Origin: a phage
Sequence record: PX418213.1
Reading direction: 5' to 3' (one strand)
Length of the DNA: 64,000 bases
Shown here piece after piece: positions 1 to 64,000 of this stretch (the first letter of the stretch is position 1; each line of letters opens with the position of its first letter). Below the pieces are notes generated by a model, which was not told where the DNA came from, did not search any database, and was given only the letters and a program-made list of their open reading frames with translations. The translations under genes were made by a program, and so were the position numbers.

Positions 1-202
1 GAGTCATATTTAAAGTCTAGATTATTTAGAAAATCTTCAATATCTTTTTCTGTATAACCTACGGGCAATACCCAAACTTCTTTGTCTCCATAATAACCGA
101 ATTCTATCTTAATACACTTAACTTCAGAATTAGTATTCTTTAGGGCAAGTAACAACTCTTCTTTAGCATTAATCATAGCATATTTCTCGTGCTAGTTTAA
201 TT

Positions 203-278
203 TGGTACACCCACTAGGACTTGAACCTAGAACCCTCCGCTTAAGAGGCGGTAGCTCTAACCATTGAGCTATGGATGT
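203..278 (-). tRNA. tRNA-Lys (anticodon CTT)
   Basis: Reverse-complemented T-arm on + strand (ctaggacttgaacctag); 7-bp acceptor stem acatcca/tgggtgt with one G-U; D-stem gctc/gagc; anticodon loop CTCTTAA; CCA encoded. Confidence 0.7.
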
Positions 279-455
279 ATTAAATTACTTTTTCCAGTTC
301 ATCAGCTATGGCTTTGATTTTTTCAAAGTTTACATCACTTATAATGATACCTTCCAGTGACAGAGATATTCTAGCATTTTTCATAGCAGATTCTTTTATC
401 TGCTCTATCTCTTCTGGAGTAAACTCCCTACGTTCCATAGCTAACCTACCTTATT

Positions 456-532
456 TGGCGCGACCGATGGGATTCGAACCCACATTCCCTCCCGTGACAG
501 GGGAGTACCATTACCAAGCCAGCCCCGGTCGC
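456..532 (-). tRNA. tRNA-Asp (anticodon GTC)
   Basis: T-loop motif ggattcgaacc on + strand; perfect 7-bp acceptor stem gcgaccg/cggtcgc; anticodon stem ctccc/gggag with loop CTGTCAC; CCA encoded. Confidence 0.75.
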
Positions 533-541
533 ATAATTCAT

Positions 542-727
542 TTACTCAGCTTTGAGTTTTTCAATAGCTGCATTAAGTTCCTTAAGAAACTCTTTTCGTA
601 CATTAAGACGATTAAGACTTACTAGTATATCATGTTTAAGTTCTTCGATGTATTTCTTCTCAACTTCAATATTGTTGAGAGTGCTATCACGATGAACCTC
701 TAGCTGCGCAATTACATTCTTGGACAT
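542..727 (-). CDS. hypothetical small protein (61 aa)
   Basis: ORF between tRNA genes; GAGGAAA Shine-Dalgarno-like motif upstream of the ATG on the minus strand. Confidence 0.4.
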   Translation of the reverse strand: MSKNVIAQLEVHRDSTLNNIEVEKKYIEELKHDILVSLNRLNVRKEFLKELNAAIEKLKAE

Positions 728-829
728 GCTTGTTTCCTCAGTTATTAATGAAAATGGTATCTGTGGCTGAATTCGATGTCAGCAATGATAGCTGGTTGGC
801 TACCGGTTTACTTAACTCTACACAGAATT

Positions 830-912
830 TGGCGGGCCGTGTAGGATTCGAACCTACGTTGTCTTTCGACATGGATTAACAGTCCACCGCCAAACCGCTT
901 GGCTAACGACCC
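830..912 (-). tRNA. tRNA with Asn-type anticodon arm (GTT) and a 13-nt extra arm
   Basis: T-arm gtagg-ttcgaat-cctac; acceptor gggtcgt/acggccc with one G-U; anticodon arm gtgga-CTGTTAA-tccat resembles enterobacterial tRNA-Asn; extra arm gtc-gaaa-gac gives 83 nt. Isotype uncertain. Confidence 0.5.
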
Positions 913-1064
913 TAAATTTATATTGCTGACTAGGATTTTCACCTAGACGGAGTTAGCACCGTAGCGTGTAGCGGCATACCTCTCCAAACCGTGCCTCATC
1001 TTTCAATTACGGAGACAGTGTTCCTACGCGTGCCTGAATTGATTTAACAATTCTTTCAGCAAAT

Positions 1065-1140
1065 TGGACGACCGCATGAGATTTGAACTCACATAAAAAG
1101 GATTTGCAATCCTTCGCCTAAGCCATTCAGCCAACGGTCG
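1065..1140 (-). tRNA. tRNA-Cys (anticodon GCA)
   Basis: T-loop revcomp gagatttgaactc on + strand; acceptor cgaccgt/gcggtcg with one G-U; anticodon arm aagga-TTGCAAA-tcctt; CCA encoded. Confidence 0.7.
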
Positions 1141-1188
1141 ATTTATCTTGTTCTGTCATGTTGCTTCTCCAGTTCAATTTATGTAATT

Positions 1189-1217
1189 ATTATACAGAAC
1201 TTTTGGAAACTAAGCAA
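1189..1217 (-). promoter_or_regulatory. sigma70-like promoter (minus strand): -35 TTGCTT, 17-bp spacer, -10 TATAAT
   Basis: On + strand: attata at about 1189-1194 and aagcaa at about 1212-1217; A/T-rich upstream; drives tRNA-Cys. Confidence 0.5.
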
Positions 1218-1497
1218 CTACATTTTTTAAGAATTTGATGCCTTTCTTTTTCTTCTTATATTTCCACGTTAATGGATTCTGTCGATTATGAACGCTTGAG
1301 ATCTTCGTCTCGTCAAAGTTCTTCAATATCATGTAATCACAAGATAATTGTTCTAGTGGAATGTGATCACCGTCAAAAGCGTATACATAGGGCTGTTGAC
1401 TAGCACGATAATGATAGACTTTGTTAATTCTACGTTTCAGCGACTTATCCGCGCAGTAAATAAAGAAGTTTTCAGGATGCATCAGCAGCTCCTTCAA
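1210..1497 (-). CDS. hypothetical protein (95 aa)
   Basis: ORF track; co-oriented with the early block; no recognisable motif. Confidence 0.45.
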   Translation of the reverse strand: MKELLMHPENFFIYCADKSLKRRINKVYHYRASQQPYVYAFDGDHIPLEQLSCDYMILKNFDETKISSVHNRQNPLTWKYKKKKKGIKFLKNVVA

Positions 1498-1499
1498 TT

Positions 1500-1574
1500 T
1501 GGTGCACCCTGTTCGTATCGAACGAACCTCTCAAGCTCTTCAGGCAAGCGCTAATCCATCTCAGCTAAAGGTGC
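1500..1574 (-). tRNA. tRNA-Phe-like (anticodon GAA), non-canonical anticodon stem
   Basis: Acceptor gcacctt/agggtgc; T-arm gttcg-ttcgata-cgaac; D-stem gctg/tagc; anticodon loop CTGAAGA but the stem carries two U-U mismatches. Could be a degenerate tRNA. Confidence 0.45.
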
Positions 1575-1580
1575 AAATTT

Positions 1581-1657
1581 TGGCAAACCTACTAGGACTC
1601 GAACCTAGACCGTACGGTTTTGGAGACCGACATGCTGTCCAGTAACACTCTAGGAAT
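1581..1657 (-). tRNA. tRNA-Trp-like (anticodon CCA)
   Basis: Anticodon arm tcggt-CTCCAAA-accgt and T-arm ctagg-ttcgagt-cctag closely resemble E. coli tRNA-Trp; acceptor stem pairs only 5 of 7 (two U-U), so the 5' boundary is uncertain. Confidence 0.5.
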
Positions 1658-1665
1658 GCAGGAAT

Positions 1666-1742
1666 TGGCGTCCTGTGCGGGGGTCGAACCCGCAAATCCT
1701 ACCTTGAAAGGGTAGTGACTTTACCAGTTTGTCTAACAGGAC
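1666..1742 (-). tRNA. tRNA-Glu (anticodon TTC)
   Basis: Perfect acceptor gtcctgt/acaggac; T-arm gcggg-ttcgacc-cccgc; anticodon arm ctacc-CTTTCAA-ggtag; CCA encoded. Confidence 0.7.
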
Positions 1743-1748
1743 TTAAAT

Positions 1749-1836
1749 TGGTGGGGAAAGATGGAGTCGAACCACCCGAGTCGCAATGACAACTGATTTA
1801 CAGTCAGCTCTGCTACCACTTACAGAATATTTCCCC
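1749..1836 (-). tRNA. tRNA-Tyr (anticodon GTA), class II with long variable arm
   Basis: Perfect acceptor ggggaaa/tttcccc; anticodon arm gctga-CTGTAAA-tcagt; long extra arm; T-arm ggtgg-ttcgact-ccatc; 88 nt with CCA. Confidence 0.7.
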
Positions 1837-1902
1837 ATATTTAGAAGTATTCAAAAAATTCTAATTTAAACACTTTTAAATATGTTTCCAAATTAGGTAA
1901 CT

Positions 1903-1931
1903 ATTATACCAAGTTTTAAGGCACTGAGCAA
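1903..1931 (-). promoter_or_regulatory. sigma70-like promoter (minus strand): -35 TTGCTC, 17 bp, -10 TATAAT
   Basis: Same architecture; immediately upstream of the tRNA-Tyr/Glu/Trp/Phe run. Confidence 0.5.
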
Positions 1932-1967
1932 GTCAAATTTTAAAGAACTTGCTCAGTGCTGTATTGG

Positions 1968-2243
1968 TTAGTCGAACTTAGGAGTGACAGTTAAGGAGAA
2001 TGGAAGTTCGAAAACTTCTTCACCCTCATTACTAACAGTAATTACACGACCTTTAAGTTCAGACATTGAAATATCAATATCAGCTTTTGCATCCGGAGCC
2101 ATGCCAGCTTCAACACATTTAGCTTTAATTTCCGGCAGAAGTTCTACATCATAGAAATAAAGCCATTCAATCTCACCTTCCCAGCCTTCCCAGGATTTAC
2201 AGATTGCACTTTCAATACCAGCTGCTATAACACGATTTTGCAT
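1968..2243 (-). CDS. hypothetical protein (91 aa)
   Basis: ORF track; promoter-like motif just upstream on the minus strand (about 2274-2304). Confidence 0.5.
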   Translation of the reverse strand: MQNRVIAAGIESAICKSWEGWEGEIEWLYFYDVELLPEIKAKCVEAGMAPDAKADIDISMSELKGRVITVSNEGEEVFELPFSLTVTPKFD

Positions 2244-2333
2244 TCATTAACTCCTTCATCAATTTATATAACTATTATATCAGAAATTTAAAGCAAAAGG
2301 CAAGTACATTTTTAAAAATTCTGTTTGGAGGAG

Positions 2334-2540
2334 CTAAACTCCAGATTCTTCAGCCAAGTCTAGGCTAATAAGAGATATAGCCATAATTGCCGCTCCATGT
2401 TCTTTTTCTCCAGTCTCTTTAGCTAGAGTTATAATGTCAAGAAATTGCTTATGAAAATCTGCAACCTCTTGAGTTATACCTGCCTCAGCAATCATGCCTT
2501 TAAGCATAAAACGTTGTGCAGTAATTTCAGGATTAGCCAT
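2334..2540 (-). CDS. hypothetical protein (68 aa)
   Basis: ORF track; co-oriented with the early block. Confidence 0.4.
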   Translation of the reverse strand: MANPEITAQRFMLKGMIAEAGITQEVADFHKQFLDIITLAKETGEKEHGAAIMAISLISLDLAEESGV

Positions 2541-2715
2541 GTTGTTTCTCCAGTTTCATCTTTAATAGTCTACAAATAAAATCAATGTCTTCATCCGTGC
2601 CTAGATCTCTGTCTTCAAGAGTTGCCTTGAAGTTTTTAGTCAATTCCATGAGGATAACTTCCCTAGAACGACGTGTTGGCGGAGGTGGATGTCTATACAT
2701 CTTATTTCCTTAATT

Positions 2716-2792
2716 TGGTAGGGGTGGTGGGATTCGAACCCACAAAACCTGAATTTTAAGTCCAGTACCTATGCCAATTCGATTACACCCCC
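2716..2792 (-). tRNA. tRNA with anticodon TAA (Leu-type reading) but short variable arm
   Basis: Acceptor gggggtg/cacccct; T-arm gtggg-ttcgaat-cccac; anticodon arm ctgga-CTTAAAA-ttcag; variable region only about 5 nt. Isotype uncertain. Confidence 0.5.
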
Positions 2793-2893
2793 ATGTAATC
2801 AGTTTATTAGTTGATACATATTATAGCCTAGTGAAAATCCTACTACTAGTCCCACAAACCAACCAATATAATAATCTTTTAGTTTCACAGGTA

Positions 2894-3079
2894 TTATCCT
2901 CTTTCAATATCTAGAGAAATACCACAGTTAGGATTAATACCTGTACCCTTGCAATTTGGGCAAATCCATATATTGCAAAAAGTATCTCCTGCTTCTGCAT
3001 CAGAACTTTCACCAATTCCCCTACACTCAGGGCAGGCGCATTCTTCTAGCTCTTGCTTGAGTTCTTGAAACTTGGACAT
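2894..3079 (-). CDS. small zinc-finger protein with two CxxCxGxG motifs (DnaJ-type)
   Basis: Translation contains CPECRGIG and CPNCKGTG. Confidence 0.45.
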   Translation of the reverse strand: MSKFQELKQELEECACPECRGIGESSDAEAGDTFCNIWICPNCKGTGINPNCGISLDIERG

Positions 3080-3088
3080 ATAGTCTCC

Positions 3089-3277
3089 TTAGTTAATTAC
3101 TTTTGAGGCTTCTAAAGCATTAACGTAGTAAACATCTTCTACATTATACATATAGTCTACTACTTTGTCCATAGCATGGAGTTCGGATGTAGCCTTTACT
3201 AGTCTGTACCCTTGTTTAAACTCGTCCGAACGTTCTCTATCTTGTGCAAATTTAACAGAAACTATGAATAATTCCAT
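3089..3277 (-). CDS. hypothetical protein (62 aa)
   Basis: ORF track only. Confidence 0.35.
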   Translation of the reverse strand: MELFIVSVKFAQDRERSDEFKQGYRLVKATSELHAMDKVVDYMYNVEDVYYVNALEASKVIN

Positions 3278-3296
3278 TAATTGTCCTTATTTAATT

Positions 3297-3374
3297 TGGT
3301 GGCTCCCCGAGGATTCGAACCTACGTACCTTCCGGTTATGAGCCGGGTGCTCATACCATATGAGCTTGAGAACC
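3297..3374 (-). tRNA. tRNA-Met/Ile-like (anticodon CAT)
   Basis: D-arm gctc-atatggtat-gagc; anticodon arm ccgg-CTCATAA-ccgg resembling Met tRNAs; acceptor ggttctc/gggagcc with two G-U; T-stem has only 3 clean pairs. Confidence 0.5.
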
Positions 3375-3380
3375 AAAATC

Positions 3381-3469
3381 TGGCGGAAGAAGTGGGAATC
3401 GAACCCACAAGGCTATATTTCAAACCGACAGATTAGCAATCTGCTGCAATACCGTTATGCTATTCTTCC
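3381..3469 (-). tRNA. tRNA-Ser (anticodon GCT), class II
   Basis: Perfect acceptor ggaagaa/ttcttcc; anticodon arm gcaga-TTGCTAA-tctgt; long extra arm; T-arm gtggg-ttcgatt-cccac; 89 nt with CCA. Confidence 0.7.
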
Positions 3470-3484
3470 GAATTTATAAGATAT

Positions 3485-3514
3485 ATTATATTAGAAATTT
3501 AGCTTCATAGCAAG
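3485..3514 (-). promoter_or_regulatory. sigma70-like promoter (minus strand)
   Basis: attata/agcaag pair with 18-bp spacer; upstream of tRNA-Ser and tRNA-Met-like. Confidence 0.45.
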
Positions 3515-4009
3515 AAAATTTTTCAAGTTTTCGGTAGACATCTCATCCATATCTACGGGAGAAACAAAGCCGTTTAATTTTCTAGCAAATTTTTCACCTG
3601 CAGGGTCATTATCCCCAACAGCTACCAATTTAAAAGGTAGTAATTTCAGTTGCTTTAATAATGCTTTTCCTGGAGAAGAACCCAACATTGCCAGGGCTGG
3701 ATAACCAGCGTTATGTAGCGCCACTGCCTTAAATACAGACTCAGCAATCAATACTACTTTTTCATCTCCATTGAGAGTTTCTAGTCCCCATACACACTGG
3801 GTAGTAGAATAAGTAAAATATTTAGCTTCAAAGGGGCACTTACCATGACCTTTTGGAGCAGAAGGATTATAAGTTTGATAGCCCCTCAACATCCCAGAGA
3901 AGTCATACAACGGGACTGTTAGCCATCCTTCCGGACTTAACCAGCAATGATATTTATCTGTATCAAATCCTCTAGATAAGAGGTGCTGTGTTAGCTCATC
4001 AACATTCAT
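3491..4009 (-). CDS. Toprim-domain protein
   Basis: Translation has the conserved Glu (LIAESV) and a DxD-type motif (VAVGDNDPAGEKFARKL). Start moved to the internal ATG at 4009 (MNVDEL) because the promoter -10 lies at about 4040-4045 and an AGAGGAA SD precedes it. Confidence 0.5.
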   Translation of the reverse strand: MNVDELTQHLLSRGFDTDKYHCWLSPEGWLTVPLYDFSGMLRGYQTYNPSAPKGHGKCPFEAKYFTYSTTQCVWGLETLNGDEKVVLIAESVFKAVALHNAGYPALAMLGSSPGKALLKQLKLLPFKLVAVGDNDPAGEKFARKLNGFVSPVDMDEMSTENLKNFLAMKLNF

Positions 4010-4039
4010 ATTTGGTTCCTCTCTCAAATTTATAGATAT

Positions 4040-4068
4040 ATTATACTGAGAATTTAGCATTCAAGCAA
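4040..4068 (-). promoter_or_regulatory. sigma70-like promoter (minus strand)
   Basis: attata/aagcaa with 17-bp spacer; upstream of the Toprim gene. Confidence 0.45.
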
Positions 4069-4184
4069 TCAAATTTTTTAACTTTTTAGAGGAAAATCAT
4101 AGGGCACTTAAGGGTAGCAGATAAGTGGTGAGGACCAAAATTTGTGACCCCACTAAAAATTCAGGGGCAATTTTTAAAGACCCC

Positions 4185-4213
4185 TTGACATTTTCGCTGG
4201 GGTAGTGTAAAGT
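4185..4213 (+). promoter_or_regulatory. sigma70-like promoter (plus strand): -35 TTGACA, about 17 bp, -10 TAAAGT
   Basis: ccTTGACAttttcgctggggtagtgTAAAGTat upstream of the counter-oriented cassette. Confidence 0.45.
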
Positions 4214-4274
4214 ATATGTTATGGATGAGTGATCAAAGAGACACACATTTTCTATATACTAGGAGGTGTCAAAA

Positions 4275-5261
4275 ATGACAGAAGAAGTAGCTAAGAGTCC
4301 TGAGACCGTCGCTAGCGTTGCAGCAGAACTGCACCGTCACGAGGAATCAGATAAGAAAAAGTGGGAGAAGGTCAGAGCCTACGAAGAAAAACATCGTGAA
4401 CACGATGATGAAGAAGATGACGATGATGAACATTGTCATAAATATGGAAAACATAAAATGCAAGAACCAGTAAACGTATTTACTAGTGGCTTCCCTGGCC
4501 TACTGGGTGGTTACCCAGCAAACGCAGGTGCTTTCGGTGGTGAAGGTATGGGACTATTCGGAGCTATCCTAATCGGTGCTCTATTAACAGGCGGATTCGG
4601 TGGATTCGGTGGATTCGGTGGACGTGGTATAGTTGGTGAAGGTACCGCAGTTGATGCAGTACTTCAGAACCAAGATACCGCTAGTATTCTAGCAGCTATT
4701 AACACTACTCGTACAGAAGCTAATCAGGGTACTGGGGCTGTTTTAAGCGCAGTTAACAATGGTTTTAGCCAGACATCCCAAAACCAGAGCCGTGATACTC
4801 AGTCTGTACTAACTACGATCTATGGTACAGGTGCTAATCTGTCTAATCAGATCTGCCAGGAAACTCGCAATGTTATTCAGGGTCAGTTCGATCTTTCTCG
4901 CCAGATTGATCAATCTTTCGCAGCTAATCAGATAGCTCGTGCACAAGATAAGTTTGATTCTGCACAGATCGCTTTCCAGCAGACTTTACAAACTAATAAC
5001 CAGTTTGCCGCTGTTCAGGCTCAGATGTGTGCTAACCAGAACTCTCTGGAACGTCAGATCGCTGAATGTTGCTGTGAACTTCAGACTGCGATCGCTGGTG
5101 TAACTACTGCGCGTATCCAGGATGAGTTAGACGCATGTCGCCTACGTGAAGCAATCGCTGCGGGTAGCGGTGCTAACGGTCAGGTAATTAATCAAATCGC
5201 TTTAAGTCTTGGTGCTATCACTCAGACTCTGGCTGGTCTGCAGGCTAAACTGCCGGCTTAA
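4275..5261 (+). CDS. hypothetical protein: acidic His-rich N-terminus, glycine-zipper hydrophobic segment, Gln/Asn/Thr-rich C-terminus
   Basis: AGGAGG SD at 4261-4266 then ATG 4275 (the track start at 4266 is GTG); GLFGAILIGALLTGGFGGFGGFGG segment; E. coli-like codon choice; plus-strand gene inside the minus-strand block. Confidence 0.55.
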   Translation: MTEEVAKSPETVASVAAELHRHEESDKKKWEKVRAYEEKHREHDDEEDDDDEHCHKYGKHKMQEPVNVFTSGFPGLLGGYPANAGAFGGEGMGLFGAILIGALLTGGFGGFGGFGGRGIVGEGTAVDAVLQNQDTASILAAINTTRTEANQGTGAVLSAVNNGFSQTSQNQSRDTQSVLTTIYGTGANLSNQICQETRNVIQGQFDLSRQIDQSFAANQIARAQDKFDSAQIAFQQTLQTNNQFAAVQAQMCANQNSLERQIAECCCELQTAIAGVTTARIQDELDACRLREAIAAGSGANGQVINQIALSLGAITQTLAGLQAKLPA

Positions 5262-5282
5262 TATTAAGGGGAGGAGCCCATT

Positions 5283-5699
5283 ATGAGTAAATATGGTTTT
5301 GTAAATAACGGACTTAATCAAAGTATGGGCTCCCAGCAGCCCGTTCCGGGTCTGGATAACCCCTACTTACAACAGTTGCAACAGCGTTTAGCAGAAGCGC
5401 AACAGATGCAGCAACAACTCCAGCAAAACCCTGGAAGTGTAAGTCCTATGCAAATGATGCAGCAAATGAGCGGGCAGTCGCAAATGTCTCAACAAATGCA
5501 GCAACAGATGCCGCAGCAGCAAGTTCAACAACAAACCCAACAACCGCAGGTTTCTGCGGAAGGACAGGCAGTACTAGCCCTTTTCGAAGACTTCGCAAAG
5601 ACAGAGGATGGGAAACAGCTTGTATCACTTATGGGTAAGTTTAATAGCTTCTGCCAAAGCCAAGTTGCAAAAGCTCAAAATGGTGGTAATAACTCCTAA
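5283..5699 (+). CDS. hypothetical Gln-rich protein (138 aa)
   Basis: GGGGAGGAG SD upstream of ATG; highly Gln-rich low-complexity translation; co-transcribed with the 4275 gene. Confidence 0.5.
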   Translation: MSKYGFVNNGLNQSMGSQQPVPGLDNPYLQQLQQRLAEAQQMQQQLQQNPGSVSPMQMMQQMSGQSQMSQQMQQQMPQQQVQQQTQQPQVSAEGQAVLALFEDFAKTEDGKQLVSLMGKFNSFCQSQVAKAQNGGNNS

Positions 5700-5708
5700 G
5701 GAGAAATT

Positions 5709-5903
5709 ATGTGTTGCAGAAAATCTGTTTCGTGCTGCCCAATGCCTGTAGCACGTTGTTGCTCTCCAGCAATGTTTACGCAAATACCGGCGTTCAATCC
5801 GTTTGCCTTTAAGCCTACTCTTATCCTGCCCCCTAGAGTGGATTTTCAGTCAAGATTGGCCTCCCGTATGGGTGGTTGCTGTACACCGAGAGTGTGGTTC
5901 TAA
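5709..5903 (+). CDS. hypothetical Cys-rich small protein (64 aa, 9 Cys)
   Basis: AAGGAG SD at about 5697-5702 then ATG 5709; CC pairs in translation; followed by a rho-independent terminator. Confidence 0.4.
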   Translation: MCCRKSVSCCPMPVARCCSPAMFTQIPAFNPFAFKPTLILPPRVDFQSRLASRMGGCCTPRVWF

Positions 5904-5915
5904 ACCAAAAACAAA

Positions 5916-5949
5916 AGCCCCTGCCGAAAGGTAAGGGGCTTTTTCTTTT
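5916..5949 (+). terminator. rho-independent terminator for the rightward cassette
   Basis: Hairpin agcccct/aggggct followed by ttttctttt. Confidence 0.6.
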
Positions 5950-5959
5950 GCCTTAAATA

Positions 5960-5994
5960 CAGAAAAGCCCGCGCTCTCGGAGGAAACGCGGGCT
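5960..5994 (-). terminator. rho-independent terminator (minus strand) after the SPFH gene
   Basis: Hairpin agcccgcg/cgcgggct; on the minus strand it is followed by TTTTCT. Confidence 0.55.
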
Positions 5995-6018
5995 TGGTTC
6001 GAAGATTACGTGTAACTA

Positions 6019-6966
6019 TTACTTGTTACGCATATCCATGATCATTTGACCATCGTAGCCAGTACCTACCACAGTCTGAGGTACACCACCTTGATATTTC
6101 TGAGCACGAATCATCTCAACTTCCAGTTGTTTCCAACGAATCATCTCAGGAGTAATAGTACGTTGCAATGCGGCGTTAGCTTCAGCTTCTTTCTTAGCTG
6201 CGTACAGTTTAGCATCTGCGTCACGTTCATTAGCAATAGCTTGGTTGTTGCGAGCTTCACGATCTGCTTCTGCTTGTTTAACCTTCTGCTGTGCTTCTTG
6301 TTCAACACGAGCCAGTTCAGCTTTTGCAGCATTAACTTGCTCTTCACGAACTTTGGTATTCTGTACCTGCTCCATGATTACCGGTGGCAAAGTAATATCC
6401 TGAAGGAACACCTGCTTAACTGTGTAACCATATGGGCGTGCATACTCTTCAACTTCCTGTTGAATTGCAGTTTGCAATTGAGCCTGAATTTTAGCATCAA
6501 ACAAATCTTGTGCTTTAGGTACAGACTTACCAAACTCACGAATAGTAGACAGTAATTTTTCAGTTACATATTTGTCTAACGCTTGATCCTGAGTACCTGC
6601 ATTAATACGGTTAATCGGTGCCTTAGAACCATCAAACTGCAACATAACAGTCAGGTCAACAGTGGATTTAAACTTATCCTGACTAGGAACCTGAAGTTTA
6701 TCTAATTTTAGAGCAATATCTTTTGTACTAAAAGTATCGAAAGAAGCAAAAGGATTTACAATATGAAAGCCGGGTAATACTGGATTAGGGTCTACTTTAC
6801 CCAGGAAAGTCTGGGTTTTAACAGTACCGTCTTGAACAACAGTATAGGAGTTAAGGGCCAGAACTAAACCTACCAAACCAACTGCAGCACCAATACCCCA
6901 ACGTTTGATATTACGCATCAATTTTTGCTCATAAGTCAGTTCTTTAGTGTTTTTAGTAGCAAACAT
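6019..6966 (-). CDS. SPFH/band-7 (prohibitin/stomatin-like) membrane protein
   Basis: N-terminal hydrophobic segment (IGAAVGLVGLVLAL), SPFH-like core, Ala/Glu/Gln-rich coiled-coil C-terminus; terminator hairpin downstream on the minus strand. Confidence 0.65.
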   Translation of the reverse strand: MFATKNTKELTYEQKLMRNIKRWGIGAAVGLVGLVLALNSYTVVQDGTVKTQTFLGKVDPNPVLPGFHIVNPFASFDTFSTKDIALKLDKLQVPSQDKFKSTVDLTVMLQFDGSKAPINRINAGTQDQALDKYVTEKLLSTIREFGKSVPKAQDLFDAKIQAQLQTAIQQEVEEYARPYGYTVKQVFLQDITLPPVIMEQVQNTKVREEQVNAAKAELARVEQEAQQKVKQAEADREARNNQAIANERDADAKLYAAKKEAEANAALQRTITPEMIRWKQLEVEMIRAQKYQGGVPQTVVGTGYDGQMIMDMRNK

Positions 6967-7000
6967 ATATTTCCTTTGTTTTAGTTACAGTTAATAAAAT

Positions 7001-7075
7001 TGGCCGAGGTGACAGGATTCGAACCTGCATAAAGGAATTTAGAAGACTCCTGCCTCTCCCTTAGACTACACCCCG
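7001..7075 (-). tRNA. tRNA-Arg (anticodon TCT)
   Basis: Acceptor cggggtg/cacctcg with one G-U; T-loop ggattcgaacc motif on +; anticodon arm ggagt-CTTCTAA-attcc; CCA encoded. Confidence 0.7.
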
Positions 7076-7083
7076 AAATTTAG

Positions 7084-7584
7084 TTATTTAATCAGATTAG
7101 CTTGACTTTCCACTGCTTCTGTAGCAGCTTTCTCAGCAATTCTAGCAGCTCGATTTGTCCTAGCTTTAGCAATTATCTTTTTATATTGTTCATCTATTAG
7201 ATCTTCTATCTCGTCATAGAATCTACATTGGTCTAGATAATTTATTGCATCAACATTATAAAGTTTTATATGTAATGCAGAGCTACGACCACCTTTCAAT
7301 GTGCTTTCTAAGATCTGTGGACGATAACGTCTAAGAGTATCTTTTGCCTTTTTAACTTCACCAGTTTCTTCTCCTAATTGGATTAGGTGATAAAGTCGGG
7401 TGTTATCAACGTAGTGCAGTTCAACACTGTGATATTCACCTTCACGAAGATTAAATCCGGTGAGTTTACTCATCTTTTCCTGTGCTTGTTCCAGTGTAAG
7501 CCGCTCCGTAAAATGAACTACGTACAGGATATGAGGACAACACATCTCTTGATGATCAAATATACAAGTAGTTCCTAGATTCAT
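7084..7584 (-). CDS. hypothetical protein (166 aa)
   Basis: ORF track; co-oriented. Confidence 0.5.
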   Translation of the reverse strand: MNLGTTCIFDHQEMCCPHILYVVHFTERLTLEQAQEKMSKLTGFNLREGEYHSVELHYVDNTRLYHLIQLGEETGEVKKAKDTLRRYRPQILESTLKGGRSSALHIKLYNVDAINYLDQCRFYDEIEDLIDEQYKKIIAKARTNRAARIAEKAATEAVESQANLIK

Positions 7585-8101
7585 AGATATATTTCCTATT
7601 CTAAGTATTTTTAAGAATTCTCATAAAAACTCTTAAAAATACAGACGATACCGGGAGAGTCATAAGTCTCACTCATTAAGTATTTCAAGACAAAATACGG
7701 TAACGTCTATTATTTTCCAGTTTAAGTCAGGGTGACTTAGTGGTTATGTCCTGCGGTATATTGAGGACTCGGTTAGGCTTGGGGTCATGACTTCCCACCT
7801 TTTGCTGCTACTCAACAGGAGTTATCGCGAATTACCTGTGCTATTGTGCACCATTAGTGACATCTCTCATGTCAGCATTTCCCACTTTGTGGATAGCTTG
7901 AAAAACTACTCCGATATGGAGAAAGAACTTCACTATCCTAGAATACCTTCTAAAGTTCTTCTTTAGCCTGGACATAGTTAAATCGTAATAAAACTATTCA
8001 GCAGACTGGTTGGTTAGTCTGGAACCAACTACCGCGTGGTTTAGGCAGTGCGCAACTAACCTCGGAAGCTTTTACGTTAAAAGCACCAGTTATCCAGTTC
8101 T

Positions 8102-8173
8102 TACCGACCGTAGGATTCGAACCTACATCTTCCACCAGTTACGACTTGATAATACCAATTATACTAGGACGGC
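8102..8173 (-). tRNA. tRNA-like element (degenerate; no clean anticodon arm, no CCA)
   Basis: T-arm gtagg-ttcgaat-cctac identical to that of the 830-912 tRNA; acceptor pairs 6 of 7; no convincing anticodon stem-loop found by hand. Confidence 0.3.
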
Positions 8174-8396
8174 AGTGTTACTACATAAGTGATTTCCACA
8201 CCCCACTATTTATAAATTAGAGAAGAGTTTAGGGGAGAGGTTTCAGACGCCTCATTTTACACGTTCTAGCCACTAACCGGGATTGCCGCCCCCTGTGTAC
8301 TAGTTTTACAACTAACCCACCGACTCTATTCAATGCGCTCCGCTTGGGATTCTGCACTCAGCGTAATCGGCTCGCTGTTCCCTAATTTATGAATAT

Positions 8397-8425
8397 ATTA
8401 TACAGAATTTATAAGCATTTAGCAA
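8397..8425 (-). promoter_or_regulatory. sigma70-like promoter (minus strand) firing into an ORF-free region
   Basis: attata/tagcaa with 17-bp spacer; downstream on the minus strand (8390 to about 7600) there is no ORF of 60 aa or more, only the tRNA-like element. Confidence 0.45.
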
Positions 8426-8433
8426 ATAAATTT

Positions 8434-8877
8434 TTAATTAAATTCTCCAGCAATCTGAGCAGCAGTACCACCATCATAACGCCCAGGAAATTCTTCCTTA
8501 ATCGCTTTCATCAGCATACCCTTTGTAATTCCAGGGTTTAGCTTAACTAATTCTGCAAAGTATTTACGAATCTCAGTATCAGATAACTGAGGAGGCAGAT
8601 ACTCCTGCAACCATTTATTTAGAATGTACTCATACTGAGCAGACTGCAAGCTATAACTATCAAGATCTTGACCATGAAGTTTAGCTTTCATCTGGTTAAT
8701 GCTTTTTAGTTGAGCTTTGAGATAAGACACAAATTGTTCAGAAGTGATGAAATCTTTATCAATACGCTGAAGATCCCCAATTATGGTCTGATAGCTTTTA
8801 GCGACTTCTTTATCAGAACCATTAAACTTAGAATCCTGCAAAGCTCTACGCAAAACATCTAAAATATTCTCTTCCAT
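8434..8877 (-). CDS. hypothetical protein, possible GatB/YqeY-like C-terminal domain
   Basis: C-terminal GMLMKAIKEEFPGRYDGGTAAQIAGEF resembles the YqeY/GatB motif; start overlaps the stop of the upstream small ORF (TAATG). Confidence 0.45.
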   Translation of the reverse strand: MEENILDVLRRALQDSKFNGSDKEVAKSYQTIIGDLQRIDKDFITSEQFVSYLKAQLKSINQMKAKLHGQDLDSYSLQSAQYEYILNKWLQEYLPPQLSDTEIRKYFAELVKLNPGITKGMLMKAIKEEFPGRYDGGTAAQIAGEFN

Positions 8878-9047
8878 TATTTCATTCCTAACGCTTGGTT
8901 AAAAGATTGTTCTGTCATAACTGCTGAGACTTTGGCGAAATCAAACTTTTTAGGGTTCGTAGTGATTTCAGCAACGTTAGAAGTTTTAACAGTTTTCGTA
9001 GTACGAATACCGCGAGTGTTAACACCAATAATTACAACTGATTTCAT
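8877..9047 (-). CDS. hypothetical small protein (about 56 aa, below ORF-track threshold)
   Basis: Hand translation MKSVVIIGVNTRGIRTTK...; GAGGAAG SD upstream; promoter motif at about 9079-9107 directly upstream. Confidence 0.4.
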   Translation of the reverse strand: MKSVVIIGVNTRGIRTTKTVKTSNVAEITTNPKKFDFAKVSAVMTEQSFNQALGMK

Positions 9048-9078
9048 ATTTCGCTTCCTCTCATTAATTTATGAAAGT

Positions 9079-9107
9079 ATTATACAGAAATTTAAGTAGT
9101 TGAGCAA
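9079..9107 (-). promoter_or_regulatory. sigma70-like promoter (minus strand)
   Basis: attata/gagcaa with 17-bp spacer; upstream of the 8877..9047 small ORF. Confidence 0.45.
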
Positions 9108-9115
9108 GTAAATTT

Positions 9116-9565
9116 TTAAGTTTTAGTGACAACAGGTTTATAGAATGTATGTCCCTTAATCTTAGTTGTTTTCTTAAATTTCTTTGTCCAGTAAGGTTTA
9201 TCTTTACCACTATGGAAGTATAGTGCTCCATGTGTAGGATCTTGTGGTAAATCAACGTAGTATATCACTCTAGCTAAATTCTTAGCGGTTTGCCAAGCCT
9301 CATCAGTTTTATCAACTTTTGGTCTCTTAGATACCCAAGAGAACTGGTTAGACTGATATACTACTTTACAGTAGGAATCTGGGAATTTACCGGAGTTTAC
9401 ACGGTTTTTAGTAACATGTGCAATCGCCGTCATTCCCTTTATGCCCTCACCACGACTTTCGAAATAGATATTTTTAGCAATGCAATCTATTTCTTTTGCA
9501 TCGTGCGATGCCTGACTACTAAAGCTGAAGGTAAGGGCAGCTACTAAAAGCAAAGCTGCCTTCAT
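9116..9565 (-). CDS. SleB/CwlJ-like cell-wall hydrolase with N-terminal signal peptide
   Basis: Signal-like N-terminus MKAALLLVAALTFSFSSQA; Hydrolase_2-type motifs (NIYFESRGEG, AIAHVTKNR, QFSW); start placed at the ATG preceded by AGGAG. Confidence 0.6.
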   Translation of the reverse strand: MKAALLLVAALTFSFSSQASHDAKEIDCIAKNIYFESRGEGIKGMTAIAHVTKNRVNSGKFPDSYCKVVYQSNQFSWVSKRPKVDKTDEAWQTAKNLARVIYYVDLPQDPTHGALYFHSGKDKPYWTKKFKKTTKIKGHTFYKPVVTKT

Positions 9566-9569
9566 TCTT

Positions 9570-9887
9570 TTACTCCTGCCAATCATATTCAACACGATTG
9601 GGATTTTCTTTATACCCTAAGTCAAGCAAATCATTACGCATATTTTGCTTAGCTACTGGGTTCGAGGTTACTAGTACCACTTTCTTTGGTCTCTGCCCAA
9701 ATTCTAAGAGTAAACGAAGAATTTGATAACCTTCCATACCATCTACAGCCAAGTCATTATCCATATAAACGAAATGGCCTGTGGTATCAGTTTTATTCAG
9801 AAACTCTACAGCGGCTTCTGGGGTTCGAATGATAATGTCCATTCCGTGAAGATTACGCACATCATCAATCAAAATATGAAAAGTCAT
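9570..9887 (-). CDS. hypothetical protein, weak CheY-like receiver resemblance
   Basis: ILIDDV, YMDNDLAVDGMEGYQIL and VVLVTSNP spaced like receiver-domain acidic pocket, Asp and Thr/Ser; by-eye only. Confidence 0.35.
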   Translation of the reverse strand: MTFHILIDDVRNLHGMDIIIRTPEAAVEFLNKTDTTGHFVYMDNDLAVDGMEGYQILRLLLEFGQRPKKVVLVTSNPVAKQNMRNDLLDLGYKENPNRVEYDWQE

Positions 9888-9917
9888 AATAGCCTCGTTT
9901 CATCAATTTAAAAATAT

Positions 9918-9946
9918 ATTATACATATAATTTAGTAGATTAGCAA
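9918..9946 (-). promoter_or_regulatory. sigma70-like promoter (minus strand)
   Basis: attata/tagcaa with 17-bp spacer; upstream of 9570..9887. Confidence 0.45.
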
Positions 9947-10329
9947 ATACATTTTTAAATTGTGAAACTAGTAAACCGATAAACAGCCTAGAGGCGCCAC
10001 AGGCCATATCTTATGAGCCATGTACCTTTGATCTAGGGTTTGAATCATCAACGAATACTTTGCATCTTTTAGCTTTAGAAGTTTAGAAGTTTGAGTTCTT
10101 TAAACTTTTCAGCTTTCATACTTAAATGTTGATCTTTGAAGTTGTGTCGGTAATATCAACGACGCTTTGTTCTTACGTGTCAGCTTAAAAGGCTGGTGTA
10201 ATAAACATAATCTCCAATAGATTATACTTTATAGTATGGTCAGCGGTCCTATTTAACCTCGTATTTCAACCGCTGCTGCGAGGTAAGATGCTTGGGCTTT
10301 CGTCTACCGATTTACTAGCTTTTAAATTA

Positions 10330-10968
10330 TTACTCTACTTCAATGAAGGTAGAGGCGTTAGACTCGGACAGAACAAAGTCAACATTTGTTGCAAAGTCCT
10401 GATATTCCTCGTCATGCTGCTTAATCAGCTTTTCCAGTTCCAGCGGATCAATCAAGAATGGAGTATTCTTGAGTTCCAGCAGGTTGAGCTGCATTTTAAC
10501 TTCATCTTCGGAAGTTTTCTTATCGCGGGTAGCCATGCTATCCTGCAAACGCTCATATTTAGCATCAAACTGTGCTTTCTGCGTATTAAACTTAACCGTA
10601 GCGGCATGGAACTGCTTACGCATATTAGCCAGCAGTTGGGCTTTAAGTTCCATAGAACGCTTAGCTTCAATTGCTTCCGCAACAGTCATCTTACGAGAGC
10701 CAATCTCAACGATTGTTTCCGCATTGCTTTTAATCAGAGCAGATTTGATACGATCACGCTGGGACATCATATCCAGGAGAGATTGGAAATCTGCCTTAAT
10801 ACGAGTAGACAAATCAGCTACTTCGATTGCAGCGCCAACTACAACCTGGTTTTTATCCTTACCTTCGCCAACAGCGATCAGAAGCTGCTGTTCAGTAGCT
10901 TTACGGATTTTAGCTTCCAGAGATTTGATAGTTGCCAGAGCGCGAGTTTTAGAGATACGAGTAGTCAT
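10330..10968 (-). CDS. hypothetical protein (212 aa)
   Basis: ORF track; the long + strand ORFs over this region are taken as antisense artefacts. Confidence 0.55.
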   Translation of the reverse strand: MTTRISKTRALATIKSLEAKIRKATEQQLLIAVGEGKDKNQVVVGAAIEVADLSTRIKADFQSLLDMMSQRDRIKSALIKSNAETIVEIGSRKMTVAEAIEAKRSMELKAQLLANMRKQFHAATVKFNTQKAQFDAKYERLQDSMATRDKKTSEDEVKMQLNLLELKNTPFLIDPLELEKLIKQHDEEYQDFATNVDFVLSESNASTFIEVE

Positions 10969-11021
10969 TATTTGCTTCCTTATATGAAGTTTGAGATTTG
11001 AATTTGTTTAAATTTGGTCTA

Positions 11022-11204
11022 TTACAGACCAATTGCCAGCAGAGTGCGCAGAACAGTATCATTACTGTTATCAATTTTAGGATTAGCACGATTTAGCAGA
11101 TCAAAGATCTTCTGGATACCTGATTGACGTTCAGCCATACGACGGATGCCCAGATTACGAGTAGCTTTCTTACCATTTTTACGAACATTTTTAGATACTG
11201 GCAT
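11022..11204 (-). CDS. hypothetical small basic protein (60 aa)
   Basis: ORF track; promoter motif at about 11245-11273 upstream. Confidence 0.4.
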   Translation of the reverse strand: MPVSKNVRKNGKKATRNLGIRRMAERQSGIQKIFDLLNRANPKIDNSNDTVLRTLLAIGL

Positions 11205-11274
11205 ATTTGTTTTCCTTTTATTGTTTTCTCAAATTTATGAGTATATTATACAGAATTTTGGGGCCGGAAGCAAA

Positions 11275-11976
11275 TCAAATTTTCATTTTTTCGATCATAG
11301 CTGCAACACAATAGCTCTCAACTAAGGCATCAAATGCAGGAGCATGCTTAACCGGATAGATCCCATAACGAATGGTGTCCATCTTTTCCATTTTAGCTAT
11401 TGCCCAGCTAATACCTTCGGTCTCTAGAGCTTTATAACTGTATCCAGCTTGCATCCAGAGATTACGAAGAGATCGAACATTGCCCAAATTCCAGAATTTC
11501 CACGGAACTACCTCTTCATTGGTTCCAGCATGGAACGTATTTGCAGAGTAGATAGTCATATCAAACTCTGGGCCATTGCCATAATACAAAGCATTTTCGC
11601 CTAGAGCCAACTCCATAATATTTTGAGCCATAGAGAAGGCAGCATAGTTTGAGCCTAATTTATTAGTGCAATGATGTTTACCATTTTGGAAGGCAATCAG
11701 TTTTGGATTACGTTCCTTCATAGCTTCCATAATGTGGATAGCAGACGGACTATTTTTAGCTTGATCCATCCAGAATGCTAGAGTAGATGCTGTAACTTTG
11801 GCACCAGAATTAAGTTGATCTTGCACATCCAAAGTAACAAATACTAGATCAGGGTCTTTATCAATTCCATGCATAGCCACAAAAGCGAAAGAAGGCATTG
11901 CGATATGAGTAGTACCACAATCTCCTGGAGTTCCTAGAGATTCAATATCTAGCATACCAAATGGTTTTACTTTCAT
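11275..11976 (-). CDS. DnaQ-like 3'-5' exonuclease (DEDDh type)
   Basis: Exo I-like MLDIESLGT (DxE) near the N-terminus and Exo III-like KHAPAFDAL (H-x4-D) near the C-terminus. Confidence 0.5.
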   Translation of the reverse strand: MKVKPFGMLDIESLGTPGDCGTTHIAMPSFAFVAMHGIDKDPDLVFVTLDVQDQLNSGAKVTASTLAFWMDQAKNSPSAIHIMEAMKERNPKLIAFQNGKHHCTNKLGSNYAAFSMAQNIMELALGENALYYGNGPEFDMTIYSANTFHAGTNEEVVPWKFWNLGNVRSLRNLWMQAGYSYKALETEGISWAIAKMEKMDTIRYGIYPVKHAPAFDALVESYCVAAMIEKMKI

Positions 11977-12004
11977 AACTTATCCTTTATTGTGTAGAAA
12001 ACTA

Positions 12005-12226
12005 TTAAAGAGCTGTCTCTTTAATAGACTCCCACTTCTTGGGGTCTTTAAAACCAGGAAGCATATCCTCACTGACATCCCAGTTCTCTTCCATATAGGG
12101 GTCATCTAAGTCTAACTCATCCACTGCTAAATCCATTACCTCATGACTAGAAAGTCGTGTATAATCCCTAGCTGACTTATGGGTGCTAGCACGGTTAAAA
12201 TCATTCTTTGCTACAAAATTACGCAT
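12005..12226 (-). CDS. hypothetical protein (73 aa)
   Basis: ORF track. Confidence 0.4.
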   Translation of the reverse strand: MRNFVAKNDFNRASTHKSARDYTRLSSHEVMDLAVDELDLDDPYMEENWDVSEDMLPGFKDPKKWESIKETAL

Positions 12227-12267
12227 AGTTTCTCCAAATAAGAGGGGCTTTCGCCCCCTGATTTAAA

Positions 12268-12483
12268 TCACTTGCCCAGCAGTTTAAGGATATTTTCCAT
12301 AATAGTTTGGGCGGATTTTTCACTCTTGTTGGTTTCAGCCAACTTTAAAGCGAGTTCTTCCTGCTGTTTCTGAATATCAGCTGCGATTTTTTGATCAGCC
12401 TCAATACGAGCTTGAAGCTCATCAGTGATAGTGGTAAAGGAAGCAACGATTTCAGTAACAGAACGTGGTTTCTTAGAGAACAT
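12268..12483 (-). CDS. hypothetical protein (71 aa)
   Basis: ORF track; followed on the minus strand by a GC hairpin with GAAA loop. Confidence 0.4.
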   Translation of the reverse strand: MFSKKPRSVTEIVASFTTITDELQARIEADQKIAADIQKQQEELALKLAETNKSEKSAQTIMENILKLLGK

Positions 12484-12547
12484 AAAAAATATCCTTGATT
12501 AGTTAGAGAATTAGTCGATTGTAGGGGCTTTCGCCCCTATTTATCTA

Positions 12548-13063
12548 TTACTTCGCTTTACGCTTGCGAGCTGGTTTAGCAGATTTACGAGCAGAATCAC
12601 CCGTGAACTTAATGCCTACACCGTAACACAGAGCACGAACATTATCTTTACTATACTCTACGCCAAAGATATTTGGCTTAACAGAACCAAACTGTCCACG
12701 AGTATCACGCAATACATCTGCTGTTGGTTTACGCTTCTGGTTAACTGCCTTCTCATAGTCTTTCATAGACATACCATTACGAGAGAACAATTCAGCCCCA
12801 GCGTTGAAGCTCAAGGAAACCGGGACAGATTTGTGGCCGTAATTTTCTACATACATAACCATTTTGTAGGATTTACGGGTGGCATTTTTAGCTTTAGGCT
12901 TTTGACGAATCGGAGCCGGGTTATTCAGTGCTTGTGCAGCCTGAGCATCGGTAGGATGCTTACGCAGGTGACGTTCCAGGCGAGCTTTGCGATTAGCCTC
13001 GGTCTGCGGGAAAGTTTTAACTGCCGGAGCTGCTTGAGTTTTTGCGTTTTTCTGCTTAGCCAT
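12548..13063 (-). CDS. hypothetical basic protein (171 aa), possible nucleic-acid binding
   Basis: Lys/Arg-rich N- and C-termini; promoter motif at about 13102-13130 upstream. Confidence 0.5.
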   Translation of the reverse strand: MAKQKNAKTQAAPAVKTFPQTEANRKARLERHLRKHPTDAQAAQALNNPAPIRQKPKAKNATRKSYKMVMYVENYGHKSVPVSLSFNAGAELFSRNGMSMKDYEKAVNQKRKPTADVLRDTRGQFGSVKPNIFGVEYSKDNVRALCYGVGIKFTGDSARKSAKPARKRKAK

Positions 13064-13101
13064 TATTTGTTTTCCTTTTTGTTTATCAATTTATGAAGTA
13101 T

Positions 13102-13130
13102 ATTATACGAGAATTTGAAGCGTTTAGCAA
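13102..13130 (-). promoter_or_regulatory. sigma70-like promoter (minus strand)
   Basis: attata/tagcaa with 17-bp spacer; upstream of 12548..13063. Confidence 0.5.
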
Positions 13131-13138
13131 ATGAATTT

Positions 13139-13588
13139 TTAATTTATTAACTGTAAGCTTCTTTTAATTTCAGACCTTACCTGCATCAAAAGAACTCCTA
13201 AAGTATTATCCCCGATGCCTCGGCAAACACCCCAATATGTATCTCCCCAGGTATTTCCTTCGATCAAAGTTGCATTTTTTGTTGCTAACAGTTTGTCTCT
13301 CAAATCAGGGATTGCAAACTTTAACCGTAAAAGCTCTAGCATTACATCATCTTTTACCTTATCCCAGTCAGAGCGCAGAGTTAATTTACGTCCTCTACGT
13401 TTGGCAACTCCTGCATTTAGGGAGCGCAGTACATGAGCTACATCATCTTTTTGGTCGGATTTCATAGCCTGAAAAGCATGTTCTACAGTATCAGCATGCC
13501 ATATCTCATTTAGGTATTCGAAAGTAATTGGTGATAAATAAAAGTTAGATAAGAAACTATAAGCACCTTTAAATTCAGTAATCTTCAT
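13139..13588 (-). CDS. NADAR (YbiA-like) domain protein
   Basis: FLSNFY, HAFQAMK and EGNTWGDTYWG motifs characteristic of the NADAR/DUF1768 family. Confidence 0.65.
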   Translation of the reverse strand: MKITEFKGAYSFLSNFYLSPITFEYLNEIWHADTVEHAFQAMKSDQKDDVAHVLRSLNAGVAKRRGRKLTLRSDWDKVKDDVMLELLRLKFAIPDLRDKLLATKNATLIEGNTWGDTYWGVCRGIGDNTLGVLLMQVRSEIKRSLQLIN

Positions 13589-13869
13589 TTTTTACGCCCC
13601 GCATCTTTAGCCTCTTCGGCTGTATAGATATACTGATAAGCCCCTTTGGAGTAGGCTGGAGCAGTACACATTTTCTTACGCTCAATCTCTTCTTGGGCTT
13701 TTCTTTCGCGTTCAGCTAATTCTTCATCCAGATAAACTAAACGTTGTTCTGGAGGGGGTGGAAGACGTGTTTCTGGCTCACCAATATTAGCCTTTCTTAT
13801 TTGACGAGGTGATTGTGCACGTTTTCTCAATGGTTTAAATCCTAATGAATTTGAGTTATAAATCCGCAT
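13585..13869 (-). CDS. hypothetical protein (94 aa)
   Basis: ORF track; promoter motif at about 13897-13925 upstream. Confidence 0.45.
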   Translation of the reverse strand: MRIYNSNSLGFKPLRKRAQSPRQIRKANIGEPETRLPPPPEQRLVYLDEELAERERKAQEEIERKKMCTAPAYSKGAYQYIYTAEEAKDAGRKK

Positions 13870-13946
13870 AAAGCCCTCCTCACTTTCAATACGAATATTA
13901 TACTAAATTAGAGGGCTTTAAGCAAGAGAATTTTTTAATTTATTTA

Positions 13947-14423
13947 TCACATCTCAGCCATTTCAGCTTCAGTAATAACTGTGTTACATAAGGCATCTAC
14001 AGCTTCATTACCACTAATACCAGAATGTCCTTTAACCTTAATAAAGGTAGGGTTAGTATTATGAAAGTTGATATACTGCTGTGTTAATTTAAATGCTTCC
14101 TGCCAAAGTTCTAGATTAAGAGGAACTTCACCATCTGCTTTCTTCCAGCCTTTCCTTTGCCAAGAAAACATCCAACTTTCCATACCATTTTTGCAATAAG
14201 CAGAGTCAGTATAGATAGCAATTGGTCTATTATCTTTTTTAACAGACCAACGTAGAGCTTCTACAATAGCTGTGAGTTCCATCTCATTATTTGTAGTTTT
14301 AGGATTATAACCAGATTTAGAACCTAAACGATCGTCGTTATCATCATAGACAATAAAACCCCAAGCACCTGGACCTGGATTAGACTTACAAGCACCATCT
14401 GTGTAAATGTGGAAAACCGACAT
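13947..14423 (-). CDS. rnhA: ribonuclease H (RNase HI)
   Basis: YTDGACKSNPGPGAWG, ELTA, IYTDSAY and KGHSGISGNE motifs; start placed at the ATG overlapping the upstream stop (TAATG). Confidence 0.8.
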   Translation of the reverse strand: MSVFHIYTDGACKSNPGPGAWGFIVYDDNDDRLGSKSGYNPKTTNNEMELTAIVEALRWSVKKDNRPIAIYTDSAYCKNGMESWMFSWQRKGWKKADGEVPLNLELWQEAFKLTQQYINFHNTNPTFIKVKGHSGISGNEAVDALCNTVITEAEMAEM

Positions 14424-14704
14424 TATACCTCCCAACTAATTTTAAGACCCATGTCTACAAAGGCGGCTTCTCGGTAGTATTGTGAGAGATGATACCCCTT
14501 ATCCGATAAGGCTTTTAGTACCGATTTAGCCGCTCCTGGCATTTCTCTAGGGTTATATAGCCACCTAGCGTAAGGATTATCTCTAATAATTACTTCTGTA
14601 TTTCCAGACTTAGCAGCTTCTACAATCTTTTCTTCTATAAATTTTAGAAATGCGGGTACTTCTGTTAATCCTGCAAGTTCTTGGGCTTCTTTGGCTGAAA
14701 TCAT
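14423..14704 (-). CDS. hypothetical protein (93 aa)
   Basis: ORF track; promoter motif at about 14730-14758 upstream. Confidence 0.5.
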   Translation of the reverse strand: MISAKEAQELAGLTEVPAFLKFIEEKIVEAAKSGNTEVIIRDNPYARWLYNPREMPGAAKSVLKALSDKGYHLSQYYREAAFVDMGLKISWEV

Positions 14705-14797
14705 TATATACCTCCAATTTATAAAATATATTATATTTAAATTTCACTAAATAAGCAAATGAAATTTAAATATAATAGCCCCGAAGGGCTATTTAAA

Positions 14798-15652
14798 TTA
14801 CACAGTGAATGGATATGCAATAGCAGGATGGTGTTTGTAACCACGAACAGTAAAATCATCCTTATTTACCCAGGTCAATACGTCCTCCAGAGTTCGGATA
14901 TTTGGATTGATTTCTAGAGTAGGAGGTGCAAAAGGTTCACGATCGAATTGCTTATGCTCCATCAAAACGTTATACTGATCCTCATAAATATGAAGATTGA
15001 TAATCTTCTGGCGTGCAATTCCTGGTTTAAGGCCTGTAATCTGTGCCATTAATGCTAGAAGCGTATAGCACTGAACCATGTTAAATACTTGGCCTAACAG
15101 GAAGTCATTAGATCTCTGGAAAGAGTTCAGATATAATGTATCTCCCAAAATAGAGAACTGATGAGTGTGCATACATGGACGTAAGCAACCCTTTGAGAAC
15201 TCTCCCGGATTCCAAAATGTTAGAATTTCCCCACGATCATCAATGCCCTTCTTCAGGTTATGATAAATCTTGGCTAGTTGGTCAAACATAAGACCATCGG
15301 AATTAGTCCACTGACGTCCTTGAACACCATAGACTCGTCCCATATCATCCTCACCTTTACGGTATGGATTGTCTAACCAAGCTAAGTTTTCATTTGCATT
15401 AGCATTCCATGTGTTAACACCAATAGCGCGGAATTGTGCTGCTGAATCATACCCGCGTAGATACCCAATCATTTCCATTATTGCTTGTTTTGCAAACGCC
15501 TTACGGGTAGTAATAAGTGGAAATTCACCTGCACCTACGTTAAAAGTAAAGTCTGCGTCAATAATAGTGAGGCAACGAACCCCCGTTCTAGGATTCGTTA
15601 CCCACTGACCTTCTGATAGAATACGTTTTCCAACTTCGATATACTGATCCAT
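14798..15652 (-). CDS. thyA: thymidylate synthase
   Basis: Active-site Cys context (RPCMHTHQF) and other ThyA-typical blocks ([17 protein letters not shown]). Confidence 0.9.
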
Positions 15653-16185
15653 TAATAAGTAACCAATTCCTGTACAAATCGCAGGCTGTTATCACTGTTT
15701 GCGCCAGTTGCGTAAACTAAACGAGTAGATTCATAGTTGTAATCTAGAATCGTATTATCCAGATGTACATCTGCCTCTAGTTTTTGATTACTAAAGATTG
15801 TGGATACGAAAGCACTTTCAATATGTCCATGAATATACATTTCGTACAGTAATGTTGCACCACCTAAAACCACTGTCTGTTGATCTTTTAAGAATGTAGG
15901 TAATGTATCTCCAATCTTTGAAATTGGGGTATAGATACCATGCTTAATATCATCAGGCAGAGGACGATCCGCACGAATAAAGAGGTCAGATTCTCCAATC
16001 ATACGTTGCCGAACAACTTCTGGAAGTGCTAAATAAGTACCCGCACCAATGATGATGTTATCTGGATTCAACACGTCTAGTTGAGAATAGAAAGCATCTA
16101 GTTCTTCTTTGAAGGAACCCCATGGGAGTTTACCTCGGAGGCCGAACTCCCCATTCGGCCCAACTGCATATATTGCTGTAATCAT
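15652..16185 (-). CDS. frd: dihydrofolate reductase
   Basis: N-terminal [22 protein letters not shown] typical of DHFR; adjacent to thyA; TAATG-type overlap. Confidence 0.85.
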
Positions 16186-17327
16186 AAGAAATCTCCAAAT
16201 TCATTACCCAGATCTTTCAAAGTATCCGTAGAGGTCTCAGTTACCTGACCTACACGGTAGGCTGCACCAATCTGGATTTCTTGTGGAGCAGGCTGTAAAG
16301 AGGTGGTATCCAACCAGTTCATGATCCACGGAATAGGGTTTTTGGTGATTACTGGTAAATGACTAGGCCATTCTACACCAATGTGCATAAACGCATTACG
16401 CCCTACAAAATATAGGTACTCTTCTAGAAGTTCTGCATTCAAGCCAATCAGACTACGACCTTTGAAAATGAAGTGGCCCCATTCAATTTCAGTTTTCAGA
16501 GTTTTCAGGAGCTGTGCTGGTGCTTTAGTCACTGCTTCATCTACCAGATCTTTGTCAAATTGCTGAAACATAATCTGGATGATTGCTTTAGACATCTGAG
16601 TGTGTAGAGCTTCATCTTTAGCAATTAATTGTAGGTTTTTAGCAATACCTTGTAGAATATCGTTCTCTGCTAATGCAAAGGTACATGCAAAGGATGCGTA
16701 AAACTGCATTGCTTCCAGACCATAGATCGCAAAATAAGCGTCTAATAGTTTAGCCTGAGTTTCACGTTTAACTTCAGGGAACTCAGTTTCTGGATATGTA
16801 TTGTCTCCACGATGATCGCGTACTGCGATGAAATACTGACCTAACTGGTACAGTTCATCGAATAGTTCAACAGAATCAGCGATGCGTGCGAATGCTTCTT
16901 GGTTTTTGGTTACAGAATCAATAAATTCTGCTGGATCAGTTAGCACATTACGAATAATATTGCTATAAGCACGACTATGCAGATCTTCGAAGTAGCTCCA
17001 CTGCTTGAGCATACCTTCCAATTCTGGACGACTTACAAGCGGCATAATAGCTGCTTCAGGAGCACGACTGATAAAGGAATCAGTTTGAGTCTGCCATGCT
17101 AAGTTCAGGAGTGTAATTTCCTGAATTTCACGTGGGAGATTAGGCCATTGTTTCTTATCTGCTTCCAGACTGATTTCAGTTTCAGTCCAAAATTGAGAGC
17201 GTTGCAGAAGTGCCAGGCGTTCTAGTTCTGGATGTGCTACACGTACATAATCTGCGATACCGAGAGAATCTCCCAGGAAAAGGTCAGCGTTAGTATGATC
17301 CCAATTCAGGTTTAGTAAAGTAGTCAT
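16182..17327 (-). CDS. nrdB: ribonucleotide reductase small subunit (class Ia)
   Basis: Size (381 aa), ferritin-like iron-ligand blocks, position next to nrdA; promoter at about 17359-17387. Confidence 0.85.
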   Translation of the reverse strand: MTTLLNLNWDHTNADLFLGDSLGIADYVRVAHPELERLALLQRSQFWTETEISLEADKKQWPNLPREIQEITLLNLAWQTQTDSFISRAPEAAIMPLVSRPELEGMLKQWSYFEDLHSRAYSNIIRNVLTDPAEFIDSVTKNQEAFARIADSVELFDELYQLGQYFIAVRDHRGDNTYPETEFPEVKRETQAKLLDAYFAIYGLEAMQFYASFACTFALAENDILQGIAKNLQLIAKDEALHTQMSKAIIQIMFQQFDKDLVDEAVTKAPAQLLKTLKTEIEWGHFIFKGRSLIGLNAELLEEYLYFVGRNAFMHIGVEWPSHLPVITKNPIPWIMNWLDTTSLQPAPQEIQIGAAYRVGQVTETSTDTLKDLGNEFGDFL

Positions 17328-17358
17328 TGATTTTCCTCTTTCTCACTATTTCAGGAAT

Positions 17359-17387
17359 ATTATAGCAAATCTGGTAGCGATTAGCAA
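17359..17387 (-). promoter_or_regulatory. sigma70-like promoter (minus strand) upstream of nrdB
   Basis: attata/tagcaa with 17-bp spacer. Confidence 0.5.
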
Positions 17388-17433
17388 GTAAAATTTCAAA
17401 GAAAAAGGAGACCCGAAGATCTCCTTGTTTTTA

Positions 17434-19764
17434 TTAAATAGTACAACCACCGGATGCACAACCGGCTGCTTCTTCTCCAGCACCTCCACCATTTGCGGTA
17501 TTGAAGTTAGCATAATACCAAGTTTTCCACCCATACTTAACAGCAGTCATGAAATCACGAACTACTACTGGGCCAGGAATGATTTCATTCTCAAACTTGG
17601 TGTAGTCATAGTACATATTCGTACTGATAGACTGACTGAAGAATTTCTGCATAGTTGCTACCCATTTGATCCACTCGATACGATCTACATCATAAGCCAG
17701 TTTATAGCTCATTAATGTTTCCCAATCGGTTGCACCTGGAGCAATTGCAATTACTTTATTTACTGCACTACCTTTAATAGATACAATCTTACGAGGCGGT
17801 TCGATAGAGTTAGTAACTCCTAGCAGAACAGAAGAACTTTCTCCCGGCATCTGAGCAGTCAGAACAGAGTTACGCATACCATATTTCAGAATATCTGCAC
17901 GTAGAGACTCCCAATCCATTTCTAGACCTACGGATACCAGTTCATCAACAGTTTTCTTGTACGTATCGATTACCAGAATTCCTTTAGATGGTTTAGTACG
18001 ATCAAACCACTCACATGCACCCTGTTCCTTAGCCAGGCGTACAGAGGCTTTATGCAGGAAGTAAGACAGTTTTTCAGCCTCACGGTGAATCCAGTTACGG
18101 GCTTCAATACCTTCGTAAGCCAGACCTTCTGCTGCCATTGCACCTGCTGCATTCATCAGGCCAATACCAACATTACGACGTTTCTTAGCCGTATATTCCA
18201 TAGTTGGGAACGGATAATCCTGAATTTCAATAATTGTATCAACGAATTTCAGGAGGATGTAGCAAGTTTTTTCCCACTCAGCCAGAGACTCCATGCGCCC
18301 AAGTACAACACCACCTAAGTTACACAGAGATACTTCACCAATATCCTCCGGCTTCATTTGATCAAGCTGCTCTTTTGTCTTGTACAGCTCTGTAATGTGA
18401 TGGAACGGGCGCGTAGGCTGAGTAATTTCAACACAAAGGTTTGTCATACGGATCGGATCAAGGAAGTTACCGTGACGATTAGATTCCCCGATGTGATGAG
18501 CATACATACGTCCTGTTTCCATTCGGATACGTAGCCAAGTATCTAGGATTTCTTTTGCAGAGACTTTAGGAGCTGCTGGAACTGTTTTTCCTTCGTGGTC
18601 GATCTTTGTAAGAGATGCCACACGTTTCTCCGCTGCCACGTAGATTTCTTCAAAATTAGCCTCGTCATCACTATAAAACGCTTCATGAACTTCTGGAGCA
18701 TAGAAGTATGACATTAGCGTAATATCTTCGTTTTTAAGATAACGTTTTAACAAAAGATTGTTAAAGCTCAGAGAATAATCCATCTTATCGATTTTATTCT
18801 CATCTGTAGCACGTTGTTGCTTAACCTGCATCAATTGAATGATTTCAGGATCGAAGTATGGATAAGACACTGTAGCAGAACCACCACGAGTTTGCTGAGT
18901 ATTGGCCTTTACTGAGCGGTCAATGTGTCGATAATATGGCAGTTTTCCGGAATGCGGGAATGCCCCATTTCGCACCGGATCAGCAATTGATCGGCTTTCA
19001 AGATGATACCCGATTCCCGCTCTGGCTGCGACCATTTTGAAGACGATGTGCTCGGCGGTGTCGATTGAATCCAACGTGTCAGTGGAATCCACGAGGCAGC
19101 AACTAGCAAATCCACGGTCACTAGAGCGCAGACCAACCAGTGGCGGCGTAGGAACGTTGATTTTGTGGAGTGACATTGCGTTGTAGAGATCGATTGCATC
19201 TAGAATTGTCCAGTTAGGTTGAGATAACATAGCCATTGCCATACCCATGTAGGCAAACTGCGGGGTTTCATAAATTTCACCAGTGGCTATATTACGACGG
19301 GAATACTTATCAAAGAACTGCTTCAGCCCACCACTAGTAAAAAGACGGTCACGATCATGGTCGATAACCTGATTCAGAGCTTCAAATTGCTCATCGGTAA
19401 TCCATGCACTCATGTCTTCCCATGCACCTACGCTAACCATGTGGTCATGGAAGAAGCGTAGAGAAGGTGGTTCGAAGGAATCATAAAGGCGTTTACGCAT
19501 TTGCGCAAGACGTAATTCCTTTGCTGGCACATCATATGCTGGATTATCTTTAATAAGACTTTCAGCAGCTTTAATTAATGCATCCATCAGAGTGTCGGAA
19601 TCTACAACCCCTTTAGGCAGAGTTTTTTGAGCAGCCATAGTAATGGCTGACCAACTTACATCAACTGTTTTGCAACCATACTCTGCCCAACCATTGATTT
19701 TTTCAGGAGCAAAGTCTTCTACAGTACCGTCACGTTTAATTACTTTTTCAATGCGATGGCTCAT
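17434..19764 (-). CDS. nrdA: ribonucleotide reductase large subunit (class Ia)
   Basis: N-terminal ATP-cone (RIEKVIKRDGTVEDF), C-terminal Cys pair; start moved to ATG at 19764 (MSHRIEK) preceded by AAGGAAAG; the track start at 19869 has no SD. Confidence 0.9.
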   Translation of the reverse strand: MSHRIEKVIKRDGTVEDFAPEKINGWAEYGCKTVDVSWSAITMAAQKTLPKGVVDSDTLMDALIKAAESLIKDNPAYDVPAKELRLAQMRKRLYDSFEPPSLRFFHDHMVSVGAWEDMSAWITDEQFEALNQVIDHDRDRLFTSGGLKQFFDKYSRRNIATGEIYETPQFAYMGMAMAMLSQPNWTILDAIDLYNAMSLHKINVPTPPLVGLRSSDRGFASCCLVDSTDTLDSIDTAEHIVFKMVAARAGIGYHLESRSIADPVRNGAFPHSGKLPYYRHIDRSVKANTQQTRGGSATVSYPYFDPEIIQLMQVKQQRATDENKIDKMDYSLSFNNLLLKRYLKNEDITLMSYFYAPEVHEAFYSDDEANFEEIYVAAEKRVASLTKIDHEGKTVPAAPKVSAKEILDTWLRIRMETGRMYAHHIGESNRHGNFLDPIRMTNLCVEITQPTRPFHHITELYKTKEQLDQMKPEDIGEVSLCNLGGVVLGRMESLAEWEKTCYILLKFVDTIIEIQDYPFPTMEYTAKKRRNVGIGLMNAAGAMAAEGLAYEGIEARNWIHREAEKLSYFLHKASVRLAKEQGACEWFDRTKPSKGILVIDTYKKTVDELVSVGLEMDWESLRADILKYGMRNSVLTAQMPGESSSVLLGVTNSIEPPRKIVSIKGSAVNKVIAIAPGATDWETLMSYKLAYDVDRIEWIKWVATMQKFFSQSISTNMYYDYTKFENEIIPGPVVVRDFMTAVKYGWKTWYYANFNTANGGGAGEEAAGCASGGCTI

Positions 19765-19906
19765 TTGGCTTTCCTTTTTATAGTTATCAGGATTTAAGGA
19801 ATATTCTACTTTATTATCGGTCATTAGGCAAATAAAATTTTCTGATAGAAAAGGCCCGAGTATTTTCATACCCAGGCCCTGTATATTACCAGTCTAGCTT
19901 TTTAGC

Positions 19907-20128
19907 TTATTCAATTACTTTAGCTCTAGCTACTTCTTTTAATAGAATATCTATGGAGGTGCTCAGCTCATTATAATTGAATGGTTTATTTGGATTTGAG
20001 GTTACAATTTTCCACGCTAGGGTTGTCTTAGGACTTTCTTCCCCTTCCTTACGTGTAATCATATTAGCAGCACTCAGTGAAGTACGATGTATTTTAGTTT
20101 TACGGCTCATATGAACGACGTTTCCCAT
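19907..20128 (-). CDS. hypothetical protein (about 74 aa)
   Basis: ORF track 19907..20197 trimmed to the ATG adjacent to the phoH stop; start uncertain. Confidence 0.35.
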   Translation of the reverse strand: MGNVVHMSRKTKIHRTSLSAANMITRKEGEESPKTTLAWKIVTSNPNKPFNYNELSTSIDILLKEVARAKVIE

Positions 20129-20129
20129 A

Positions 20130-20882
20130 TTACACCTTCCCCATGTCTTTAAAAATATCATAGAATGCTTTAGACTCAACAGAACGAACGTTATCAATCA
20201 ATTCGATCATTGAGAATGGGGCATTTTCGTATTTCTCATAGACTTCCATAAGGAGTGCTAGACCTGAGTCACCTTTAATGTCTTTCTGAGCTATATCTCC
20301 GCAGATAATTAAACGGCAGTCTTGTCCTACACGAGTTAGGAGACAAATCATTGCCTCAACGGAAATATTCTGAGCTTCATCGACAATTACATAGGAGTTG
20401 TTGAAAGTTCTGCCACGAGCATGTTCGATAGCCAAAAATTTAATTTTCTGACGTTCGACATATCCTTTATATGCATGATCGCCAATGGCCCATTTCATAC
20501 CATCAGCTATTGGCTCCAACCAAGGCTCTAGCTTTTCTGCTAGATCACCAGGAAGCATACCAAGAGACTTACCTAGAGGTTCATTAGGACGTACGAGAAT
20601 CACTTGCTCAATATCTGAGTGAATGTCTACGAGTTCCTGAGCTGCAAGAACGGACGGAATAAAGGTTTTACCAGTACCTGGCTCACCGATACCCACAGTC
20701 ACTGTGTTGTTCTTGATCATATTGATATATGATTTTTGCTCGCGGTTTTTACCTACTAGGGATTTAGCAACTGGGTTAGCGTAATCATTAGAAAAATCAG
20801 CCTGAATTACGTTATTCTCATATTTGTTGCCACGCTTTCTTGAACCATTGCGGTTCTCTCTTTTTTGACGTGCTTTTCCCAT
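20130..20882 (-). CDS. phoH: PhoH-like ATPase
   Basis: Walker A GEPGTGKT and PhoH-typical blocks; start at ATG 20882 preceded by AGGAG (track start 20891 is GTG). Confidence 0.85.
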   Translation of the reverse strand: MGKARQKRENRNGSRKRGNKYENNVIQADFSNDYANPVAKSLVGKNREQKSYINMIKNNTVTVGIGEPGTGKTFIPSVLAAQELVDIHSDIEQVILVRPNEPLGKSLGMLPGDLAEKLEPWLEPIADGMKWAIGDHAYKGYVERQKIKFLAIEHARGRTFNNSYVIVDEAQNISVEAMICLLTRVGQDCRLIICGDIAQKDIKGDSGLALLMEVYEKYENAPFSMIELIDNVRSVESKAFYDIFKDMGKV

Positions 20883-20955
20883 AAATAACACTCCTATAGT
20901 GTACTTCGCTAACAGAGGATCAACAAAAAGATCTTGTTTATCAACTTACAAATAT

Positions 20956-20984
20956 ATTATACCAATATATACAGTAAAAAGCAA
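20956..20984 (-). promoter_or_regulatory. sigma70-like promoter (minus strand) upstream of phoH
   Basis: attata/aagcaa with 17-bp spacer. Confidence 0.5.
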
Positions 20985-21176
20985 CTACAATTTTAAATAA
21001 GCCTATGATATTGCATTTAAATAAAAAATTTGCTTGCTTTTAACGTGAGATGTGTGATAATAGATAATCATTTTATATCGCGTACACGAGTGCGTGATTA
21101 TACAATTTTTAATAGAGATTGACAAATAAAATTTTTTGACTCAGATCATGTTACAGAACTTTATAGTAAAATATTG

Positions 21177-21205
21177 TTGACATCCGCCCTCGAATGAGTT
21201 ATAAT
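21177..21205 (+). promoter_or_regulatory. sigma70 promoter (plus strand): consensus -35 TTGACA, 17 bp, -10 TATAAT, upstream of nrdD
   Basis: TTGACAtccgccctcgaatgagtTATAAT; further TTGACA/TTGACT elements at about 21119-21141 suggest tandem promoters at the divergent junction. Confidence 0.6.
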
Positions 21206-21234
21206 AGTAGTCTTAGTTAGAAAAGGAGAGTATA

Positions 21235-23109
21235 ATGAATCGCAATGAAGAACTAAAGTATAAAGAAATGCAGGCGTTAATTAGAAACTGCAAAGAGATT
21301 ATCGAAGGGTCAGCAGATGAAGAGCTGCTGTTTAATAATGCCAATAAACCCTCAGAACGTTTCCCTACACAAAGGGATATGCTTGCAGGTGAATTGAGTA
21401 AGTATCTAATTCTAGAAGAAATGCCAATTCAGATTCGAAATGCTCATATGATTGGGGATATTCATTTCCATGATGCCGATTATGCTGCATTAGGCATGAC
21501 TAACTGTTGTCTGGTAGCTCTGGAAGATATGTTGAAGAATGGTATGAAGGTTGGTAATGCTGAAATTAGCACTCCAAACTCTATCACTACTGCGGCGGCT
21601 ATTACTGCTCAGATTATCACTCAGGTTAGCTCCCATCAGTATGGTGGTACTTCTGTAGATCGCCTTGATGAAGTATTAGCCCCTTATGTTCGTAAATCCT
21701 ATGATAAAAATCATGCGTTTGCAAAACGTTGGACTAAGGATGAAGCCAAAGCATCCGTAATGGCTACGGAGATGACTGAAAAAGAAGTCTATGACGCTTG
21801 TCAGGGTTTAGAATATGAAATCAATACCATGTTCAACTCTAATGGTCAGAGTCCATTTATTACCTTTGGTTTTGGTCTAGGAACTTCTTGGGAAGCACGT
21901 CTAGTACAGAAAGCAATACTGAAAGTACGCATGGATGGTTTAGGTATCAATAAACGTACAGCTATCTTCCCGAAACTGGTATTTGTACTTCGTGATGGTG
22001 TTAACATGAAACCAGGAGATGTTAATTATGACATCAAGAAGTTAGCTATGAAATGTACTGCTGAACGTATGTATCCAGATTATATTAGCTATGACAAGGT
22101 TGTAGAAGTTACTGGAGACTATAAAGTTTCTATGGGCTGCCGTTCATTCCTAGCTGCTACAGAAGATGGTGAAACTGCCGGTCGTAATAACTTAGGTGTT
22201 GTTTCTGTAAACTTGCCTAGAATTGCTATCGAAGCTGAAGGAAATATTGACCTATTCTTTGATTTGCTTGAGCTACGTGTGGATACAGCATTAAAAGCGT
22301 TGGAGTGGAGAGTTGATCGCTTAAAATACATTCAAGCTAAAGCTGCACCCATCCTCTATATGTCAGGAGCCTTTGGGTTACGCTTGGGGCCTGATGAATA
22401 TGTATTCGATCATTTCTATAACCGTGCTTCTGTATCTCTAGGGTATATTGGCTGCCATGAAATGCTACAGTTCATGTTTGGCAAAGATGTAGACACAATG
22501 TCCGAGACCTGCATCAAGTTTGTTCAGCGTGTATTGCAGTACATGCGAGATAGAGTCGATCAGAAGAAGGAAGAGACTAAGTTAGGTTATAGCCTGTATG
22601 CTACACCGTCAGAGTCCCTATGCGATCGTTTTTGTCGTCTAGACCGTGAGTATTTCCCGGAGCATGAAGATATTCTGTCCAAAGGATACTACACTAACTC
22701 TCACCACCTTGATGTGGAACGTAAAGTTGCTCCCAATGTGAAATTTGATTATGAATCTAACTTTACGCCTATTGCCTCTGGTGGGTGTATTTCCTATGTA
22801 GAACTACCGGATATGAAACGATTCCCAGATGCGCTGGAATGGGTTATTAATTATGCTGCTAGTAAGGTTCATTACTTCGGTATTAATACTCCAGTGGATT
22901 CTTGTGGTAAATGTGGATTCTTAGGTGAAACAATAGCATCCGAAGATGGATTTAAGTGCCCTATCTGTGGTAATCATGACCCCGAAACTCTTGAAGTAAC
23001 TCGTCGAGTTTGTGGGTATCTTGGAAATCCGGGTGCTCGTCCATTTAACCCTGGCAAACAGCACGAGGTTATGGGCAGAGTGAAGCATCAGGATATTCGA
23101 GCTAAATAA
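21235..23109 (+). CDS. nrdD: anaerobic ribonucleoside-triphosphate reductase (class III)
   Basis: C-terminal glycyl-radical motif RVCGYLG preceded by Cys cluster CGKCGF...CPICGN; AAAGGAGAG SD. Confidence 0.85.
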   Translation: MNRNEELKYKEMQALIRNCKEIIEGSADEELLFNNANKPSERFPTQRDMLAGELSKYLILEEMPIQIRNAHMIGDIHFHDADYAALGMTNCCLVALEDMLKNGMKVGNAEISTPNSITTAAAITAQIITQVSSHQYGGTSVDRLDEVLAPYVRKSYDKNHAFAKRWTKDEAKASVMATEMTEKEVYDACQGLEYEINTMFNSNGQSPFITFGFGLGTSWEARLVQKAILKVRMDGLGINKRTAIFPKLVFVLRDGVNMKPGDVNYDIKKLAMKCTAERMYPDYISYDKVVEVTGDYKVSMGCRSFLAATEDGETAGRNNLGVVSVNLPRIAIEAEGNIDLFFDLLELRVDTALKALEWRVDRLKYIQAKAAPILYMSGAFGLRLGPDEYVFDHFYNRASVSLGYIGCHEMLQFMFGKDVDTMSETCIKFVQRVLQYMRDRVDQKKEETKLGYSLYATPSESLCDRFCRLDREYFPEHEDILSKGYYTNSHHLDVERKVAPNVKFDYESNFTPIASGGCISYVELPDMKRFPDALEWVINYAASKVHYFGINTPVDSCGKCGFLGETIASEDGFKCPICGNHDPETLEVTRRVCGYLGNPGARPFNPGKQHEVMGRVKHQDIRAK

Positions 23110-23117
23110 GCTAATCA

Positions 23118-23150
23118 GCCGGGTTGCTAGTCGACCTGGCTTTTATTTTA
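23118..23150 (+). terminator. rho-independent terminator after nrdD
   Basis: Stem gccgggt/acctggc with one G-U, then ttttatttta. Confidence 0.5.
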
Positions 23151-23180
23151 TTTGCTTTCAGCCAAAAATTTATATATAAT
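23151..23180 (+). promoter_or_regulatory. sigma70-like promoter (plus strand) with conserved leader
   Basis: atTTGCTTtcagccaaaaatttatatTATAATagatttataaatttgagagg; near-identical cassette recurs at 30772 and 33013. Confidence 0.5.
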
Positions 23181-23208
23181 AGATTTATAAATTTGAGAGG
23201 AGAAAGAT

Positions 23209-23589
23209 ATGGAATTAAAGCCCTATATAGTTGAATCTACATGTGGTGGTTTCCATCTGGGTGTGGATGATATTGCTGAGGCTGTCTTTGCTGCCACAGG
23301 TGATTACTCGCACATAGAGGGTGTTGCATACCCTACCATTATTGGCGATTGGGTAGGAACAAATCTAGATGTATCTCCTTATAACCCATATTGCTTGTTT
23401 GATGAAGACAGAGATGAAGTAAAATGTAATCTTGAATTTGTGTATAATAGAGTGTTAAAAGTATACCAACGTAGCCCCAATGGGTACGAAGATATTACTT
23501 GGAGCATTAAACAGTATCTTAAAGATATATACTCTAGTTTTTCTGACGAAGACCTAGAAACAGTTGCAGTGGAGTTTAATAATGACTAA
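23209..23589 (+). CDS. hypothetical protein (126 aa)
   Basis: ORF track; GAGAGGAG SD; promoter at about 23151-23180. Confidence 0.5.
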   Translation: MELKPYIVESTCGGFHLGVDDIAEAVFAATGDYSHIEGVAYPTIIGDWVGTNLDVSPYNPYCLFDEDRDEVKCNLEFVYNRVLKVYQRSPNGYEDITWSIKQYLKDIYSSFSDEDLETVAVEFNND

Positions 23590-23788
23590 GAATGTGAAAC
23601 ACCTTAAATATCGCTTAATTTACAATGGACGTATGGAAACAGAAGACCTAGCCCAATTAGCTATTAATTCTAATGAGGTTACAGTGCGTGCGCTGGCAAT
23701 TGAAAAGTTGCGTGCCTCTTATGAAAATCGTGTTATGGAACTAGAGGAGAAACTTTATGGCATTCTCGAAGCCGATGCTACCAGATAA
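23582..23788 (+). CDS. hypothetical protein (about 68 aa)
   Basis: Track ORF 23564..23788 begins with TTG; ATG at 23582 preceded by GGAG is preferred. Confidence 0.4.
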   Translation: MTKNVKHLKYRLIYNGRMETEDLAQLAINSNEVTVRALAIEKLRASYENRVMELEEKLYGILEADATR

Positions 23789-23978
23789 TGGTTTAAATGC
23801 CGCTTTGGAAAATGCATTAATGCAGCAGTGGGAAACTGGCTATAAGGATGGTGTTGAATCCTGTGCTACTATGCTAGAAGTTATTGCTAATACCTTAATG
23901 GAGAAAGGCAATAAAGAATTAGCTGAGCTATTAGACAGTATTGGGCAAAACTTCAGAGAACAGGTGAAAAATGCGTAG
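23757..23978 (+). CDS. hypothetical protein (73 aa)
   Basis: ORF track; GAGGAG SD upstream. Confidence 0.45.
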   Translation: MAFSKPMLPDNGLNAALENALMQQWETGYKDGVESCATMLEVIANTLMEKGNKELAELLDSIGQNFREQVKNA

Positions 23979-24789
23979 ATTAATTATTATTAGCGGTGCA
24001 GGTTTGAGTGTTGAAAGTGGTGTACGAGCTTTTCGTACTGATACTACTAGTGGTAAAGCACTGTGGGATGACTATGATCTAGAAGAAGTATGTAATATTC
24101 ATGCCTTTCGTGGTAATTTTTATCATAAAACCCATATGTTTTACAACAAGCGTCGTGAAGAGCTAAAAACTGTTGAACCCAATCTTGCGCATTTGCGTAT
24201 TGGTGAATGGTATAAACAATATCCAGGTCAAGTAGTAAACTTGACTACCAACGTTGATGACCTTATTGAGCGTGCTGGAGTTCCACATAGTGACATTCTG
24301 CACATTCACGGATATTTAAAAGAGGTTGTTGTAGCTGATAGCTACAATAGTAGCAATAAACGGATTATTGATGTAGGATACAATTCTGTTGATCCAGATG
24401 ATTATAAATGGGTTAAACCTAATGTAATCTTCTTTGGAGAGCATGCTCCTGCATACGCAGAAATGTATAATGTTTTTGATGGTATTACCAGTCAAGATAT
24501 GATCATTGTGGTTGGTTGCTCTAACCAAGTAATTAACTTCTACTGGGAATTATTTCCTGTTCTTAATTTGACTGCTGCGAAACTTATGGTTGTTAACTAT
24601 TATGATAGTGCCCTAGCGGCGGAACCGGGCTATCAAGGTATGACTCGTAGTGAGATGTACCAGCTGGAAGAACGTGGTATCCCTTACTGGAGTAAAGGTG
24701 CAGTAGATGCTTTCAGTGATCCTGATTTTATTGCTCGTGTAGAAGCTCATTTAGAGGGTAGACCTTATGTGTCGAGAAGCAAGAAATAA
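23971..24789 (+). CDS. Sir2 (sirtuin)-family NAD-dependent protein
   Basis: N-terminal NAD-binding motif ISGAGLSVESGVRAFR, catalytic His context (ILHIHGYL), VIFFGE and IVVGCS blocks. Confidence 0.65.
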   Translation: MRRLIIISGAGLSVESGVRAFRTDTTSGKALWDDYDLEEVCNIHAFRGNFYHKTHMFYNKRREELKTVEPNLAHLRIGEWYKQYPGQVVNLTTNVDDLIERAGVPHSDILHIHGYLKEVVVADSYNSSNKRIIDVGYNSVDPDDYKWVKPNVIFFGEHAPAYAEMYNVFDGITSQDMIIVVGCSNQVINFYWELFPVLNLTAAKLMVVNYYDSALAAEPGYQGMTRSEMYQLEERGIPYWSKGAVDAFSDPDFIARVEAHLEGRPYVSRSKK

Positions 24790-24964
24790 TGAATGGGATA
24801 TTTTTATAACTGAGTCTGGCACTTGGTGTTATAGGTTTGCCTACAGGTTTGCCTACAGGTTTCCTAGTGTAAGAAAACGGTTGGGATACGCATATAAAAT
24901 TATCTATACTATGGATAATATATGGTTATCCTCTGGAGATGAGGAGAAACAGGTATGTCCATAG
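24767..24964 (+). CDS. hypothetical small protein, paralog of the next ORF (shared DIF..G.WCYR motif)
   Basis: DIFITESGTWCYRF here versus DIFVWADGSWCYRC in 24955..25137; contains a 12-bp tandem DNA repeat. Confidence 0.4.
   Translation: MCREARNNEWDIFITESGTWCYRFAYRFAYRFPSVRKRLGYAYKIIYTMDNIWLSSGDEEKQVCP
24831..24864 (+). repeat. short tandem direct repeat (12-bp unit ctacaggtttgc, about 2.8 copies)
   Basis: ataggtttgc ctacaggtttgc ctacaggtttcc read directly. Confidence 0.6.
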
Positions 24965-25137
24965 TTAAATCTGTGTATACACATCCAGATGATATATTTG
25001 TATGGGCGGATGGTAGTTGGTGCTATCGCTGTGAGCTGTGGGAAATGGATTATAAATCCGATGACTATGGTGTTATATATGTTGATACGGTTGAGTATGA
25101 TACGTTCTTAGAAAGGAACAGAAATGGAAATAAGTAA
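24955..25137 (+). CDS. hypothetical small protein, paralog of the previous ORF
   Basis: Shared motif; GAGGAGAAACAGG SD then ATG. Confidence 0.4.
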   Translation: MSIVKSVYTHPDDIFVWADGSWCYRCELWEMDYKSDDYGVIYVDTVEYDTFLERNRNGNK

Positions 25138-25630
25138 TACTCCAATTATTTTTCTAGACATTGATGGGGTGCTCAATTCGAGCATCTCCCACCATCATGC
25201 ACCTGACGATGAGAAGATTTTCTTTGGAAGTGATTGGGTTTTCAAACCGCTTCTCAAGGCTTTTCAGGACTTTATTCGTCCTTCTCCAATAATGATTGTT
25301 GGAGTATCATCTTGGTTCTCTGTCAGAAATGAGATGGAGAACGTTCGGATTATGACCGGATTAGGTCTTATCGATCGTTTTCTTGGTACAACGGATTTTA
25401 CTGGTGGTGGATTATCTAGGGGTAATTCTGTTCTTCGTTTCGTCGAAAAGCATAAGCTCAAACATTGGTGTGTACTTGATGATGCGGGTGCTATGATGTA
25501 TCAGTATCCAACGGTTATAGTCAACGGTAGAACTGGGATAAATCTTCAAGATTTAAAAGCTGTTAGCTATATGCTAGAATTTAGCCCAGATCTTGAAATG
25601 TGTAAATCCTTACAACAATTTAAGGTGTAA
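25124..25630 (+). CDS. HAD-superfamily phosphatase-like protein
   Basis: N-terminal HAD motif I (IIFLDIDGVLNSS); AAAGGAACAGAA SD. Confidence 0.55.
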   Translation: MEISNTPIIFLDIDGVLNSSISHHHAPDDEKIFFGSDWVFKPLLKAFQDFIRPSPIMIVGVSSWFSVRNEMENVRIMTGLGLIDRFLGTTDFTGGGLSRGNSVLRFVEKHKLKHWCVLDDAGAMMYQYPTVIVNGRTGINLQDLKAVSYMLEFSPDLEMCKSLQQFKV

Positions 25631-25632
25631 AT

Positions 25633-26061
25633 ATGTTCAATAATGTATTCTCTAAAGAAGCTAACCCAATTTTGGTTAACTTTTGGCGTACTCTCCCGGC
25701 TAGCCTGTATAATGAGGCTATTAACTCCTTGAAAATATGGTGTGAGAATAATGAAATCTCCTTTGCTTTTAAAGATGATATTGATGAGGGCCCCTGTATT
25801 GGTTTAACTGTGCAGGTAGAGGATGGTCTTGAAGAGATTGTCGGCTGGAAAGAGTTGGATGAAATGGGCTTAGTTTTTGCGTTAAACTATAAGCTGTTTA
25901 TGCCTAACAAACACCGTATTGCTATTAATTATAAAACCGGTGAATCTCCTGGTTTTCAGGTTAATGAACGTTATGGTTGGTCTTACTCACCAGAAGAAGT
26001 AAATGAGGGGATTCAGAAACTTCGACGTTTCGGGTATATAATCCCAGGTTTAACTGCTTAA
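25633..26061 (+). CDS. hypothetical protein, tandem paralog A
   Basis: Shares blocks with 26071..26463: SF.F...IDxxPCIG, EL..MGL..ALN, PGL near C-terminus. Confidence 0.5.
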   Translation: MFNNVFSKEANPILVNFWRTLPASLYNEAINSLKIWCENNEISFAFKDDIDEGPCIGLTVQVEDGLEEIVGWKELDEMGLVFALNYKLFMPNKHRIAINYKTGESPGFQVNERYGWSYSPEEVNEGIQKLRRFGYIIPGLTA

Positions 26062-26070
26062 GGAGGCAGA

Positions 26071-26463
26071 ATGGAACAAGTATATTGGCGTCAGATTGAC
26101 CCTAGTTTGGTGAAACGTGCGGAGAAGCTGCTACAACGTTGGTTGGGGGTAAGACAAGCCTCCTTCACTTTTCCGGAACAGCAAATAGATGACCCCTGCA
26201 TTGGTGTTTTCCTGTCTGGATATGCCGGGGAATGGGAATTGGATTGGAATGAATTGTCTGCTATGGGCTTGATTGTTGCCCTAAACTTCTCTATATTCCA
26301 TCCACGTGGTTTGGCCATATGTCGTGTGCCTGATGACGGTTGTTCGCCCCATCTTTTACAGGTGGAAGATGATATTTGGGAGTACACTCCAGATATTCTC
26401 AAAGAGGCTAAAGAACAATTAAACCGTGTTGGGATATATGTTCCGGGATTAAATGATGAATAA
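26071..26463 (+). CDS. hypothetical protein, tandem paralog B
   Basis: See paralog A; AAGGAGG SD upstream. Confidence 0.5.
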   Translation: MEQVYWRQIDPSLVKRAEKLLQRWLGVRQASFTFPEQQIDDPCIGVFLSGYAGEWELDWNELSAMGLIVALNFSIFHPRGLAICRVPDDGCSPHLLQVEDDIWEYTPDILKEAKEQLNRVGIYVPGLNDE

Positions 26464-26650
26464 GGAATTTTGGAAAATAAAAGGTAAGATTTCTAAGTGG
26501 AATACTACAGGGAAAATTAGTAAGTCTCTAGAGATAGAGATAGCTAGAATGTTTACTGATCCTGATTTTGATATAGGAAAGCTAAGTAAAGTAGATGCTA
26601 AAAAAGTAGATAAGTATATGGAAGAGATTAGAAGTATTTTAAGTGTCTAA
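26453..26650 (+). CDS. hypothetical small protein (65 aa)
   Basis: ORF track; followed by a terminator hairpin at about 26659-26683. Confidence 0.4.
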   Translation: MMNKEFWKIKGKISKWNTTGKISKSLEIEIARMFTDPDFDIGKLSKVDAKKVDKYMEEIRSILSV

Positions 26651-27254
26651 TCCACATAACCGAGTCATTTTGGCTCGGTTTTACCCGTACTCAAGACCAA
26701 TGATAGCACCATCCGGAAAATTTTACTTGCAGGATGCCCAAAATCTTGATATAATATTTATATTGAATTGAGAGACATTAGTAAAAATTGATTTTGCTAA
26801 TTTTTCTTGTTTACAATCCGCGATACGGAACAGTTAGGCTGCCCCATTAAGGGTTGTTTTAACTGTTACGTGTTAGTTTTTAAACAAATAATTAATAGAA
26901 TACTTAGCGATCTACATCCCGTAGGAACCCTGGTAAGGCCTCGAAGCAACCTAGTGTGAGGTGGTTGTGAAGTGAGACGGGAAGAGTGAAAAACTCTGAG
27001 AAGTGATGACGTAAGGTATACTACATCTAGTATGAGCTAGTACATGAAGCATTAGGTGAGCAAATCTGGCTTAGCGGCCATCCTCAAGGATTTGTGCGGT
27101 ATAGTGAAGCGGCAGTGTAGCGTGAAAGGGGAAGTTGCCACCCCCCTTCAGTATTTGCGATTAATTTGTTGAGAAATTGACAGTAACAGTTGTTCTATTC
27201 TTTCTGAATAGTCCTAAAGAAAACTTATTTCATTTCCAACACAGGAGTATTGTT

Positions 27255-30041
27255 GTGTTCTCAATCCTACAAGGTCATGCAGGATTTCATCGCGATTTAG
27301 CCACAGGCAATTGGCGAGAAGTTAAAGCAGAAGACTATCTTTTTGCTAAAAGATTTTCCTCAAAGCATCCTGAAGGTAAACCAGCTTCAATGCCCTTCAA
27401 GTTTGATGTAATTGATGAAGTTGATCCTCAAACCCTAGTAGAAATGCTTCCTCTTATGAGACGTTTAACGTCTGACCCTCATATCGTTGCGGTACGAGGT
27501 CGATGTCTTGCACCTAAAAATAATGTGCGACGTAAGAAGGGCAACTTTAATATATCTAACCCAAGTCATATAATTGCAATGGACGTGGATGGTATTGTAG
27601 ATACAGGTGGTTGTAACAAGTTTGATCTTGTTGGCATGGCTCGACATATTATTAGAATGTTAAATAGTATTAGTGAGGATATGTTTCCTCTTGATGCAGG
27701 GTTTATTGCTCATGCATCGTCTTCGGCTGGACTAAAACCAGGTATCCGAATGCACTTAATACTAGAATCTAATGTTAAAGTAACTCAGGGTCAAATCAAA
27801 TTCTTATTTACATCTATCAACGAAAGTAGTAGACAAAAGTATGGCTTTGATATTGCCGACTTAGCCTATTACTCTTCCGTACAGCTCCATTACTTTGCAG
27901 ATCCGTTATTTATCGATGGTATAGTAGATCCGTTTAAAGCGGAGGGTGCTTCACGTCTGGTATTTGTTAAGGGTTCTAAAGTAAATTTACCCAATAATCT
28001 GGTTGACTATGAAACAACTAGGGGTGAGTTTAAAGAGGAGTTTTACTCTTTACTCGATCAAATTAAAGGTAAAAAAGCTGCCTCTGATAAAGTAGAGGAA
28101 ACTATCAGCGAACTAGAAGAAGCTGAGGATGGAGTGTATCTACGTATCATACCTAAACTCTATCACAGAGCTTTAGAGGATGGTGTTGACTTTGCATGGC
28201 TAGAAAAAGAAATCCGTCCAGCCTTATCAGAGTATATTGCAACTAAAGATAATAGTCGTAATATTCAAGATTACTTTAATAACGGTCGTAAACAGGCTCT
28301 GAAAGCATTTGTTAATAATTCTAAACGTGATATACCGGATGTTTTAAAAGGTATTCCACTTAAAAAACTAGAAACTAATTCTCTAGAAACTGATAACTTC
28401 TTGAAATTAAATACTGTACCACCAGAAGGTTATATGACTTTTGTAAAAGCAAGTCTAGGTACAGGTAAAACTACAGCGGTTGTGCGTTGGTTAGACTCAG
28501 GAGTTATTAAAGGTAATTTCTTAGCAATTACCAATACTAGAGCGCTAGTATCTTCAAATGCTAAGAAATTTAGTGCAGGACAATATGATAAGTCTGTAGA
28601 TATGCTTAATTTTAAGCGTGGTGCTATTGACCGTATGTCCACAACTATTCACTCTTTGCATAAGTTCAAGAGTTTTATTGGTCAAATTGATGCAATCTTT
28701 ATCGATGAATGTGATGCTGTAATGAATGACCTATTATTCGCCCCGGTTGTTAAACAACGTCGTGAATGTATTCAGGTTCTTCGAGACATTCTTGCAACTG
28801 CAAAAATCATTATATTATCTGATGGGGATATTAGTGCAGAAACAATTGAAGCATATGGTTCTTTGATTGAGTTTGATAAACCGGTTGCATTTTATAATCA
28901 TCACCGTAAAATGCTATCAAAAGCTCATGCTTATGAGTTCCCGGATGAATCCAGTATTTGGGTTGCACTTCAGACTTCTCTAGAGATGGGTGAGAAATCT
29001 ATCCTAGTATCTGACTGTGGGCCGGATGAACTGAATGAGAAGGGCATGGCATTACGTCGTAATACGGGTGCGTTAGTTAAGGAAATCCACTCAAACTCTA
29101 CGTCTGATGTAGATATTCGACGTATTCTGGATTACACAACTAATGAGCTAATTGATCAACAAATTGATTGCTTATTATGTAGTCCATCGGTAACAAGTGG
29201 TGTTGACTTTAACTACTTTGATAACGTATTCGTTATTACTAGAACCTCAAACCAAGCGCCAAACATGCGTTTCCAAGCAATCAGGCGCGACCGTGGTGCT
29301 CAGAACATTTATTATTTTATTGATAAATCTACGAGTGGGTTCTCCGCAGGTTCTGAGCAATATAACATTGATGAAGGTTGGCTGGAGTTAGCACAGCAAT
29401 TATACGCACGTCGCAGGGAGCTGGAATCTAGAAACTATACTAGTACTCTACGTTATTACTTGCTTGATCAGGGTGCAACTATTGATATTTTCAGTGAAAG
29501 CTGGGGAAATATCGAAGGTGCAGGAAAAGAGTATACGGAAGAGCGAATCAAAGCTATTTTGTATTCAACTCCTGATTATTGTGCTCCACGCCATGCAGAT
29601 GCGTATGAAGCTAAACTACTTCTTGTTCGCTATTACCATCTTGAGTCTATTAAAGATGTAACAGTTGAGCATGTTGAACAATATATCAAAGATAAACCGA
29701 ATGATCGAGCTGCATTCTTCCATAAGATGCACGAGATGTTCTGGGAAGATATTAAGAAGTGTTCAAATGTCACTATCAAACCCTTTATAGAAGCTCTGAA
29801 AGGTAAGAAGAAAGATTTCTTCCTTAAAACAGGTCAGAGTGCTAACCCAAAATATGCGAGAATGTATCTTGGTATGATGGGTATTGGCAAGGATATGAAC
29901 ACGGAGAATATTGTAGACTGGTACAGAACCTATTGTAAAATCGAGTGTATGCCAATCCCCCTAAAATTCATGACAGAGGAAGAGAAGGCCATGGCAGAAG
30001 AAGTAATGTCCGAACTTGGAGCAACCAATGAAGATACATAA
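27255..30041 (+). CDS. SF2-type helicase/ATPase, putative replication origin-binding protein
   Basis: Walker A (ASLGTGKTTAV), Walker B (IFIDECD), helicase motif (LLCSPSVTSGVDF); start taken as GTG at 27255 after AGGAG; the upstream track extension lacks an SD. Role inferred from position. Confidence 0.6.
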   Translation: MFSILQGHAGFHRDLATGNWREVKAEDYLFAKRFSSKHPEGKPASMPFKFDVIDEVDPQTLVEMLPLMRRLTSDPHIVAVRGRCLAPKNNVRRKKGNFNISNPSHIIAMDVDGIVDTGGCNKFDLVGMARHIIRMLNSISEDMFPLDAGFIAHASSSAGLKPGIRMHLILESNVKVTQGQIKFLFTSINESSRQKYGFDIADLAYYSSVQLHYFADPLFIDGIVDPFKAEGASRLVFVKGSKVNLPNNLVDYETTRGEFKEEFYSLLDQIKGKKAASDKVEETISELEEAEDGVYLRIIPKLYHRALEDGVDFAWLEKEIRPALSEYIATKDNSRNIQDYFNNGRKQALKAFVNNSKRDIPDVLKGIPLKKLETNSLETDNFLKLNTVPPEGYMTFVKASLGTGKTTAVVRWLDSGVIKGNFLAITNTRALVSSNAKKFSAGQYDKSVDMLNFKRGAIDRMSTTIHSLHKFKSFIGQIDAIFIDECDAVMNDLLFAPVVKQRRECIQVLRDILATAKIIILSDGDISAETIEAYGSLIEFDKPVAFYNHHRKMLSKAHAYEFPDESSIWVALQTSLEMGEKSILVSDCGPDELNEKGMALRRNTGALVKEIHSNSTSDVDIRRILDYTTNELIDQQIDCLLCSPSVTSGVDFNYFDNVFVITRTSNQAPNMRFQAIRRDRGAQNIYYFIDKSTSGFSAGSEQYNIDEGWLELAQQLYARRRELESRNYTSTLRYYLLDQGATIDIFSESWGNIEGAGKEYTEERIKAILYSTPDYCAPRHADAYEAKLLLVRYYHLESIKDVTVEHVEQYIKDKPNDRAAFFHKMHEMFWEDIKKCSNVTIKPFIEALKGKKKDFFLKTGQSANPKYARMYLGMMGIGKDMNTENIVDWYRTYCKIECMPIPLKFMTEEEKAMAEEVMSELGATNEDT

Positions 30042-30546
30042 ACCAATGCCTCCTATGGCATTTATCCTGAAAAAGCTTAAGTATGATGAAAGTACTGGGG
30101 ACTTAATTTGGTTATCTGGCCCAAGGAAGGGAAGGGTAGCGGGCTCCAAAATGAAAACTGGGAGACAGTTAGAGTTTACTATAAAGGGAGAGCGGACAGC
30201 TTACTTAGCCCATAGAATAATCTGGTTTATAAAAACAGGCGAAGATCCTGGGGATAAAACTATCGACCACAAAGACGGGGATAACTTAAACAACTTGTGG
30301 GATAATTTACGTAAGGCTACCTACTCCGAAAATGGAAAGAATAAGAAGTGTTCTACTAATTCTACCGGATTCACTGGAGTTGTAAAACGAGGTAATAGGT
30401 ATATGGCCTACGCTTACTGTGATGGAAAGCAGCATATTTTTGGTAGACGAGATACCCCGGAAGAAGCCCATCAGCTATACCTTATGGGAGTTAAAGAACT
30501 GTTTGGTGAATTTAATCCCTCGGAGAGATATGACAGTGAAGAATAA
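30028..30546 (+). CDS. HNH endonuclease with AP2-type DNA-binding domain (homing-endonuclease-like)
   Basis: HNH block (AHRIIW...IDHKDGDNLNNLWDNLR) followed by AP2-like block (TGFTGV...GNRYMAY...FG...TPEEAHQLY); AT-rich with rare AGA/AGG/ATA codons; overlaps the end of the upstream helicase. Confidence 0.7.
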   Translation: MKIHKPMPPMAFILKKLKYDESTGDLIWLSGPRKGRVAGSKMKTGRQLEFTIKGERTAYLAHRIIWFIKTGEDPGDKTIDHKDGDNLNNLWDNLRKATYSENGKNKKCSTNSTGFTGVVKRGNRYMAYAYCDGKQHIFGRRDTPEEAHQLYLMGVKELFGEFNPSERYDSEE

Positions 30547-30763
30547 AAAATGGGAAACAAGGAAGTTCCCAGTAAAAGAACGTAAAGTTCCTGCTTACAA
30601 CACTTCGGAAAAGCTATGTAGGGTGGTTCCTGCTAGACTAGCTGGCATCCCTAACATATCCGAGTGGTTACTTAAACAACGGAAAACAAACGTGTCTCTT
30701 CGCATCGGCTTTGAGTTAGATAAAGTCTATGCTGAACTTGCTTCTTTGCTCAAGGAATCGTAA
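30530..30763 (+). CDS. hypothetical protein (about 77 aa)
   Basis: In-frame ATG within track ORF 30419..30763, preceded by GGAGAG; overlaps HNH gene end. Confidence 0.35.
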   Translation: MTVKNKKWETRKFPVKERKVPAYNTSEKLCRVVPARLAGIPNISEWLLKQRKTNVSLRIGFELDKVYAELASLLKES

Positions 30764-30771
30764 AAATTTAT

Positions 30772-30800
30772 TTGCTTTCAGGAAAATTTTTCTGTATAAT
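30772..30800 (+). promoter_or_regulatory. sigma70-like promoter (plus strand) with conserved leader
   Basis: atTTGCTTtcaggaaaatttttctgTATAATagattcataaatttgagagaggag. Confidence 0.5.
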
Positions 30801-30831
30801 AGATTCATAAATTTGAGAGAGGAGTTTAAAT

Positions 30832-31536
30832 ATGGCTGGTTCTCGCAGAAAGAAACATATCCATGAAATCCCTGATGAAGTCTTTAAAAAGGTTATAGAG
30901 CATCTGGAGAACGGTGGTACTAAGAAAGCAGCATGTGAAATGCTCGGCGTATCATCCAATCCAACTATGGAAAGGATGATTGAGGAGTGGCAAGACCGCC
31001 AGATCCAAGTTGCCGAAATGAAGAAAAAGAAACGCGGCACACTTATTGAAGGCATTGAGTTAGCTAACGTTATTGAGCAGTATTTATCTGGTGATTCTTT
31101 CGAAGAAATTGCCGATCGTAATTACCGCTCTGTAGCAATGGTTAAATCTGTTCTGGAACGATATGGTGCTCTACTTCGTTTGAACGATATTGTAGATCCA
31201 TTGAATCCTCCAATTATTCCTGATGATGCTGTAGCAGAAGAATTTGCAGTTGGTGAGCTTGTTTGGGTTCCTGGATACCAGTGTATTGGTGAAATCAAAA
31301 AAGCAATGGATAATCCTGTTGGTTGCTATCGTGTATGGCTTCTATCAGAAGGCAAACAACAGAACGTCCATTATATGAATTACGAGCTGGCTTCTGTTAA
31401 ACATCTGGAAAAATTAGGGGTTGACGTAAAATCTCTAGGGTACAAGTGGACTCGTGAAGAAGTAATTTCATTAATTAATGAAGCTGTTAAGGCTGCCTTG
31501 AAACTTGATAAAGAAAAAGGAAAACGCCGTGAGTAA
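30832..31536 (+). CDS. hypothetical protein with N-terminal helix-turn-helix-like segment
   Basis: GGTKKAACEMLGVSSNPTMERM resembles an HTH; strong promoter and SD upstream. Confidence 0.5.
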   Translation: MAGSRRKKHIHEIPDEVFKKVIEHLENGGTKKAACEMLGVSSNPTMERMIEEWQDRQIQVAEMKKKKRGTLIEGIELANVIEQYLSGDSFEEIADRNYRSVAMVKSVLERYGALLRLNDIVDPLNPPIIPDDAVAEEFAVGELVWVPGYQCIGEIKKAMDNPVGCYRVWLLSEGKQQNVHYMNYELASVKHLEKLGVDVKSLGYKWTREEVISLINEAVKAALKLDKEKGKRRE

Positions 31537-31780
31537 GCTAACAGATTTGCTTAAAGATGGGGAAGTAAAAACTCTGTATCGTAGAAGCTGGGATAATGAT
31601 AATAATGGCTTAGTATTACTAACTCTAGATGCTGACTCAGATGTAGTTACCCAACATACCTGGGTAGCTGGTAATTATCCCTATAGTGAGGTTGTTACGT
31701 TAACAGTATGCGAAGCTATTGCCGACGATTGGGAGGTTGCCAGCATCGATGATATGCTCGCTGTTGGCCTGGTGGAGTAA
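31529..31780 (+). CDS. hypothetical protein (about 83 aa)
   Basis: Track ORF 31505..31780 trimmed to the GTG after AAAGGA; start uncertain. Confidence 0.35.
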   Translation: MSKLTDLLKDGEVKTLYRRSWDNDNNGLVLLTLDADSDVVTQHTWVAGNYPYSEVVTLTVCEAIADDWEVASIDDMLAVGLVE

Positions 31781-31883
31781 CTACAGAAAAATTTCAGTTG
31801 CTTAATCCTATAATTCTTGATATAATATTCTCATAGTTTGAAAGAACTATTCTGTTTAATTCTTAATTAAGGAAATATAAAAT

Positions 31884-32294
31884 ATGACTACTCCAACTCA
31901 GTGGACTGATGAACTGTTCGAAAAAATGTCTTCCGAATACGTTGCTCGTATGGAGCAATTCCCAGAGGATGAACGTCCGGGTGTTAGCATGGAAATTGTT
32001 AGCGAAATTGCCCAGGAAAATGGTGTAACTCCGAACGGTTTTCGTATGAAGCTGACTAAAGCAGGTTTGTATATCAAGAAAGCTGCTGGCTCCGCTTCTA
32101 AATCTAGCGCATCTACTGGAGAAAAAGCTTCTGGTGGTTCTCGTACTTCCAAAGCCCAAGCTCATGCCGATCTTCGTTCAGCATTCTCTGATGCTGGCTT
32201 AGCACCAGATTTTCTGGATGATGCAATTATCGACAAACTGACCGGTAAAGCGGCTGCTCATCTGGCAGAAGCAATCCGAGCTATCACTAAGTAA
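31884..32294 (+). CDS. hypothetical protein (136 aa)
   Basis: ORF track; promoter-like -10 elements upstream. Confidence 0.5.
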   Translation: MTTPTQWTDELFEKMSSEYVARMEQFPEDERPGVSMEIVSEIAQENGVTPNGFRMKLTKAGLYIKKAAGSASKSSASTGEKASGGSRTSKAQAHADLRSAFSDAGLAPDFLDDAIIDKLTGKAAAHLAEAIRAITK

Positions 32295-32330
32295 TTTTTA
32301 GATAAATCCACCAACAAAAGGAACACAGTT

Positions 32331-32627
32331 ATGACCAAAGCTGAAATTATCGCACAATGTGAAAAATTTGGTGAGTTTTATCTTCATTACGAGAAACTTC
32401 GTCAGAAAGGAACCACGTACCTTCAGGGTACGATGGAATTTGATCCAGCCCAAGATAAATATCTGGCTGAGCGTATTAAACGTGAACGTATTCGTAAAGC
32501 GAAAGATGATGAGATCCTTGTCTTCTCTCGTACTAATGATAGCTTCCGTTTTATTCCTGTCGAGAAAGTCCGTCGTGTGACTAGCCTCCAATCAGAGTTA
32601 GATCGTGCTTCTCCAGTAGGCCGATAA
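32331..32627 (+). CDS. hypothetical protein (98 aa)
   Basis: ORF track; terminator hairpin at about 32638-32660. Confidence 0.5.
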   Translation: MTKAEIIAQCEKFGEFYLHYEKLRQKGTTYLQGTMEFDPAQDKYLAERIKRERIRKAKDDEILVFSRTNDSFRFIPVEKVRRVTSLQSELDRASPVGR

Positions 32628-32637
32628 GAAACCAATT

Positions 32638-32660
32638 AGCCCCTATATGGGGCTTTTTGT
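32638..32660 (+). terminator. rho-independent terminator
   Basis: agcccc-tatat-ggggct followed by ttttt. Confidence 0.55.
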
Positions 32661-32677
32661 GTATTTGGGATAAGTAA

Positions 32678-32986
32678 ATGAGCGAACAGGTAAATCAAAA
32701 CTATGAAGGACACGTTGATGACCAGTCCATCATACTCTGGGAGAAGGAGGGAGAACAAATAAGATTAACAGTATCTGAATTTCGTGGGAATCTATACATG
32801 GGTATTCGTTACTGGCTTCTTGATATTAATGATGAATGGTTTCCAACGAAATCTGGCTTCTCTTTTCCTTACACCCTAGAAACAACATCACAGCTTTTCT
32901 ATGCGTTTACACAGATTCTTAGCGAATCTGAGGTTTTACATGAAGTACAGAAACGAGCTGAAGAACTCAAAGCCAAGAATGCCTAG
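32678..32986 (+). CDS. hypothetical protein (102 aa)
   Basis: ORF track; terminator overlapping the stop. Confidence 0.45.
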   Translation: MSEQVNQNYEGHVDDQSIILWEKEGEQIRLTVSEFRGNLYMGIRYWLLDINDEWFPTKSGFSFPYTLETTSQLFYAFTQILSESEVLHEVQKRAEELKAKNA

Positions 32987-33012
32987 TTCTTGGCTTTTTC
33001 TTTATAAATGTA

Positions 33013-33042
33013 TTTGCTTTCAACTCAGTTTTGTTATATAAT
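33013..33042 (+). promoter_or_regulatory. sigma70-like promoter (plus strand)
   Basis: TTTGCTttcaactcagttttgttaTATAAT. Confidence 0.45.
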
Positions 33043-33072
33043 ATTTATATAAATTAATGAGAGGGTTGCAAA

Positions 33073-33345
33073 GTGAAAAAGATAAATATAAGTACACTTA
33101 AACCTTTCCCATATATCGGACAGCCTCTTATACTTATGTGGGAGGAGAAGATTAATGGAGAAAAGTATTCTAAAATTAGAAGTGGGTATAAGCTGATTTC
33201 ACTTCATTACGAAAAAGAAATATTAACAGCTGAAATATACTCTCCATTGTCAGATAGGCTAGTAAAAACCACGTATTTGCATCTCTGCAAAAATTTTACA
33301 TGGCACGGATCCACTAGACAGCCCACGTACTATGAGGCAGAATAA
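33073..33345 (+). CDS. hypothetical protein (90 aa, GTG start)
   Basis: ORF track; AT-rich; GAGAGGG SD. Confidence 0.4.
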   Translation: MKKINISTLKPFPYIGQPLILMWEEKINGEKYSKIRSGYKLISLHYEKEILTAEIYSPLSDRLVKTTYLHLCKNFTWHGSTRQPTYYEAE

Positions 33346-34317
33346 ATGACTAATATAAAAGACTTTATTAAACGTTGTCAAGAAGCGTATTACCAGGGAA
33401 TGTCTTTAATCTCTGACGAAGAATATGATCGTCTGATTAAAAGATTTCCGTTAGAAGAAGAGATTGGCCCTAAGGGCGATATTCCACATCTGTATCGTAT
33501 GTATTCTTTACAGAAAGTTTATTATAATCGTGGAGATAAACCCCCATTTAACCCATTAGGTCAGGTAGAAACTGACAAGTTAGATGGTTGTGCGATTTCT
33601 CTATTATATATTAATGGCGAATTTGTTCAAGCGCTAACTCGTGGTAATGGCATTTTAGGGAATGATGTCACAAGCAACGTAAGATTGCTGAATATCCCTG
33701 AAAAGATTTCCCAAAAAGTACCTACTCAAATCACTGGTGAAGTTCTAATTACAAAAGAAGTAGAAAATAAACGTAACTTTGCCTCTGGTGCTATTAACCT
33801 CAAAGATAGCGATGATTTCGTACAACGTATCGGGGAAGGTGGTTTAATCTTCGTTGCATACGGTATCCAGTGTTCTGCTGAATCTGTAGGTATTACAGAA
33901 TCGTATTTAAAAGATATGCTCTGGCTAGAGAATGAAGATTTCTTAACAGTTGTTAATGTGCGTTCCTTCTTTAAATGGATTCCGACGGACGGTAAAGTTG
34001 TTCGTATTAATGACAACAACAAATTCTTCCGAGAAGGCTGGACTAATAAATTCCCTCGTGGGGCATTCGCTATTAAAGAGGATGAAGAAGGCGAGATTAC
34101 AACTCTTACTAAAGTTGAATGGCAGGTAGGGGCTTCTGGTAAAGTAACTCCAGTTGGTTATTTCGAACCGGTAATTATTGATGATGCTACAATTGTTAAA
34201 GCGACTCTTAATAACGTTGATTATATTAACTCTCTTGATCTAGAGATCGGTTGCCAGATTCGAGTGATTCGTGCTGGTGGTGTAATCCCGTGCATAGTAG
34301 AGCGAGTATACGATTAA
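33346..34317 (+). CDS. ligA: NAD-dependent DNA ligase, adenylation-domain subunit (split ligase, part A)
   Basis: KxDG adenylation motif (ETDKLDGCAISL) and TRGNGILGNDVT block; protein stops after the adenylation/OB region. Confidence 0.7.
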   Translation: MTNIKDFIKRCQEAYYQGMSLISDEEYDRLIKRFPLEEEIGPKGDIPHLYRMYSLQKVYYNRGDKPPFNPLGQVETDKLDGCAISLLYINGEFVQALTRGNGILGNDVTSNVRLLNIPEKISQKVPTQITGEVLITKEVENKRNFASGAINLKDSDDFVQRIGEGGLIFVAYGIQCSAESVGITESYLKDMLWLENEDFLTVVNVRSFFKWIPTDGKVVRINDNNKFFREGWTNKFPRGAFAIKEDEEGEITTLTKVEWQVGASGKVTPVGYFEPVIIDDATIVKATLNNVDYINSLDLEIGCQIRVIRAGGVIPCIVERVYD

Positions 34318-34460
34318 TACATAACCCTTTGCTACCCATCTACCATATCGGAATTATAAAGTGGTTATTGACATTTTCGCCGCTTAGGTATATACTATTA
34401 TCATTCAGTTGAGGGATAGAAAGTTATGGCGAGGGTAAGCAAAGTTAGTTAAAATTGTAG

Positions 34461-34489
34461 TTGCTAAATGCTTAAATACTTGCTATAAT
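34461..34489 (+). promoter_or_regulatory. sigma70-like promoter (plus strand) between the two ligase genes
   Basis: TTGCTAaatgcttaaatacttgcTATAAT with 17-bp spacer; a second TTGACA/TATACT pair lies at about 34367-34395. Confidence 0.5.
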
Positions 34490-34519
34490 ATTTATATAAA
34501 TTGATAAGGAAGAAATTTG

Positions 34520-35299
34520 ATGAAAATCGAAATTCCAACACAATGTCCCTCTTGTGGTTCTAAGCTAGATCTTGTCAACGGACAATTATTCTGTCGGAAT
34601 AAGTCCAACTGTCCAGCGCAATCAAGTAAGTTAATTGAGAACTTCTGTTCAAAAATGAAGTTAAAGGGCTTTGGCCCAAAAACTATTGAGAAGCTGGAGC
34701 TGACGAAGATTTCAGAACTATTTTACCTAACCGAAGAAGATTTGGTTAGAGCCGTGGGTAGCAAGGTTGCCGCTAAGTTAATTAGCGAATTAAATACTAA
34801 AGTTCGCGGAGACATTGACTTTGGTTCAGTTCTCGGTTCTTTAGGAATCCCTCTAATTGGAGAGGTTGCAGCAAAGAAATTATCCCAAAATTGCACTAGC
34901 TTCCACGATGTGAAGGCTGACGGCAAGGCTGGAGAAAACTATAAAGCCTGGCTAAATTCCCCACAAGGCAAGGATGTTATCGAACTACCGTGGAAATTCT
35001 CAACTGGTATTAAGGGCACTAAAGCTAATATTATCATTACGGATGAATTAGTTGCCCGGCCAAATGGAATCACGGTATGTATTACCGGATCTTTGCAAGA
35101 TTTTGCAAATAGAACGGATGCAACAAACTATTTAGAAAGTCTAGGATATACGGTTAAGAAATCCGTTACCAAAGACGTTAAATACCTAATCTGTGAGGAT
35201 GAATCAAAACGTTCTTCCTCATCTTATAAGAAAGCCGAAACGAATGGGATAGAAATCCTGTCGATTAAAGAACTATTGGAGAAAAATAATAATGTCTAA
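34520..35299 (+). CDS. ligB: NAD-dependent DNA ligase, Zn-finger/HhH/BRCT subunit (split ligase, part B)
   Basis: Cys4 zinc finger (CPSCGS...CRNKSNCPAQ), HhH-like segments, BRCT-like C-terminus; start at ATG 34520. Confidence 0.65.
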   Translation: MKIEIPTQCPSCGSKLDLVNGQLFCRNKSNCPAQSSKLIENFCSKMKLKGFGPKTIEKLELTKISELFYLTEEDLVRAVGSKVAAKLISELNTKVRGDIDFGSVLGSLGIPLIGEVAAKKLSQNCTSFHDVKADGKAGENYKAWLNSPQGKDVIELPWKFSTGIKGTKANIIITDELVARPNGITVCITGSLQDFANRTDATNYLESLGYTVKKSVTKDVKYLICEDESKRSSSSYKKAETNGIEILSIKELLEKNNNV

Positions 35300-36059
35300 A
35301 CTGAACTGGAACGTAGAAGGTGTAACCGAGTCTCTGAAAGCAAAAGCCACTGCTCTGGGTGTTGCTGTAATCTCTCAAGAACAAGTAGCTGCTATCGCTG
35401 CTGAACTGGCCGCTGAAACTGGCAAAGATGTTACTGCTCGCTCTGTTGGCTCTAAACTGCGTAAAGAAGGTTTTGAAGTACAGAAAGCTAACGAAGTACA
35501 GAAATCCCCGTGGACTCCTGAGCAGGAAGCTGAACTGGTTGATTTCCTGAACGCTCATGCTGGTCAGTATACCTATGCTGAGATCGCTGCTGCTGTAGCT
35601 GGTGGTCAGTTCGGTGCTAAACAGGTACAGGGTAAGATTCTGAGTCTGGAAATGACCGCTTCTGTTAAACCAACCGAAAAAGCTGCTGCTGTTCGTTCCT
35701 TCACTCCGGATGAAGAAACTGATTTTGTTAATCAGGTTGTTGCTGGTGCTACTATTGAAGCTATCGCTGCTCACTTCGGTCGCAATATTAAGCAGATCCG
35801 CGGTAAAGCTCTGAGTCTGCTTCGTGAAGGTCGTATCGCTGCTATGCCAGTACAGGAAACTTCAAGTGCTAAAACTCGTGAAGATCTGTTAGAAGGTCTG
35901 GATCTGGTTAACATGACTGTTGCTGAGATCGCTGAGAAAACTGGTAAGTCTGAGCGCGGTGTTAAATCTATGCTGTCTCGTCGTGGTCTGGTTGCTAAGG
36001 ACTATGATGGTGCCGCTAAGCGTGCTAAACTGGATGCAAAAGCTGCGGCTGCTGAATAA
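35292..36059 (+). CDS. abundant Ala-rich DNA-binding-like protein
   Basis: Strongly E. coli-optimal codon usage; two internally similar halves; position upstream of the replicative helicase. Function inferred. Confidence 0.45.
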   Translation: MSKLNWNVEGVTESLKAKATALGVAVISQEQVAAIAAELAAETGKDVTARSVGSKLRKEGFEVQKANEVQKSPWTPEQEAELVDFLNAHAGQYTYAEIAAAVAGGQFGAKQVQGKILSLEMTASVKPTEKAAAVRSFTPDEETDFVNQVVAGATIEAIAAHFGRNIKQIRGKALSLLREGRIAAMPVQETSSAKTREDLLEGLDLVNMTVAEIAEKTGKSERGVKSMLSRRGLVAKDYDGAAKRAKLDAKAAAAE

Positions 36060-36141
36060 TCTGGTAAATTAAACCTAAGGGGAGGGGGCTATGCTCCTTC
36101 CCCTTTTTGCATTTAGAAGGCACGAAAGCGTGCAAAGGAGA

Positions 36142-37614
36142 ATGACCTTGTTTAACGTGCAAGCTGTAGTGTTGAAGATGCTTCTAGCTTCCGAACAGAA
36201 GCAAATAGCATTGGAAACATTCTCAAAACTGCATAAAGATCATTTTAATGACGCTTTCTCCTCAATTTACCAAGCCGTCCAGAATTATTATAAAAAATAT
36301 AACACAATGCCGTCCATTGACGCACTTATGCTTGAAGCTAATAGGAACGCCCGCCTTTCTCAAGCTCTAGTCGTCTTAGCTAACACTCAAATTCCAGAAG
36401 TGAGCATGGAACAGGCACTTGAAGTCCTAGAAGCCGAATATACACAGGATTTATTCCTGAAGCTTCTAGAAACAGACGTGCTTCAAGATTTAACAATGCT
36501 GGATCAGGGAGAAATTCTCAACCGAGTTGCCTCCCTTCACTTAAAATTAGAAGAGAAAGTAACGAATACTGGAAAAGTATTCAACGCAGATAACATGCGT
36601 ATTTTCCAGAGAGAAGAAGATACCAAACTGAACTTAATCGCTCTTGGTATTTGTAATGAGTTCGACGCTCAAATTGGTTTAGCTCGCACAGAAACGTTAC
36701 TGCTTGGTGGTTGGCGTGGTACTGGTAAATCCATTATCTGTTCAAACATACAGGTTCAGCAATATTTGAATGGGGATATTGCTCCATACTTCTCAATTGA
36801 GATGAAAGAACATGAGGTATTTAGACGTAATCTAGCCATGTTAGCTGGTGTATCAGCATTAGCAATGCGTAATAATACTCTAGAAGGTGCAGCTCTGTTG
36901 AGATTAGCCAGAACTAGAGCTAGAATGTTTAATGGTGGTGAAGAGCTTTTCGATAACTTCGTTAAACAGTACACAATGGCTAAGATGAGTGATTTCTACG
37001 ATATGGAGAGTAAGCTAATAGAAGGATATGAGCTACATACTCCTATGATTATTGTTTATGACCCTGAGCTGTCTATTACAACAGTTGACGTAGAATTAAA
37101 TAAATTAGTTGCTAGATATGGTGATAAAGTTACAGTAGCTTTACTGGACTATATTAACCAAACCCGACTTCCAGACTCTAAAACCATTGATATGTATGAC
37201 TGGAAAGAACAGATGGTTGTCAGCTCGTCTTTCAAATCTATCTGCCAGAAACATAACGTGGCTGGTGTAGCTCCTTACCAGATCGATCAAGATGGTAGAA
37301 CACGTATGTCAAAGGGGATTCTTGATTCCGCAGACATGGCTGCTAATCTTAATGCTGCAAAAGCTGATAATGGTCAAGGTGCTATTATGTTTGACTTCGT
37401 TAAGACTCGTTCTTCTGATAGCGTGAAGTTTATGCCTAAAATGAACTGGGAAACTCTGCGAATGGATAACACTACCAACCTAGCAATGGAAGATATATCT
37501 CAAATGGAAGCTGAGTTCGTTATCCCTATTGAGAAGGATAAGCCGGCTCAACCTAAACGTGCTAAGAAAGACAAAACTGAAAATTCAACAGGTGAACAGG
37601 CCAGCGATATATGA
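36142..37614 (+). CDS. DnaB-family replicative DNA helicase
   Basis: Walker A (LLGGWRGTGKS); start at ATG 36142 after AAGGAG (track start 36091 lacks an SD). Confidence 0.65.
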   Translation: MTLFNVQAVVLKMLLASEQKQIALETFSKLHKDHFNDAFSSIYQAVQNYYKKYNTMPSIDALMLEANRNARLSQALVVLANTQIPEVSMEQALEVLEAEYTQDLFLKLLETDVLQDLTMLDQGEILNRVASLHLKLEEKVTNTGKVFNADNMRIFQREEDTKLNLIALGICNEFDAQIGLARTETLLLGGWRGTGKSIICSNIQVQQYLNGDIAPYFSIEMKEHEVFRRNLAMLAGVSALAMRNNTLEGAALLRLARTRARMFNGGEELFDNFVKQYTMAKMSDFYDMESKLIEGYELHTPMIIVYDPELSITTVDVELNKLVARYGDKVTVALLDYINQTRLPDSKTIDMYDWKEQMVVSSSFKSICQKHNVAGVAPYQIDQDGRTRMSKGILDSADMAANLNAAKADNGQGAIMFDFVKTRSSDSVKFMPKMNWETLRMDNTTNLAMEDISQMEAEFVIPIEKDKPAQPKRAKKDKTENSTGEQASDI

Positions 37615-38501
37615 GTAGAATAACAGAACTACTTGATCTGAAAGGCATTGAATATAAAGACACAGGTGGGGACATCCTCATCTGTTGTCTCAATCCAGAT
37701 CATGACGATAAACACCCAAGTTTGCGTATTGATCCTGAAACAGGTATTATGCACTGCTTGAGTTGTGGCTTCGGTAAAGGTATACCGAGCATTTACCATT
37801 ATTTTAATGAGACTCAGTACCGACAGTCCCCAAGACTATCGCAGGTACGCAAAAAGATTTCAGAGATTAGGAATGGATCAACGAATCTTGCAATTCCTGA
37901 ATCTGCTTACCTTTTCGAAGGTGATTTCCGAGGTATAAGTTCTAAGACCTTGAAGAAATATTTTGCTTTCCAACACCAAGCAGACTGGGAAGGCAGAATT
38001 GTATTCCCAATCACAGATGCTGTTGGACGCAATATCCTATTTTTGGGTCGTTCTATAAACAGTTCTGCCCCTCCTAAATACTTAGTAAAACCAAAACAAG
38101 TTTCACCACCTATTTTCCCTGTACGATATAATACTCCAGTTCTTATTCTAGTTGAAGGTATCTTTGATATGCTGAACCTAGAGGATAATGGTATAGACTA
38201 TGCTTCTTGCTGCTTTGGTACACATCAGTTTACTTCGGATAACATTGCAGATAAGTTCAGCCCTTATATTATTGCTGGTGTAAAAGTTGTTGTTATCTTA
38301 CTAGATAATGATGCTTCTGGTAATAAGGCTGCACAAGCATTGGCCAAATTAATTCGCACAAAAACGCGTTTAACACCTGTAGTTGCTAACTTTCTCCTGC
38401 CTGAAGGCAAAGATCCGGGTGATTTAAACAAAGATGAAATTGATATGTTAGCAAAACGTATTGAAATTTTAGTTGCTGAATCGCTTAAAGATTTGGTATA
38501 A
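37611..38501 (+). CDS. DNA primase (zinc-binding domain plus Toprim)
   Basis: Zinc-binding Cys/His cluster (CCLNPDHDDKHPS...CLSCGFGKG) and Toprim acidic motifs (LVEGIFDMLNL, LLDNDASGNKAA). Confidence 0.75.
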   Translation: MSRITELLDLKGIEYKDTGGDILICCLNPDHDDKHPSLRIDPETGIMHCLSCGFGKGIPSIYHYFNETQYRQSPRLSQVRKKISEIRNGSTNLAIPESAYLFEGDFRGISSKTLKKYFAFQHQADWEGRIVFPITDAVGRNILFLGRSINSSAPPKYLVKPKQVSPPIFPVRYNTPVLILVEGIFDMLNLEDNGIDYASCCFGTHQFTSDNIADKFSPYIIAGVKVVVILLDNDASGNKAAQALAKLIRTKTRLTPVVANFLLPEGKDPGDLNKDEIDMLAKRIEILVAESLKDLV

Positions 38502-38563
38502 TATATTGGTAAGTTAGAGAAGAAACACTGAAGTTATACTTACTTACCAAGAGGAGATTAAAT

Positions 38564-41131
38564 TTGAAAATCGCAGTAGTTGATAAAGCTCTAAATAACA
38601 CTCGTTACGATAAACATTTCCAGCTATACGGCGAGGAAGTTGATGTATTCCATATGTGTAACGAGAAGTTATCTGGTCGTTTGCTTAAAAAGCACATTAC
38701 TATTGGAACACCAGAAAACCCATTTGATCCGAATGATTATGATTTTGTTATACTAGTAGGTGCTGAACCTTTCCTGTATTTCGCAGGTAAGAAAGGTATT
38801 GGTGACTATACTGGTAAACGTGTAGAGTATAATGGATATGCTAACTGGATTGCGAGTATCAGCCCAGCCCAGTTACACTTTAAGCCTGAAATGAAACCAG
38901 TTTTCGATGCAACAGTAGAGAATATCCACGATATTATCAATGGTCGTGAGAAGATTGCAAAAGCTGGTGATTACCGTCCTATTACTGACCCTGACGAGGC
39001 AGAAGAATATATCAAGATGGTGTATAATATGGTTATCGGACCTGTCGCATTCGACTCCGAAACCTCAGCACTATACTGTCGAGATGGTTATCTGCTTGGT
39101 GTTTCTATGTCTCACCAAGAATATCAGGGTGTATATATCGATTCTGATTGTCTCACAGAGGTTGCAGTATATTATCTCCAGAAAATTCTGGATAGTGAAA
39201 ACCACACTATTGTTTTTCACAACTTGAAGTTTGATATGCACTTTTATAAGTACCATCTGGGACTTACTTTTGATAAAGCACATAAAGAACGTAGGCTCCA
39301 TGATACCATGTTGCAGCATTATGTTCTGGATGAACGTCGTGGTACTCATGGCTTGAAATCTCTAGCAATGAAGTATACCGATATGGGTGACTATGACTTT
39401 GAACTAGATAAGTTCAAGGAGGATTACTGCAAAGCACATAAAATCAAGAAAGAAGATTTCACCTATGATTTAATTCCGTTTGATATTATGTGGCCTTACG
39501 CTGCAAAAGATACCGATGCCACCATACGTTTGCATAACTTCTTCTTACCAAAAATTGAGAAGAATGAAAAACTTTGCAGTCTGTATTATGACGTTCTAAT
39601 GCCTGGTTGCGTATTTCTCCAGCGTGTTGAGGATCGTGGTGTACCTATTTCTATTGATCGTTTAAAAGAAGCTCAGTACCAGTTAACACATAATCTGAAT
39701 AAAGCTCGTGAAAAGCTGTATACTTATCCAGAAGTCGTTCAGCTAGAGAAAGATCAGAACGAAGCGTTTAACCCAAACTCTGTTAAACAACTCCGTGTTC
39801 TTCTGTTTGATTATGTTGGCTTAACTCCAACAGGTAAATTGACGGATACTGGAGCAGACTCTACAGATGCAGAAGCTCTGAACGAACTGTCTACGCAGCA
39901 TCCAATTGCTAAAACTCTGCTAGAGATTCGTAAGCTAACTAAGCTGATCTCTACTTACGTTGAGAAGATTCTTCTGAGCATTGATGCTGATGGTTGCATT
40001 CGTACTGGCTTCCACGAACACATGACTACTTCTGGTCGTCTGAGTTCTTCTGGTAAACTGAACCTGCAACAGCTACCTCGTGATGAATCTATTATCAAGG
40101 GTTGTGTAGTAGCTCCTCCCGGGTATCGTGTAATCGCGTGGGACTTAACAACTGCGGAAGTTTATTATGCTGCTGTTCTATCTGGTGATAGAAATATGCA
40201 ACAAGTATTTATCAACATGAGAAATGAACCAGATAAATACCCTGACTTCCACTCTAACATCGCACACATGGTATTTAAGCTCCAATGCGAACCTCGTGAT
40301 GTTAAAAAGTTATTCCCAGCTCTGCGTCAGGCTGCTAAGGCAATTACCTTCGGTATTTTGTATGGTTCTGGCCCGGCTAAAGTAGCTCATTCTGTTAATG
40401 AAGCTCTTCTGGAACAAGCTGCTAAGACAGGTGAACCGTTTGTAGAGTGTACTGTTGCAGATGCTAAAGAGTACATTGAAACTTACTTCGGTCAGTTCCC
40501 GCAGCTTAAGCGTTGGATTGATAAATGTCATGACCAGATCAAGAATCATGGATTTATCTATAGTCACTTTGGTCGTAAACGTCGTCTGCATAATATCCAT
40601 TCCGAAGACCGTGGTGTTCAGGGTGAAGAAATCCGTTCTGGATTTAACGCAATCATTCAGTCTGCTTCTTCTGATAGTCTCCTTTTAGGTGCTGTAGATG
40701 CAGATAATGAGATCATTTCTCTTGGCCTAGAACAAGAGATGAAGATTGTTATGCTGGTTCATGACTCCGTAGTTGCTATTGTTCGTGAGGATTTGATCGA
40801 CCAATACAATGAAATCCTGATTCGTAATATTCAGAAAGACCGTGGTATCAGTATTCCTGGCTGTCCGATTGGTATTGATTCAGATTCTGAAACTGGAGGT
40901 TCTCGTGACTATTCTTGTGGTAAGATGAAGAAACAGCACCCATCAATCGCTTGTATTGATGATGATGAATATACTCGTTATGTCAAGGGTGTATTACTTG
41001 ATGCAGAGTTCGAGTATAAGAAACTAGCTGCAATGGATAAAGAGCATCCAGATCATAGCAAATACAAGGATGATAAGTTTATTGCTGTATGTAAAGATTT
41101 GGATAACGTGAGAAGGATTCTCGGTGCTTGA
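38564..41131 (+). CDS. DNA polymerase, family A, with 3'-5' exonuclease domain
   Basis: Exo motif (FDSETSALY), Pol A motif B (RQAAKAITFGILYGSG), motif C (VHDS); 855 aa; TTG start after GAGGAG. Confidence 0.9.
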   Translation: MKIAVVDKALNNTRYDKHFQLYGEEVDVFHMCNEKLSGRLLKKHITIGTPENPFDPNDYDFVILVGAEPFLYFAGKKGIGDYTGKRVEYNGYANWIASISPAQLHFKPEMKPVFDATVENIHDIINGREKIAKAGDYRPITDPDEAEEYIKMVYNMVIGPVAFDSETSALYCRDGYLLGVSMSHQEYQGVYIDSDCLTEVAVYYLQKILDSENHTIVFHNLKFDMHFYKYHLGLTFDKAHKERRLHDTMLQHYVLDERRGTHGLKSLAMKYTDMGDYDFELDKFKEDYCKAHKIKKEDFTYDLIPFDIMWPYAAKDTDATIRLHNFFLPKIEKNEKLCSLYYDVLMPGCVFLQRVEDRGVPISIDRLKEAQYQLTHNLNKAREKLYTYPEVVQLEKDQNEAFNPNSVKQLRVLLFDYVGLTPTGKLTDTGADSTDAEALNELSTQHPIAKTLLEIRKLTKLISTYVEKILLSIDADGCIRTGFHEHMTTSGRLSSSGKLNLQQLPRDESIIKGCVVAPPGYRVIAWDLTTAEVYYAAVLSGDRNMQQVFINMRNEPDKYPDFHSNIAHMVFKLQCEPRDVKKLFPALRQAAKAITFGILYGSGPAKVAHSVNEALLEQAAKTGEPFVECTVADAKEYIETYFGQFPQLKRWIDKCHDQIKNHGFIYSHFGRKRRLHNIHSEDRGVQGEEIRSGFNAIIQSASSDSLLLGAVDADNEIISLGLEQEMKIVMLVHDSVVAIVREDLIDQYNEILIRNIQKDRGISIPGCPIGIDSDSETGGSRDYSCGKMKKQHPSIACIDDDEYTRYVKGVLLDAEFEYKKLAAMDKEHPDHSKYKDDKFIAVCKDLDNVRRILGA

Positions 41132-41621
41132 TTTCAAATTGCCCGTATATGCTTTACGGGCGTTTGTATCAATGGAGCAAGAAGGTGATTATTCCGTAAT
41201 TACAACAAGATATAATAAATATGTGCTAGATAACAGGAAGTTGCCTGGCACTTTTTCTCAACGTAGGCTTATTCTATTTGAGAAACGGAAAGAATTACCA
41301 TACAAGCTCTACCCTATTAGAGGTAGAATATCAATGTTGTCTCAATTAGTTGGGTCAAAGCGTAACCAATTCATAGATTCTGATGGAAATCTTATTAATT
41401 GGAAGAAAACTACGTTCTATGATGTTGTCACCTCTAAAGTTTTGCATTCAGCTAGAATTTATAACGGAAAATACCAATGCTATGTAGCTAAAGTTCCATA
41501 TCCATTTGTATTATCCTATGTTCCAGCTTATATAAGCTATATTCTGGTAAATAATAGCCCTGTTATTTATCAAGTCCATCAAGAGGAGCCTGAAATTCCT
41601 AGACTTAGAATAAAATTATGA
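41124..41621 (+). CDS. hypothetical protein, AT-rich with rare codons (possible inserted ORF)
   Basis: ORF overlaps pol stop; composition and codon usage differ sharply from the flanking pol and helicase genes. Confidence 0.35.
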   Translation: MLDFKLPVYALRAFVSMEQEGDYSVITTRYNKYVLDNRKLPGTFSQRRLILFEKRKELPYKLYPIRGRISMLSQLVGSKRNQFIDSDGNLINWKKTTFYDVVTSKVLHSARIYNGKYQCYVAKVPYPFVLSYVPAYISYILVNNSPVIYQVHQEEPEIPRLRIKL

Positions 41622-42970
41622 AGGTTGTTATATCTAATAAAGCCTATTTCAAGCCCGATGATGAACTTTGGGATTATTGTAGTAAGCAAACCACTTATCA
41701 CATAGAGACAATGACTAGTAAATACCCTATTATGTATAAGAATAGTGGTGTTGTTGCTAAAGAGATTAAGTGGATTCCTATCACGCGTCTGGATTTACTA
41801 GATGCTAAAGGAGTAAAATACGAATTAGTAGATAAACGTACATTAGCTCCGGTAGATATACCAAAACCTAAGTTCAAGCTGCGTGAAGAAGACCAGCTCC
41901 CAATATATGAAGAGTGCGATGATACTTGTATTATTAATGGTAAGCCTGGATTTGGTAAAACTATCCTAGCCCTTGCACTTGCGTATAAATTTGGCCAGAA
42001 AACTCTGGTAATATGTACGAATACATCCATTCGTGAGATGTGGGCAGCAGAAGTTCGTAAATGGTTTGGGTTTGAGCCTGGTATCATAGGTTCTGGGAAA
42101 TATAACATTGATCCACCAATTGTGGTCAGTAATATTCAAACAGTGAATAAACATGCGAATAATCTTTCTAAAGTATTCGGTACTGTTATAGTTGATGAAG
42201 TTCATCATTGTGTGGCTACAACTTTCACTAACTTCCTAGAAATATCATGTGCTCGCTATAAGATTGGACTATCCGGTACATTAAAACGAAAAGATGGTCT
42301 ACAAGTTATGTTCAAAGATTTCTTTGGATATAAGATCTTTAGCCCACCGGTTAATAATACTGTTGCACCTACAATCCATAGGTACTCCGTGCCTGTTGAG
42401 TTATCAGGAAACCAAAACGTACCATGGGCATTACGTGCTAATGATGTGTACAATCATCCTGAGTATCGAGAGACTATTATAAACCTGGCACACTTATACG
42501 TGAATATGGGGCATAAAGTACTCATTGTAAGTGACAGAACAGAGTTAATCCAAACAGTACTAGAAGCTCTTGCACAGCGTGGTGTTACAACATATGAAAT
42601 TATAGGGGCAACCCACTTAGATGACCGATTAAAAATCCAGGAAGATATAGCAAAAGGTGGACCTTGTGTACTTGCAGCAGCTCAAAGTATCTTCTCTGAA
42701 GGTATTTCTCTTAATGAGTTGTCTTGTTTAATAATGGGAAGTCTTATTAATAATGAGTCTCTCATTGAACAGCTTGCAGGACGTGTTCAACGTATTGTCG
42801 ATGGTAAACTCGACCCTATTGTTGTAGATCTAATCATGAAAGGTGGCACTGGACTAAGACAGGCTTCTGGACGTATGGCAGTATATCGTAACAATGGGTG
42901 GAAAACTATTACCATGACTCCGGAGAAAGCAGTTCAATTAGCTAAAATTGCATTTGGCAACAGCTCATAA
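41618..42970 (+). CDS. SF2 DNA helicase (DEAH-type)
   Basis: Walker A (GKPGFGKT), DEVH box (VIVDEVHHC), helicase C-terminal blocks. Confidence 0.75.
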   Translation: MKVVISNKAYFKPDDELWDYCSKQTTYHIETMTSKYPIMYKNSGVVAKEIKWIPITRLDLLDAKGVKYELVDKRTLAPVDIPKPKFKLREEDQLPIYEECDDTCIINGKPGFGKTILALALAYKFGQKTLVICTNTSIREMWAAEVRKWFGFEPGIIGSGKYNIDPPIVVSNIQTVNKHANNLSKVFGTVIVDEVHHCVATTFTNFLEISCARYKIGLSGTLKRKDGLQVMFKDFFGYKIFSPPVNNTVAPTIHRYSVPVELSGNQNVPWALRANDVYNHPEYRETIINLAHLYVNMGHKVLIVSDRTELIQTVLEALAQRGVTTYEIIGATHLDDRLKIQEDIAKGGPCVLAAAQSIFSEGISLNELSCLIMGSLINNESLIEQLAGRVQRIVDGKLDPIVVDLIMKGGTGLRQASGRMAVYRNNGWKTITMTPEKAVQLAKIAFGNSS

Positions 42971-43053
42971 ATGATGTATAATATATACATAAATTTGAGA
43001 GAGAAAGTTTCGGATTGATAAGAAAGTCCGAAGCAGAAAAATAAAAATTTTAG

Positions 43054-43083
43054 TTGCTAAATTCTCTCGAAATCTAGTATAAT
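43054..43083 (+). promoter_or_regulatory. sigma70-like promoter (plus strand)
   Basis: TTGCTAaattctctcgaaatctagTATAAT; another TATAAT at about 42976-42981. Confidence 0.45.
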
Positions 43084-43190
43084 ATATACATAAATTCGAG
43101 GAGAAAACAAAAATTAAATTCTTCGATTATGAAAAGCTATACTTACTAGCTAGAGGAAATTCCGACCTAATTATTAAGTTATTCAAAAGA

Positions 43191-43475
43191 ATGCTTACAG
43201 AGCCTGATGCTCACCAATTATTGGTCGGTTCCTCATTCATTTTGAATGAATCAACAATAGTTGATAATCCAAATAAATTGTCTAATAGACAACTGGCAGA
43301 ATATCTAGGAATTTTAAGTCTACGAAATTATGCCGAATACAAGTTTACAAACGATCCTAGTTTGGACATACAATATGTTCCAGTATGGATACCACGTTTA
43401 GTAATCGACATTAACCCACTAATCGCAATTAACAAATCGAAATTAATCTTTAAAGAGGAAATAAAATATGGCTAA
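43191..43475 (+). CDS. hypothetical protein (94 aa)
   Basis: ORF track; AT-rich. Confidence 0.35.
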   Translation: MLTEPDAHQLLVGSSFILNESTIVDNPNKLSNRQLAEYLGILSLRNYAEYKFTNDPSLDIQYVPVWIPRLVIDINPLIAINKSKLIFKEEIKYG

Positions 43476-44241
43476 GTCTTGGGGCGAAACTACTGGCGGT
43501 TCTAACGATAAAATCGAATTCCTGAAGTTCAACAACGGTATCACTCGTGTTCGTATCGTTTCTGGTGTTCTTCCACGTTATGTTTATTGGCTGACTAATA
43601 AAGACGGTAACGCAGCTCCTTTCGAGTGTCTCCGTTTTAACCGTGACAAAGAGAGCTTTGTTCGTGGTAAAGCTGATCCGGTTCATGAGATGGGCTTCTT
43701 CGAGAAAGAGCTGGATAAAGATGGTAATCGTGTTCCGCTGAAACCGAAGAAAAACTATATCGCTTTTGTTATCGACCGTTCTGATAACAAACTGAAAGTA
43801 ATGGAAGTCAAGGCTACTATTCTGAAAGGCATCCAGTCTATCATGAAGCAGTTGAGCCTGGCAACTCCATTTGATATTGATATTTCTATCGAGAAAAAAG
43901 GTAAAGGTTTCGATACTGAGTATGATGTACAGCAGATTGCTGCTATGCAGTTCCAGATTAAGCTGCAAGATCCTAACAGTGCGGAATCCAAGCAATATGC
44001 TGCGGATGTAGATCTGATCGGTGAAGCTATGTGTGATGAAGATGGCGACATCATTAAGTTCGAAAAAGTTCCTTCTCTGGAACAAACCTATCCGGTTCCT
44101 ACCTATGAAGAGCAGAAAGAAGCAATTCTAGCCTTCATGGAGGGTCGTGAGAATAAAGATGATGATGCCAAATCTGGTAATAGCAATGCAGGCTCCCAGA
44201 AAGGTATTGACTCAGAAGCTGCAAGCGATCTGGACGACTAA
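43468..44241 (+). CDS. putative ssDNA-binding protein (acidic C-terminal tail)
   Basis: Highly optimal codon usage; acidic C-terminus (...DSEAASDLDD); location in the replication module; strong terminator downstream. Function inferred. Confidence 0.4.
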   Translation: MAKSWGETTGGSNDKIEFLKFNNGITRVRIVSGVLPRYVYWLTNKDGNAAPFECLRFNRDKESFVRGKADPVHEMGFFEKELDKDGNRVPLKPKKNYIAFVIDRSDNKLKVMEVKATILKGIQSIMKQLSLATPFDIDISIEKKGKGFDTEYDVQQIAAMQFQIKLQDPNSAESKQYAADVDLIGEAMCDEDGDIIKFEKVPSLEQTYPVPTYEEQKEAILAFMEGRENKDDDAKSGNSNAGSQKGIDSEAASDLDD

Positions 44242-44248
44242 TAAATAG

Positions 44249-44271
44249 AGGGGCTTCGGCCCCTTTCTTTT
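44249..44271 (+). terminator. rho-independent terminator with UUCG-type loop after the putative SSB gene
   Basis: aggggc-ttcg-gcccct followed by ttcttttt. Confidence 0.6.
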
Positions 44272-44277
44272 TAACCA

Positions 44278-45255
44278 ATGAGAATATTATTTAGTGCTGA
44301 TCATCATATCAAACTAGGACAAGATAAAGTTCCAAAGGAATGGCAGAAGCGTCGCTTCCTGATGCTAGGAGAACGGTTAAATGATATATTCCATAATCAT
44401 AACTGTGATCTTCATATTGCTGGTGGTGATATACTTGATGTTGCCGACCCGTCGTCAGAAGAAATAGAACTGCTTGAACAGTTCATGTCAAGACTCGACC
44501 ATCCAGGTAAAATCTTTACTGGAAATCATGAAATGTTAACTAAAACCATTTCATGTCTATATCATTATGCAGGAGTTATTAATAAAGTAACGAGTGGGAA
44601 GTGGGAAGTAGTTACCAAACCATATCGTTCCCCTGAATTTGATATTGTTCCGTATGATGAAATCCATAAGTCTAAGTGGAAACCATCTGAATCAAAACTA
44701 TGTTTCACGCATGTTCGTGGTGAAATCCCTCCACATGTAAAACCAGAAATTGATCTAACTAAGTATAACTGTTATGATACTGTAATTGCTGGCGATTTAC
44801 ATTCTTATACTAATAGCCAGACTATCGGGTCTACTAGACTCCTCTACCCAGGATCCCCATTAACTACATCGTTTCATAGAGAACGCACAAAAGGTACAAA
44901 TGGTTGTTTTATCATTGATACCGACACATTAAAAGTAGAATGGATTGAACTCGGTGATTTACCACAACTGATTCGTAAAACAATCGGAGCTGGTGAAGAG
45001 ATGGAACCTAGTGATTATGATCGTGTAGTCTATGAAGTTACTGGTGACGTTGTTCAATTAAAGTCTATTAAAGACTCTGATTTATTAGATAAGAAGATTA
45101 ACCATCGAGTTACTAAAGATGCTAAGTTAAATCTTGTTGATCTTGATATGTTAGGTGAACTTGAACTTTACTTCCGTGAAGTCGAGAAGCTATCTCAAGG
45201 CGACATTGATAGAATCTTGGCTAGAGCTGCGAAATATGTCAAAGATTACAATTAA
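44278..45255 (+). CDS. SbcD/Mre11-like nuclease (calcineurin-like phosphoesterase)
   Basis: Metallophosphoesterase motifs (SADHH, FTGNHE, GDLH); immediately upstream of the SbcC-like ATPase. Confidence 0.7.
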   Translation: MRILFSADHHIKLGQDKVPKEWQKRRFLMLGERLNDIFHNHNCDLHIAGGDILDVADPSSEEIELLEQFMSRLDHPGKIFTGNHEMLTKTISCLYHYAGVINKVTSGKWEVVTKPYRSPEFDIVPYDEIHKSKWKPSESKLCFTHVRGEIPPHVKPEIDLTKYNCYDTVIAGDLHSYTNSQTIGSTRLLYPGSPLTTSFHRERTKGTNGCFIIDTDTLKVEWIELGDLPQLIRKTIGAGEEMEPSDYDRVVYEVTGDVVQLKSIKDSDLLDKKINHRVTKDAKLNLVDLDMLGELELYFREVEKLSQGDIDRILARAAKYVKDYN

Positions 45256-47074
45256 GACACTAAAATTTAGTAACGTTATGTCTTACGGTAAAGACATCGT
45301 AATTCATTTCGATAAGAATCCAGTTACTCAACTAATTGGTGGCAATGGGCTAGGGAAATCCACTATTGCTACTGTTATTGAAGAACTATTTTATAATAAG
45401 AACTCACGTGGTATTAAGAAGGATGCTCTGTTCTCTTGGTCTTCTCCGAAAAAAGAGTATGATATGCACGCTTACTTCTCGAAAGATGAAGATGAGTATG
45501 AATTGCATAAAGTAGTTAAATCAACTGCTAAAGTAACTCTTATTAAGAATGGGGAAGATATTAGTGGGCACACGGCAACTCAAACATACAAGATGATTGA
45601 AGAGATTATGGGTGGTGACTTCCAAACATTCACCAAACTAATTTATCAATCAGTGGGTTCCAATCTAGACTTTCTAAAAGCAACAGACGCAACACGTAAG
45701 GCTTTTCTTGTTAACTTGTTCAATCAAGAACAGTACAAAGAAATGTCAGAAACTATTAAGGCTGACCGTAAAGAAATAGCAAATACTCTAAATAATTTGC
45801 AAGGCCAAATGGCTGTAATTACGAAAATCCTTAATGGAAAGAATAATCTGGGAACTTTGCAGGAACCTGTAGAAGTACCAGAGTTTGATGAAGAGCCATT
45901 AGCACAAGAACTTACTGAATCGAAAATTAAGGCGGCATTAGCCAAGTCTCAAGAGGCTAATATTACTAAATTGCGTAATTTGGACAAAGCTGTACAAGTT
46001 GCCGAACAATCTTTCGAGCCTTTCAAAAATTTACCTGCGCCCACTGACCAAAATGAAGAGATCTCGAGTGTTACGCGTGACCTAACGATTGTGACCTCAC
46101 GTGCGTGCGAAGTCAAGAAACGTTATCAGAGGTTCAAGCAGGAAGCTTCAAATACTGAATGTCCTACTTGTGGTACTCATCTGGATACAACTGCTGCTCA
46201 AAAAGCAATGGATATGGCTAGAACAGAATACGATCCTCTGTTCAAAGAAAAGCAATCTCTTGAAGCTAAGCTAGAACAGCTGAAGAAAGAACAACTTGAG
46301 TACGTTGCGTATACTAGAGCAAAAGATGCTTTGGATAAGGCAGTAGCAGCTAGAGACGAGTTCAAAAACTCAATGAGTGATGCTTCTTTTGAAGAACTCA
46401 ATGTGCAAATCCTACAGGTGCAAATCCGACAATTAGAACAGGAAATCGCTGATGGCCGTTCTAAGGTTGCAATTGCCAAAGAGCATAACGCAAATGTAGA
46501 ATTAGCCAATGCAAAATATAAAGCGAAACTAGAACAGATTGAGAAAGCTGAGGCAGAAATGTCTGAGATTACTTCCAAACTGGATGAAGTATCAGAAGCT
46601 GTTGCTGATCTCGATATTCTGATCGCCGCATTGAAAAATCTGGTAGGGTATAAGCTAGAGCATAGTGTGAAAGTATTTGAAGAACTAATTAATAAATACC
46701 TTTCCATTATGACTGGCGGTAAGTTCGCACTTGGATTTGAACTTGATGAAACAAAATTACAAGTAGTAATTTTCAATGATGGAAACCGTACCAGTATGGA
46801 GAACTGCTCTACTGGTCAGCAAAGTCGAATCAACCTAGCAACTCTGTTAGCTATTCGAATGCTGCTAACATCTATTAGTAAAGTTAATATTAATCTTCTA
46901 TTCCTTGATGAAGTAATTAGCTTTATTGATACTAAAGGACTTGATACCCTTGTTGAATTGTTAAATGAGGAAGAAAGCCTAAATTCTATCATTGTTTCTC
47001 ATGGGCATACGCATCCATTAGCCCATAAGATTACTGTCAAAAAAGATGCAGAAGGATTTTCCTACTTAGAATAA
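45236..47074 (+). CDS. SbcC/Rad50-like ATPase
   Basis: N-terminal Walker A (LIGGNGLGKSTI), long coiled-coil, central CPTCGT zinc hook, C-terminal Walker B (LLFLDEVISFID); start at ATG 45236. Confidence 0.75.
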   Translation: MSKITIKTLKFSNVMSYGKDIVIHFDKNPVTQLIGGNGLGKSTIATVIEELFYNKNSRGIKKDALFSWSSPKKEYDMHAYFSKDEDEYELHKVVKSTAKVTLIKNGEDISGHTATQTYKMIEEIMGGDFQTFTKLIYQSVGSNLDFLKATDATRKAFLVNLFNQEQYKEMSETIKADRKEIANTLNNLQGQMAVITKILNGKNNLGTLQEPVEVPEFDEEPLAQELTESKIKAALAKSQEANITKLRNLDKAVQVAEQSFEPFKNLPAPTDQNEEISSVTRDLTIVTSRACEVKKRYQRFKQEASNTECPTCGTHLDTTAAQKAMDMARTEYDPLFKEKQSLEAKLEQLKKEQLEYVAYTRAKDALDKAVAARDEFKNSMSDASFEELNVQILQVQIRQLEQEIADGRSKVAIAKEHNANVELANAKYKAKLEQIEKAEAEMSEITSKLDEVSEAVADLDILIAALKNLVGYKLEHSVKVFEELINKYLSIMTGGKFALGFELDETKLQVVIFNDGNRTSMENCSTGQQSRINLATLLAIRMLLTSISKVNINLLFLDEVISFIDTKGLDTLVELLNEEESLNSIIVSHGHTHPLAHKITVKKDAEGFSYLE

Positions 47075-47077
47075 AAC

Positions 47078-47560
47078 ATGGCTGTAGATAGTAGAGAGAA
47101 AGGTAAACGTGGTGAATATCAGGTAAGAGATATTTTACGTGAACGTACAGGTCTTGAGTGGGAACGTGTTCCTGGCTCTGGTGCTTTTGGCCAGAGCCAC
47201 GGATTGAAGGGTGACATCTACCTTCCACCACAAAGCGGACACATTAGTAAATACTGCTTCGAAGTTAAGTGGTATAAAGATGATAATATATCAAGTAATT
47301 TATTTAATGTTGGTGAATCCACTCTAGAGAAGTGGTGGCAGCAGTGCTCACGTGAAGGTGAGCAGATGAACTCCAAACCTGCATTAATATTCAAAAAAGA
47401 CAGAGGACAGTGGTTAATAGCTTTGGATAGCTCAGACCCGATGGTTGACAACTTAATGAGTCGTACCCATATGGTATTAAATAAGAAAGACATGGAAATC
47501 GTAATTGGTTTATTTGAGCCGTGGCTACATCATGCATCTGTTGAGGACTTAATTAAATAA
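47078..47560 (+). CDS. hypothetical protein, possible PD-(D/E)xK nuclease
   Basis: GDIYL...FEVKW arrangement resembles a D...E.K nuclease core; by-eye only. Confidence 0.35.
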   Translation: MAVDSREKGKRGEYQVRDILRERTGLEWERVPGSGAFGQSHGLKGDIYLPPQSGHISKYCFEVKWYKDDNISSNLFNVGESTLEKWWQQCSREGEQMNSKPALIFKKDRGQWLIALDSSDPMVDNLMSRTHMVLNKKDMEIVIGLFEPWLHHASVEDLIK

Positions 47561-48435
47561 TGAGTAAATCCTGGGGAAAATTTATTGAAGAAGAGGAAGC
47601 TGAAATGGCTTCCCGTCGTAACCTAATGATTGTCGATGGAACTAACTTAGGCTTTCGCTTCAAGCATAACAATAGTAAAAAACCATTTGCCTCAAGTTAT
47701 GTTTCCACTATTCAATCTCTTGCAAAATCTTATTCTGCTAGAACTACAATAGTTTTAGGAGATAAAGGGAAGTCTGCATTCCGCTTAGAGCATCTCCCAG
47801 AGTATAAAGGGAATCGAGATGAGAAATACTCGCAGCGTACGGAAGAGGAGAAAGCGTTAGATGAGCAGTTCTTCGAGTATTTGAAAGATGCTTTCGAATT
47901 ATGTGAAACTACATTCCCAACTTTCACTATTCGTGGTGTAGAAGCAGATGATATGGCAGCTTATATTGTTAAGCTGATAGGGCATCTATATGCTCATGTT
48001 TGGCTAATTTCTACCGATGGTGACTGGGATACTTTATTAACTGATAAAGTTTCTCGCTTCTCTTTCACAACACGTCGTGAATATCATCTTCGTGATATGT
48101 ATGAACATCATAATGTTGACGATGTAGAGCAGTTTATCTCCCTGAAAGCAATTATGGGTGATTTAGGGGATAATATCCGAGGTGTTGAGGGTATTGGGGC
48201 AAAGCGTGGGTATAATATTATTCGTGAATTTGGTAACGTTCTGGATATTATTGATCAGCTTCCACTGCCTGGAAAACAGAAATATATACAGAATTTAAAT
48301 GCTTCGGAAGAATTGCTTTATCGAAACCTAATTCTGGTTGATTTACCTACCTACTGTGTGGATGCTATTGCTGCTGTAGGTCAAGATGTATTAGATAAAT
48401 TTACAAAAGATATTTTGGAGATTGCAGAACAATGA
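47560..48435 (+). CDS. flap endonuclease / 5'-3' exonuclease
   Basis: 291 aa; N-terminal RRNLMIVDGTNLGFRF and later acidic clusters typical of FEN/5'-nuclease; HhH-like GIG motif (GVEGIGAKRG). Confidence 0.85.
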   Translation: MSKSWGKFIEEEEAEMASRRNLMIVDGTNLGFRFKHNNSKKPFASSYVSTIQSLAKSYSARTTIVLGDKGKSAFRLEHLPEYKGNRDEKYSQRTEEEKALDEQFFEYLKDAFELCETTFPTFTIRGVEADDMAAYIVKLIGHLYAHVWLISTDGDWDTLLTDKVSRFSFTTRREYHLRDMYEHHNVDDVEQFISLKAIMGDLGDNIRGVEGIGAKRGYNIIREFGNVLDIIDQLPLPGKQKYIQNLNASEELLYRNLILVDLPTYCVDAIAAVGQDVLDKFTKDILEIAEQ

Positions 48436-48878
48436 TTAAAATTAAATTAACTCATCCAGATTGTATGCCTAAGATTGGCTCTGAAGATGCCGCAGGTATG
48501 GATCTGCGAGCGTTCTTTGGTACTAACCCTGCTGCAGATTTACGTGCTATTGCACCAGGCAAATCTCTTATGATTGACACCGGTGTCGCGGTAGAAATTC
48601 CGCGAGGTTGGTTCGGTTTGGTAGTTCCTCGTAGCTCCTTAGGTAAGCGTCATCTGATGATTGCAAACACCGCAGGAGTGATTGACTCAGACTATCGTGG
48701 AACTATTAAGATGAACCTTTATAACTATGGTTCTGAAATTCAAACTCTGGAAAATTTTGAAAGACTTTGTCAGCTAGTAGTAGTACCACACTACTCAACT
48801 CATAATTTTGAAATCGTTGACGAACTAGGGGAGACTAATCGTGGAGAAGGCGGATTTGGAAGTTCAGGAAGCAAATAA
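48432..48878 (+). CDS. dut: dUTP diphosphatase
   Basis: dUTPase motifs (AAGMDLRA, GVIDSDYRG, C-terminal GEGGFGSSG). Confidence 0.85.
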   Translation: MIKIKLTHPDCMPKIGSEDAAGMDLRAFFGTNPAADLRAIAPGKSLMIDTGVAVEIPRGWFGLVVPRSSLGKRHLMIANTAGVIDSDYRGTIKMNLYNYGSEIQTLENFERLCQLVVVPHYSTHNFEIVDELGETNRGEGGFGSSGSK

Positions 48879-49104
48879 TTTTACTGATCCTAATATGGTA
48901 GGTGTTGATACTAATACATCAACTTATCAGATTAAAACTACTGAACCAGAAACGTTTGTGCTAAAAACAGATAAAGAGGGTAATGTTACCTTCTGGGATC
49001 CTGAAGGTTTTGTAGAGCTTTGTACTAATACAGATAATGAGCAGTTAAAATTACTACTAACTATTTATAATCTTGGTATTATAGAAGGTTGTAGAAGCGA
49101 ATAA
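48841..49104 (+). CDS. hypothetical protein (GTG start, start uncertain)
   Basis: ORF track; overlaps dut end; bidirectional terminator directly after. Confidence 0.35.
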   Translation: MEKADLEVQEANNFTDPNMVGVDTNTSTYQIKTTEPETFVLKTDKEGNVTFWDPEGFVELCTNTDNEQLKLLLTIYNLGIIEGCRSE

Positions 49105-49105
49105 T

Positions 49106-49147
49106 AGAAAAACCCCAGTGGATTTTGTCCACTGGGGTTTCTTTTTT
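49106..49147. terminator. bidirectional rho-independent terminator at the convergent junction
   Basis: ccccagtgg/ccactgggg hairpin flanked by an A-tract on one side and a T-tract on the other. Confidence 0.65.
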
Positions 49148-52100
49148 ACTGTGCCCTATTTGCTAACAAAGAGTTAACTACTAGAGTTAGGTCTGCAATT
49201 TGCTTTTTAAGATCAGATACTTCTGATTCTAGAGCTGTGATCCTGCTATCAGATTCTCTGCCTGCTTGTACTAGTAGACCTGTTACAGCAGCATAGTCAA
49301 CAGAATAGAAACGTTCCTCGCCAACTAGTTGCTCACCAGTAAGTGTAGGCCCTTCAAGATCTGTATATTTTGTAAATCCACTTACAGCCTCCGGTAGCGC
49401 TTCCATCACTTCCTGAGCTATAACACCAGCGTAAGGCAGCCCATTTTCCTTAAGGGTATAAGTATAACCTTTCATTTTGCGCAATGATTCAGTGGCGTTT
49501 TGGATTTCCTCAATATTATCCTTCAGATCTCTATCGGATGACTGAGTAATGTTTGTTGCTTCAACTTTTCCATTAACATTAAAAACACGGGATCCATCAG
49601 AACTTTGCTGAGCATAAAACAAATAACCATCTGGTAGCTTACATTCAACAACAGATGGCCTTCCAGTAGTATTACCCCATAGTAGGATAGTAGCACTTTT
49701 TGCTGACGTCTGGTTATTTTCGTATTTGAATTCACGACCATTACTTCTTCTAACAGAAATACCACTACCATCAGCAAATATTCCGCCGCTATAGTTAGGA
49801 GTTCTTAATGTGATATTATCACTTACAGTTAGAGTACTGCCGTTCATATCGTTATGTAGGATAACATCCTTAGCAGCCCCACCTTTTCCCACGTACCACA
49901 GTCTAGCAGAATCTGTTCTACATGCTAAATAACCAACTTGAGACGTATCGGTTCCGGTAAGTCTTATTGATAAGGCCTCACCAGCTTTAGCTATCGAAAC
50001 AGGAACACCAAAATCAGCAAATTTATCTGTGATTAATCTGTTCCATGTTCCAATAGTACCACCCTCAATACTTCTAGCCCAGAATTTAGATCCACGACCT
50101 ACAAACTGGGTAGCATAATTACCGCTAAACCCTACATGGATACCACCATATACAACATTATTTTCCGGAGTATTAACTTGACCCGCAACACCATAAAATT
50201 TATTGATAGTATTATGTTGGGTATTCCAGTCTATACCAGTAGAAGATAAAATACCAGAAGGAGCTGAAAAGGTTCCATCCTTATTGAAGTTAAAGAATTT
50301 ATGGCTAGCAGAACTACTCATATCTCTAACAATAATTTGTCCTGCTTCTTCGGTTGCCCTAAACTCACTCTGCCCTACTATGTTATCGTCACTATTTACC
50401 AGTTGAGATGTATACGTATTTTTTGTTACAGCATCACCTCTAGCAGAATAACTATTAGCACCGACAACACTACCATTAAAAGTAAAAGAAGGTGCAGTAG
50501 CAGAAAAAGCATCTCCAGTACTAAGGTTATTAGTTAGGGCAAAATTATTAGATAATCCCTGGCGGAAAGGATGGGTAGAGTAGTAACCAGAACCACCACC
50601 AGTAAAGTTCAGAATATTCTTCACATTACCTTCTGTGTTCCCATCACCCGCATCTGTTACCCCAAACTTAAATTTAACACCGTTAGTACCTAATACATAA
50701 TCCTCAGTTGGAACAATTATCTCAACCTTAGGGTCTGTCATAATATTTACAGGGAATGCCTTATAGTGTACATACACTGCTATATGCTGGGCGTAGTCTT
50801 TGTTACTACCCTTTATACATAAGATCCCTAGTTCATTAGGGTCGTATGTTGTAAACATGCCGTGTGCCATAGTGGGACTATCACTCCAACCCCCACAAGT
50901 TACATATCCAGAGAAAACATTATTGTTCATCTCATGGGACGCAGATCTACCAGGAGTACGCACAAATATAGGTACAGGCGTAATACCATAACCATTGGTA
51001 CCCCCAGTGTAGATTATAACTGGGTAATATTTTCCATCTACAGCACCTGCGGGTGCATTGATAGTCTGGTAATCACCCATAAATCCAGTAGTAGGTATAC
51101 CTAAATTTCGTTGGGTTACAGTAAGATCCCTAACAGCTATAGTCTCCGTATTTATCTCATTTGGTACGTATAATTGGCCATTGTGTTTAAAATGGAATGT
51201 TTTATAAGATGGACCAGTATCTTCCCCCATAACCTGTAGAGTTGCAGCCGCAACCCCATCAGCAAGTTTCTCTGGGTATAGGCGCATACGTACCCTTTGA
51301 GTACCATCTGTAGCTCTTAGATAGCTATTAATAATACCGCCGGCAGCTACAGTACTATCACTATATCCAGTTAAAGCCAAACCAGCAAATAAAGGAGCAT
51401 GTTGAGAACCTAGTTCTATAAGCTGTCTACAATAACTAGGATCGTAGCTATTAAGAATAGACCCCCAAGGAGACCACGTTGAAGTACCTGGGTTATAGCT
51501 ACGTTCATATATTCTATTAGAACTAAAGGTAATGTATATCTGACAACATCCTGGGGTTCCATTAGCACTATTTTGTAGTACCATTAAGTTTCCAGCTTCT
51601 TGAATAGGGTAATTACGGGCTGTAGTTGCATTAGCTGATAGGCTCTGGTAGTAGAAACCTGCGTAATCACCATTAAGGTCATTCAAGTTCTGCCCTGTTA
51701 AGGTAGAAAATCTACGATACATTACTTCTAGATTTCTACGCGCATCAGAAGTATTATTACCGCCAGTACCGCCATGGGATACGTCTAGTGGAATCCACCT
51801 TTTTTCTGTGTCACTATATGCTCCCCAAGAGTTGTCAGTAAGTCCTAGACGCATAGTCTTAGAAGCATTGTAGACCCAGGTTTCGCTTCCCCACTGATCT
51901 AACCTATCAATCTTCAAGTTTACTTTAGAAGTAGCTACATCTGACAAGCTTATGGCATTACCTATAAAATTTCCATTAATCTGAAAGTTTCCATCAATAC
52001 TTAATCCTGCGTACTTATTAGTATTAGTATCTGATTGTAGGTGTATAGTAACCCATTCTTTGTTATCGCCACGTACTTCGGAGTACAACCTATAGCGTGC

Positions 52101-53225
52101 CCTCTGTGCACCGGAATTATTGTTTAAATATCCACTTATAATACCAGAGGCTGCCCGGGCCTTATCGGACACATTTACTAAATTAACATTCGCAAATTGA
52201 GGGTTATTGAGCGCCCCTAGACCAATTCTAGTTCTGTATGCATCAGAGGATTCAGGTGCATAAAAGGCAGACCATGTAGACCATACAGATTTGGCAGAAT
52301 CATACCACCTAGAAAAATAGAAGTCTTGTGTATTATATGGTCTATATATTTGGTGACAACCATCTACTGTATTAGCAGCATTTTTTATTACCTCCAGTGA
52401 TCCTGCTGCTCTAACTGGATAACCTTTTTCTGTGGTAGCAAGGGCATTAGCGGACTGATAATAAAAACCGGCCTGACCCCCTTTAAGAGTATCTAAGTTA
52501 GTATCATCTAGGTTTACTCTTGATTGATGGAATACTTCTAGATTAAGGCGAGCGGCAGATTTATTAGGTATATCATCTAAATTTTGAGATTTAGAAAGAA
52601 AATTACTAGGAGCAACTATATCCGCATATTCCTTAGCCTTTAACTCGCTAGCTTTTGCATTAGTCTCAGAAGTTTTAGCAGCTGTCTCACTAGCCTTTGC
52701 CTTAGTTTCTGAAGTTTTAGCAGCAGATGCAGACGCAGCAGCATTAGTTTCTGAGGTTTTTGCTGCTGAAGCAGAAGCAGCCGCAGCAGTTTTACTACTA
52801 TTAGCATTAGTCTCAGAAGTTTTAGCTGCGGTTTCACTAGCTTTTGCGTTAGTCTCTGAAGTTTTTGCAGCTGTCTCGCTAGCTTTTGCATTGGTCTCAG
52901 AAGTCTTAGCAGCTTTAGCACTATTAGCAGAAGCAGTAGCAGAAGAAGCAGACTGAGTTGCAGACTGCTGGGAAGATGCAGCAGAAATTTCTGCTTCATT
53001 CTCAGAATCTTTGGCATTTAGCTCCGACTGTTTAGCATTAATCTCTGATTGTTTAGCTGCTGCAGCAGAAGCTTTGGAGGATTCTATTGCAGTAGTTAGC
53101 TCACCAGCAGTGATAGAACTAATAGAATTAGAAAGCACAACTGTATACTTAGGATATTTACTTGCAGTTATACTATTCTGGTCCATAGTGACCATTTGCT
53201 GTAGAATTATTTTAGTTATAGCCAT
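49146..53225 (-). CDS. ltf: L-shaped (long) tail fibre protein with C-terminal intramolecular chaperone domain
   Basis: 1359 aa; N-terminal Ala/Ser/Thr-rich SETNAKASETAAKT repeats; C-terminal block (DIEEIQNA...KGYTYTLKENG...GVIAQEV) resembling auto-cleaving chaperone domains; last gene of the tail operon. Confidence 0.75.
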   Translation of the reverse strand: MAITKIILQQMVTMDQNSITASKYPKYTVVLSNSISSITAGELTTAIESSKASAAAAKQSEINAKQSELNAKDSENEAEISAASSQQSATQSASSATASANSAKAAKTSETNAKASETAAKTSETNAKASETAAKTSETNANSSKTAAAASASAAKTSETNAAASASAAKTSETKAKASETAAKTSETNAKASELKAKEYADIVAPSNFLSKSQNLDDIPNKSAARLNLEVFHQSRVNLDDTNLDTLKGGQAGFYYQSANALATTEKGYPVRAAGSLEVIKNAANTVDGCHQIYRPYNTQDFYFSRWYDSAKSVWSTWSAFYAPESSDAYRTRIGLGALNNPQFANVNLVNVSDKARAASGIISGYLNNNSGAQRARYRLYSEVRGDNKEWVTIHLQSDTNTNKYAGLSIDGNFQINGNFIGNAISLSDVATSKVNLKIDRLDQWGSETWVYNASKTMRLGLTDNSWGAYSDTEKRWIPLDVSHGGTGGNNTSDARRNLEVMYRRFSTLTGQNLNDLNGDYAGFYYQSLSANATTARNYPIQEAGNLMVLQNSANGTPGCCQIYITFSSNRIYERSYNPGTSTWSPWGSILNSYDPSYCRQLIELGSQHAPLFAGLALTGYSDSTVAAGGIINSYLRATDGTQRVRMRLYPEKLADGVAAATLQVMGEDTGPSYKTFHFKHNGQLYVPNEINTETIAVRDLTVTQRNLGIPTTGFMGDYQTINAPAGAVDGKYYPVIIYTGGTNGYGITPVPIFVRTPGRSASHEMNNNVFSGYVTCGGWSDSPTMAHGMFTTYDPNELGILCIKGSNKDYAQHIAVYVHYKAFPVNIMTDPKVEIIVPTEDYVLGTNGVKFKFGVTDAGDGNTEGNVKNILNFTGGGSGYYSTHPFRQGLSNNFALTNNLSTGDAFSATAPSFTFNGSVVGANSYSARGDAVTKNTYTSQLVNSDDNIVGQSEFRATEEAGQIIVRDMSSSASHKFFNFNKDGTFSAPSGILSSTGIDWNTQHNTINKFYGVAGQVNTPENNVVYGGIHVGFSGNYATQFVGRGSKFWARSIEGGTIGTWNRLITDKFADFGVPVSIAKAGEALSIRLTGTDTSQVGYLACRTDSARLWYVGKGGAAKDVILHNDMNGSTLTVSDNITLRTPNYSGGIFADGSGISVRRSNGREFKYENNQTSAKSATILLWGNTTGRPSVVECKLPDGYLFYAQQSSDGSRVFNVNGKVEATNITQSSDRDLKDNIEEIQNATESLRKMKGYTYTLKENGLPYAGVIAQEVMEALPEAVSGFTKYTDLEGPTLTGEQLVGEERFYSVDYAAVTGLLVQAGRESDSRITALESEVSDLKKQIADLTLVVNSLLANRAQ
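52625..53045 (-). repeat. in-frame coding tandem repeats in the tail-fibre N-terminal region
   Basis: Repeated DNA blocks (gcattagtctcagaagttttagcagc and variants) encoding SETNAKASETAAKT-type repeats; they generate a spurious Leu/Lys-rich ORF in another frame (52640..53017). Confidence 0.6.
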
Positions 53226-53647
53226 TATTGAGTTACTCCATCACTAATATAAACCTTGCCTTCCATAATACGGAAAGAACTAGCAGCACTACCAACAGCT
53301 GTTCTAGTAATAATTACATCATAGTATCCAGCCAATCTCTGTCTAGGGTTATATCTATCTCTTTCTTTGGATGCTTTGGAAGCAATAGTAGTTACAGCAC
53401 TAACAGGTAGACTTATAGAGGCTACTCCTTGCGCAGCATCAACAATAGATGTAGTAAAAGATGCTAAAGTTTCAGCCCCATCTTCTAAGCTACTTTTAAT
53501 ACTTCCTCTAAGAGAAAAGCCAGTAAGATCTACTGGCTTAGATGTAGCAGGATAAACACTATCATCTACATCCATAAATTGCATAAGTAAACCATAAGGT
53601 ACGTTCTCATCTACTACTAAATCAATAACTCTATTTTCTGTACTCAT
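53225..53647 (-). CDS. tail collar protein (p132-like, 140 aa)
   Basis: Size and position between the pb4-like gene and the tail fibre match the T5 order; no motif support. Confidence 0.5.
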
Positions 53648-53651
53648 TATT

Positions 53652-55754
53652 TTACCTTATATGGATATACCCGTTTTGCAGGTCTATCTTCATTTTGTAA
53701 GATCCCTCTGGGTTAGAGGATAGTGCTGCTGCACGATCATATATAATATTTACACCAATTTGTGATAAGAAAGCATTGTTAGCAACAATTTTACTAGCAG
53801 TTACCGTACCATTAACTATCATATCACCGTGTAAAACCATTGCAGGGCTAGTCCATGCTGAACCATTCCACTGCCTAGTAAACGCTGTTCCCGGTGCCCC
53901 ACTTTTATACTCAGTTAATACATCATATTTAACAGGGCCAGTACCAAAGTTAGATGTAAAGAATGAATTAGCCTGAGAATCATTCCATGCTGTTAAATTA
54001 GCGATAGCAAGAGAATACATTCCAGGACCACGTTGTCCTGTATCTCCTGGTCTACCATCAGCTCCTGGTTTACCATCCGCTCCGGGCCTACCATCAACAC
54101 CTTCAGTACCACTCCATTGAACTACATCTGACCAACTGGTTCCTGATACTAATTGGTTAGTAACAGGGTCTAGAGTACCAGTAGAGCAGTAAATATTCTG
54201 AGTATTAGATGTTCTATTCGGTGGAGTTTTAGACCAACCAGAAGGTGGATATGCAGGGCTTGTTGGTTTAGCAGGTAATGAAGTATCTAGAATATAAATA
54301 AATACTGTTTGTTTACCCTGTATACCCGTTGCTATATCAATGTCACCATTAGGTGTACCAATCACAACTCCACTAGAAATTCTTAAGGTATCACCATCAT
54401 AACGAATGTATTGTGTAGCATTACCAATATCTAGTTTTGGCTTCGCAGTGGCATTATCCATCCCCATCCAAATACCAGATTTTGTATCTCCCCAAGCTTT
54501 ACCTTGAGTATAAATTGCTGGGTTGTCTTGACCAGTTAGGTTAGTCATGACAAAATTCGCAGCATTAATAGTTTTAGTGATTACGCTACCATCAACGTTA
54601 ACAATCTTTTTAATCGGGTCAAAAGAGATAGGTGCTTTTCCTTCAGCATCTAGAAGCCCTATGTTAATAGCACCGGTGGCAGCATCTATTAGGAAGGTTT
54701 GTTTCCAGGTAGATCCATCTTTGATCTTACCTTTGATATATGCGTAGTTTACTTCGATACCAGTTTCATTAACAAAACTATTGTCTAACGGTGTGCTCTC
54801 ATTTAATATAAATGTCTGTACCGCGGAATCAGTAACATCTTGGGCATCTGGTCCCCAGGCAATAGATGACACTTTAAATTTATGTTCTACTTTCCATGGG
54901 AAGGATATAATCGTTGCAGCTTGTGCAGCACCTACGTTAATTTTTTGTGCTTTAGTCCATCCAGTTCTTGCAAATTCTGCTGAATCTATATAAGAGACAA
55001 CGAATTCACGAACGTTGGCACCTGCACCCCTATTCCAGTCCCATTGCACACGTAAATCATAGCGTTCTTTACCGTCTGCTATACGCGCAGCTTTAAACGC
55101 AATATTAACAGGAGCTGTAGGAGGTACAAAGTTATATCTAACTTCAAAGACAGTAGGATACTCATAGTATCCAGATGAATCAATAGTTACCCCATCTGGT
55201 AGGGATATTTGTCCAGAAATTCTTACCTTATAGGATCCGATTGGCACACCACCAAACATAATAGTTGGCATCAACGCACCAACGTAATATTTAACCCACG
55301 GATTATTAGCATTAGAATTATTTTTTAATTCTATAGTACAATAATCAGCTTCTCCTGTAGTATCTATATAAACTATTGGCGCTCCAACACCTACGTCTAC
55401 AGGCTCTGATTCACATCTAGCACCTGTAATTCTAGGTGCTGACTTCATTTTAAAAGTTTGTTTGTCAGATAGATTAATACCTATCTGAGCATTAAGTAGT
55501 TCAGAGTCTATTATAGAATCATAAAATGCACCCTGAACTTCATAAGTTGTTGTAGGTTTTAGATTATTAATAGTTACAGAGAAGGTATCAACCCCAGTAA
55601 AATCTCTACGAGTAACGTTGCTACCTTCTTTAAGCCAAAAAGACCTGCCTATAACGTCATAATCAGAGTAGATAGAATGCTGGATATACGCCAACGTATA
55701 TCCAGTTAAGACGCTATTTAGGACCATTTTAGCTGGTGCATTATTTGAAATCAT
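53652..55754 (-). CDS. baseplate/straight-fibre structural protein (pb4-like) with collagen-like Gly-X-Y stretch
   Basis: 700 aa; Gly-X-Y run [27 protein letters not shown]; position downstream of the hub gene. Confidence 0.6.
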
Positions 55755-58604
55755 TTAAATAGTAGCCCAACCAACAGATTGCTCACCATTTTCCCCCTCT
55801 GCTCTAATCCTAAATCGTAGTTTACGATTAATTCCTAAAGCACCTGAGTTTAATAGTGCAAAATCCGCCTTATTATATGTTAATAGATAGTCATAGGTAT
55901 AGGCATCCTCTATCCTAATACTACGAAGCATTCTATCCTGAGAATCATGTATTTCTAGAGTGTAATAGATTTCTGGGATTATTTCTTCCTCAGGTATCTT
56001 ATCCCAAGCAAGTTTCACGTCTGGACCAACAAATTCAGTCACATCTCCAGAAGCTGTATTAGTTACTCTGAAGTTACTAACTACACTCAAGTTTCTAGCA
56101 GAGTTAAGATCCACGGAAAGAGTAACAGGAGAACTACGTCTACCGTTAATATCAACAGCACGTAACTCAAAAATAGCTAAACCAGCAGGCTCACCTATAA
56201 TCTCCTGAATCATCCTTTCATTAGGATTATTCTCTAATTGCTGAATTATGTAAGGATCTACATGTCCTGAATGAGCTATAGAATAATATACTACGTTATT
56301 AGTAAGACTAGGTAGCCAAGATAGTTCCCCATTTTTACCTATAGCACCTATCATACCACCAGGAGTTGGTGTATATTTAAAGTCTCTAGGAGGAAGAACA
56401 TTATTACTAATATCTGGAATATCATTGCCACTATTATCCACTTGATCAGAATTGATGAATACATCTTCACCATATTCTTGTAGTGTTAAGTTAATCTTAC
56501 CATCACGAGTATTTTCTACCTCATCTACTAAGAAGAACTTGTCTTTCCATCCATAACGCTCATAAGTAAAAGCAATCGGATCATTTGGCTCTATACCAAT
56601 GAACTTATAGGGTACTGAGAAGCTAAGTGTACGTGAGTACCTGGACTTTTTAAGCTCTCTATCAGCGTAACTACGAGCGGTGTAGTAGTTAGTAATATTT
56701 GCAAAAGATAGCTGAAGTTTTTTATCCAAACCCTTATCTTGTTCTTTAAACTTAGAGTTATAGAATGTAATAGAGTTTGTTTTCCAGCTTAGTGCAGGAT
56801 CCACTAAAGATGCTTGTACTGAGTTAAACTTATTCCTACCAGTAGTATCAGATAAGTCTAAGTCCCCATAAGTATCTAGAAAACCTATTTTCAAAGGAGT
56901 TGTAGAGTGCTTCTCTACAGTTATTCTATACTCACCAGATAAGTTATTTATAGCACCACCAAAAGAGTCCAGTACTCCCTGAACGTTTTTAAATACTGAT
57001 TCGGAGGTGTCTAATATAGTATTTAACTGGACTACTTGGCGGTGTTCAGAAATAGAATCACTCCAACCAATATATCTCCAATAGGGTTGCCAGCTAACCT
57101 GATAAGATTCATCAATTATATCTAGAATTTTTGCTTCTGATATAATTTTTTGTAGTGGAAACTGGTCTAGAGTTATATTAGCTCCATAACGTTCAGAGGT
57201 TAGATAGTCCATGAGCTGCCAGATACCGTTAAGGCTAGTTTTATCAGCTTTAACAGACCCATCAGAGCTATATACTTTGACTTTCTTACCTTGTACTTCA
57301 GCACTAATTTCTGGAATTTCAGTTCTATTCTCATTAATAGTAAATCTAACTACAGCGTAGGCTGTGTCTAATAGCTTATAACGAGAATCCCAGTATTCTG
57401 GGCCATTGCCATTTTGATTCTGTAAATAGAAACCTTTTCTTTTAGCAATATCCACTAATACTTGAGCTGCTGTCTGGTCTGGTTTGCCATGAAAGGTCCA
57501 TATTCTTATGTCACCATTACCATCATTATACTTATACTCCTGACCATGAACAGAAGGTTGAGAAGTACTTGTACCAGCAGCTAGTCTATGCATTGTATCA
57601 CCTACTAGTTTTTTACGACCGAAGCAGGTTCTAGTATTGGAATCTGTTTCATCGAAACAGATCATTGGGCTGTCACCAATATAGAAATCTAGGAATCCAT
57701 CAATTTCTCCTTCCGAGAAAGCGTAGACTACGTACACTATATTAGGATTATTTAGCTCAGTATCTGCAAAAATAGGTATACCAGGAATTTTCTGGACACC
57801 GTATACTACAGGTATAAATTTAGCTGCTAAGTTAAAGTCTAGGTCAACTTCTTTAGTTACAGTCTCATAGTATTTTTTAAGGCTATAGCTTCTAGACAAA
57901 CCAAATAACTTTTTCTTAGACTGAAGTTTATAACGTTCTTCTTTTACTTGATATTTAGCTAATATAGTGGTACTTTTATTAGAGTGGAAGAATCCATAGT
58001 CTTCTTGATACTCGGGACGTTTAGCACCATTTGATGGCTGAAGAGTTCCATTAACAACTTCAAGTCCTCGGTGAGAAGCATCATCGGTATAGCGACCGTT
58101 TACCCTATCAAAATCATAGAACTGGTTAGAACAGTTCCATGTTATAACAGAAGTTCCTATACCGGAAGTACTAACATTATCCTTTATTCCGCCGCCAGTA
58201 ATTTTACCACGAAAGAATAGTAAAGGTCCATTAGTATCAGGATCTACAGGAAGAATATTACCTTCTTCATCAATTATAGCTTGATGTATAGTGATAGTTC
58301 TATCTAAGAAAGATACTCCATTTTGAACTAGTTTTAATACTTCATCTTCTGCTGTACCAGTTATGGTAAAAGATAGACTACCAATAGATAGTTCACGGTT
58401 TTGTTTGTGGGAGCCGATACTTTTTACTTTACCGGATCTATATAATATTCCGTTATAAGTAACATCTCTAAAGTAGTCAGTTAAATAAATATAAGTAGCA
58501 GCAGAGCCTGATGAACTAGGAAGCTCTAAAGCTATAAGACAAGCTGTTTTTAGCTTGTCATGAGTATTAAGATATGTTTTAGCACTATCGAGTATCTGCT
58601 TCAT
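55755..58604 (-). CDS. baseplate hub protein (pb3-like)
   Basis: 949 aa; size and position between Dit and pb4-like gene match T5 pb3. Confidence 0.6.
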   Translation of the reverse strand: MKQILDSAKTYLNTHDKLKTACLIALELPSSSGSAATYIYLTDYFRDVTYNGILYRSGKVKSIGSHKQNRELSIGSLSFTITGTAEDEVLKLVQNGVSFLDRTITIHQAIIDEEGNILPVDPDTNGPLLFFRGKITGGGIKDNVSTSGIGTSVITWNCSNQFYDFDRVNGRYTDDASHRGLEVVNGTLQPSNGAKRPEYQEDYGFFHSNKSTTILAKYQVKEERYKLQSKKKLFGLSRSYSLKKYYETVTKEVDLDFNLAAKFIPVVYGVQKIPGIPIFADTELNNPNIVYVVYAFSEGEIDGFLDFYIGDSPMICFDETDSNTRTCFGRKKLVGDTMHRLAAGTSTSQPSVHGQEYKYNDGNGDIRIWTFHGKPDQTAAQVLVDIAKRKGFYLQNQNGNGPEYWDSRYKLLDTAYAVVRFTINENRTEIPEISAEVQGKKVKVYSSDGSVKADKTSLNGIWQLMDYLTSERYGANITLDQFPLQKIISEAKILDIIDESYQVSWQPYWRYIGWSDSISEHRQVVQLNTILDTSESVFKNVQGVLDSFGGAINNLSGEYRITVEKHSTTPLKIGFLDTYGDLDLSDTTGRNKFNSVQASLVDPALSWKTNSITFYNSKFKEQDKGLDKKLQLSFANITNYYTARSYADRELKKSRYSRTLSFSVPYKFIGIEPNDPIAFTYERYGWKDKFFLVDEVENTRDGKINLTLQEYGEDVFINSDQVDNSGNDIPDISNNVLPPRDFKYTPTPGGMIGAIGKNGELSWLPSLTNNVVYYSIAHSGHVDPYIIQQLENNPNERMIQEIIGEPAGLAIFELRAVDINGRRSSPVTLSVDLNSARNLSVVSNFRVTNTASGDVTEFVGPDVKLAWDKIPEEEIIPEIYYTLEIHDSQDRMLRSIRIEDAYTYDYLLTYNKADFALLNSGALGINRKLRFRIRAEGENGEQSVGWATI

Positions 58605-59215
58605 AGACTTTCCCTCAAGGAAAGTGAAATACCAGAGTAAGTACCATTGTTATTTAATGTAGAACCAAAAGAATCAGCATTCATTAGCTTAGTTCTAAAT
58701 AAGATACCATTAAAAACTGGTTTTTCACTACCCGTAGTAGTAATAAATAGGTCAGGGTATAAGGATAAGTTCCATACATTTCCTGAGCTAGTAAAATTTG
58801 TTATTTTATAGACTTTTGGGTGATTTGATAATTTAAATAGATCTCCAGCTTTTGGTAGTCCTGTCAAGGTTCCATTAGTATTTAGTATAATCTGAGAACC
58901 TTTCTGTCCTGCTGGTATAGTAACATTTTTAGTATCACCACGTACTCTAAATGCTTCATACTGAGGTAGAAGTACTTCTAGATAATCTCCAGTTCTTTTA
59001 TATTCTAAAATTTTAGAATCTAGGAACGCATATTCATCTGGGAAAAGTTCCGGGTATGAGATATTAATTCCCCAGTATTGAGCAGATATTTTAACCTCTT
59101 TGACTTTACCATTAGGTAATTCATCACGAATCATAGGGTCATTATCTACTACGTTGACGCTTTCAAAACCTAACCCTGGGTATTCTGGGTTCGTGTATGG
59201 ATCTGGTAGTCTCAT
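58601..59215 (-). CDS. distal tail protein (Dit, pb9-like)
   Basis: 204 aa; immediately downstream of the tape measure gene. Confidence 0.6.
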   Translation of the reverse strand: MRLPDPYTNPEYPGLGFESVNVVDNDPMIRDELPNGKVKEVKISAQYWGINISYPELFPDEYAFLDSKILEYKRTGDYLEVLLPQYEAFRVRGDTKNVTIPAGQKGSQIILNTNGTLTGLPKAGDLFKLSNHPKVYKITNFTSSGNVWNLSLYPDLFITTTGSEKPVFNGILFRTKLMNADSFGSTLNNNGTYSGISLSLRESL

Positions 59216-59324
59216 AGTTAATTTCTCCTCTTTAATAACAATATTATAATAGTATTGGAAAATTTTATCAAGAAATTTTTATTTTTCCATAAAGAAAAGG
59301 AGGACATAAAGTCCTCCTCCAATA

Positions 59325-62300
59325 TTACATATTACCAAGAGATTTAAGGGTGGATCCATTCTCATTAAGAGCCAGTTCCACGGCATCTCTTAAAGCAGTG
59401 CTGTTATTCGATGCAAAATCTCTAAAGCTAGCAGCATCCATTGTGCTAATATTCAGAATGATTGGTCTTCCAGAGGTAGTCTTTGATCCATCGGAAAGCT
59501 GATCATTAGGTGTGGCTTTCATAGGAACCATAGGAGTTACTACTTCGGTACCGTGCTCACCCATTTGATAGCTAACTCCAGGGTACATCATACCACCCTC
59601 AGCACGCGGAACAAATGAGTTGGCATTACCAATACCCTTATCACCACGTAAGTAGGATAATTCTCCTGAACTAGCTTGCATAGATACATCAATGTTCTTC
59701 TGTCGCTCACCTAAAGTTAGGTACTGAGTAGTATCTGCTCCAGAATCTGCAATAGAAGACATACCAGATGCAGAAGATGCTTGAGCAAGAGCTAAGGCAC
59801 CTGCCAAACCTGCCGCCACCATCAAAGGAATAGAGAACGGGTATGGTACAGCTGTTGCCGCTTGCATTACTGCTACTGCTGTCTGGATAATAATTTGTTT
59901 CTTAGCTGCATCTTGCTGAATTTTTAACTTTTCAGCTTCTAACTTTTTCAGTTTAGCTTTAGATGCTTCAGATTTACCATCTCGTTTCTGTTCTGCTGCA
60001 ATAGCCTGGTCAATCGCACTAACCTGCTGACTAGCACTATACTGAATCACAGAAGATACAGCTTGCATACCTGCTGCGATCGTAGAAGTAGTATCTAAAG
60101 ACCCCATGGAGAACTGAATCATAGCATTGGTTAAATTACCCATGCTTTGAGCCACAGCAGTTGCTTCGGAGTTTAGCTCAGATAACTTAGAGATTGCCTG
60201 ATCATAAGAAGCCATTCTATTTCCCATATCAGCAAAATCTTTGTCTTTTCCAGATAGTCCAGTTGTAGGGGTATACACAGCACCTAAAGAAGACCCAACA
60301 GAAGCTTGCATTTGAGCATTGCGTTGTGCTGTTAAAGCTGACATCTGAGCCCTTGTCTTAGCTATTTCAGCATTCCAGCGCATTTGCTCGTTAGCATTAC
60401 CTTTGGTAAGTTCTTTCATCTGAGTATAAAAATCTAACTGCATTTCCATTTTTTGCATTTCCCCTGCCAGAGGGAACATGGAAGTTAGAGTATTTTCAAA
60501 GGCTTCTTGCCTTTTACTGGTCATTTCAGCTTGCTGGTCCTGACGGAATTTCCATATTTCACGCTCAATTTGGGCTTGAGAACGTCTAGACTGTTCGGCC
60601 TCTTTCTGTTTATCAGCTTGTTTTGTATACCATTCGTACTTCTCTTTTTCAATGGTCAATTCAAGATTTAACTGTGCTAGACGATACTGAGTATCTGTCA
60701 TAGTACGGTTATTTAAGAGAGCTATCTCACGATCTACACCCAGAATTTTATCAGTATAATCCTTAACCTTCTTCTGAGCTTCCATACCCTGATTAGTAAG
60801 TTTAAGTTTCTCCAGCTGAATTTTTTCAATTTCTTTCTCAACAGCTTTATTTCCCTGGTTTGTTTGAAGTACACGGCGTAGGGCAGCTTCTTGCTCTTCT
60901 AACTGTTGTAACTCTAAACGTCTACCTGCTTCTTGTGCTTTTTCTTTATCCTTAGTTTGGTTGTATACATCAGCTATCTTCTGTTGAACTGCTAACTGAT
61001 TTTTAGTTTCATTACCAGTTAGTTTAACATACTCAGATAAGGCCTGAGACGCAGTTTTCATTTCAGACAGAGTGTTATAGCCTAGGTTAAGATTTTTAAC
61101 ATACTCATCTGCACTTTTACCAGTACCTAGAGATAGAGATTCTATGTTTTTTATAGCATCTGCTAAAGTAGCACTAGTCTTAGCAGCAGTATCTGTATTC
61201 TGAGCAACGTTCTGTATATCATTAGCTAAGTCACTAGCAGTTTTCTTAGTCTGATTATATGCTTTTTGTTGTTCAGTTAGTCCTTTTAATACAGTAGAGT
61301 TAAAATCGTATACAGCATCAGGATCAGTAGTATCTCTCTGTAGATTAATCTGTTTCTGAAACTCTGGATTAGCCTTTGCAGCAGCAGCCCCAGCAGCTTG
61401 ATACGCTGATTTCCAAGCAGTAAGATTCTCTGTAGAATCATTAACTTCTTTATCCAAGCGTGCTACTTGTAGTCCCATAGCGGCAGTTTCTGCTACAAAT
61501 TGTTTATTAGCTTCCGAAGCACCTGCTGCTGCAAGACCAACAGGAATACCTTCACCAACTTGACGTATAGCTAGTTTTGTGTAGAAATCTGCTTGTTCCA
61601 TTCGTTTATCGAACTCAGATTTTAGCTTATTACGCTTATCAAGAGATTCCTTATACATATCTAGAGCTTTATTATAGCCTTCTTCAGAAGCGGCCAAACT
61701 TAAAGCAACAGCACCAACGTTGGTAGGATCTATCTGTCTATTAGTTTTTTCTTGAGCCCTAGCTGCTTCAGCAGATACAGAAGCCTGAGAAGTATAAAAT
61801 ACTGTGTTGATAGCATCAATTACTGGTCCTAAGTACTTAGCAGCAGCTTGTTGTACTGTTCTTAGTGCAGCATCTGCGTTAGCAGCAAACTGCTCCCACG
61901 GAGTAGCACGTAAAACTTCATCTAAGTAACCAAAACGTTTAGTAGATTCTGCTATAACAGCATTAGCATATGCTTGCTGTTTCTGGAAAGTGGTAAGACT
62001 ATTAATGTTATAAGTTATGCCTGTGTTTGCAGCATTTAACTGTTTAACGTAATCAGCATAAGCATCGTTAAGACGAATAGTAACACCAAGTTCATCCAGA
62101 AGTTCGATTTCTTGTTTAGATACACCCTTAATTACACGGTTAAGTGCATCAGTCATATCAACACCAAGAACAGCGGCAGCACGACGAGCTACTAAACCAA
62201 ATTTATTAAGTTGTTCAGCATCAAATCCATAAGCGGATGCTGAGGATGCTTGCCTCATAGCTTCTTCAAAAGAGATTGCATAGCCAGCTGCCTCTTGTAG

Positions 62301-63008
62301 TGATCTAGCAAGAGACTGAACAGGAGTACCTGTCTGAGTACCAACTATAACACCAAATTTTTCTAGACGATTTAACTGATCACCTAGTTTAAGCTGTTCG
62401 AATGCAGATTGCAAAACGAAGATGTTAGAAGCAATAGCAGCGTATAATAAAGGTAAACCACCACCAACTTTAGCCATTGCCGCAAAATCACGAGTTGCAC
62501 CACGTGCTGAGCCAGAAGTATTACCAATAGCTCTAGAAGCTCTACCAGCGGCACCAGCAGTATCATTAAAACCTCTAGCTGTACCGCCTAAGACTCTATT
62601 GGTGTCATACAATCTATCTTGAACTTTCTCTGTTGCAGCTGCAACATCATTACCCATTGCTTTAACAGATCTAGAAACTCCATCGAATCCAATCTCTAGT
62701 TTATCTGTTACTTCAATAAGTTGGATAGCAAGGTCATCTAACTTAGCCCCTATATCATTTATAGATTTAGTAACACTAAGCATACCTCGGCTTGCTTGCA
62801 TTTTAGTAAGACTTTTCGCTGCTCTATCCGCTGCCCTCTCAATGGAGTAAAGGGTTTTGGGCATTTTACCTAACTGTTCATTTGTCAGTTCGGAAGCAGC
62901 AGCAGCGTTTTCCAACGCATCAGATACGTTTTCAATAGACTTTGCAGTACGAGTTGCCCCCTTCTGCTTAACGTCTATTAGTAATTCTCGTATTAGCTTA
63001 TCAGTCAT
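59325..63008 (-). CDS. tail tape measure protein (pb2-like)
   Basis: 1227 aa; long predicted coiled-coil, Ala/Gln/Lys-rich; hydrophobic Gly/Ala-rich segment near the C-terminal third. Confidence 0.8.
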   Translation of the reverse strand: MTDKLIRELLIDVKQKGATRTAKSIENVSDALENAAAASELTNEQLGKMPKTLYSIERAADRAAKSLTKMQASRGMLSVTKSINDIGAKLDDLAIQLIEVTDKLEIGFDGVSRSVKAMGNDVAAATEKVQDRLYDTNRVLGGTARGFNDTAGAAGRASRAIGNTSGSARGATRDFAAMAKVGGGLPLLYAAIASNIFVLQSAFEQLKLGDQLNRLEKFGVIVGTQTGTPVQSLARSLQEAAGYAISFEEAMRQASSASAYGFDAEQLNKFGLVARRAAAVLGVDMTDALNRVIKGVSKQEIELLDELGVTIRLNDAYADYVKQLNAANTGITYNINSLTTFQKQQAYANAVIAESTKRFGYLDEVLRATPWEQFAANADAALRTVQQAAAKYLGPVIDAINTVFYTSQASVSAEAARAQEKTNRQIDPTNVGAVALSLAASEEGYNKALDMYKESLDKRNKLKSEFDKRMEQADFYTKLAIRQVGEGIPVGLAAAGASEANKQFVAETAAMGLQVARLDKEVNDSTENLTAWKSAYQAAGAAAAKANPEFQKQINLQRDTTDPDAVYDFNSTVLKGLTEQQKAYNQTKKTASDLANDIQNVAQNTDTAAKTSATLADAIKNIESLSLGTGKSADEYVKNLNLGYNTLSEMKTASQALSEYVKLTGNETKNQLAVQQKIADVYNQTKDKEKAQEAGRRLELQQLEEQEAALRRVLQTNQGNKAVEKEIEKIQLEKLKLTNQGMEAQKKVKDYTDKILGVDREIALLNNRTMTDTQYRLAQLNLELTIEKEKYEWYTKQADKQKEAEQSRRSQAQIEREIWKFRQDQQAEMTSKRQEAFENTLTSMFPLAGEMQKMEMQLDFYTQMKELTKGNANEQMRWNAEIAKTRAQMSALTAQRNAQMQASVGSSLGAVYTPTTGLSGKDKDFADMGNRMASYDQAISKLSELNSEATAVAQSMGNLTNAMIQFSMGSLDTTSTIAAGMQAVSSVIQYSASQQVSAIDQAIAAEQKRDGKSEASKAKLKKLEAEKLKIQQDAAKKQIIIQTAVAVMQAATAVPYPFSIPLMVAAGLAGALALAQASSASGMSSIADSGADTTQYLTLGERQKNIDVSMQASSGELSYLRGDKGIGNANSFVPRAEGGMMYPGVSYQMGEHGTEVVTPMVPMKATPNDQLSDGSKTTSGRPIILNISTMDAASFRDFASNNSTALRDAVELALNENGSTLKSLGNM

Positions 63009-63091
63009 GTTTTATTTTTCCCAATAAAAAAGGCTCTGGGCAAATCACCCAGAGCCAAGCCTCATCGTGGAACGCCCATTGGAGGAAACTT

Positions 63092-63460
63092 TTACCGTGC
63101 TCGAGATTTAGCATGTGGCTTAACGTTAGGAATCCTTCCGTTTTGCGGTTTATGCTTCTCAGCACGTTTACGTGCAGCATCTACAGCTTTAGCATCAAAT
63201 ATATTGATAATGTGTAGAACAAATTCTTTTTCTATAGGATCAGTAATCCCATAAATATCAAATAAAACACCTAATGCAGCCTTATCCTTACCTATAAAAA
63301 TAGGAAAGTCACCCGGTATGAAACAGTCAATTAGACTGTTATAAATATTCATACTAATAGCTACAATAGGTGGAAAATCCTCAAGTTCAACGGGCATAGC
63401 CTTAGGATCAGGCTCTATACCCATTGACTCACAAAGTATTAAATATTGTTGTTTGGTCAT
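63092..63460 (-). CDS. hypothetical protein upstream of tape measure (possible tail assembly chaperone)
   Basis: Position only. Confidence 0.35.
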   Translation of the reverse strand: MTKQQYLILCESMGIEPDPKAMPVELEDFPPIVAISMNIYNSLIDCFIPGDFPIFIGKDKAALGVLFDIYGITDPIEKEFVLHIINIFDAKAVDAARKRAEKHKPQNGRIPNVKPHAKSRAR

Positions 63461-63521
63461 TTTAGATGCTGAGCTTTTAATACATTTATCTGCAAAATCA
63501 GCAACAGCATCTAGAAGTTCT

Positions 63522-63926
63522 TTACGCTTTTGCGCTACGAAAAGTATCTAAGTGGAACACTGTCTGGTTGATCCAAGAATCAAACGCAGCAGAGTTCTGC
63601 ATAAGCATTACAGCATTATCGCGACTAAAAGGAACTTCAGTCTCAGGATCAGCATCTGTTTCAATCAGCATCAGTTTTTCAACGTCACCTACAGTCAAAC
63701 CAGTCCAACCTTTAATAGCAGCATCAACGAAGGCTTCAATGAACTTATCATCATCCTGTACCTGAATCAAAGTACCATTAACCCACTCATCACGTTTAGC
63801 AGAAGTGATAACTCGTTTAGAAGTAGCACGAGACATATAATTAAGCTCTAGCTTAAAATTCGGCATGCCTGGGTATGAGAGAGTGACAGTACGAGTTTCT
63901 AGAGTAATATCTTTTAAGTTAATCAT
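63522..63926 (-). CDS. hypothetical protein upstream of tape measure (possible tail assembly chaperone)
   Basis: Position only; acidic protein. Confidence 0.35.
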   Translation of the reverse strand: MINLKDITLETRTVTLSYPGMPNFKLELNYMSRATSKRVITSAKRDEWVNGTLIQVQDDDKFIEAFVDAAIKGWTGLTVGDVEKLMLIETDADPETEVPFSRDNAVMLMQNSAAFDSWINQTVFHLDTFRSAKA

Positions 63927-64000
63927 TATTTTCTTTCTCCAAAGAAGTTTATTTCTACAGGATCTGAATCAGCAGTAGGTATTACATCATACTCTACCTG

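Follow-up and report, generated by a model that had tools for sequence, protein, structure and literature searches.

Comparison of homologous sequences shows that, in a 64,000-nucleotide stretch of phage DNA (sequence record PX418213.1; hereafter the window), the leader in front of the D2 helicase gene folds on the + strand into a large RNA structure that has been maintained in evolution. The phage from which the window comes is T5-like (Tequintavirus), and the sequence changes among relatives show the fold to be conserved by compensatory change in Tequintavirus, Epseptimavirus, Sugarlandvirus and Pectobacterium phages. As predicted, the whole fold measures ~330-400 nt and contains at least 13 helices. 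The features of the locus are as follows.

26658..26684 (+): intrinsic-terminator-type hairpin closing the upstream operon, an inverted repeat with stem 26658-67/26671-80 followed by TTTT
26727..26755 (+): predicted sigma-70 promoter, with -35 TTGCAG (26727-32), 17-bp spacer, extended -10 TG (26747-48) and TATAAT (26750-55)
26770..26808 (+): L1, predicted AU-rich hairpin near the 5' end with a U-rich tract after it (local folding)
26813..26857 (+): Pa, predicted hairpin with near-invariant apical GGAACAGU-UAG-GCUGCC and a covarying basal stem (local folding and alignment)
26860..26906 (+): 5' strand of stalk P0, pairing nearly end to end with 27147-27192
26907..27123 (+): head domain, 217 nt (hand alignment, covariance models, RNAalifold)
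27068..27079 (+): P7 hairpin, GGC-UUAGCG-GCC (alignments across types)
27124..27149 (+): P8 hairpin, GAA-A-GGGG/CCCC-UUC with loop AAGUUGCCACC, on the stalk beside P1
27147..27192 (+): 3' strand of stalk P0, pairing with 26860-26906
27195..27211 (+): P9, small hairpin CUAUUC-UUUCU-GAAUAG, 3' of the stalk and ~45 nt before the ribosome-binding site
27244..30041 (+): Shine-Dalgarno sequence AGGAG (27244-48) and helicase gene (GTG at 27255, 928 aa)

The interval 26650-27255 is truly non-coding, and it separates a terminator hairpin from the start of the D2/UL9-like helicase. An earlier note on this DNA had placed the terminator at about 26659-26683; the hairpin (26658-26680, arms AACCGAGTCA/TGGCTCGGTT, TTTT next) is there, a terminator is annotated at this place in T5 (AY543070) and HASG4, and the alignment contains compensatory variants by which relatives keep the hairpin. 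A simple terminator scan gave no call at it. The gap that the note described as about 570 bp without a credible open reading frame (ORF) is ~575 bp long. It is scarcely credible that this gap codes for small proteins, namely the 42-, 50- and 38-aa ORFs of several GenBank records, and that its conservation is that of coding sequence. Automated annotation does give three hypothetical proteins in the interval in some records, but the short ORFs, such as those of 50 aa at 26807-26959 and 38 aa at 27056-27172, have TTG or GTG starts, gave no family match in a Pfam search, and retain neither frame, position nor length between types, one relative having no + strand ORF of at least 25 aa; the substitutions, moreover, are paired compensatory changes without codon periodicity.

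The TATAAT that the note had seen at about 26750 is real and belongs to a promoter present in all sequence types. Their common pattern, TTGCnn-N17-TATAAT, has sigma-70 hexamers within the 16-18 bp spacing and is kept in relatives, and the T5 record annotates a promoter at the homologous place; a simple promoter scan missed TTGCAG-17-TATAAT because the -35 hexamer matches at only 3/6 positions. Since this promoter is conserved in every relative, the region is best read as a ~493-nt 5' leader of the D2 helicase mRNA (26762-27254), with transcription inferred to start at about 26762. A second promoter before the helicase was considered and rejected: TTGACA at 27177-82 has no -10 element, and the TATAAT of the Pectobacterium phages belongs to the stalk. 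Because there is no second conserved promoter, the leader transcript must run on into the helicase gene, and the terminator scan found no terminator-like site between fold and gene. A minus-strand promoter scan found none conserved in the leader, its single promoter-like match (26642-26613) lying outside it.

The predicted fold is made up of two 5' hairpins (L1 and Pa), an AU-rich stalk of ~45 bp (P0), the 217-nt head (P1-P7), P8 and P9. In L1 the window matches T5 at 100% identity, and the L1 counterpart in Sugarland, DU_PP_V and My1 is a long hairpin of other sequence. Pa has the same predicted shape in the window and in the relatives L027, L061 and L026, and its basal stem reads ACAAUCC/GGGUUGU in the window versus CCGAGCAU/AUGCUUGG in Sugarland. 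The stalk has a fully covarying core (26860-69 with 27183-92), with compensatory changes across types in 14/14 pair columns, and a duplex energy of -25 to -38 kcal/mol in 9 sequences (z -3.0 to -6.0 versus shuffled inner segments). The head is closed by a long-range helix, P1 (26907-09 and 26912-16 with 27116-20 and 27121-23), which has a conserved AU bulge at 26910-11. There follow the three-way junction P2 (26918-26981; P2, P2a and P2b), hairpin P3 (26983-26997), a conserved GAGAAGUG at 26998-27005, and the junction P4 (27017-21 with 27099-103), which bears P5 (27024-46) and P6 (27060-67 with 27088-95). All Markadamsvirinae types examined, those of the Providencia and Proteus phages among them, have the UUAGCG hexaloop of P7 with its closing G-C/C-G pairs, and the P7 stem covaries (GAC/GUC in My1, AGC/GCU in phiR2-01, GCC/GGU in Stubb). 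P8 likewise has compensatory variants (GUGG/CCAC, AUAUGA/UCAUAU and GAUUAGG/CCUAGUC); no U-tract follows it and the terminator scan gave no call there. P9 becomes CUAUC/GAUAG in Sugarland, AUACUAU/AUAGUAU in L090 and CUUUCC/GGAAAG in DU_PP_V. Two further pairings were tried and dropped: a UACA/UGUG helix extending P4 gave way to an extended P6, which suits all types, and a pseudoknot of the UUAGCG loop with UGCUAA (26795-800) has no partner in Sugarland and L090. Nor is any pairing between the 5' leader and the Shine-Dalgarno/start region conserved.

MAFFT misaligns the head across types; the helices come from a hand alignment and from covariance models. In the hand alignment (11 sequences, 7 types), both sides have changed in a compensatory way in 68/80 pair columns and standard pairs fill 694/695 cells; G·U occurs 61 times and A·C once, which places the fold on the + strand. 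A covariance model built from A-type sequences only (R1) has full-length matches at syntenic coordinates in all other types including T5, with E-values of 2e-4 to 1e-41. In the resulting alignment 95.8% of cells pair, versus 69.2±1.1 in shuffled and 35-42% in slid controls, and both sides change in 49/60 pairs versus 28.8±2.9 shuffled. Conversely, a model made only from B-type sequences (R2) matches the window at 26907-27144 (E 3e-5). A third model (R3), from which the B and C types were held out, finds T5 (2.7e-6), the Stitch type (5.5e-7) and phiR2-01 (1.9e-13); when the held-out types were aligned together with one relative of the D type and a partial match from Providencia, pairing reached 89.6% of cells versus 67.3±2.2 shuffled, with P1, P2 and P6 at 100%. 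An independent RNAalifold run recovers P1-P8, with 47/62 pairs compensatory. Geometry is kept as well: the head measures 216-226 nt in all types and the P0-to-P0 span 319-339 nt, and 54-64 nt separate the end of the stalk from the start codon in nine sequences. Between T5 and the window the 5' leader is 100% identical and the head is unalignable; the length and helices of the head are nonetheless kept.

That these patterns arise from structure in the DNA (a cruciform or single-strand hairpins), or from a recombination hotspot without RNA function, we regard as very improbable. The stalk is a long inverted repeat, whose extrusion is possible in principle, but the preponderance of G·U over A·C is strand-specific, the complementary strand having ~9% mismatches, and nested long-range helices with multi-way junctions over 333 nt are what one expects of RNA. 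In favour of a hotspot, otherwise near-identical phages have the head swapped as a mosaic block, yet the length and every helix of the head are kept despite complete sequence turnover, unlike in a neutral hotspot.

The earlier note had called the region structured and had pointed to inverted repeats and G-rich blocks, and these claims fare differently. Folding of the single sequence 26880-27180 is no better than that of shuffles (z -0.45 on the + strand, -1.66 on the - strand), and the structure is brought out by comparison only. The inverted repeat acggaacagtta (26825-36)/taactgttacgt (26860-71) exists but is not a maintained pairing, as its 3' arm covaries, at 26860-69, with 27183-92: a G-to-A change of the Stitch type in this arm is compensated at 27187 and not in the 5' arm, and the Pectobacterium phages are unable to form the hairpin. 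The G-rich blocks are borne out, 26900-27150 being richer in G+C and in G (GC 0.43-0.54, GC skew +0.15 to +0.49).

All Markadamsvirinae genomes examined have the element directly upstream of the helicase and in the same orientation. By hand inspection only, the Providencia and Proteus phages appear to share the architecture; R1-R3 gave no detection in Providencia, Proteus, Vibrio, Aeromonas and Enterobacter relatives beyond a local P6/P7 match. An extra ~170-300 nt separate the fold from the start codon in the Providencia and Proteus phages, and this speaks against any mechanism requiring a precise distance to the ribosome-binding site. Scans of IMG/VR and GTDB for GAGAAGTG-N55-85-GCTTAGCGGC returned known T5-like contigs and chance matches only, and protein-anchored scans of metagenomes and IMG/VR added few further types. 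As far as tested, the fold thus seems restricted to T5-like phages.

No known RNA family accounts for the leader. In the Rfam scan that the earlier note had proposed (Rfam 15, 4227 models), only tRNAs of the window reach the gathering threshold; 26600-27300 gave chance snoRNA/sraA fragments only at E up to 10, and eleven homologous loci gave no match for the leader at E up to 0.1. We find neither a conserved ligand core with an expression platform, as in a riboswitch or attenuator (junction and loop sequences vary by type, e.g. J3/4 GAGAAGUGAUGACGUAAGG versus CAGCGAAUGGCGGCAC), nor a conserved alternative structure that sequesters the Shine-Dalgarno sequence or forms a terminator/antiterminator. 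GOLLD, ROOL, HEARO, OLE, raiA and phi29 pRNA resemble the fold in size class, in multi-junction form and in keeping structure while sequence drifts, and pRNA is likewise phage-encoded with very few invariant bases; the T5-like fold differs from all of these in matching none of their Rfam models, in its helix arrangement and in its place within an mRNA leader. T5 has served as a model phage since the 1940s, and in more than 500 sequenced relatives the interval is blank or filled with spurious small ORFs. An RNA of ~330-400 nt with at least 12 covarying helices, absent from Rfam, would represent a new class of large structured RNA, in a system that is easy to manipulate, and its recognition would correct genome annotation for a whole subfamily. 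A literature search returned no description of this leader, nor of a mapped T5 origin.

The helicase gene behind the leader encodes T5 D2, annotated as 'replication origin binding protein', an SF2 UL9-like protein according to annotations, Pfam, phrog_3712 and PDB. Pfam PF02399 (Herpes_ori_bp) matches aa 394-533 (E 3e-7), PDB matches are to herpesvirus origin-binding proteins (E 2e-5), and, as in SF2 UL9-like origin-binding helicases, there is a Walker A motif (GTGKT, aa 402-406). The T5 orthologue has been studied biochemically, and the helicase is thought to initiate replication (PMC3632103). We hypothesize, with about as much belief as doubt, that the leader is a structured RNA acting in cis on helicase expression, by regulation or processing. 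The fold would act at the RNA level on the helicase and the replication genes behind it, most likely with the head as a binding platform for a phage protein. The prime candidate for this protein would be the helicase itself, because its N-terminal half diverges together with the head in sequence comparison; this co-divergence could merely mark one recombination block. The T4 gene 32 pseudoknot and gene 43 operator are alike in being cis RNA structures in the 5' leader of a replication gene, and co-variation with the helicase N terminus would suit a similar protein-RNA pair. These operators measure 20-80 nt versus ~330-400 nt and at least 13 helices for the T5-like fold. We note that the fold is more elaborate than known autoregulatory operators. 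For a presumed initiator helicase, such an RNA would offer handles on expression and targeting, in the form of mutable and restorable helices and the invariant UUAGCG loop, and the two natural 'alleles' that co-vary with the helicase N terminus would be a further one.

The long imperfect stalk would also be a probable RNase III-type processing site. A largely continuous duplex between distant flanks, of the at least ~20 bp by which RNase III stalks are defined, is predicted in 9/9 sequences, with covariation across types; its cleavage by RNase III is putative. As in rRNA-type and T7/lambda RNase III stalks, the flanks of a compact domain form a duplex of ~40-45 bp interrupted by small internal loops, and as at the T7/lambda sites the element precedes a gene within an early phage transcript. 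The rRNA stalks enclose rRNA and the T5-like stalk a 217-nt head, with cleavage only putative in the latter, and T7 R-sites, unlike the T5-like stalk, are simple hairpins that carry no large head. After such a cut the head would be detached from the mRNA, whose new 5' end would lie close to P9. It is conceivable, if unlikely, that RNase III would in this way excise a stable, stand-alone RNA of ~250 nt (P1-P8), acting in trans as a scaffold or decoy, for which the helicase leader would merely be a way to early expression. The 40-45-bp imperfect duplex flanking a compact domain in all types would suit this, as would the hallmarks of a three-dimensional fold in the head (fixed length, multi-way junctions, A-rich loops, very few invariant bases), and the variable start-codon spacing in the Providencia and Proteus phages together with a 97-nt indel upstream show the modules to be separable. 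However, the place and orientation upstream of the helicase are constant throughout the Markadamsvirinae genomes examined, and we found no second or free-standing copy in the window or among the IMG/VR pattern matches.

The earlier note had offered an origin as the other choice besides leader RNA; the leader is strongly supported by the promoter, the lack of terminator and ORF, and the compensatory changes, while the origin is without direct support. The region lacks the marks of an iteron/DnaA-box double-stranded DNA origin: there are no iterons or repeat arrays, direct repeats being all two-copy, 8-17 nt and at chance level, and the only DnaA-like 9-mer (26648-56) is absent from T5. The GC-skew analysis that the note had also suggested places the cumulative minimum at ~20-21 kb, where gene orientation and transcription diverge, and at 26.6-27.3 kb the skew does not switch. 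Since phage skew largely follows transcription, it is no proof for or against an origin here. Bourguignon and colleagues are said to have located, in 1976, the origin of the first round of T5 replication near the centre of the molecule, and the element lies at 48.5-48.9% of the T5 map.

We therefore also weighed an origin-associated RNA, which would be either a structured G-rich pre-primer or R-loop RNA made from the conserved promoter, in the manner of ColE1 RNA II or the T4 oriF/oriG transcripts, or else a partner RNA of D2 that would mark or open the primary T5 origin beside the initiator gene. The central map position would match, as would the G-rich transcript with its GC skew of up to +0.49, the AT-rich stalk arms flanking the head, and the co-divergence of the head with the N-terminal half of the helicase, as for an origin/initiator specificity module. 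ColE1 RNA II has a promoter-to-origin distance similar to the ~490 nt of the leader, and, like RNA II and the T4 oriF/oriG transcripts, the leader has its promoter ~0.5 kb upstream, is a long, G-rich and structured RNA that is not translated, and lies close to replication functions. The element is also directly upstream of a UL9-like helicase thought to initiate replication (PMC3632103). Against this, iterons, repeated binding sites and a conserved DnaA box are all lacking, the GC-skew switch lies ~6 kb away and is accounted for by gene orientation, the transcript must also continue into the helicase gene, and the point of RNA-to-DNA transition is unmarked; we thus hold such a role to be unlikely. 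In contrast to ColE1 RNA II, the leader showed no antisense RNA I-like promoter or defined RNA-DNA transition, and in contrast to both RNA II and the T4 origin transcripts it doubles as helicase mRNA and showed no sequence or Rfam similarity to them. The more specific proposal, that the fold is the RNA component of T5 initiation, which recruits or loads the D2 helicase at a central origin or primes the first round, seems to us quite doubtful; if true, a classical double-stranded DNA phage would have an origin/initiator specificity module that depends on RNA. AT-rich segments are present at 26870-26906 and 27147-27182, and in the predicted RNA they pair with each other.

The 700 bases around the locus share 99% identity with Tequintavirus phages of Salmonella and Escherichia (SaI_NFG_5581, Spc35 and Th1), a total of 536 phage records being matched by this region, and a tRNA cluster of the T5 type is also found in the window. 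This cluster comprises 11-13 tRNA genes at 203-8173 on the minus strand, as is usual for T5-like phages; Rfam tRNA matches at 3300-3374 and 8102-8173 have no ARAGORN call. The genes upstream of the locus are small early genes, while the gene downstream encodes the orthologue of the T5 D2 helicase, which has been characterised biochemically (PMC3632103); its Herpes_ori_bp/SF2 core spans residues 394-533. The 65-aa ORF at 26453-26650 overlaps the end of a DUF7415 gene and has no Pfam match. It is missing from T5, where the terminator lies directly 3' of the T5.107 homologue with no such ORF between. Two neighbouring genes further upstream (23971-25630, by homology to positions 723-2031 of the homologous locus L001) bear annotations as Sir2 NAD-dependent deacetylases in a phage of 99% identity.

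The interval 26650-27254 indeed lacks a credible ORF, as the earlier note had it. Frames of 50 aa (TTG) and 38 aa (GTG), annotated by some pipelines, have no family match, and their position, length and frame are all unconserved among relatives; that the interval encodes small proteins is also at odds with its substitution pattern, and we give this explanation almost no credence. The TATAAT that had been called promoter-like, at 26750-55, belongs to a good promoter, in which TTGCAG precedes it at a spacing of 17 bp and the -10 is extended by a TG. The pattern TTGCnn-N17-TATAAT is retained in all sequence types, distant ones included, and T5's own record annotates a promoter at the same place. 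The reported G-rich blocks correspond to a block at 26900-27150 that is higher in G+C and in G. In the GenBank records examined, annotations in the interval are limited to a promoter, a terminator or spurious ORFs, and we found no description of the leader element in the searchable literature. Since the window sequence alone folds no better than shuffles, and the Rfam scan that had been proposed matches no family to the locus, comparative evidence was required to call the region structured.

Comparison with T5 reveals a promoter and first ~110 nt of leader that are 100% identical and a last ~70 nt that are nearly so, whereas the central ~300 nt are unalignable except for an invariant GCTTAGCGGC; the distance from -10 hexamer to start codon nevertheless differs by only two bases (493 in the window, 495 in T5). 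The 33 IMG/VR loci fall into five sequence types, and GenBank phages and a metagenome contig supplied further ones (Stitch, phiR2-01, My1 and L090). In all types, short islands of conservation alternate with variable stretches whose length is fixed, which is a signature of structured RNA, and cross-reading of the types yielded nested helices with compensatory changes. We aligned seven independent types and four close variants by hand, cut into 50 blocks whose segmentations reproduce the genomic sequence exactly. The elements are as follows.

Features of the locus (window positions, + strand)
26658-26680: terminator-type hairpin, after the 65-aa ORF
26770-26808: hairpin L1
26813-26857: hairpin Pa, with near-invariant apex GGAACAGU-UAG-GCUGCC and covarying base
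26860-26906 with 27147-27192: P0, the stalk, a long imperfect helix
26907-16 with 27116-23: P1, long-range helix closing the 217-nt head (26907-27123), AU bulge conserved
26918-26981: P2, three-way junction including P2a and P2b
26983-97: hairpin P3, then conserved GAGAAGUG
27017-21 with 27099-103: P4, junction bearing P5 and P6
27060-67 with 27088-95: P6, enclosing P7
27068-79: P7, invariant hairpin GGC-UUAGCG-GCC
27124-49: hairpin P8, beside P1 atop the stalk
27195-211: hairpin P9
27244-48: AGGAG, Shine-Dalgarno sequence of the helicase gene
27255: GTG start of the helicase gene (928 aa, annotated "replication origin binding protein")

Of the 80 pair columns in the hand alignment, 68 have changed at both positions, and standard pairs fill 694 of the 695 cells. 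The 61 G·U pairs against a single A·C identify the + strand, which is sense for the helicase, as the folded one; a structure formed by the DNA only is at odds with this strand asymmetry and is, in our judgement, very improbable. The stalk forms end to end in all nine of nine sequences (z -3.0 to -6.0 against shuffles), and geometry is maintained across types, with a head of 216-226 nt, 319-339 nt from P0 to P0 and 54-64 nt from stalk to start codon. UGCUAA (26795-26800), on the 3' side of L1, complements the P7 hexaloop UUAGCG (27071-27076). The A, B, DU_PP_V and My1 types have this partner, whereas Sugarland and L090 lack it, so that a conserved pseudoknot of loop and partner is unlikely.

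The inverted repeat quoted previously (aacagtta...taactgtt) is present, but the local hairpin is not the conserved pairing: its 3' arm (26860-69, UAACUGUUAC) forms the 5' strand of P0 instead, and its 5' arm is part of hairpin Pa. In Stitch-type phages a G in the 3' arm has become A, and the compensating C-to-U change is found at 27187 and not in the 5' copy; T5 has the G·U intermediate at this pair. The P0 strands of phiR2-01, Sugarland, DU_PP_V and My1 are wholly different in sequence yet mutually complementary, and in the last two the local hairpin is impossible.

As a hand alignment is biased towards pairing, we tested the structure with covariance models blind to the target types. R1, built from three A-type sequences only, gave full-length matches in all other types, each exactly at the syntenic coordinates; among these are T5 and Stitch, in which the head has no alignable sequence in common with R1. 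In the resulting alignment 95.8% of cells are paired (69.2±1.1 in shuffles) and 49 of 60 pairs have changes on both sides (28.8±2.9 in shuffles); pairing falls to 35-42% once partners are shifted by 1-3 columns. The reciprocal model R2, from B-type sequences only, matches the window head at 26907-27144 (E 3e-5). R3, trained on A, I, E, F and D types, recovered the held-out T5 (2.7e-6), Stitch type (5.5e-7) and phiR2-01 (1.9e-13). Over four held-out B/C sequences together with one relative of D type and a partial match in Providencia, its alignment has 89.6% of cells paired (67.3±2.2 in shuffles), with P1, P2 and P6 at 100%. Since A-derived models align B/C interiors imperfectly, the per-helix numbers for P3 and P5 are weaker. 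RNAalifold, predicting unaided, recovered P1-P8, with compensatory changes in 47 of 62 pairs. R2 also gives a short, heavily deleted match at 15036-15092 (15.6 bits, E 0.004), probably a hairpin inside a minus-strand gene.

These comparisons, including the structure and conservation check that had been suggested, show that the promoter is conserved, that a non-coding transcript is predicted to run uninterrupted into the helicase gene and that the + strand has a large conserved fold. The description of the region as structured is thus borne out by comparison between types, but not by folding of the single sequence. The putative leader RNA is a new family, of a general type already known (structured leaders of mRNAs, or large structured RNAs) with an unusual size and architecture, and it adjoins the least understood step of T5 replication.

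We could demonstrate the predicted fold in Tequintavirus, Epseptimavirus, Sugarlandvirus and the Pectobacterium phages DU_PP_V and My1, down to a helicase identity of 74%. Inspected by hand, Providencia phages (65%) have P4, P6/P7, a P2 domain of B-like form and the stalk (CUAACCACAUA/UAUGUGGUUAG). Proteus phage Stubb (66%) has P6/P7, its loop again UUAGCG and its stem covarying. In both groups the covariance models match P6/P7 locally and nothing beyond. Pattern scans of IMG/VR and GTDB genomes found no copies beyond T5-like phages. Vibrio, Aeromonas and Enterobacter members of the family carry 700-1270 nt of purine-rich, ORF-poor sequence with different motifs before the helicase homologue, and the models find no match in these Demerecviridae stretches, which may be related or represent a second structured RNA family. 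Long stretches of this kind occur at L075 (Vibrio phage phi 3, 330-1428), L076 (Brizo, 660-1371), L077 and L078; GGUAACUG...AUGAC.CG.AAAUGC...GGAGGUA and GUGACUAACC are common to both Vibrio genera.

The earlier note had left the choice between a replication origin and a leader RNA. Conserved promoter, continuous transcript and + strand fold argue for the latter. An origin or pre-primer role, which we hold to be less likely, has circumstantial support from the adjoining helicase, which resembles an initiator, from the location at the centre of the T5 map (48.5-48.9%), from the richness of the transcript in G and from the co-divergence of head and helicase in the manner of a module; iterons, conserved DnaA boxes and a skew switch at the locus are all absent. 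The cumulative GC-skew minimum lies at ~20000-21300, the point of divergent transcription (minus-strand genes up to 20891, plus-strand genes from 21235 on), and a second turn lies near 49-50 kb.

We give an even chance to a cis-acting, RNA-level role in expression of the helicase and replication operon. Such a role is favoured because the element is always in the helicase leader in the same orientation, because neither a terminator nor a second conserved promoter lies between fold and gene, and because A/B divergence is highest in the head and falls off over the first ~550 helicase codons. Over these codons amino-acid identity between A- and B-type helicases is 66-96% and third-position identity 0.56-0.76. 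In the C-terminal ~350 residues the two types are almost the same, the exception being a 50-residue window with 96% identity, and their 5' leaders match at 100%. Such co-divergence suggests a co-adapted RNA-protein pair, in which the helicase would autoregulate its own expression via the head RNA; alternatively, head and helicase N-terminus may be a shared recombination block. Between window and T5, the helicase is much more diverged at 27255-28900, a block contiguous with the swapped RNA head and with its sharpest dip at residues 351-400, directly before the Walker A motif, than at 28900-30041, where it is near-identical. The 45-bp imperfect stalk resembles an RNase III substrate and is a candidate processing site, cleavage at which would give the helicase mRNA a new 5' end close to P9. 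Excision of the RNA to act in trans would fit the stalk-and-head design and separable modules; we hold this, too, to be less likely. The element is unlike a riboswitch or attenuator, since junctions are unconserved, an expression platform is absent and P8 has no U-tract.

In some relatives of A, B and C type, 97 nt are inserted between L1 and Pa (26800/26801); the insertion is placed by alignment to the homologous loci L025, L011, L032 and L074 (~950-1050 in L074) and is missing from the window and T5. It contains a hairpin, AUUUACGG...CCGUAAAU, is flanked by TTTTTCTT direct repeats, and reflects a small mobile module or else a deletion by slippage.

Follow-up and report, generated by a model that had tools for sequence, protein, structure and literature searches.

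hegI is a probable mobile insertion in a T5-like locus

The open reading frame at 30028–30546 on the plus strand of the window (the whole 64,000-nucleotide stretch of phage DNA that was analyzed, PX418213.1) is a real gene and the ortholog of hegI (T5.109) of phage T5. It very probably represents a free-standing homing endonuclease gene (HEG) that belongs to the HNH_3/I-HmuI group, has an AP2-type domain at its C-terminus, and reached this locus as a mobile insertion through a homing mechanism. The feature is an ordinary one, and was known and annotated before.

The window originates from a T5-like phage (Tequintavirus), with locus-wide identities of 93–96% to T5 and its relatives. The hegI ortholog is intact and encodes 172 aa, running from the ATG at 30028 to the TAA at 30544–30546, with a DNA identity of approximately 96% to T5 hegI. 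The annotations of relatives at this position read hegI, HNH or homing endonuclease, and in the T5 annotation T5.109 (YP_006937) is listed as 'putative H-N-H-endonuclease P-TflIX'. The host gene, which carries the insertion at its 3' end, is obp (27177–30041, plus strand), encoding a replication-origin-binding protein of the UL9-like SF2 helicase type. Its protein matches PHROG 3712 (E=0) and Pfam Herpes_ori_bp (E=3.5e-7), its counterpart in the T5 annotation is T5.108 ('replication origin binding protein'), and its start candidates are the TTG at 27177 or, going by the length annotated in T5, a position at about 27255. On the other side lies the T5.110 ortholog (30530–30763, plus strand), which encodes a 77-aa protein of PHROG 5291.

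The initial annotation had described hegI as overlapping the end of the helicase gene, and the start of hegI indeed overlaps the end of obp (stop codon at 30039–30041) by 14 nt. A putative Shine-Dalgarno sequence, GGAG, was read from the sequence at 30018–30021 (plus strand), 6 nt before the hegI ATG and within both the obp coding sequence and the HEG-linked tract described below. As in a free-standing HEG, obp has its own stop and hegI its own Shine-Dalgarno sequence and ATG, without an in-frame fusion. No hegI paralog was found in the 64-kb window, the best other tblastn match having E=0.6. A search for a dedicated hegI promoter found only weak 9/12 consensus matches upstream, and the T5 annotation gives no promoter upstream of hegI. 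RNA structures that hide ribosome-binding sites are known for some T4 HEGs. Such masking was unsupported for the ribosome-binding sites of hegI and T5.110, with z-scores of -1.40 and +0.58 that were no better than those of shuffles, and the minus-strand terminator-like hairpins at 30045–62 and 30553–70 were therefore taken as chance.

Domain architecture and conservation of the hegI protein

The hegI protein consists of an N-terminal beta-rich module (residues 1–58), a beta-beta-alpha-Me nuclease (residues 59–107, with D80, H81, N93, N102, and N105), and an AP2-like module of three strands and a helix (residues ~113–163). The HNH block that had been proposed from the translation was recovered as a match of residues 59–103 to Pfam HNH_3 (PF13392; E=1.2e-12), with a score of 47.7 bits against a curated cut-off of 24.8, which places the protein in His-Me finger group 2. 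The closest solved structure is I-HmuI, and D80/H81/N102 of hegI align with D74/H75/N96 of I-HmuI. The catalytic His (general base), the adjacent Asp, and the metal-ligand Asn of the beta-beta-alpha site are all present, and H81, N93, and N105 are invariant among 62 full-length homologs. The proposed AP2 block holds for the homologs and the family profile but not for a direct match of the protein itself: Pfam AP2 gave no match to the full protein or its C-terminal 71 aa even at E<=10, whereas PF00847 matches the aligned C-terminal segment in 43 of the 62 full-length homologs, and the family profile matches the AP2 structures WRI1, TEM1, ERF096, and AtERF1 (E=2.8e-11 to 2.8e-5). The hegI segment departs from conserved positions of the family, with FGRRDT for LGxFDT and LYLMGV for AYxxAA. 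The architecture of an HNH_3 nuclease joined to a probable AP2-type DNA-binding domain is supported and survives this testing. Distant homologs of hegI occupy unrelated loci in other phage-like contigs.

Analysis of sequence variation showed that hegI is kept intact under purifying selection. All 12 distinct alleles are intact, third codon positions hold 32 of the 47 polymorphic sites, and the overall pN/pS is 0.136. Constraint on the protein is tightest in the HNH block, where the pN/pS falls to 0.03. This last value bears on whether hegI encodes a nuclease-dead AP2-type DNA-binding regulator, for instance a transcription factor or, in the manner of the AP2-containing CasPRs, an anti-defence repressor. 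AP2 domains do exert sequence-specific repression in some phage proteins (bioRxiv 10.64898/2026.02.23.707548); however, the constraint on the HNH block and the conservation of all its catalytic and metal-binding positions make a regulator of this kind extremely unlikely.

Insertion site and junctions

When the window and T5 were aligned with DaisyDussoix and with Stokescottia, a phage with an empty site, the insertion proper was delimited as a 502-bp segment (30028–30529, plus strand) that is missing from HEG-less relatives, with edges that are ambiguous by the 4-nt ATGA common to both junctions and the empty site. The insert is always 502 bp long and always at the same nucleotide position, at the ATGA microhomology in the last 17 nt of obp. 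Comparison of the left flank, insert, and right flank with 33 loci by BLAST revealed that the flanks of empty loci lie close together, the right one beginning 5–6 nt past the end of the left one. In the HEG-less arrangement the ATG of T5.110 overlaps the last 17 nt of obp, and in the window it overlaps the last 17 nt of hegI. From the insert, obp acquires a different, short C-terminus and a new stop codon, while hegI ends in the original DSEE codons and stop of obp, so that the 17-nt overlap with T5.110 is kept. The description of hegI as inserted after the helicase is accordingly right in placing it at the obp 3' end, but the insertion lies within the last 17 nt of obp, replacing its last residues and borrowing its original stop.

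A divergent tract at the obp 3' end is linked to hegI

Comparison of fixed differences and identity between HEG+ and HEG- phages revealed a HEG-linked divergent tract at 29972–30027 (plus strand), a replacement obp 3' end that is a candidate for a co-converted or cleavage-immune target region. The obp protein ends in ...EEEKAMAEEVMSELGATNEDT before the stop in HEG+ phages and in ...DEEKHMHDEAMAELGARNDSEE before the stop in HEG- phages. The tract is 56–70 bp long, and hegI is always linked to it. The HEG+-specific fixed differences number 16 (14 in 29978–30027 and 2 in 29928–29977), all within approximately 100 bp directly upstream of the insert, and the rest of the 1600 bp upstream and the 280 bp downstream contained none. 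Over the last 50 bp, HEG+ and HEG- sequences are 62% identical, compared with 90–95% within each group. At an identity of at least 92% the tract is confined to the 24 HEG+ records. No donor lineage was identified among the HEG- alleles, of which the closest (DT571/2, DT57C, Gostya9, and HildyBeyeler) reach 84–87% identity in the left part only.

Distribution among T5-like phages

The initial annotation had proposed a presence/absence comparison at this exact junction, and the junction proved to be occupied, always at the same site, in 24 phage records (~14 named phages) and contiguous and empty between obp and T5.110 in 412 records. Approximately 94% of relatives lack hegI. In IMG/VR, hegI was present in 3 of 30 T5-like loci, with identical junctions. 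For every HEG+ phage the nearest neighbors by flanking DNA are HEG- phages, and the HEG+ phages form no clade in the flanking DNA. The gene was thus not found with native composition in all relatives, the outcome that had been named as contrary to a mobile insertion, because most relatives lack it. Its patchy presence at one nucleotide position supports the mobile-insertion reading.

The ATGA microhomology at both junctions could also mediate precise deletion, and an ancestral hegI might have been lost in this way from most relatives. This history is very unlikely: the empty 17-nt-overlap arrangement occurs in all 412 records, including divergent lineages at 80–85% identity, and also where the D2 protein of the locus has no more than 68–73% identity, and the HEG+ phages are scattered among HEG- neighbors. 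Deletion also leaves unexplained the obp 3' tract that is common to all HEG- phages and differs from the HEG+ tract at 14–16 fixed positions.

The distribution is likewise informative about the site-specific single-strand nicks in T5 virion DNA. HNH enzymes of the I-HmuI type nick DNA (PMC3017599), and I-HmuI is the solved structure nearest to hegI, which could make hegI the source of these nicks. However, BF23 DNA has T5-type nicks (PMC10644984), yet BF23 is absent from the 24 hegI records and has an empty site, in which obp is followed directly by the T5.110 homolog. The role of hegI as the T5 nickase, which was exceedingly improbable overall, was rejected on these grounds.

Composition and codon usage

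The GC content of hegI is 0.407, a value that exceeds those of the window (0.391), obp (0.381), and, slightly, D2 (0.403), and that ranks at the 70th percentile among 40 long ORFs. The gene is therefore not AT-rich unlike its neighbors, as had been claimed, and AT-richness was rejected as a sign of foreign origin, the GC of hegI being above the window value. The rare codons noted initially are confirmed in part, with a CAI of 0.58 (7th percentile) and 9.4% rare codons against 4.8 +/- 2.4%. Codon usage is atypical only mildly, and it is not diagnostic, because the conserved neighbor T5.110 scores lower still. The native-like base composition suggests that the acquisition of hegI was not recent or that the donor was similar.

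Proposed homing mechanism

From these features we infer that hegI has endonuclease activity and homes. In the proposed mechanism, hegI would be transcribed early together with obp, and ribosomes would start on its own GGAG/ATG, probably through coupling to the termination of obp. The enzyme, as a monomer, would bind the empty obp/T5.110 junction in a co-infecting relative that lacks the HEG, via its N-terminal and AP2 modules, and its single beta-beta-alpha-Me site would nick or cut near the junction, nickase activity being typical of I-HmuI-type HNH enzymes (PMC3017599). On the empty allele, the cut or nick is predicted near ...GCTAGAA/ATGACAGTG (slash, predicted position). Repair by recombination from the HEG+ genome would then copy hegI and, by co-conversion, the adjoining obp 3' tract. 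Immunity of the HEG+ genome itself would follow from the insert, which splits the site, and from the many substitutions in the adjoining 30–56 bp. The searched literature contained no cleavage, target-site or homing experiments on hegI and nothing specific on the function of hegI/P-TflIX.

The patchy distribution and the short linked tract could alternatively go back to a single ancient insertion, with ordinary homologous recombination between co-infecting phages thereafter. A related possibility is a domesticated or relic HEG that entered once, no longer homes here, and is kept because its nuclease benefits the phage, perhaps by excluding competitors, breaking down DNA of the host or of foreign origin, or stimulating recombination, with the patchiness arising from ordinary recombination and loss. 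The strong purifying selection (pN/pS as above), the native-like composition, and the retention of hegI for decades in laboratory phage T5 agree with such a relic, and the population data do not separate active homing from passive recombination. Nevertheless, the approximately 94% of relatives without hegI replicate well, and hegI is perfectly linked to a uniquely divergent target-adjacent tract, a linkage that is predicted by target immunity or co-conversion and is not required by a trans-acting benefit. We thus regard a domesticated or relic HEG as unlikely. Whether hegI actively homes as an HNH-AP2 nickase in the Tequintavirus populations of today, each event overwriting the last ~20 obp codons, appears to us evenly balanced.

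If active homing is true, hegI would drive allele replacement (marker exclusion) in the essential core replication gene obp, and the sensitive and immune target alleles would form a natural pair for studying how an AP2 domain of a nuclease reads DNA. The fine anatomy of the locus, comprising the insertion in the obp/T5.110 overlap, the borrowed stop, and the 56-bp recoded obp end, provides a ready-made system in which to characterise an HNH-AP2 endonuclease biochemically. The practical value of the finding is mainly annotation hygiene: hegI is a selfish element and is therefore not to be mistaken for a component of the replication module. The pattern is textbook-style and leaves current understanding unchanged.

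Comparison with known systems

T5 hegI and its orthologs in SE11, DaisyDussoix, IrisVonRoten, BB1, MM-1, and others are this very gene, found at an identical nucleotide position, all of 172 aa, with DNA identities of 94.8–99.8% and likewise a 14-nt overlap with obp and a 17-nt overlap with T5.110. The window protein differs from that of T5 by 7 amino acids and is identical to that of SE11, the substitutions being allelic only. I-HmuI and I-BasI (Bacillus phage SPO1/Bastille; PDB 1u3e) are HNH homing endonucleases with approximately 18–26% sequence identity to hegI. I-HmuI is encoded by a group I intron and has helical and HTH C-terminal DNA-binding modules, whereas hegI is free-standing and its C-terminal domain is probably of the AP2 type. 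HNH-AP2 is described as a recognised HEG architecture in PMC5714182 and in PMC10448857, which cites Magnani et al. 2004. The HNH-AP2 HEGs of phages, cyanobacteria, and protists have the probable two-module layout of hegI, in which HNH is N-terminal and AP2 is C-terminal. In the ICP1 IPA-HNH HEGs (PMC10448857) the HNH domains are too divergent for Pfam HNH_3, while hegI matches HNH_3 strongly and its AP2 module is the part too divergent for Pfam. The T4 seg/mob HEGs (SegB, SegG, and MobE) are, like hegI, intron-less, inserted between conserved genes or at their ends, and patchy, and the co-conversion of flanking markers by T4-type free-standing HEGs (PMC2330249; PMC10448857) is a life-style that hegI probably shares. 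Their nuclease or DNA-binding families differ from those of hegI, seg being GIY-YIG and mob belonging to the PF01844-type HNH group (PMC5714182). [quoted passage not shown]

Identity and domain architecture of the hegI ortholog

The window derives from the genome of a T5-like siphophage (Demerecviridae, Tequintavirus). A sequence search with 28,500–32,000 returned matches in 508 phage records, with 93–96% identity to T5, vB_EcoS_MM-1, JLBYU40, SE11, and others. The ORF runs on the plus strand from the ATG at 30028 to the TAA at 30544–30546, encodes 172 aa in an intact reading frame, and carries a GGAG motif (30018–30021) 6 nt 5' of its ATG. The syntenic T5 gene is hegI (T5.109, YP_006937), annotated in AY543070 as "putative H-N-H-endonuclease P-TflIX", and other records place an HNH or putative homing endonuclease at the same position. 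The ORF is plainly the T5 hegI ortholog and belongs to the HNH_3/AP2 family of homing endonucleases. A literature search on hegI itself found nothing.

The product matches Pfam HNH_3 at residues 59–103 (E = 1.2e-12) and PHROG 99 ("HNH endonuclease") at residues 2–168 (E = 1.9e-50). Among solved structures, a sequence search gave a single match, to I-HmuI, a homing endonuclease that nicks DNA (1u3e, E = 0.036). Its D74/H75 and N96 align with D80/H81 and N102 of the hegI product; Shen et al. (2004) reportedly described these I-HmuI residues as the general base and metal ligands. The initial annotation had proposed an HNH block combined with an AP2 block, and the HNH part is matched directly, whereas the Pfam AP2 model gave no match to the product even at E ≤ 10. 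This miss is explained by substitutions at several AP2 positions that are conserved across the family (FGRRDT versus LGxFDT, LYLMGV versus AYxxAA). Nevertheless, the C-terminal AP2 assignment appears to hold, because the family is very large (an exhaustive homolog search with a limit of E ≤ 0.001 gave 66,809 cluster representatives), because PF00847 is matched in 43 of 62 full-length members within the segment aligned to hegI residues ~113–163, and because the profile built from the same 62-member alignment matches the plant AP2/ERF structures WRI1 (E = 2.8e-11), TEM1 (3.6e-8), ERF096 (1.2e-6), and AtERF1 (1.9e-5). The same profile matches I-HmuI at E = 5.2e-8. Homing endonucleases that combine HNH_3 with AP2 are already recognised (PMC5714182, group 2; PMC10448857, citing Magnani et al. 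2004).

Comparison of the 12 distinct hegI alleles revealed that all are intact, each encoding 172 aa, with a mean pN/pS of 0.136 and 32 of the 47 polymorphic sites at third codon positions. These values indicate that hegI is an expressed protein under selection and not a decaying relic. By region, pN/pS is lowest in the HNH block (0.03), followed by the AP2 block (0.09) and the N-terminal block (0.31). The idea of a nuclease-dead AP2 regulator conflicts with the HNH motif, which is conserved and lies in the most strongly constrained region.

Insertion at the obp/T5.110 junction

The upstream gene, obp (27177–30041, plus strand, stop at 30039–30041), encodes the T5 replication-origin-binding protein, a UL9-type SF2 helicase; its earlier designation as an SF2 helicase is acceptable given the matches to PHROG 3712 (E = 0) and Pfam Herpes_ori_bp (E = 3.5e-7). 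The proposed overlap with the helicase end amounts to 14 nt. The obp start is ambiguous: the frame is open from TTG 27177 (954 aa, the length annotated in JLBYU40), T5 and most relatives are annotated with 2787 nt, corresponding to a start near 27255, and the PHROG alignment begins at residue 27. Downstream, the last 17 nt of hegI are shared with the T5.110 ortholog (30530–30763, plus strand, 77 aa, PHROG 5291, function unknown). This gene is kept in all relatives examined, and in every case its start lies 17 nt inside the ORF before it, regardless of which ORF that is.

An insert-only query (30045–30525) was found in just 24 records, all at 94.8–99.8% identity, representing about 14 named phages (T5, SE11/SE8, DaisyDussoix, IrisVonRoten, BB1, Kenya-K37/K43, JLBYU40, ESCO30, MET_P1_100_107, MM-1/MM-2, and phiAPCEc03). 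The empty junction is contiguous in 412 records, as detected with a 151-nt probe across the empty junction of phage Stokescottia, and 3 of 30 T5-like IMG/VR loci carry the insert. This presence and absence at the exact junction bears out the mobile insertion proposed initially, an interpretation upheld overall except for its composition argument.

The empty site reads ...GGTGCTAGAA/ATGACAGTGAAGAATAA and the occupied site ...GCAACCA/ATGAAGATACATAA...GAGAGAT/ATGACAGTGAAGAATAA, so that the insert proper spans 30028–30529 (502 bp, plus strand), with a 4-nt ATGA microhomology at its flanks. Since the insert lies within the last 17 nt of obp, the end of obp is now encoded by the first 14 nt of the insert (NEDT* instead of NDSEE*), hegI ends with the original obp codons DSEE and stop, and the 17-nt T5.110 overlap is preserved, along with the GGAG 5' of the T5.110 ATG. 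Neither obp nor T5.110 is therefore disrupted by the insert.

The gene had also been described as AT-rich, which is incorrect: its GC content is 0.407 (70th percentile among 40 long ORFs), against 0.391 for the window, 0.381 for obp, and 0.403 for D2, and its GC3 is 0.39 against 0.29 for obp. The claim of rare codons unlike its neighbours stands in part, as usage is mildly atypical (CAI 0.58, 7th percentile; rare codons 9.4% versus 4.8 ± 2.4%), but the CAI of the universally conserved T5.110 is lower still (0.56, 3rd percentile), the lowest codon adaptation among local genes. Overall, composition gives little support for or against a foreign origin.

A divergent obp tract linked to hegI

We compared the flanks of the site, 1,600 bp on its upstream and 280 bp on its downstream side, in an alignment of 5 genomes with the insert (HEG+) and 22 without it (HEG-). 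The 100 bp directly 5' of the insert contain all 16 HEG+-specific fixed differences, with 14 in the final 50 bp, where identity is 62% between groups and 90–95% within groups; across the remaining flanks the two groups are indistinguishable. The obp C-terminus is ...EEEKAMAEEVMSELGATNEDT* in HEG+ and ...DEEKHMHDEAMAELGARNDSEE* in HEG- phages. At an identity of at least 92%, the HEG-linked tract (29972–30027) occurs only in the 24 HEG+ records, and the nearest HEG- alleles (DT571/2, DT57C, Gostya9, and HildyBeyeler) match its left part only, at 84–87%. An ancestral hegI, precisely lost many times, is unlikely, as divergent lineages have the empty arrangement and the obp end common to all HEG- phages differs from that of HEG+ phages. 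Domestication of the nuclease is a minor possibility, but it leaves unexplained why a divergent target-adjacent tract is linked exclusively to the gene.

The closest flank relatives of every HEG+ genome are HEG- phages, so either the gene and its ~56–70 bp tract moved among backgrounds or backgrounds recombined around the gene. The HEG-less DT571/2 (locus L019) has a hybrid obp end, aligned to 29958–30027, whose left ~40 bp are HEG+-like (LKFMTEEEKAMAEE) and whose last ~30 bp are of HEG- type; it could represent the element's lineage of origin or a partial conversion product.

Other insertions occur nearby in relatives, at a second hotspot that lies ~230 bp further downstream, in the interval from T5.110 to P-N25, where the window has no insert. 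DaisyDussoix (locus L003, 3764–4344) carries there a 120-aa HNH_3+NUMOD4 HEG (E = 1.3e-8) and a 70-aa ORF, and three IMG/VR loci (L007, L014, and L027) carry ~550 bp of extra DNA at about 3445–4000. The closest non-T5 homologs (~40% identity) lie in tightly packed phage-like operons on contigs L058 (HNH genes at 2079–2759 and 4001–4546) and L059 (837–1133, 2789–3295, and 5710–6045). This local density, with two or three HNH genes per contig in a span of a few kb, fits a family spreading as HEGs at many unrelated loci.

Expression and proposed homing

The T5 annotation has no promoter between obp and hegI and a strong early promoter, P-N25, just past T5.110; a promoter scan upstream of hegI gave weak promoter-like matches only. 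The most likely arrangement is therefore early co-transcription of hegI with obp and translation from the gene's own SD, which may be coupled to termination of obp. The P-N25 counterpart (30752–30827), just 3' of T5.110 and 5' of D2, shares 98% identity with T5 across a 100-nt stretch that includes TTGCTT...TATAAT, and was missed by a simple consensus scan. P-N25 is the origin of the "T5 promoter" in expression vectors.

For practical purposes, hegI can be ruled out as the enzyme that nicks the T5 genome, since the obp/T5.110 site of BF23 is empty yet BF23 DNA has T5-type nicks (PMC10644984).

By analogy with I-HmuI and the T4 seg/mob elements (PMC3017599, PMC2330249), a monomeric enzyme would bind the obp/T5.110 junction in a HEG-less relative that infects the same cell and nick or cut near it, and recombinational repair would copy hegI together with the adjoining obp tract. 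The HEG+ allele is predicted to be immune, because its site is split and the adjacent 30–56 bp are heavily substituted. Taken alone, the population data are compatible both with such active homing and with a single insertion followed by ordinary recombination. In its nuclease module the hegI product would work like I-HmuI, and as a free-standing, intron-less gene hegI has the lifestyle of the T4 seg/mob elements.

Follow-up and report, generated by a model that had tools for sequence, protein, structure and literature searches.

The window analysed here is a stretch of 64,000 nucleotides of phage DNA (sequence record PX418213.1), and the genes for the two parts of an NAD-dependent DNA ligase, ligA and ligB, lie in it on the same strand with a non-coding spacer between them (Table 1). 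The open reading frame of ligB starts at 34517/34520, and its length is counted from the ATG at 34520. The ligase genes stand in the order ssDNA-binding regulator, ligA, ligB, D5, DnaB-like helicase and primase, which is the T5-type synteny; the same synteny of the ligase region is also found in marine relatives.

Table 1. Features of the ligase locus, with positions in the window
Feature	Position	Strand	Remarks
Intrinsic-terminator-like hairpin	32969..32997	+	12-pair stem, then T run; closes the upstream transcription unit
Early-type promoter, TTGCTT-17-TATAAT	33016..33044	+	followed by ATTTATATAAATT; serves orf90 and ligA; read from the sequence
orf90	33073..33345	+	90-aa ORF, phrog_35018; stop abuts the ligA ATG
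ligA	33346..34317	+	323 aa; putative Ia domain, adenylation and OB domains; Pfam, PDB, T5 annotation
Non-coding spacer	34318..34519	+	202 bp; stops in all three frames; no Rfam family
Promoter P-K28b (P1), TTGACA-17-TATACT	34368..34396	+	11/12 consensus; expected start about 34403
Shine-Dalgarno-like TTGAGGGAT in the P-K28b leader	34409..34417	+	only an 8-codon mini-ORF (34426-34452) comes after it
Promoter P-K28a (P2), TTGCTA-17-(TG)TATAAT	34461..34489	+	10/12 consensus; TG extended -10
ligB ribosome-binding site, AAGGAAG	34506..34512	+	7 nt before the ATG; read from the sequence
ligB	34520..35299	+	NAD-dependent DNA ligase subunit B, 259 aa; Pfam, PDB, T5 annotation
D5 DNA-binding/late-transcription protein gene	35292..36059	+	overlaps the end of ligB by 8 nt
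Strong terminator-like hairpin	36077..36105	+	after D5; stem of 13 pairs (8 G-C) and T run

Relationship to phage T5

Tequintavirus (T5-like) genomes align to the window across 33000-35600 with 96-98% nucleotide identity, and by this similarity the source of the window is a Tequintavirus. Phage T5 has the same genes in the same order with a spacer of the same length, and its proteins are 97-98% identical to those encoded here; the sole difference is orf90, which is absent from the T5 reference. In the T5 RefSeq record NC_005859, ligA (T5.116), "promoter P-K 28b", "promoter P-K 28a" and ligB (T5.117) are annotated at the homologous sites. The T5 record AY587007 names the ligase genes dnlj1/dnlj2 and places a putative rho-independent terminator at the site homologous to the hairpin upstream of orf90. 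The promoter that follows this hairpin has the same sequence as a promoter that is placed immediately before ligA in the T5 annotation. The names P-K28a and P-K28b reportedly go back to the functional cloning of T5 promoters by Gentz and Bujard in 1985.

A two-subunit ligase was called unusual in the original prediction, and this holds among ligases in general. However, the arrangement is not new, since the T5 RefSeq record contains it, T5 ligA and ligB were named as ligase subunits A and B in a 2013 paper (PMC3632103), and a two-chain orthologue is present in the PDB. With the split ligase and both promoters already known from the T5 records AY543070, AY587007 and AY692264, and the two-chain orthologue solved, the locus matters little as a discovery.

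The two ligase subunits

The product of ligA matches the Pfam families DNA_ligase_aden (PF01653, E 2.6e-23) and, over residues 252-321, DNA_ligase_OB (PF03120, E 3.6e-22), and its motif I KxDG reads K78-L-D-G. The residues Y15, Y27, D28, K78, D80, G81, R99, E132, D215, G216 and K244 are invariant in LigA across 11 relatives. The N-terminal Ia domain of LigA-family ligases confers NAD+ specificity; its signature (YY...ISDxEYDxL type) is present as AYYQGMSLISDEEYDRL and aligns to residues 13-52 of Thermus LigA, although that segment alone is not significant. The motif IV lysine of Thermus LigA (1v9p) is replaced by arginine in the alignment. The subunit matches PDB 9hu3_A (E 1e-103) and also structures of LigA. 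The product of ligB carries a Cys4 zinc finger (C9/C12/C25/C31), all four cysteines of which are invariant in the alignment of relatives, and a BRCT domain (PF00533, 35.8 bits); its HHH_2 match is weak (24.4 bits, below the cut-off of 27). It matches PDB 9hu3_B (E 2e-80) and aligns to residues 402-529 and 585-666 of E. coli LigA. In alignments of relatives the C-terminus of LigA is conserved, and the N-terminus of LigB fits the T5-type pattern MKI.IPT.CP.CG.

The adenylation half with KxDG and the separate zinc-finger/HhH/BRCT half that had been predicted are thus confirmed, and the relatedness of both ORFs to LigA holds. Alignment to LigA, proposed as a check, places the halves next to each other: on the E. 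coli enzyme (2owo), residues 214-320 of subunit A correspond to LigA 284-390 and residue 3 of subunit B to LigA 402, and the two products meet within about six residues. Bacterial LigA (E. coli, PDB 2OWO) has the same domain series Ia-NTase-OB-Zn-HhH-BRCT (Ia being putative in the phage protein), with KxDG and the Cys4 zinc finger conserved. However, it is one polypeptide of 671 aa, whereas the phage ligase consists of two and is shorter overall. Single-polypeptide structure is a mark of the LigA family; here two ORFs stand apart with stops in every frame between them, and the locus is, to judge by sequence, a split variant of that family and not a canonical LigA.

The break point falls in the stretch that, in an ordinary LigA, links the OB domain to the Zn finger. 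LigB, with its Zn finger, HhH and BRCT modules, would represent the DNA-clamping half, and the two proteins would have to join non-covalently to encircle a nick. Providencia phage vB_PreS_PR1, which belongs to another genus of the Demerecviridae, has an orthologous two-chain ligase (PDB 9HU3 / 9I5I), in which chain A is labelled 'DNA ligase (NAD(+))' and chain B 'DNA ligase subunit B'. These chains are 100% identical to PR1 gp116 and gp117; their identity to the subunits of the window is about 54%. By analogy, the subunits of the present phage would form a heterodimer with ligase activity; activity and stoichiometry are taken solely from the existence of the two-chain entries, because the paper behind them was not found in a literature search, which also returned none on the biochemistry of the T5 ligase or on P-K28a/b.

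The spacer and its promoters

The two promoter-like sequences originally predicted for a spacer of about 200 bp (TTGCTA-17-TATAAT and a TTGACA/TATACT pair) are both present; they are of the sigma-70 type and correspond to T5 P-K28a and P-K28b. Segments of 75 nt around P-K28b and P-K28a are identical to NC_005859 66366-66440 and 66459-66533, respectively, at the same position upstream of ligB, and the spacer is identical to the T5 promoter cassette over the aligned 231 bp. Exact TTGACA-N17-TATACT has a single occurrence in the 64 kb, where 0.01 would be expected at random; TTGCTA-N17-TATAAT has six, with 0.07 expected, and among these are copies of promoters known from T5, for example P-H207. 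However, promoter-like matches in 32900-36200 were no more frequent than in shuffled sequences (8 against 7.2), so that a role as promoters is argued from their conservation and the annotation of T5 and not from the match to the consensus alone. When the spacers of 12 phages from many genera were aligned, the invariant columns were essentially the promoter hexamers. P-K28b and P-K28a are kept, at near-constant spacing, in all 27 distinct cassettes (from 59 loci), and the distance from the end of the P-K28a -10 element to the ligB ATG is 23-31 nt in every one of them. PR1 shares with the window both the split point and the tandem promoters upstream of ligB. The spacer, as read from these comparisons, is the T5 tandem promoter pair and not debris. 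The suggestion that it is the scar of an excised element finds no support in the window, where the spacer proved to be a promoter cassette under conservation; it also shows no similarity to the endonuclease gene described below. The reading of the locus as a T5-like two-gene NAD-dependent DNA ligase, ligA/ligB, with P-K28b and P-K28a as tandem promoters in the spacer, is given a probability of about 0.93.

P-K28b resembles the T5 late promoter P-J5 (GTTATTGACA-N17-TATACT) when compared with the T5 record, and the P-J5 sequence itself has no match within the 64-kb window. P-K28a is preceded by A-rich sequence and followed by a ATAAATTGA box, which are features of the T5 early class. Both spacer promoters are probably used in vivo, P-K28a as an early-like promoter and P-K28b, because of its likeness to P-J5, presumably in the temporal class of the latter. 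A TTGRGG-like element in the P-K28b leader recurs in most aligned lineages, with CGG variants in the phages of Erwinia and Proteus, and is followed by no conserved ORF in the aligned lineages. The P-K28b leader of the window folds unusually well (-27.9 kcal/mol, z -3.9), but RNA structure was rejected as a family-wide feature, as the relatives gave z values of -0.6 to -2.1 and RNAalifold yielded no consensus. An inverted repeat over the P-K28a -35 element was likewise rejected as a feature of the family: no more than 2-4 lineages have it in strong form, and in the window it does not exceed chance.

No terminator was detected in the window directly after ligA, and ligB would therefore be reached by read-through from the promoter upstream of orf90; the PR1 record, in contrast, has a terminator annotated right after ligA. 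Starts at P-K28b and P-K28a would add to this read-through transcription. The unit transcribed from the internal promoters would span ligB and the translationally coupled D5, probably ending at the hairpin after D5, which is the likely end of the ligB-D5 unit.

Origin and possible role of the split

Among related loci with enough sequence to hold both halves, 92 of 92 are split, with the same LigA C-terminus, and of the 452 phage records with a match to this stretch, 429 show the two-gene structure. In a spread sample of 60 out of 1073 phage records, all matches of at least 47% identity were in two pieces, and single-piece ligases, which come from jumbo phages, appeared only at 30% identity or less. 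No intact single-gene close relative was found among the sampled records or the 92 loci. Vibrio phages have one to three other genes between ligA and ligB. In marine T5-like contigs whose gap measures only 38-108 bp, promoter-like sequence precedes ligB in 9/9 gaps examined. The presence of a putative promoter ahead of ligB in all lineages examined is a new result of the present comparison.

It is rather unlikely that a free-standing homing endonuclease split a once-intact ligase by insertion and that the spacer is the remnant left after loss of the endonuclease. In favour of such an origin, Salmonella phages SP3 and vB_Sen_SG_WM_RUS_R2 have a 218-aa GIY-YIG ORF (PF01541, 26 bits, above the cut-off of 22.6) between the ligA stop and P-K28b. 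Beside this ORF the last ~190 nt of ligA drop from 88-98% to 58-77% identity to the window, with the protein still conserved, and in the spacer beyond the ORF identity is back at 96%; the divergent ligA end looks like a co-conversion tract. Marine T5-like contigs likewise have an ORF with a T5orf172 domain (GIY-YIG superfamily) directly upstream of ligB, and T5 itself is rich in HNH endonuclease genes. Of the two outcomes proposed for a check of relatives, the intervening endonuclease gene was found in these two Salmonella phages, but the intact single gene was not. However, among 50,697 phage records just three, representing the same two phages, contain the GIY-YIG gene, which is therefore a recent invader of a locus already split. 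The spacer of the window has no similarity to this gene and holds no ORF of at least 40 aa; a single ORF (34251-34412, + strand, 53 aa) extends into it, beginning inside ligA out of frame. Pfam and PHROGs revealed no endonuclease among the intervening ORFs of Proteus, Erwinia, Vibrio and 8sent65 phages, and these ORFs, with the exception of a DprA-like gene, have no relationship to one another. The split point is identical in all relatives, with no fused relative among the sampled records and loci to represent the state before, so that no more than a single ancient event can be deduced.

The nrdA gene of Aeromonas phage Aeh1 is said to be split by mobE into 'genes in pieces' (reportedly Friedrich et al., 2007). 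The ligase resembles this case in that an essential enzyme of DNA metabolism is encoded by two adjacent genes whose products would reassemble, and in that endonuclease genes are found at the junction in some relatives. Unlike in Aeh1, the junction of the window has no endonuclease gene, and the split, which is ancient, extends through the whole family and lacks an intact sister copy; an origin by endonuclease is therefore conjectural.

Very doubtful is a diverged role, in which LigB, expressed with D5 from its own strong promoters, would serve mainly as a separate DNA-binding protein or replisome adaptor through HhH and BRCT, leaving LigA to act largely alone. The two dedicated promoters, the translational coupling of ligB to D5 and not to ligA, and the intervening genes of the Vibrio phages are consistent with it. 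However, the Zn-finger and HhH modules of bacterial LigA (E. coli) are required for nick sealing, the PR1 orthologues share one PDB deposition as its two chains, and ligA and ligB co-occur in all 92 checkable loci. Restoration of one ligase polypeptide by splicing, the spacer being an intron or the halves carrying split inteins, has a negligible probability: group I introns and inteins do at times interrupt phage genes, but no Rfam family, group I/II introns included, matched 34200-34650 at E <= 1, RNAalifold gave no conserved structure, the two products together account for LigA with no extra intein-sized sequence, and the PDB entries contain two separate chains. That one real gene is broken by an error of sequencing or assembly, or by a mutation that recently made it a pseudogene, has only its general possibility in its favour and is already refuted by the recurrence of the structure in the matching records and, with the break at the same residue, in the usable loci, by a gap with stops in every frame, by the ligB ribosome-binding site and ATG, and by the invariant catalytic and Zn-binding residues kept in both halves.

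Tentatively, the ligA-ligB break may be an ancient and universally kept boundary between transcription units of T5-like phages, the two pieces being kept for the junction promoter or promoters that would co-express LigB and D5. In some marine relatives the stop codon of ligA appears to contribute to the -35 element. Within the branch of enterobacterial, Vibrio and Aeromonas phages, P-J5-like P-K28b and early-type P-K28a could possibly form a fixed tandem module, about 94 bp apart, and the junction might, with similar reserve, be a recurrent landing site for genes of GIY-YIG-type endonucleases. If the boundary reading is true, expression from the tandem module could be two-phase or D5-autoregulated. 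The comparative results indicate a split point fixed across T5-like phages, including uncultured marine ones, a ligB-D5 promoter that is always there, and a junction that attracts mobile endonuclease genes. They provide modest context for how essential enzymes tolerate fission and how the boundaries of phage operons evolve.

The two ligase genes

The ligase is encoded by two separate ORFs, with stop codons in all three frames of the 202-bp stretch between them. In Pfam, the product of ligA matched the adenylation domain of NAD-dependent ligases (E 2.6e-23) and their OB fold (E 3.6e-22), and that of ligB matched BRCT (35.8 bits), with weak HhH matches. On solved structures, the alignment of the ligA product to bacterial LigA extends to about residue 390 of E. 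coli LigA, and the ligB product begins at about 400-402 and spans the zinc finger, HhH and BRCT regions. The products thus abut within about six residues, and the break lies in the linker joining the OB fold to the zinc finger. The original prediction of a LigA divided into a KxDG half and a zinc-finger/HhH/BRCT half is borne out by the ORF list, Pfam and the structures, including the abutment on the bacterial enzyme.

Across 33000-35600 the window shares 96-98% identity with many T5-like phages, which places it in Tequintavirus. Records of T5-like phages label the ORF pair as NAD-dependent DNA ligase subunits A and B. The T5 RefSeq record (NC_005859) has the order ligA (T5.116), "promoter P-K 28b", "promoter P-K 28a", ligB (T5.117) and D5; in a second T5 record the genes are dnlj1 and dnlj2 and the promoters are the putative early promoters T5P36 and T5P37, and an Epseptimavirus record tags the same promoters as P-K 28b-like and P-K 28a-like. 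Both promoter stretches are identical in the window and T5. The top PDB matches were both chains of 9HU3 and 9I5I (E 1e-103 for subunit A, 2e-80 for subunit B), whose sequences match gp116 and gp117 of Providencia phage vB_PreS_PR1 (also Demerecviridae) at 100% identity. From these chains and the T5 records, the two-piece ligase already has an annotation, a name in the literature and a solved structure in a two-chain entry; it is the textbook ligA/ligB locus of T5, P-K28b and P-K28a included. The T5 reference lacks the phrog_35018 ORF found upstream of ligA in the window, and there the same promoter directly abuts ligA. This ORF is also present in T5_ev212 and phA11, and Klebsiella phage VAC51 carries a version at 38% identity.

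Features of the ligase locus and related loci (L-numbered loci in their own coordinates)
Feature	Coordinates	Strand	Details
Early promoter upstream of ligA	33016-33044		with RBS, 33016-33060
phrog_35018 ORF	33073-33345	+	90 aa; between early promoter/RBS and ligA
ligA (ORF 1)	33346-34317	+	323 aa; ORF list and sequence
Promoter-like TTGACA-18-TATATT	33352-33381	-	11/12; antisense, inside ligA 5' end, upstream-pointing; may be chance
P-K28b (P1)	34368-34396	+	TTGACA-17-TATACT; pattern scan
P-K28b RNA, predicted	34403-34530	+
Shine-Dalgarno-like element	34409-34417	+	TTGAGGGAT
Mini-ORF	within 34409-34452	+	8 codons (MARVSKVS)
P-K28a (P2)	34461-34489	+	TTGCTA-17-TATAAT, TG-extended; pattern scan
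ligB (ORF 2)	34520-35299	+	259 aa from ATG; TTG one codon upstream
ligB/D5 overlap	35292-35299		8 nt, ATGTCTAA
Strong hairpin	36077-36105
P-H207 copy	13102-13130	-	classic T5 promoter
P-G25 copy	59243-59271	-	classic T5 promoter
GIY-YIG ORF, phage SP3	L043 1684-2340		218 aa; corresponds to window ~34300-34325
T5orf172-domain ORF, marine relatives	L084 2062-2430; L094 2062-2442		similar in further loci; ~122-128 aa
DprA-like gene, Vibrio phages	L005 3885-4448; L008 4127-4687; L053 1711-2403		phrog_768; between ligA and ligB
DprA-like gene, Proteus phage 2 and Erwinia phage KEY	L004 ~2094-2399; L011 ~29-298		phrog_768; immediately upstream of ligA

Age of the split and inserts at the junction

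In tblastn, the subunits joined into one query matched 1073 phage records, of which 60, spread across the set, were listed as a sample. Among these 60, all matches of at least 47% identity are two-piece and belong to T5-like phages of Escherichia, Salmonella, Klebsiella, Erwinia, Providencia and Vibrio; the fused single-piece ligases, from jumbo phages and others, are all at 30% identity or less. Split copies were also observed outside the sample in Proteus and Aeromonas phages. Scanning IMG/VR with a LigB alignment gave 80 additional loci, with identity as low as 37%, bringing those in hand to 97, with both halves present in 92. In all 92, ligA closes with a stop and the ligB frame is stop-closed no more than 29 codons upstream of the match, with gaps between 38 and 1560 bp long. 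Conservation across the relatives covers the C-terminal end of LigA, its catalytic residues and the four cysteines of the LigB zinc finger, and environmental contigs retain the T5 order (ssDNA-binding regulator, ligA, ligB, D5, DnaB). The uniform split, conserved residues and gene order exclude a sequencing error, a pseudogene or a recent event as its cause, and the split is genuine. Judged from these comparisons, the fission looks to have happened once, long ago, in the ancestor of the T5-like group.

The site immediately past the ligA stop is variable in the sequences compared. Phages 8sent65, Erwinia phage KEY and Proteus phage 2 have small, mutually unrelated ORFs there, and Vibrio phages have two or three ORFs. 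The DprA-like gene keeps beside the ligase genes yet switches side. Of the arrangements sought in relatives, an intact single gene was found only as the distant fused ligases of the 60-record sample, and an intervening endonuclease was present in Salmonella phages SP3 and vB_Sen_SG_WM_RUS_R2, as a 218-aa GIY-YIG ORF between the ligA stop and P-K28b. The last ~190 nt of the adjoining ligA show 58-77% nucleotide identity to the window, versus 88-98% elsewhere, with the protein conserved, and identity is back at 96% in the spacer beyond the insert. Such a drop is what a co-conversion tract flanking a homing site should look like, and it suggests that this site is in the ligA 3' end. In marine relatives a T5orf172-domain ORF (GIY-YIG superfamily; phrog_681 'endonuclease') lies directly upstream of ligB, with a cluster of small ORFs before it and, at some loci, a DUF6552 membrane protein as well. 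These inserts show that the ligA/ligB junction attracts mobile endonucleases. That such an element caused the split is nevertheless unlikely, since GIY-YIG-type ORFs occupy the junction as invaders of a locus already split and do not show causation, and the GIY-YIG gene occurs in only 3 of 50,697 phage records.

The spacer had also been proposed as the scar of an excised element. It contains no gene remnant and no ORF of at least 40 aa, the sole ORF extending into it being out of frame and starting within ligA; nothing in Rfam matches it, and it does not resemble the relatives' inserts. The reading as a split ligase with promoters therefore stands, and the scar does not. An independent role for LigB is disfavoured by its strict co-occurrence with ligA in the 92 two-half loci, by the two-chain entries 9HU3 and 9I5I, and by the dependence of the bacterial enzyme on its Zn and HhH modules. 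On sequence evidence, intron or intein splicing to restore a single ligase is excluded, there being no Rfam match and no consensus RNA structure; the structure alignments of both products also speak against it.

Spacer promoters and transcription of ligB

Both -35/-10 pairs claimed for the spacer are present and agree in every detail; the pattern scan found no terminator after ligA. The exact P-K28b pattern occurs once in 64 kb (0.01 expected) and that of P-K28a six times in the window (0.07 expected). In a spacer alignment of 12 phages from many genera, nearly all invariant columns fall in both -35/-10 elements, the extended -10 TG and the A-run upstream of P-K28a; a few downstream positions are also invariant and the remainder has diverged. 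The promoters occur together in 27 of 27 distinct cassettes, 86-98 bp (mostly 93-97 bp) apart, with the P-K28a -10 ending 23-31 nt upstream of the ligB ATG, and this geometry is unaffected by the content between ligA and the cassette. By the criteria used for the tandem pair, it was not detected in the 39 environmental relatives. Nine gaps were inspected, among them eight short ones (38-108 bp) of these relatives; promoter-like sequence directly precedes ligB in all nine, with a weak -35 in one (L069). Three marine T5-like contigs (L071, L081, L097) have a gap of merely 57-59 bp and a single promoter before ligB, the ligA TGA stop contributing to the -35 hexamer (TTGACT/TTGACA). Taken together, the 27 cassettes and nine gaps indicate that a ligB-proximal promoter accompanies the split in every lineage examined.

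The Shine-Dalgarno-like element lies 13-21 nt past the P-K28b -10, and most of the aligned lineages have one like it. In the window only the mini-ORF comes after it, and in the aligned relatives no conserved ORF does. The predicted P-K28b RNA folds at -27.9 kcal/mol (z -3.9 versus shuffles), its leader pairing with the P-K28a region; this strong fold is not conserved in relatives, and a consensus structure is absent. The RBS following the P-G25 copy (ATTAAAGAGGAGAAATTAAC) is that of the pQE/pDS expression vectors.

P-K28a has the traits that T5 early promoters show in T5 and elsewhere in the window: A-rich sequence upstream, TTGCT, TG-TATAAT-AT and an ATAAATT box. T5 early promoters are reported to have a discriminator-region motif in common (Klimuk et al., PMC7472727). 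P-K28b, unlike P-K28a, resembles P-J5 (GTTATTGACA-N17-TATACT), which was shown to be late (Klimuk et al., PMC7472727). The D5 start codon lies within the closing 8 nt of ligB, implying that translation of the two genes is coupled. As read from this arrangement, ligB and the coupled D5 would be fed by read-through from the early promoter upstream of ligA, the two internal promoters, of different flavour, would also initiate their transcription, and the ligB-D5 unit would terminate at the strong hairpin.
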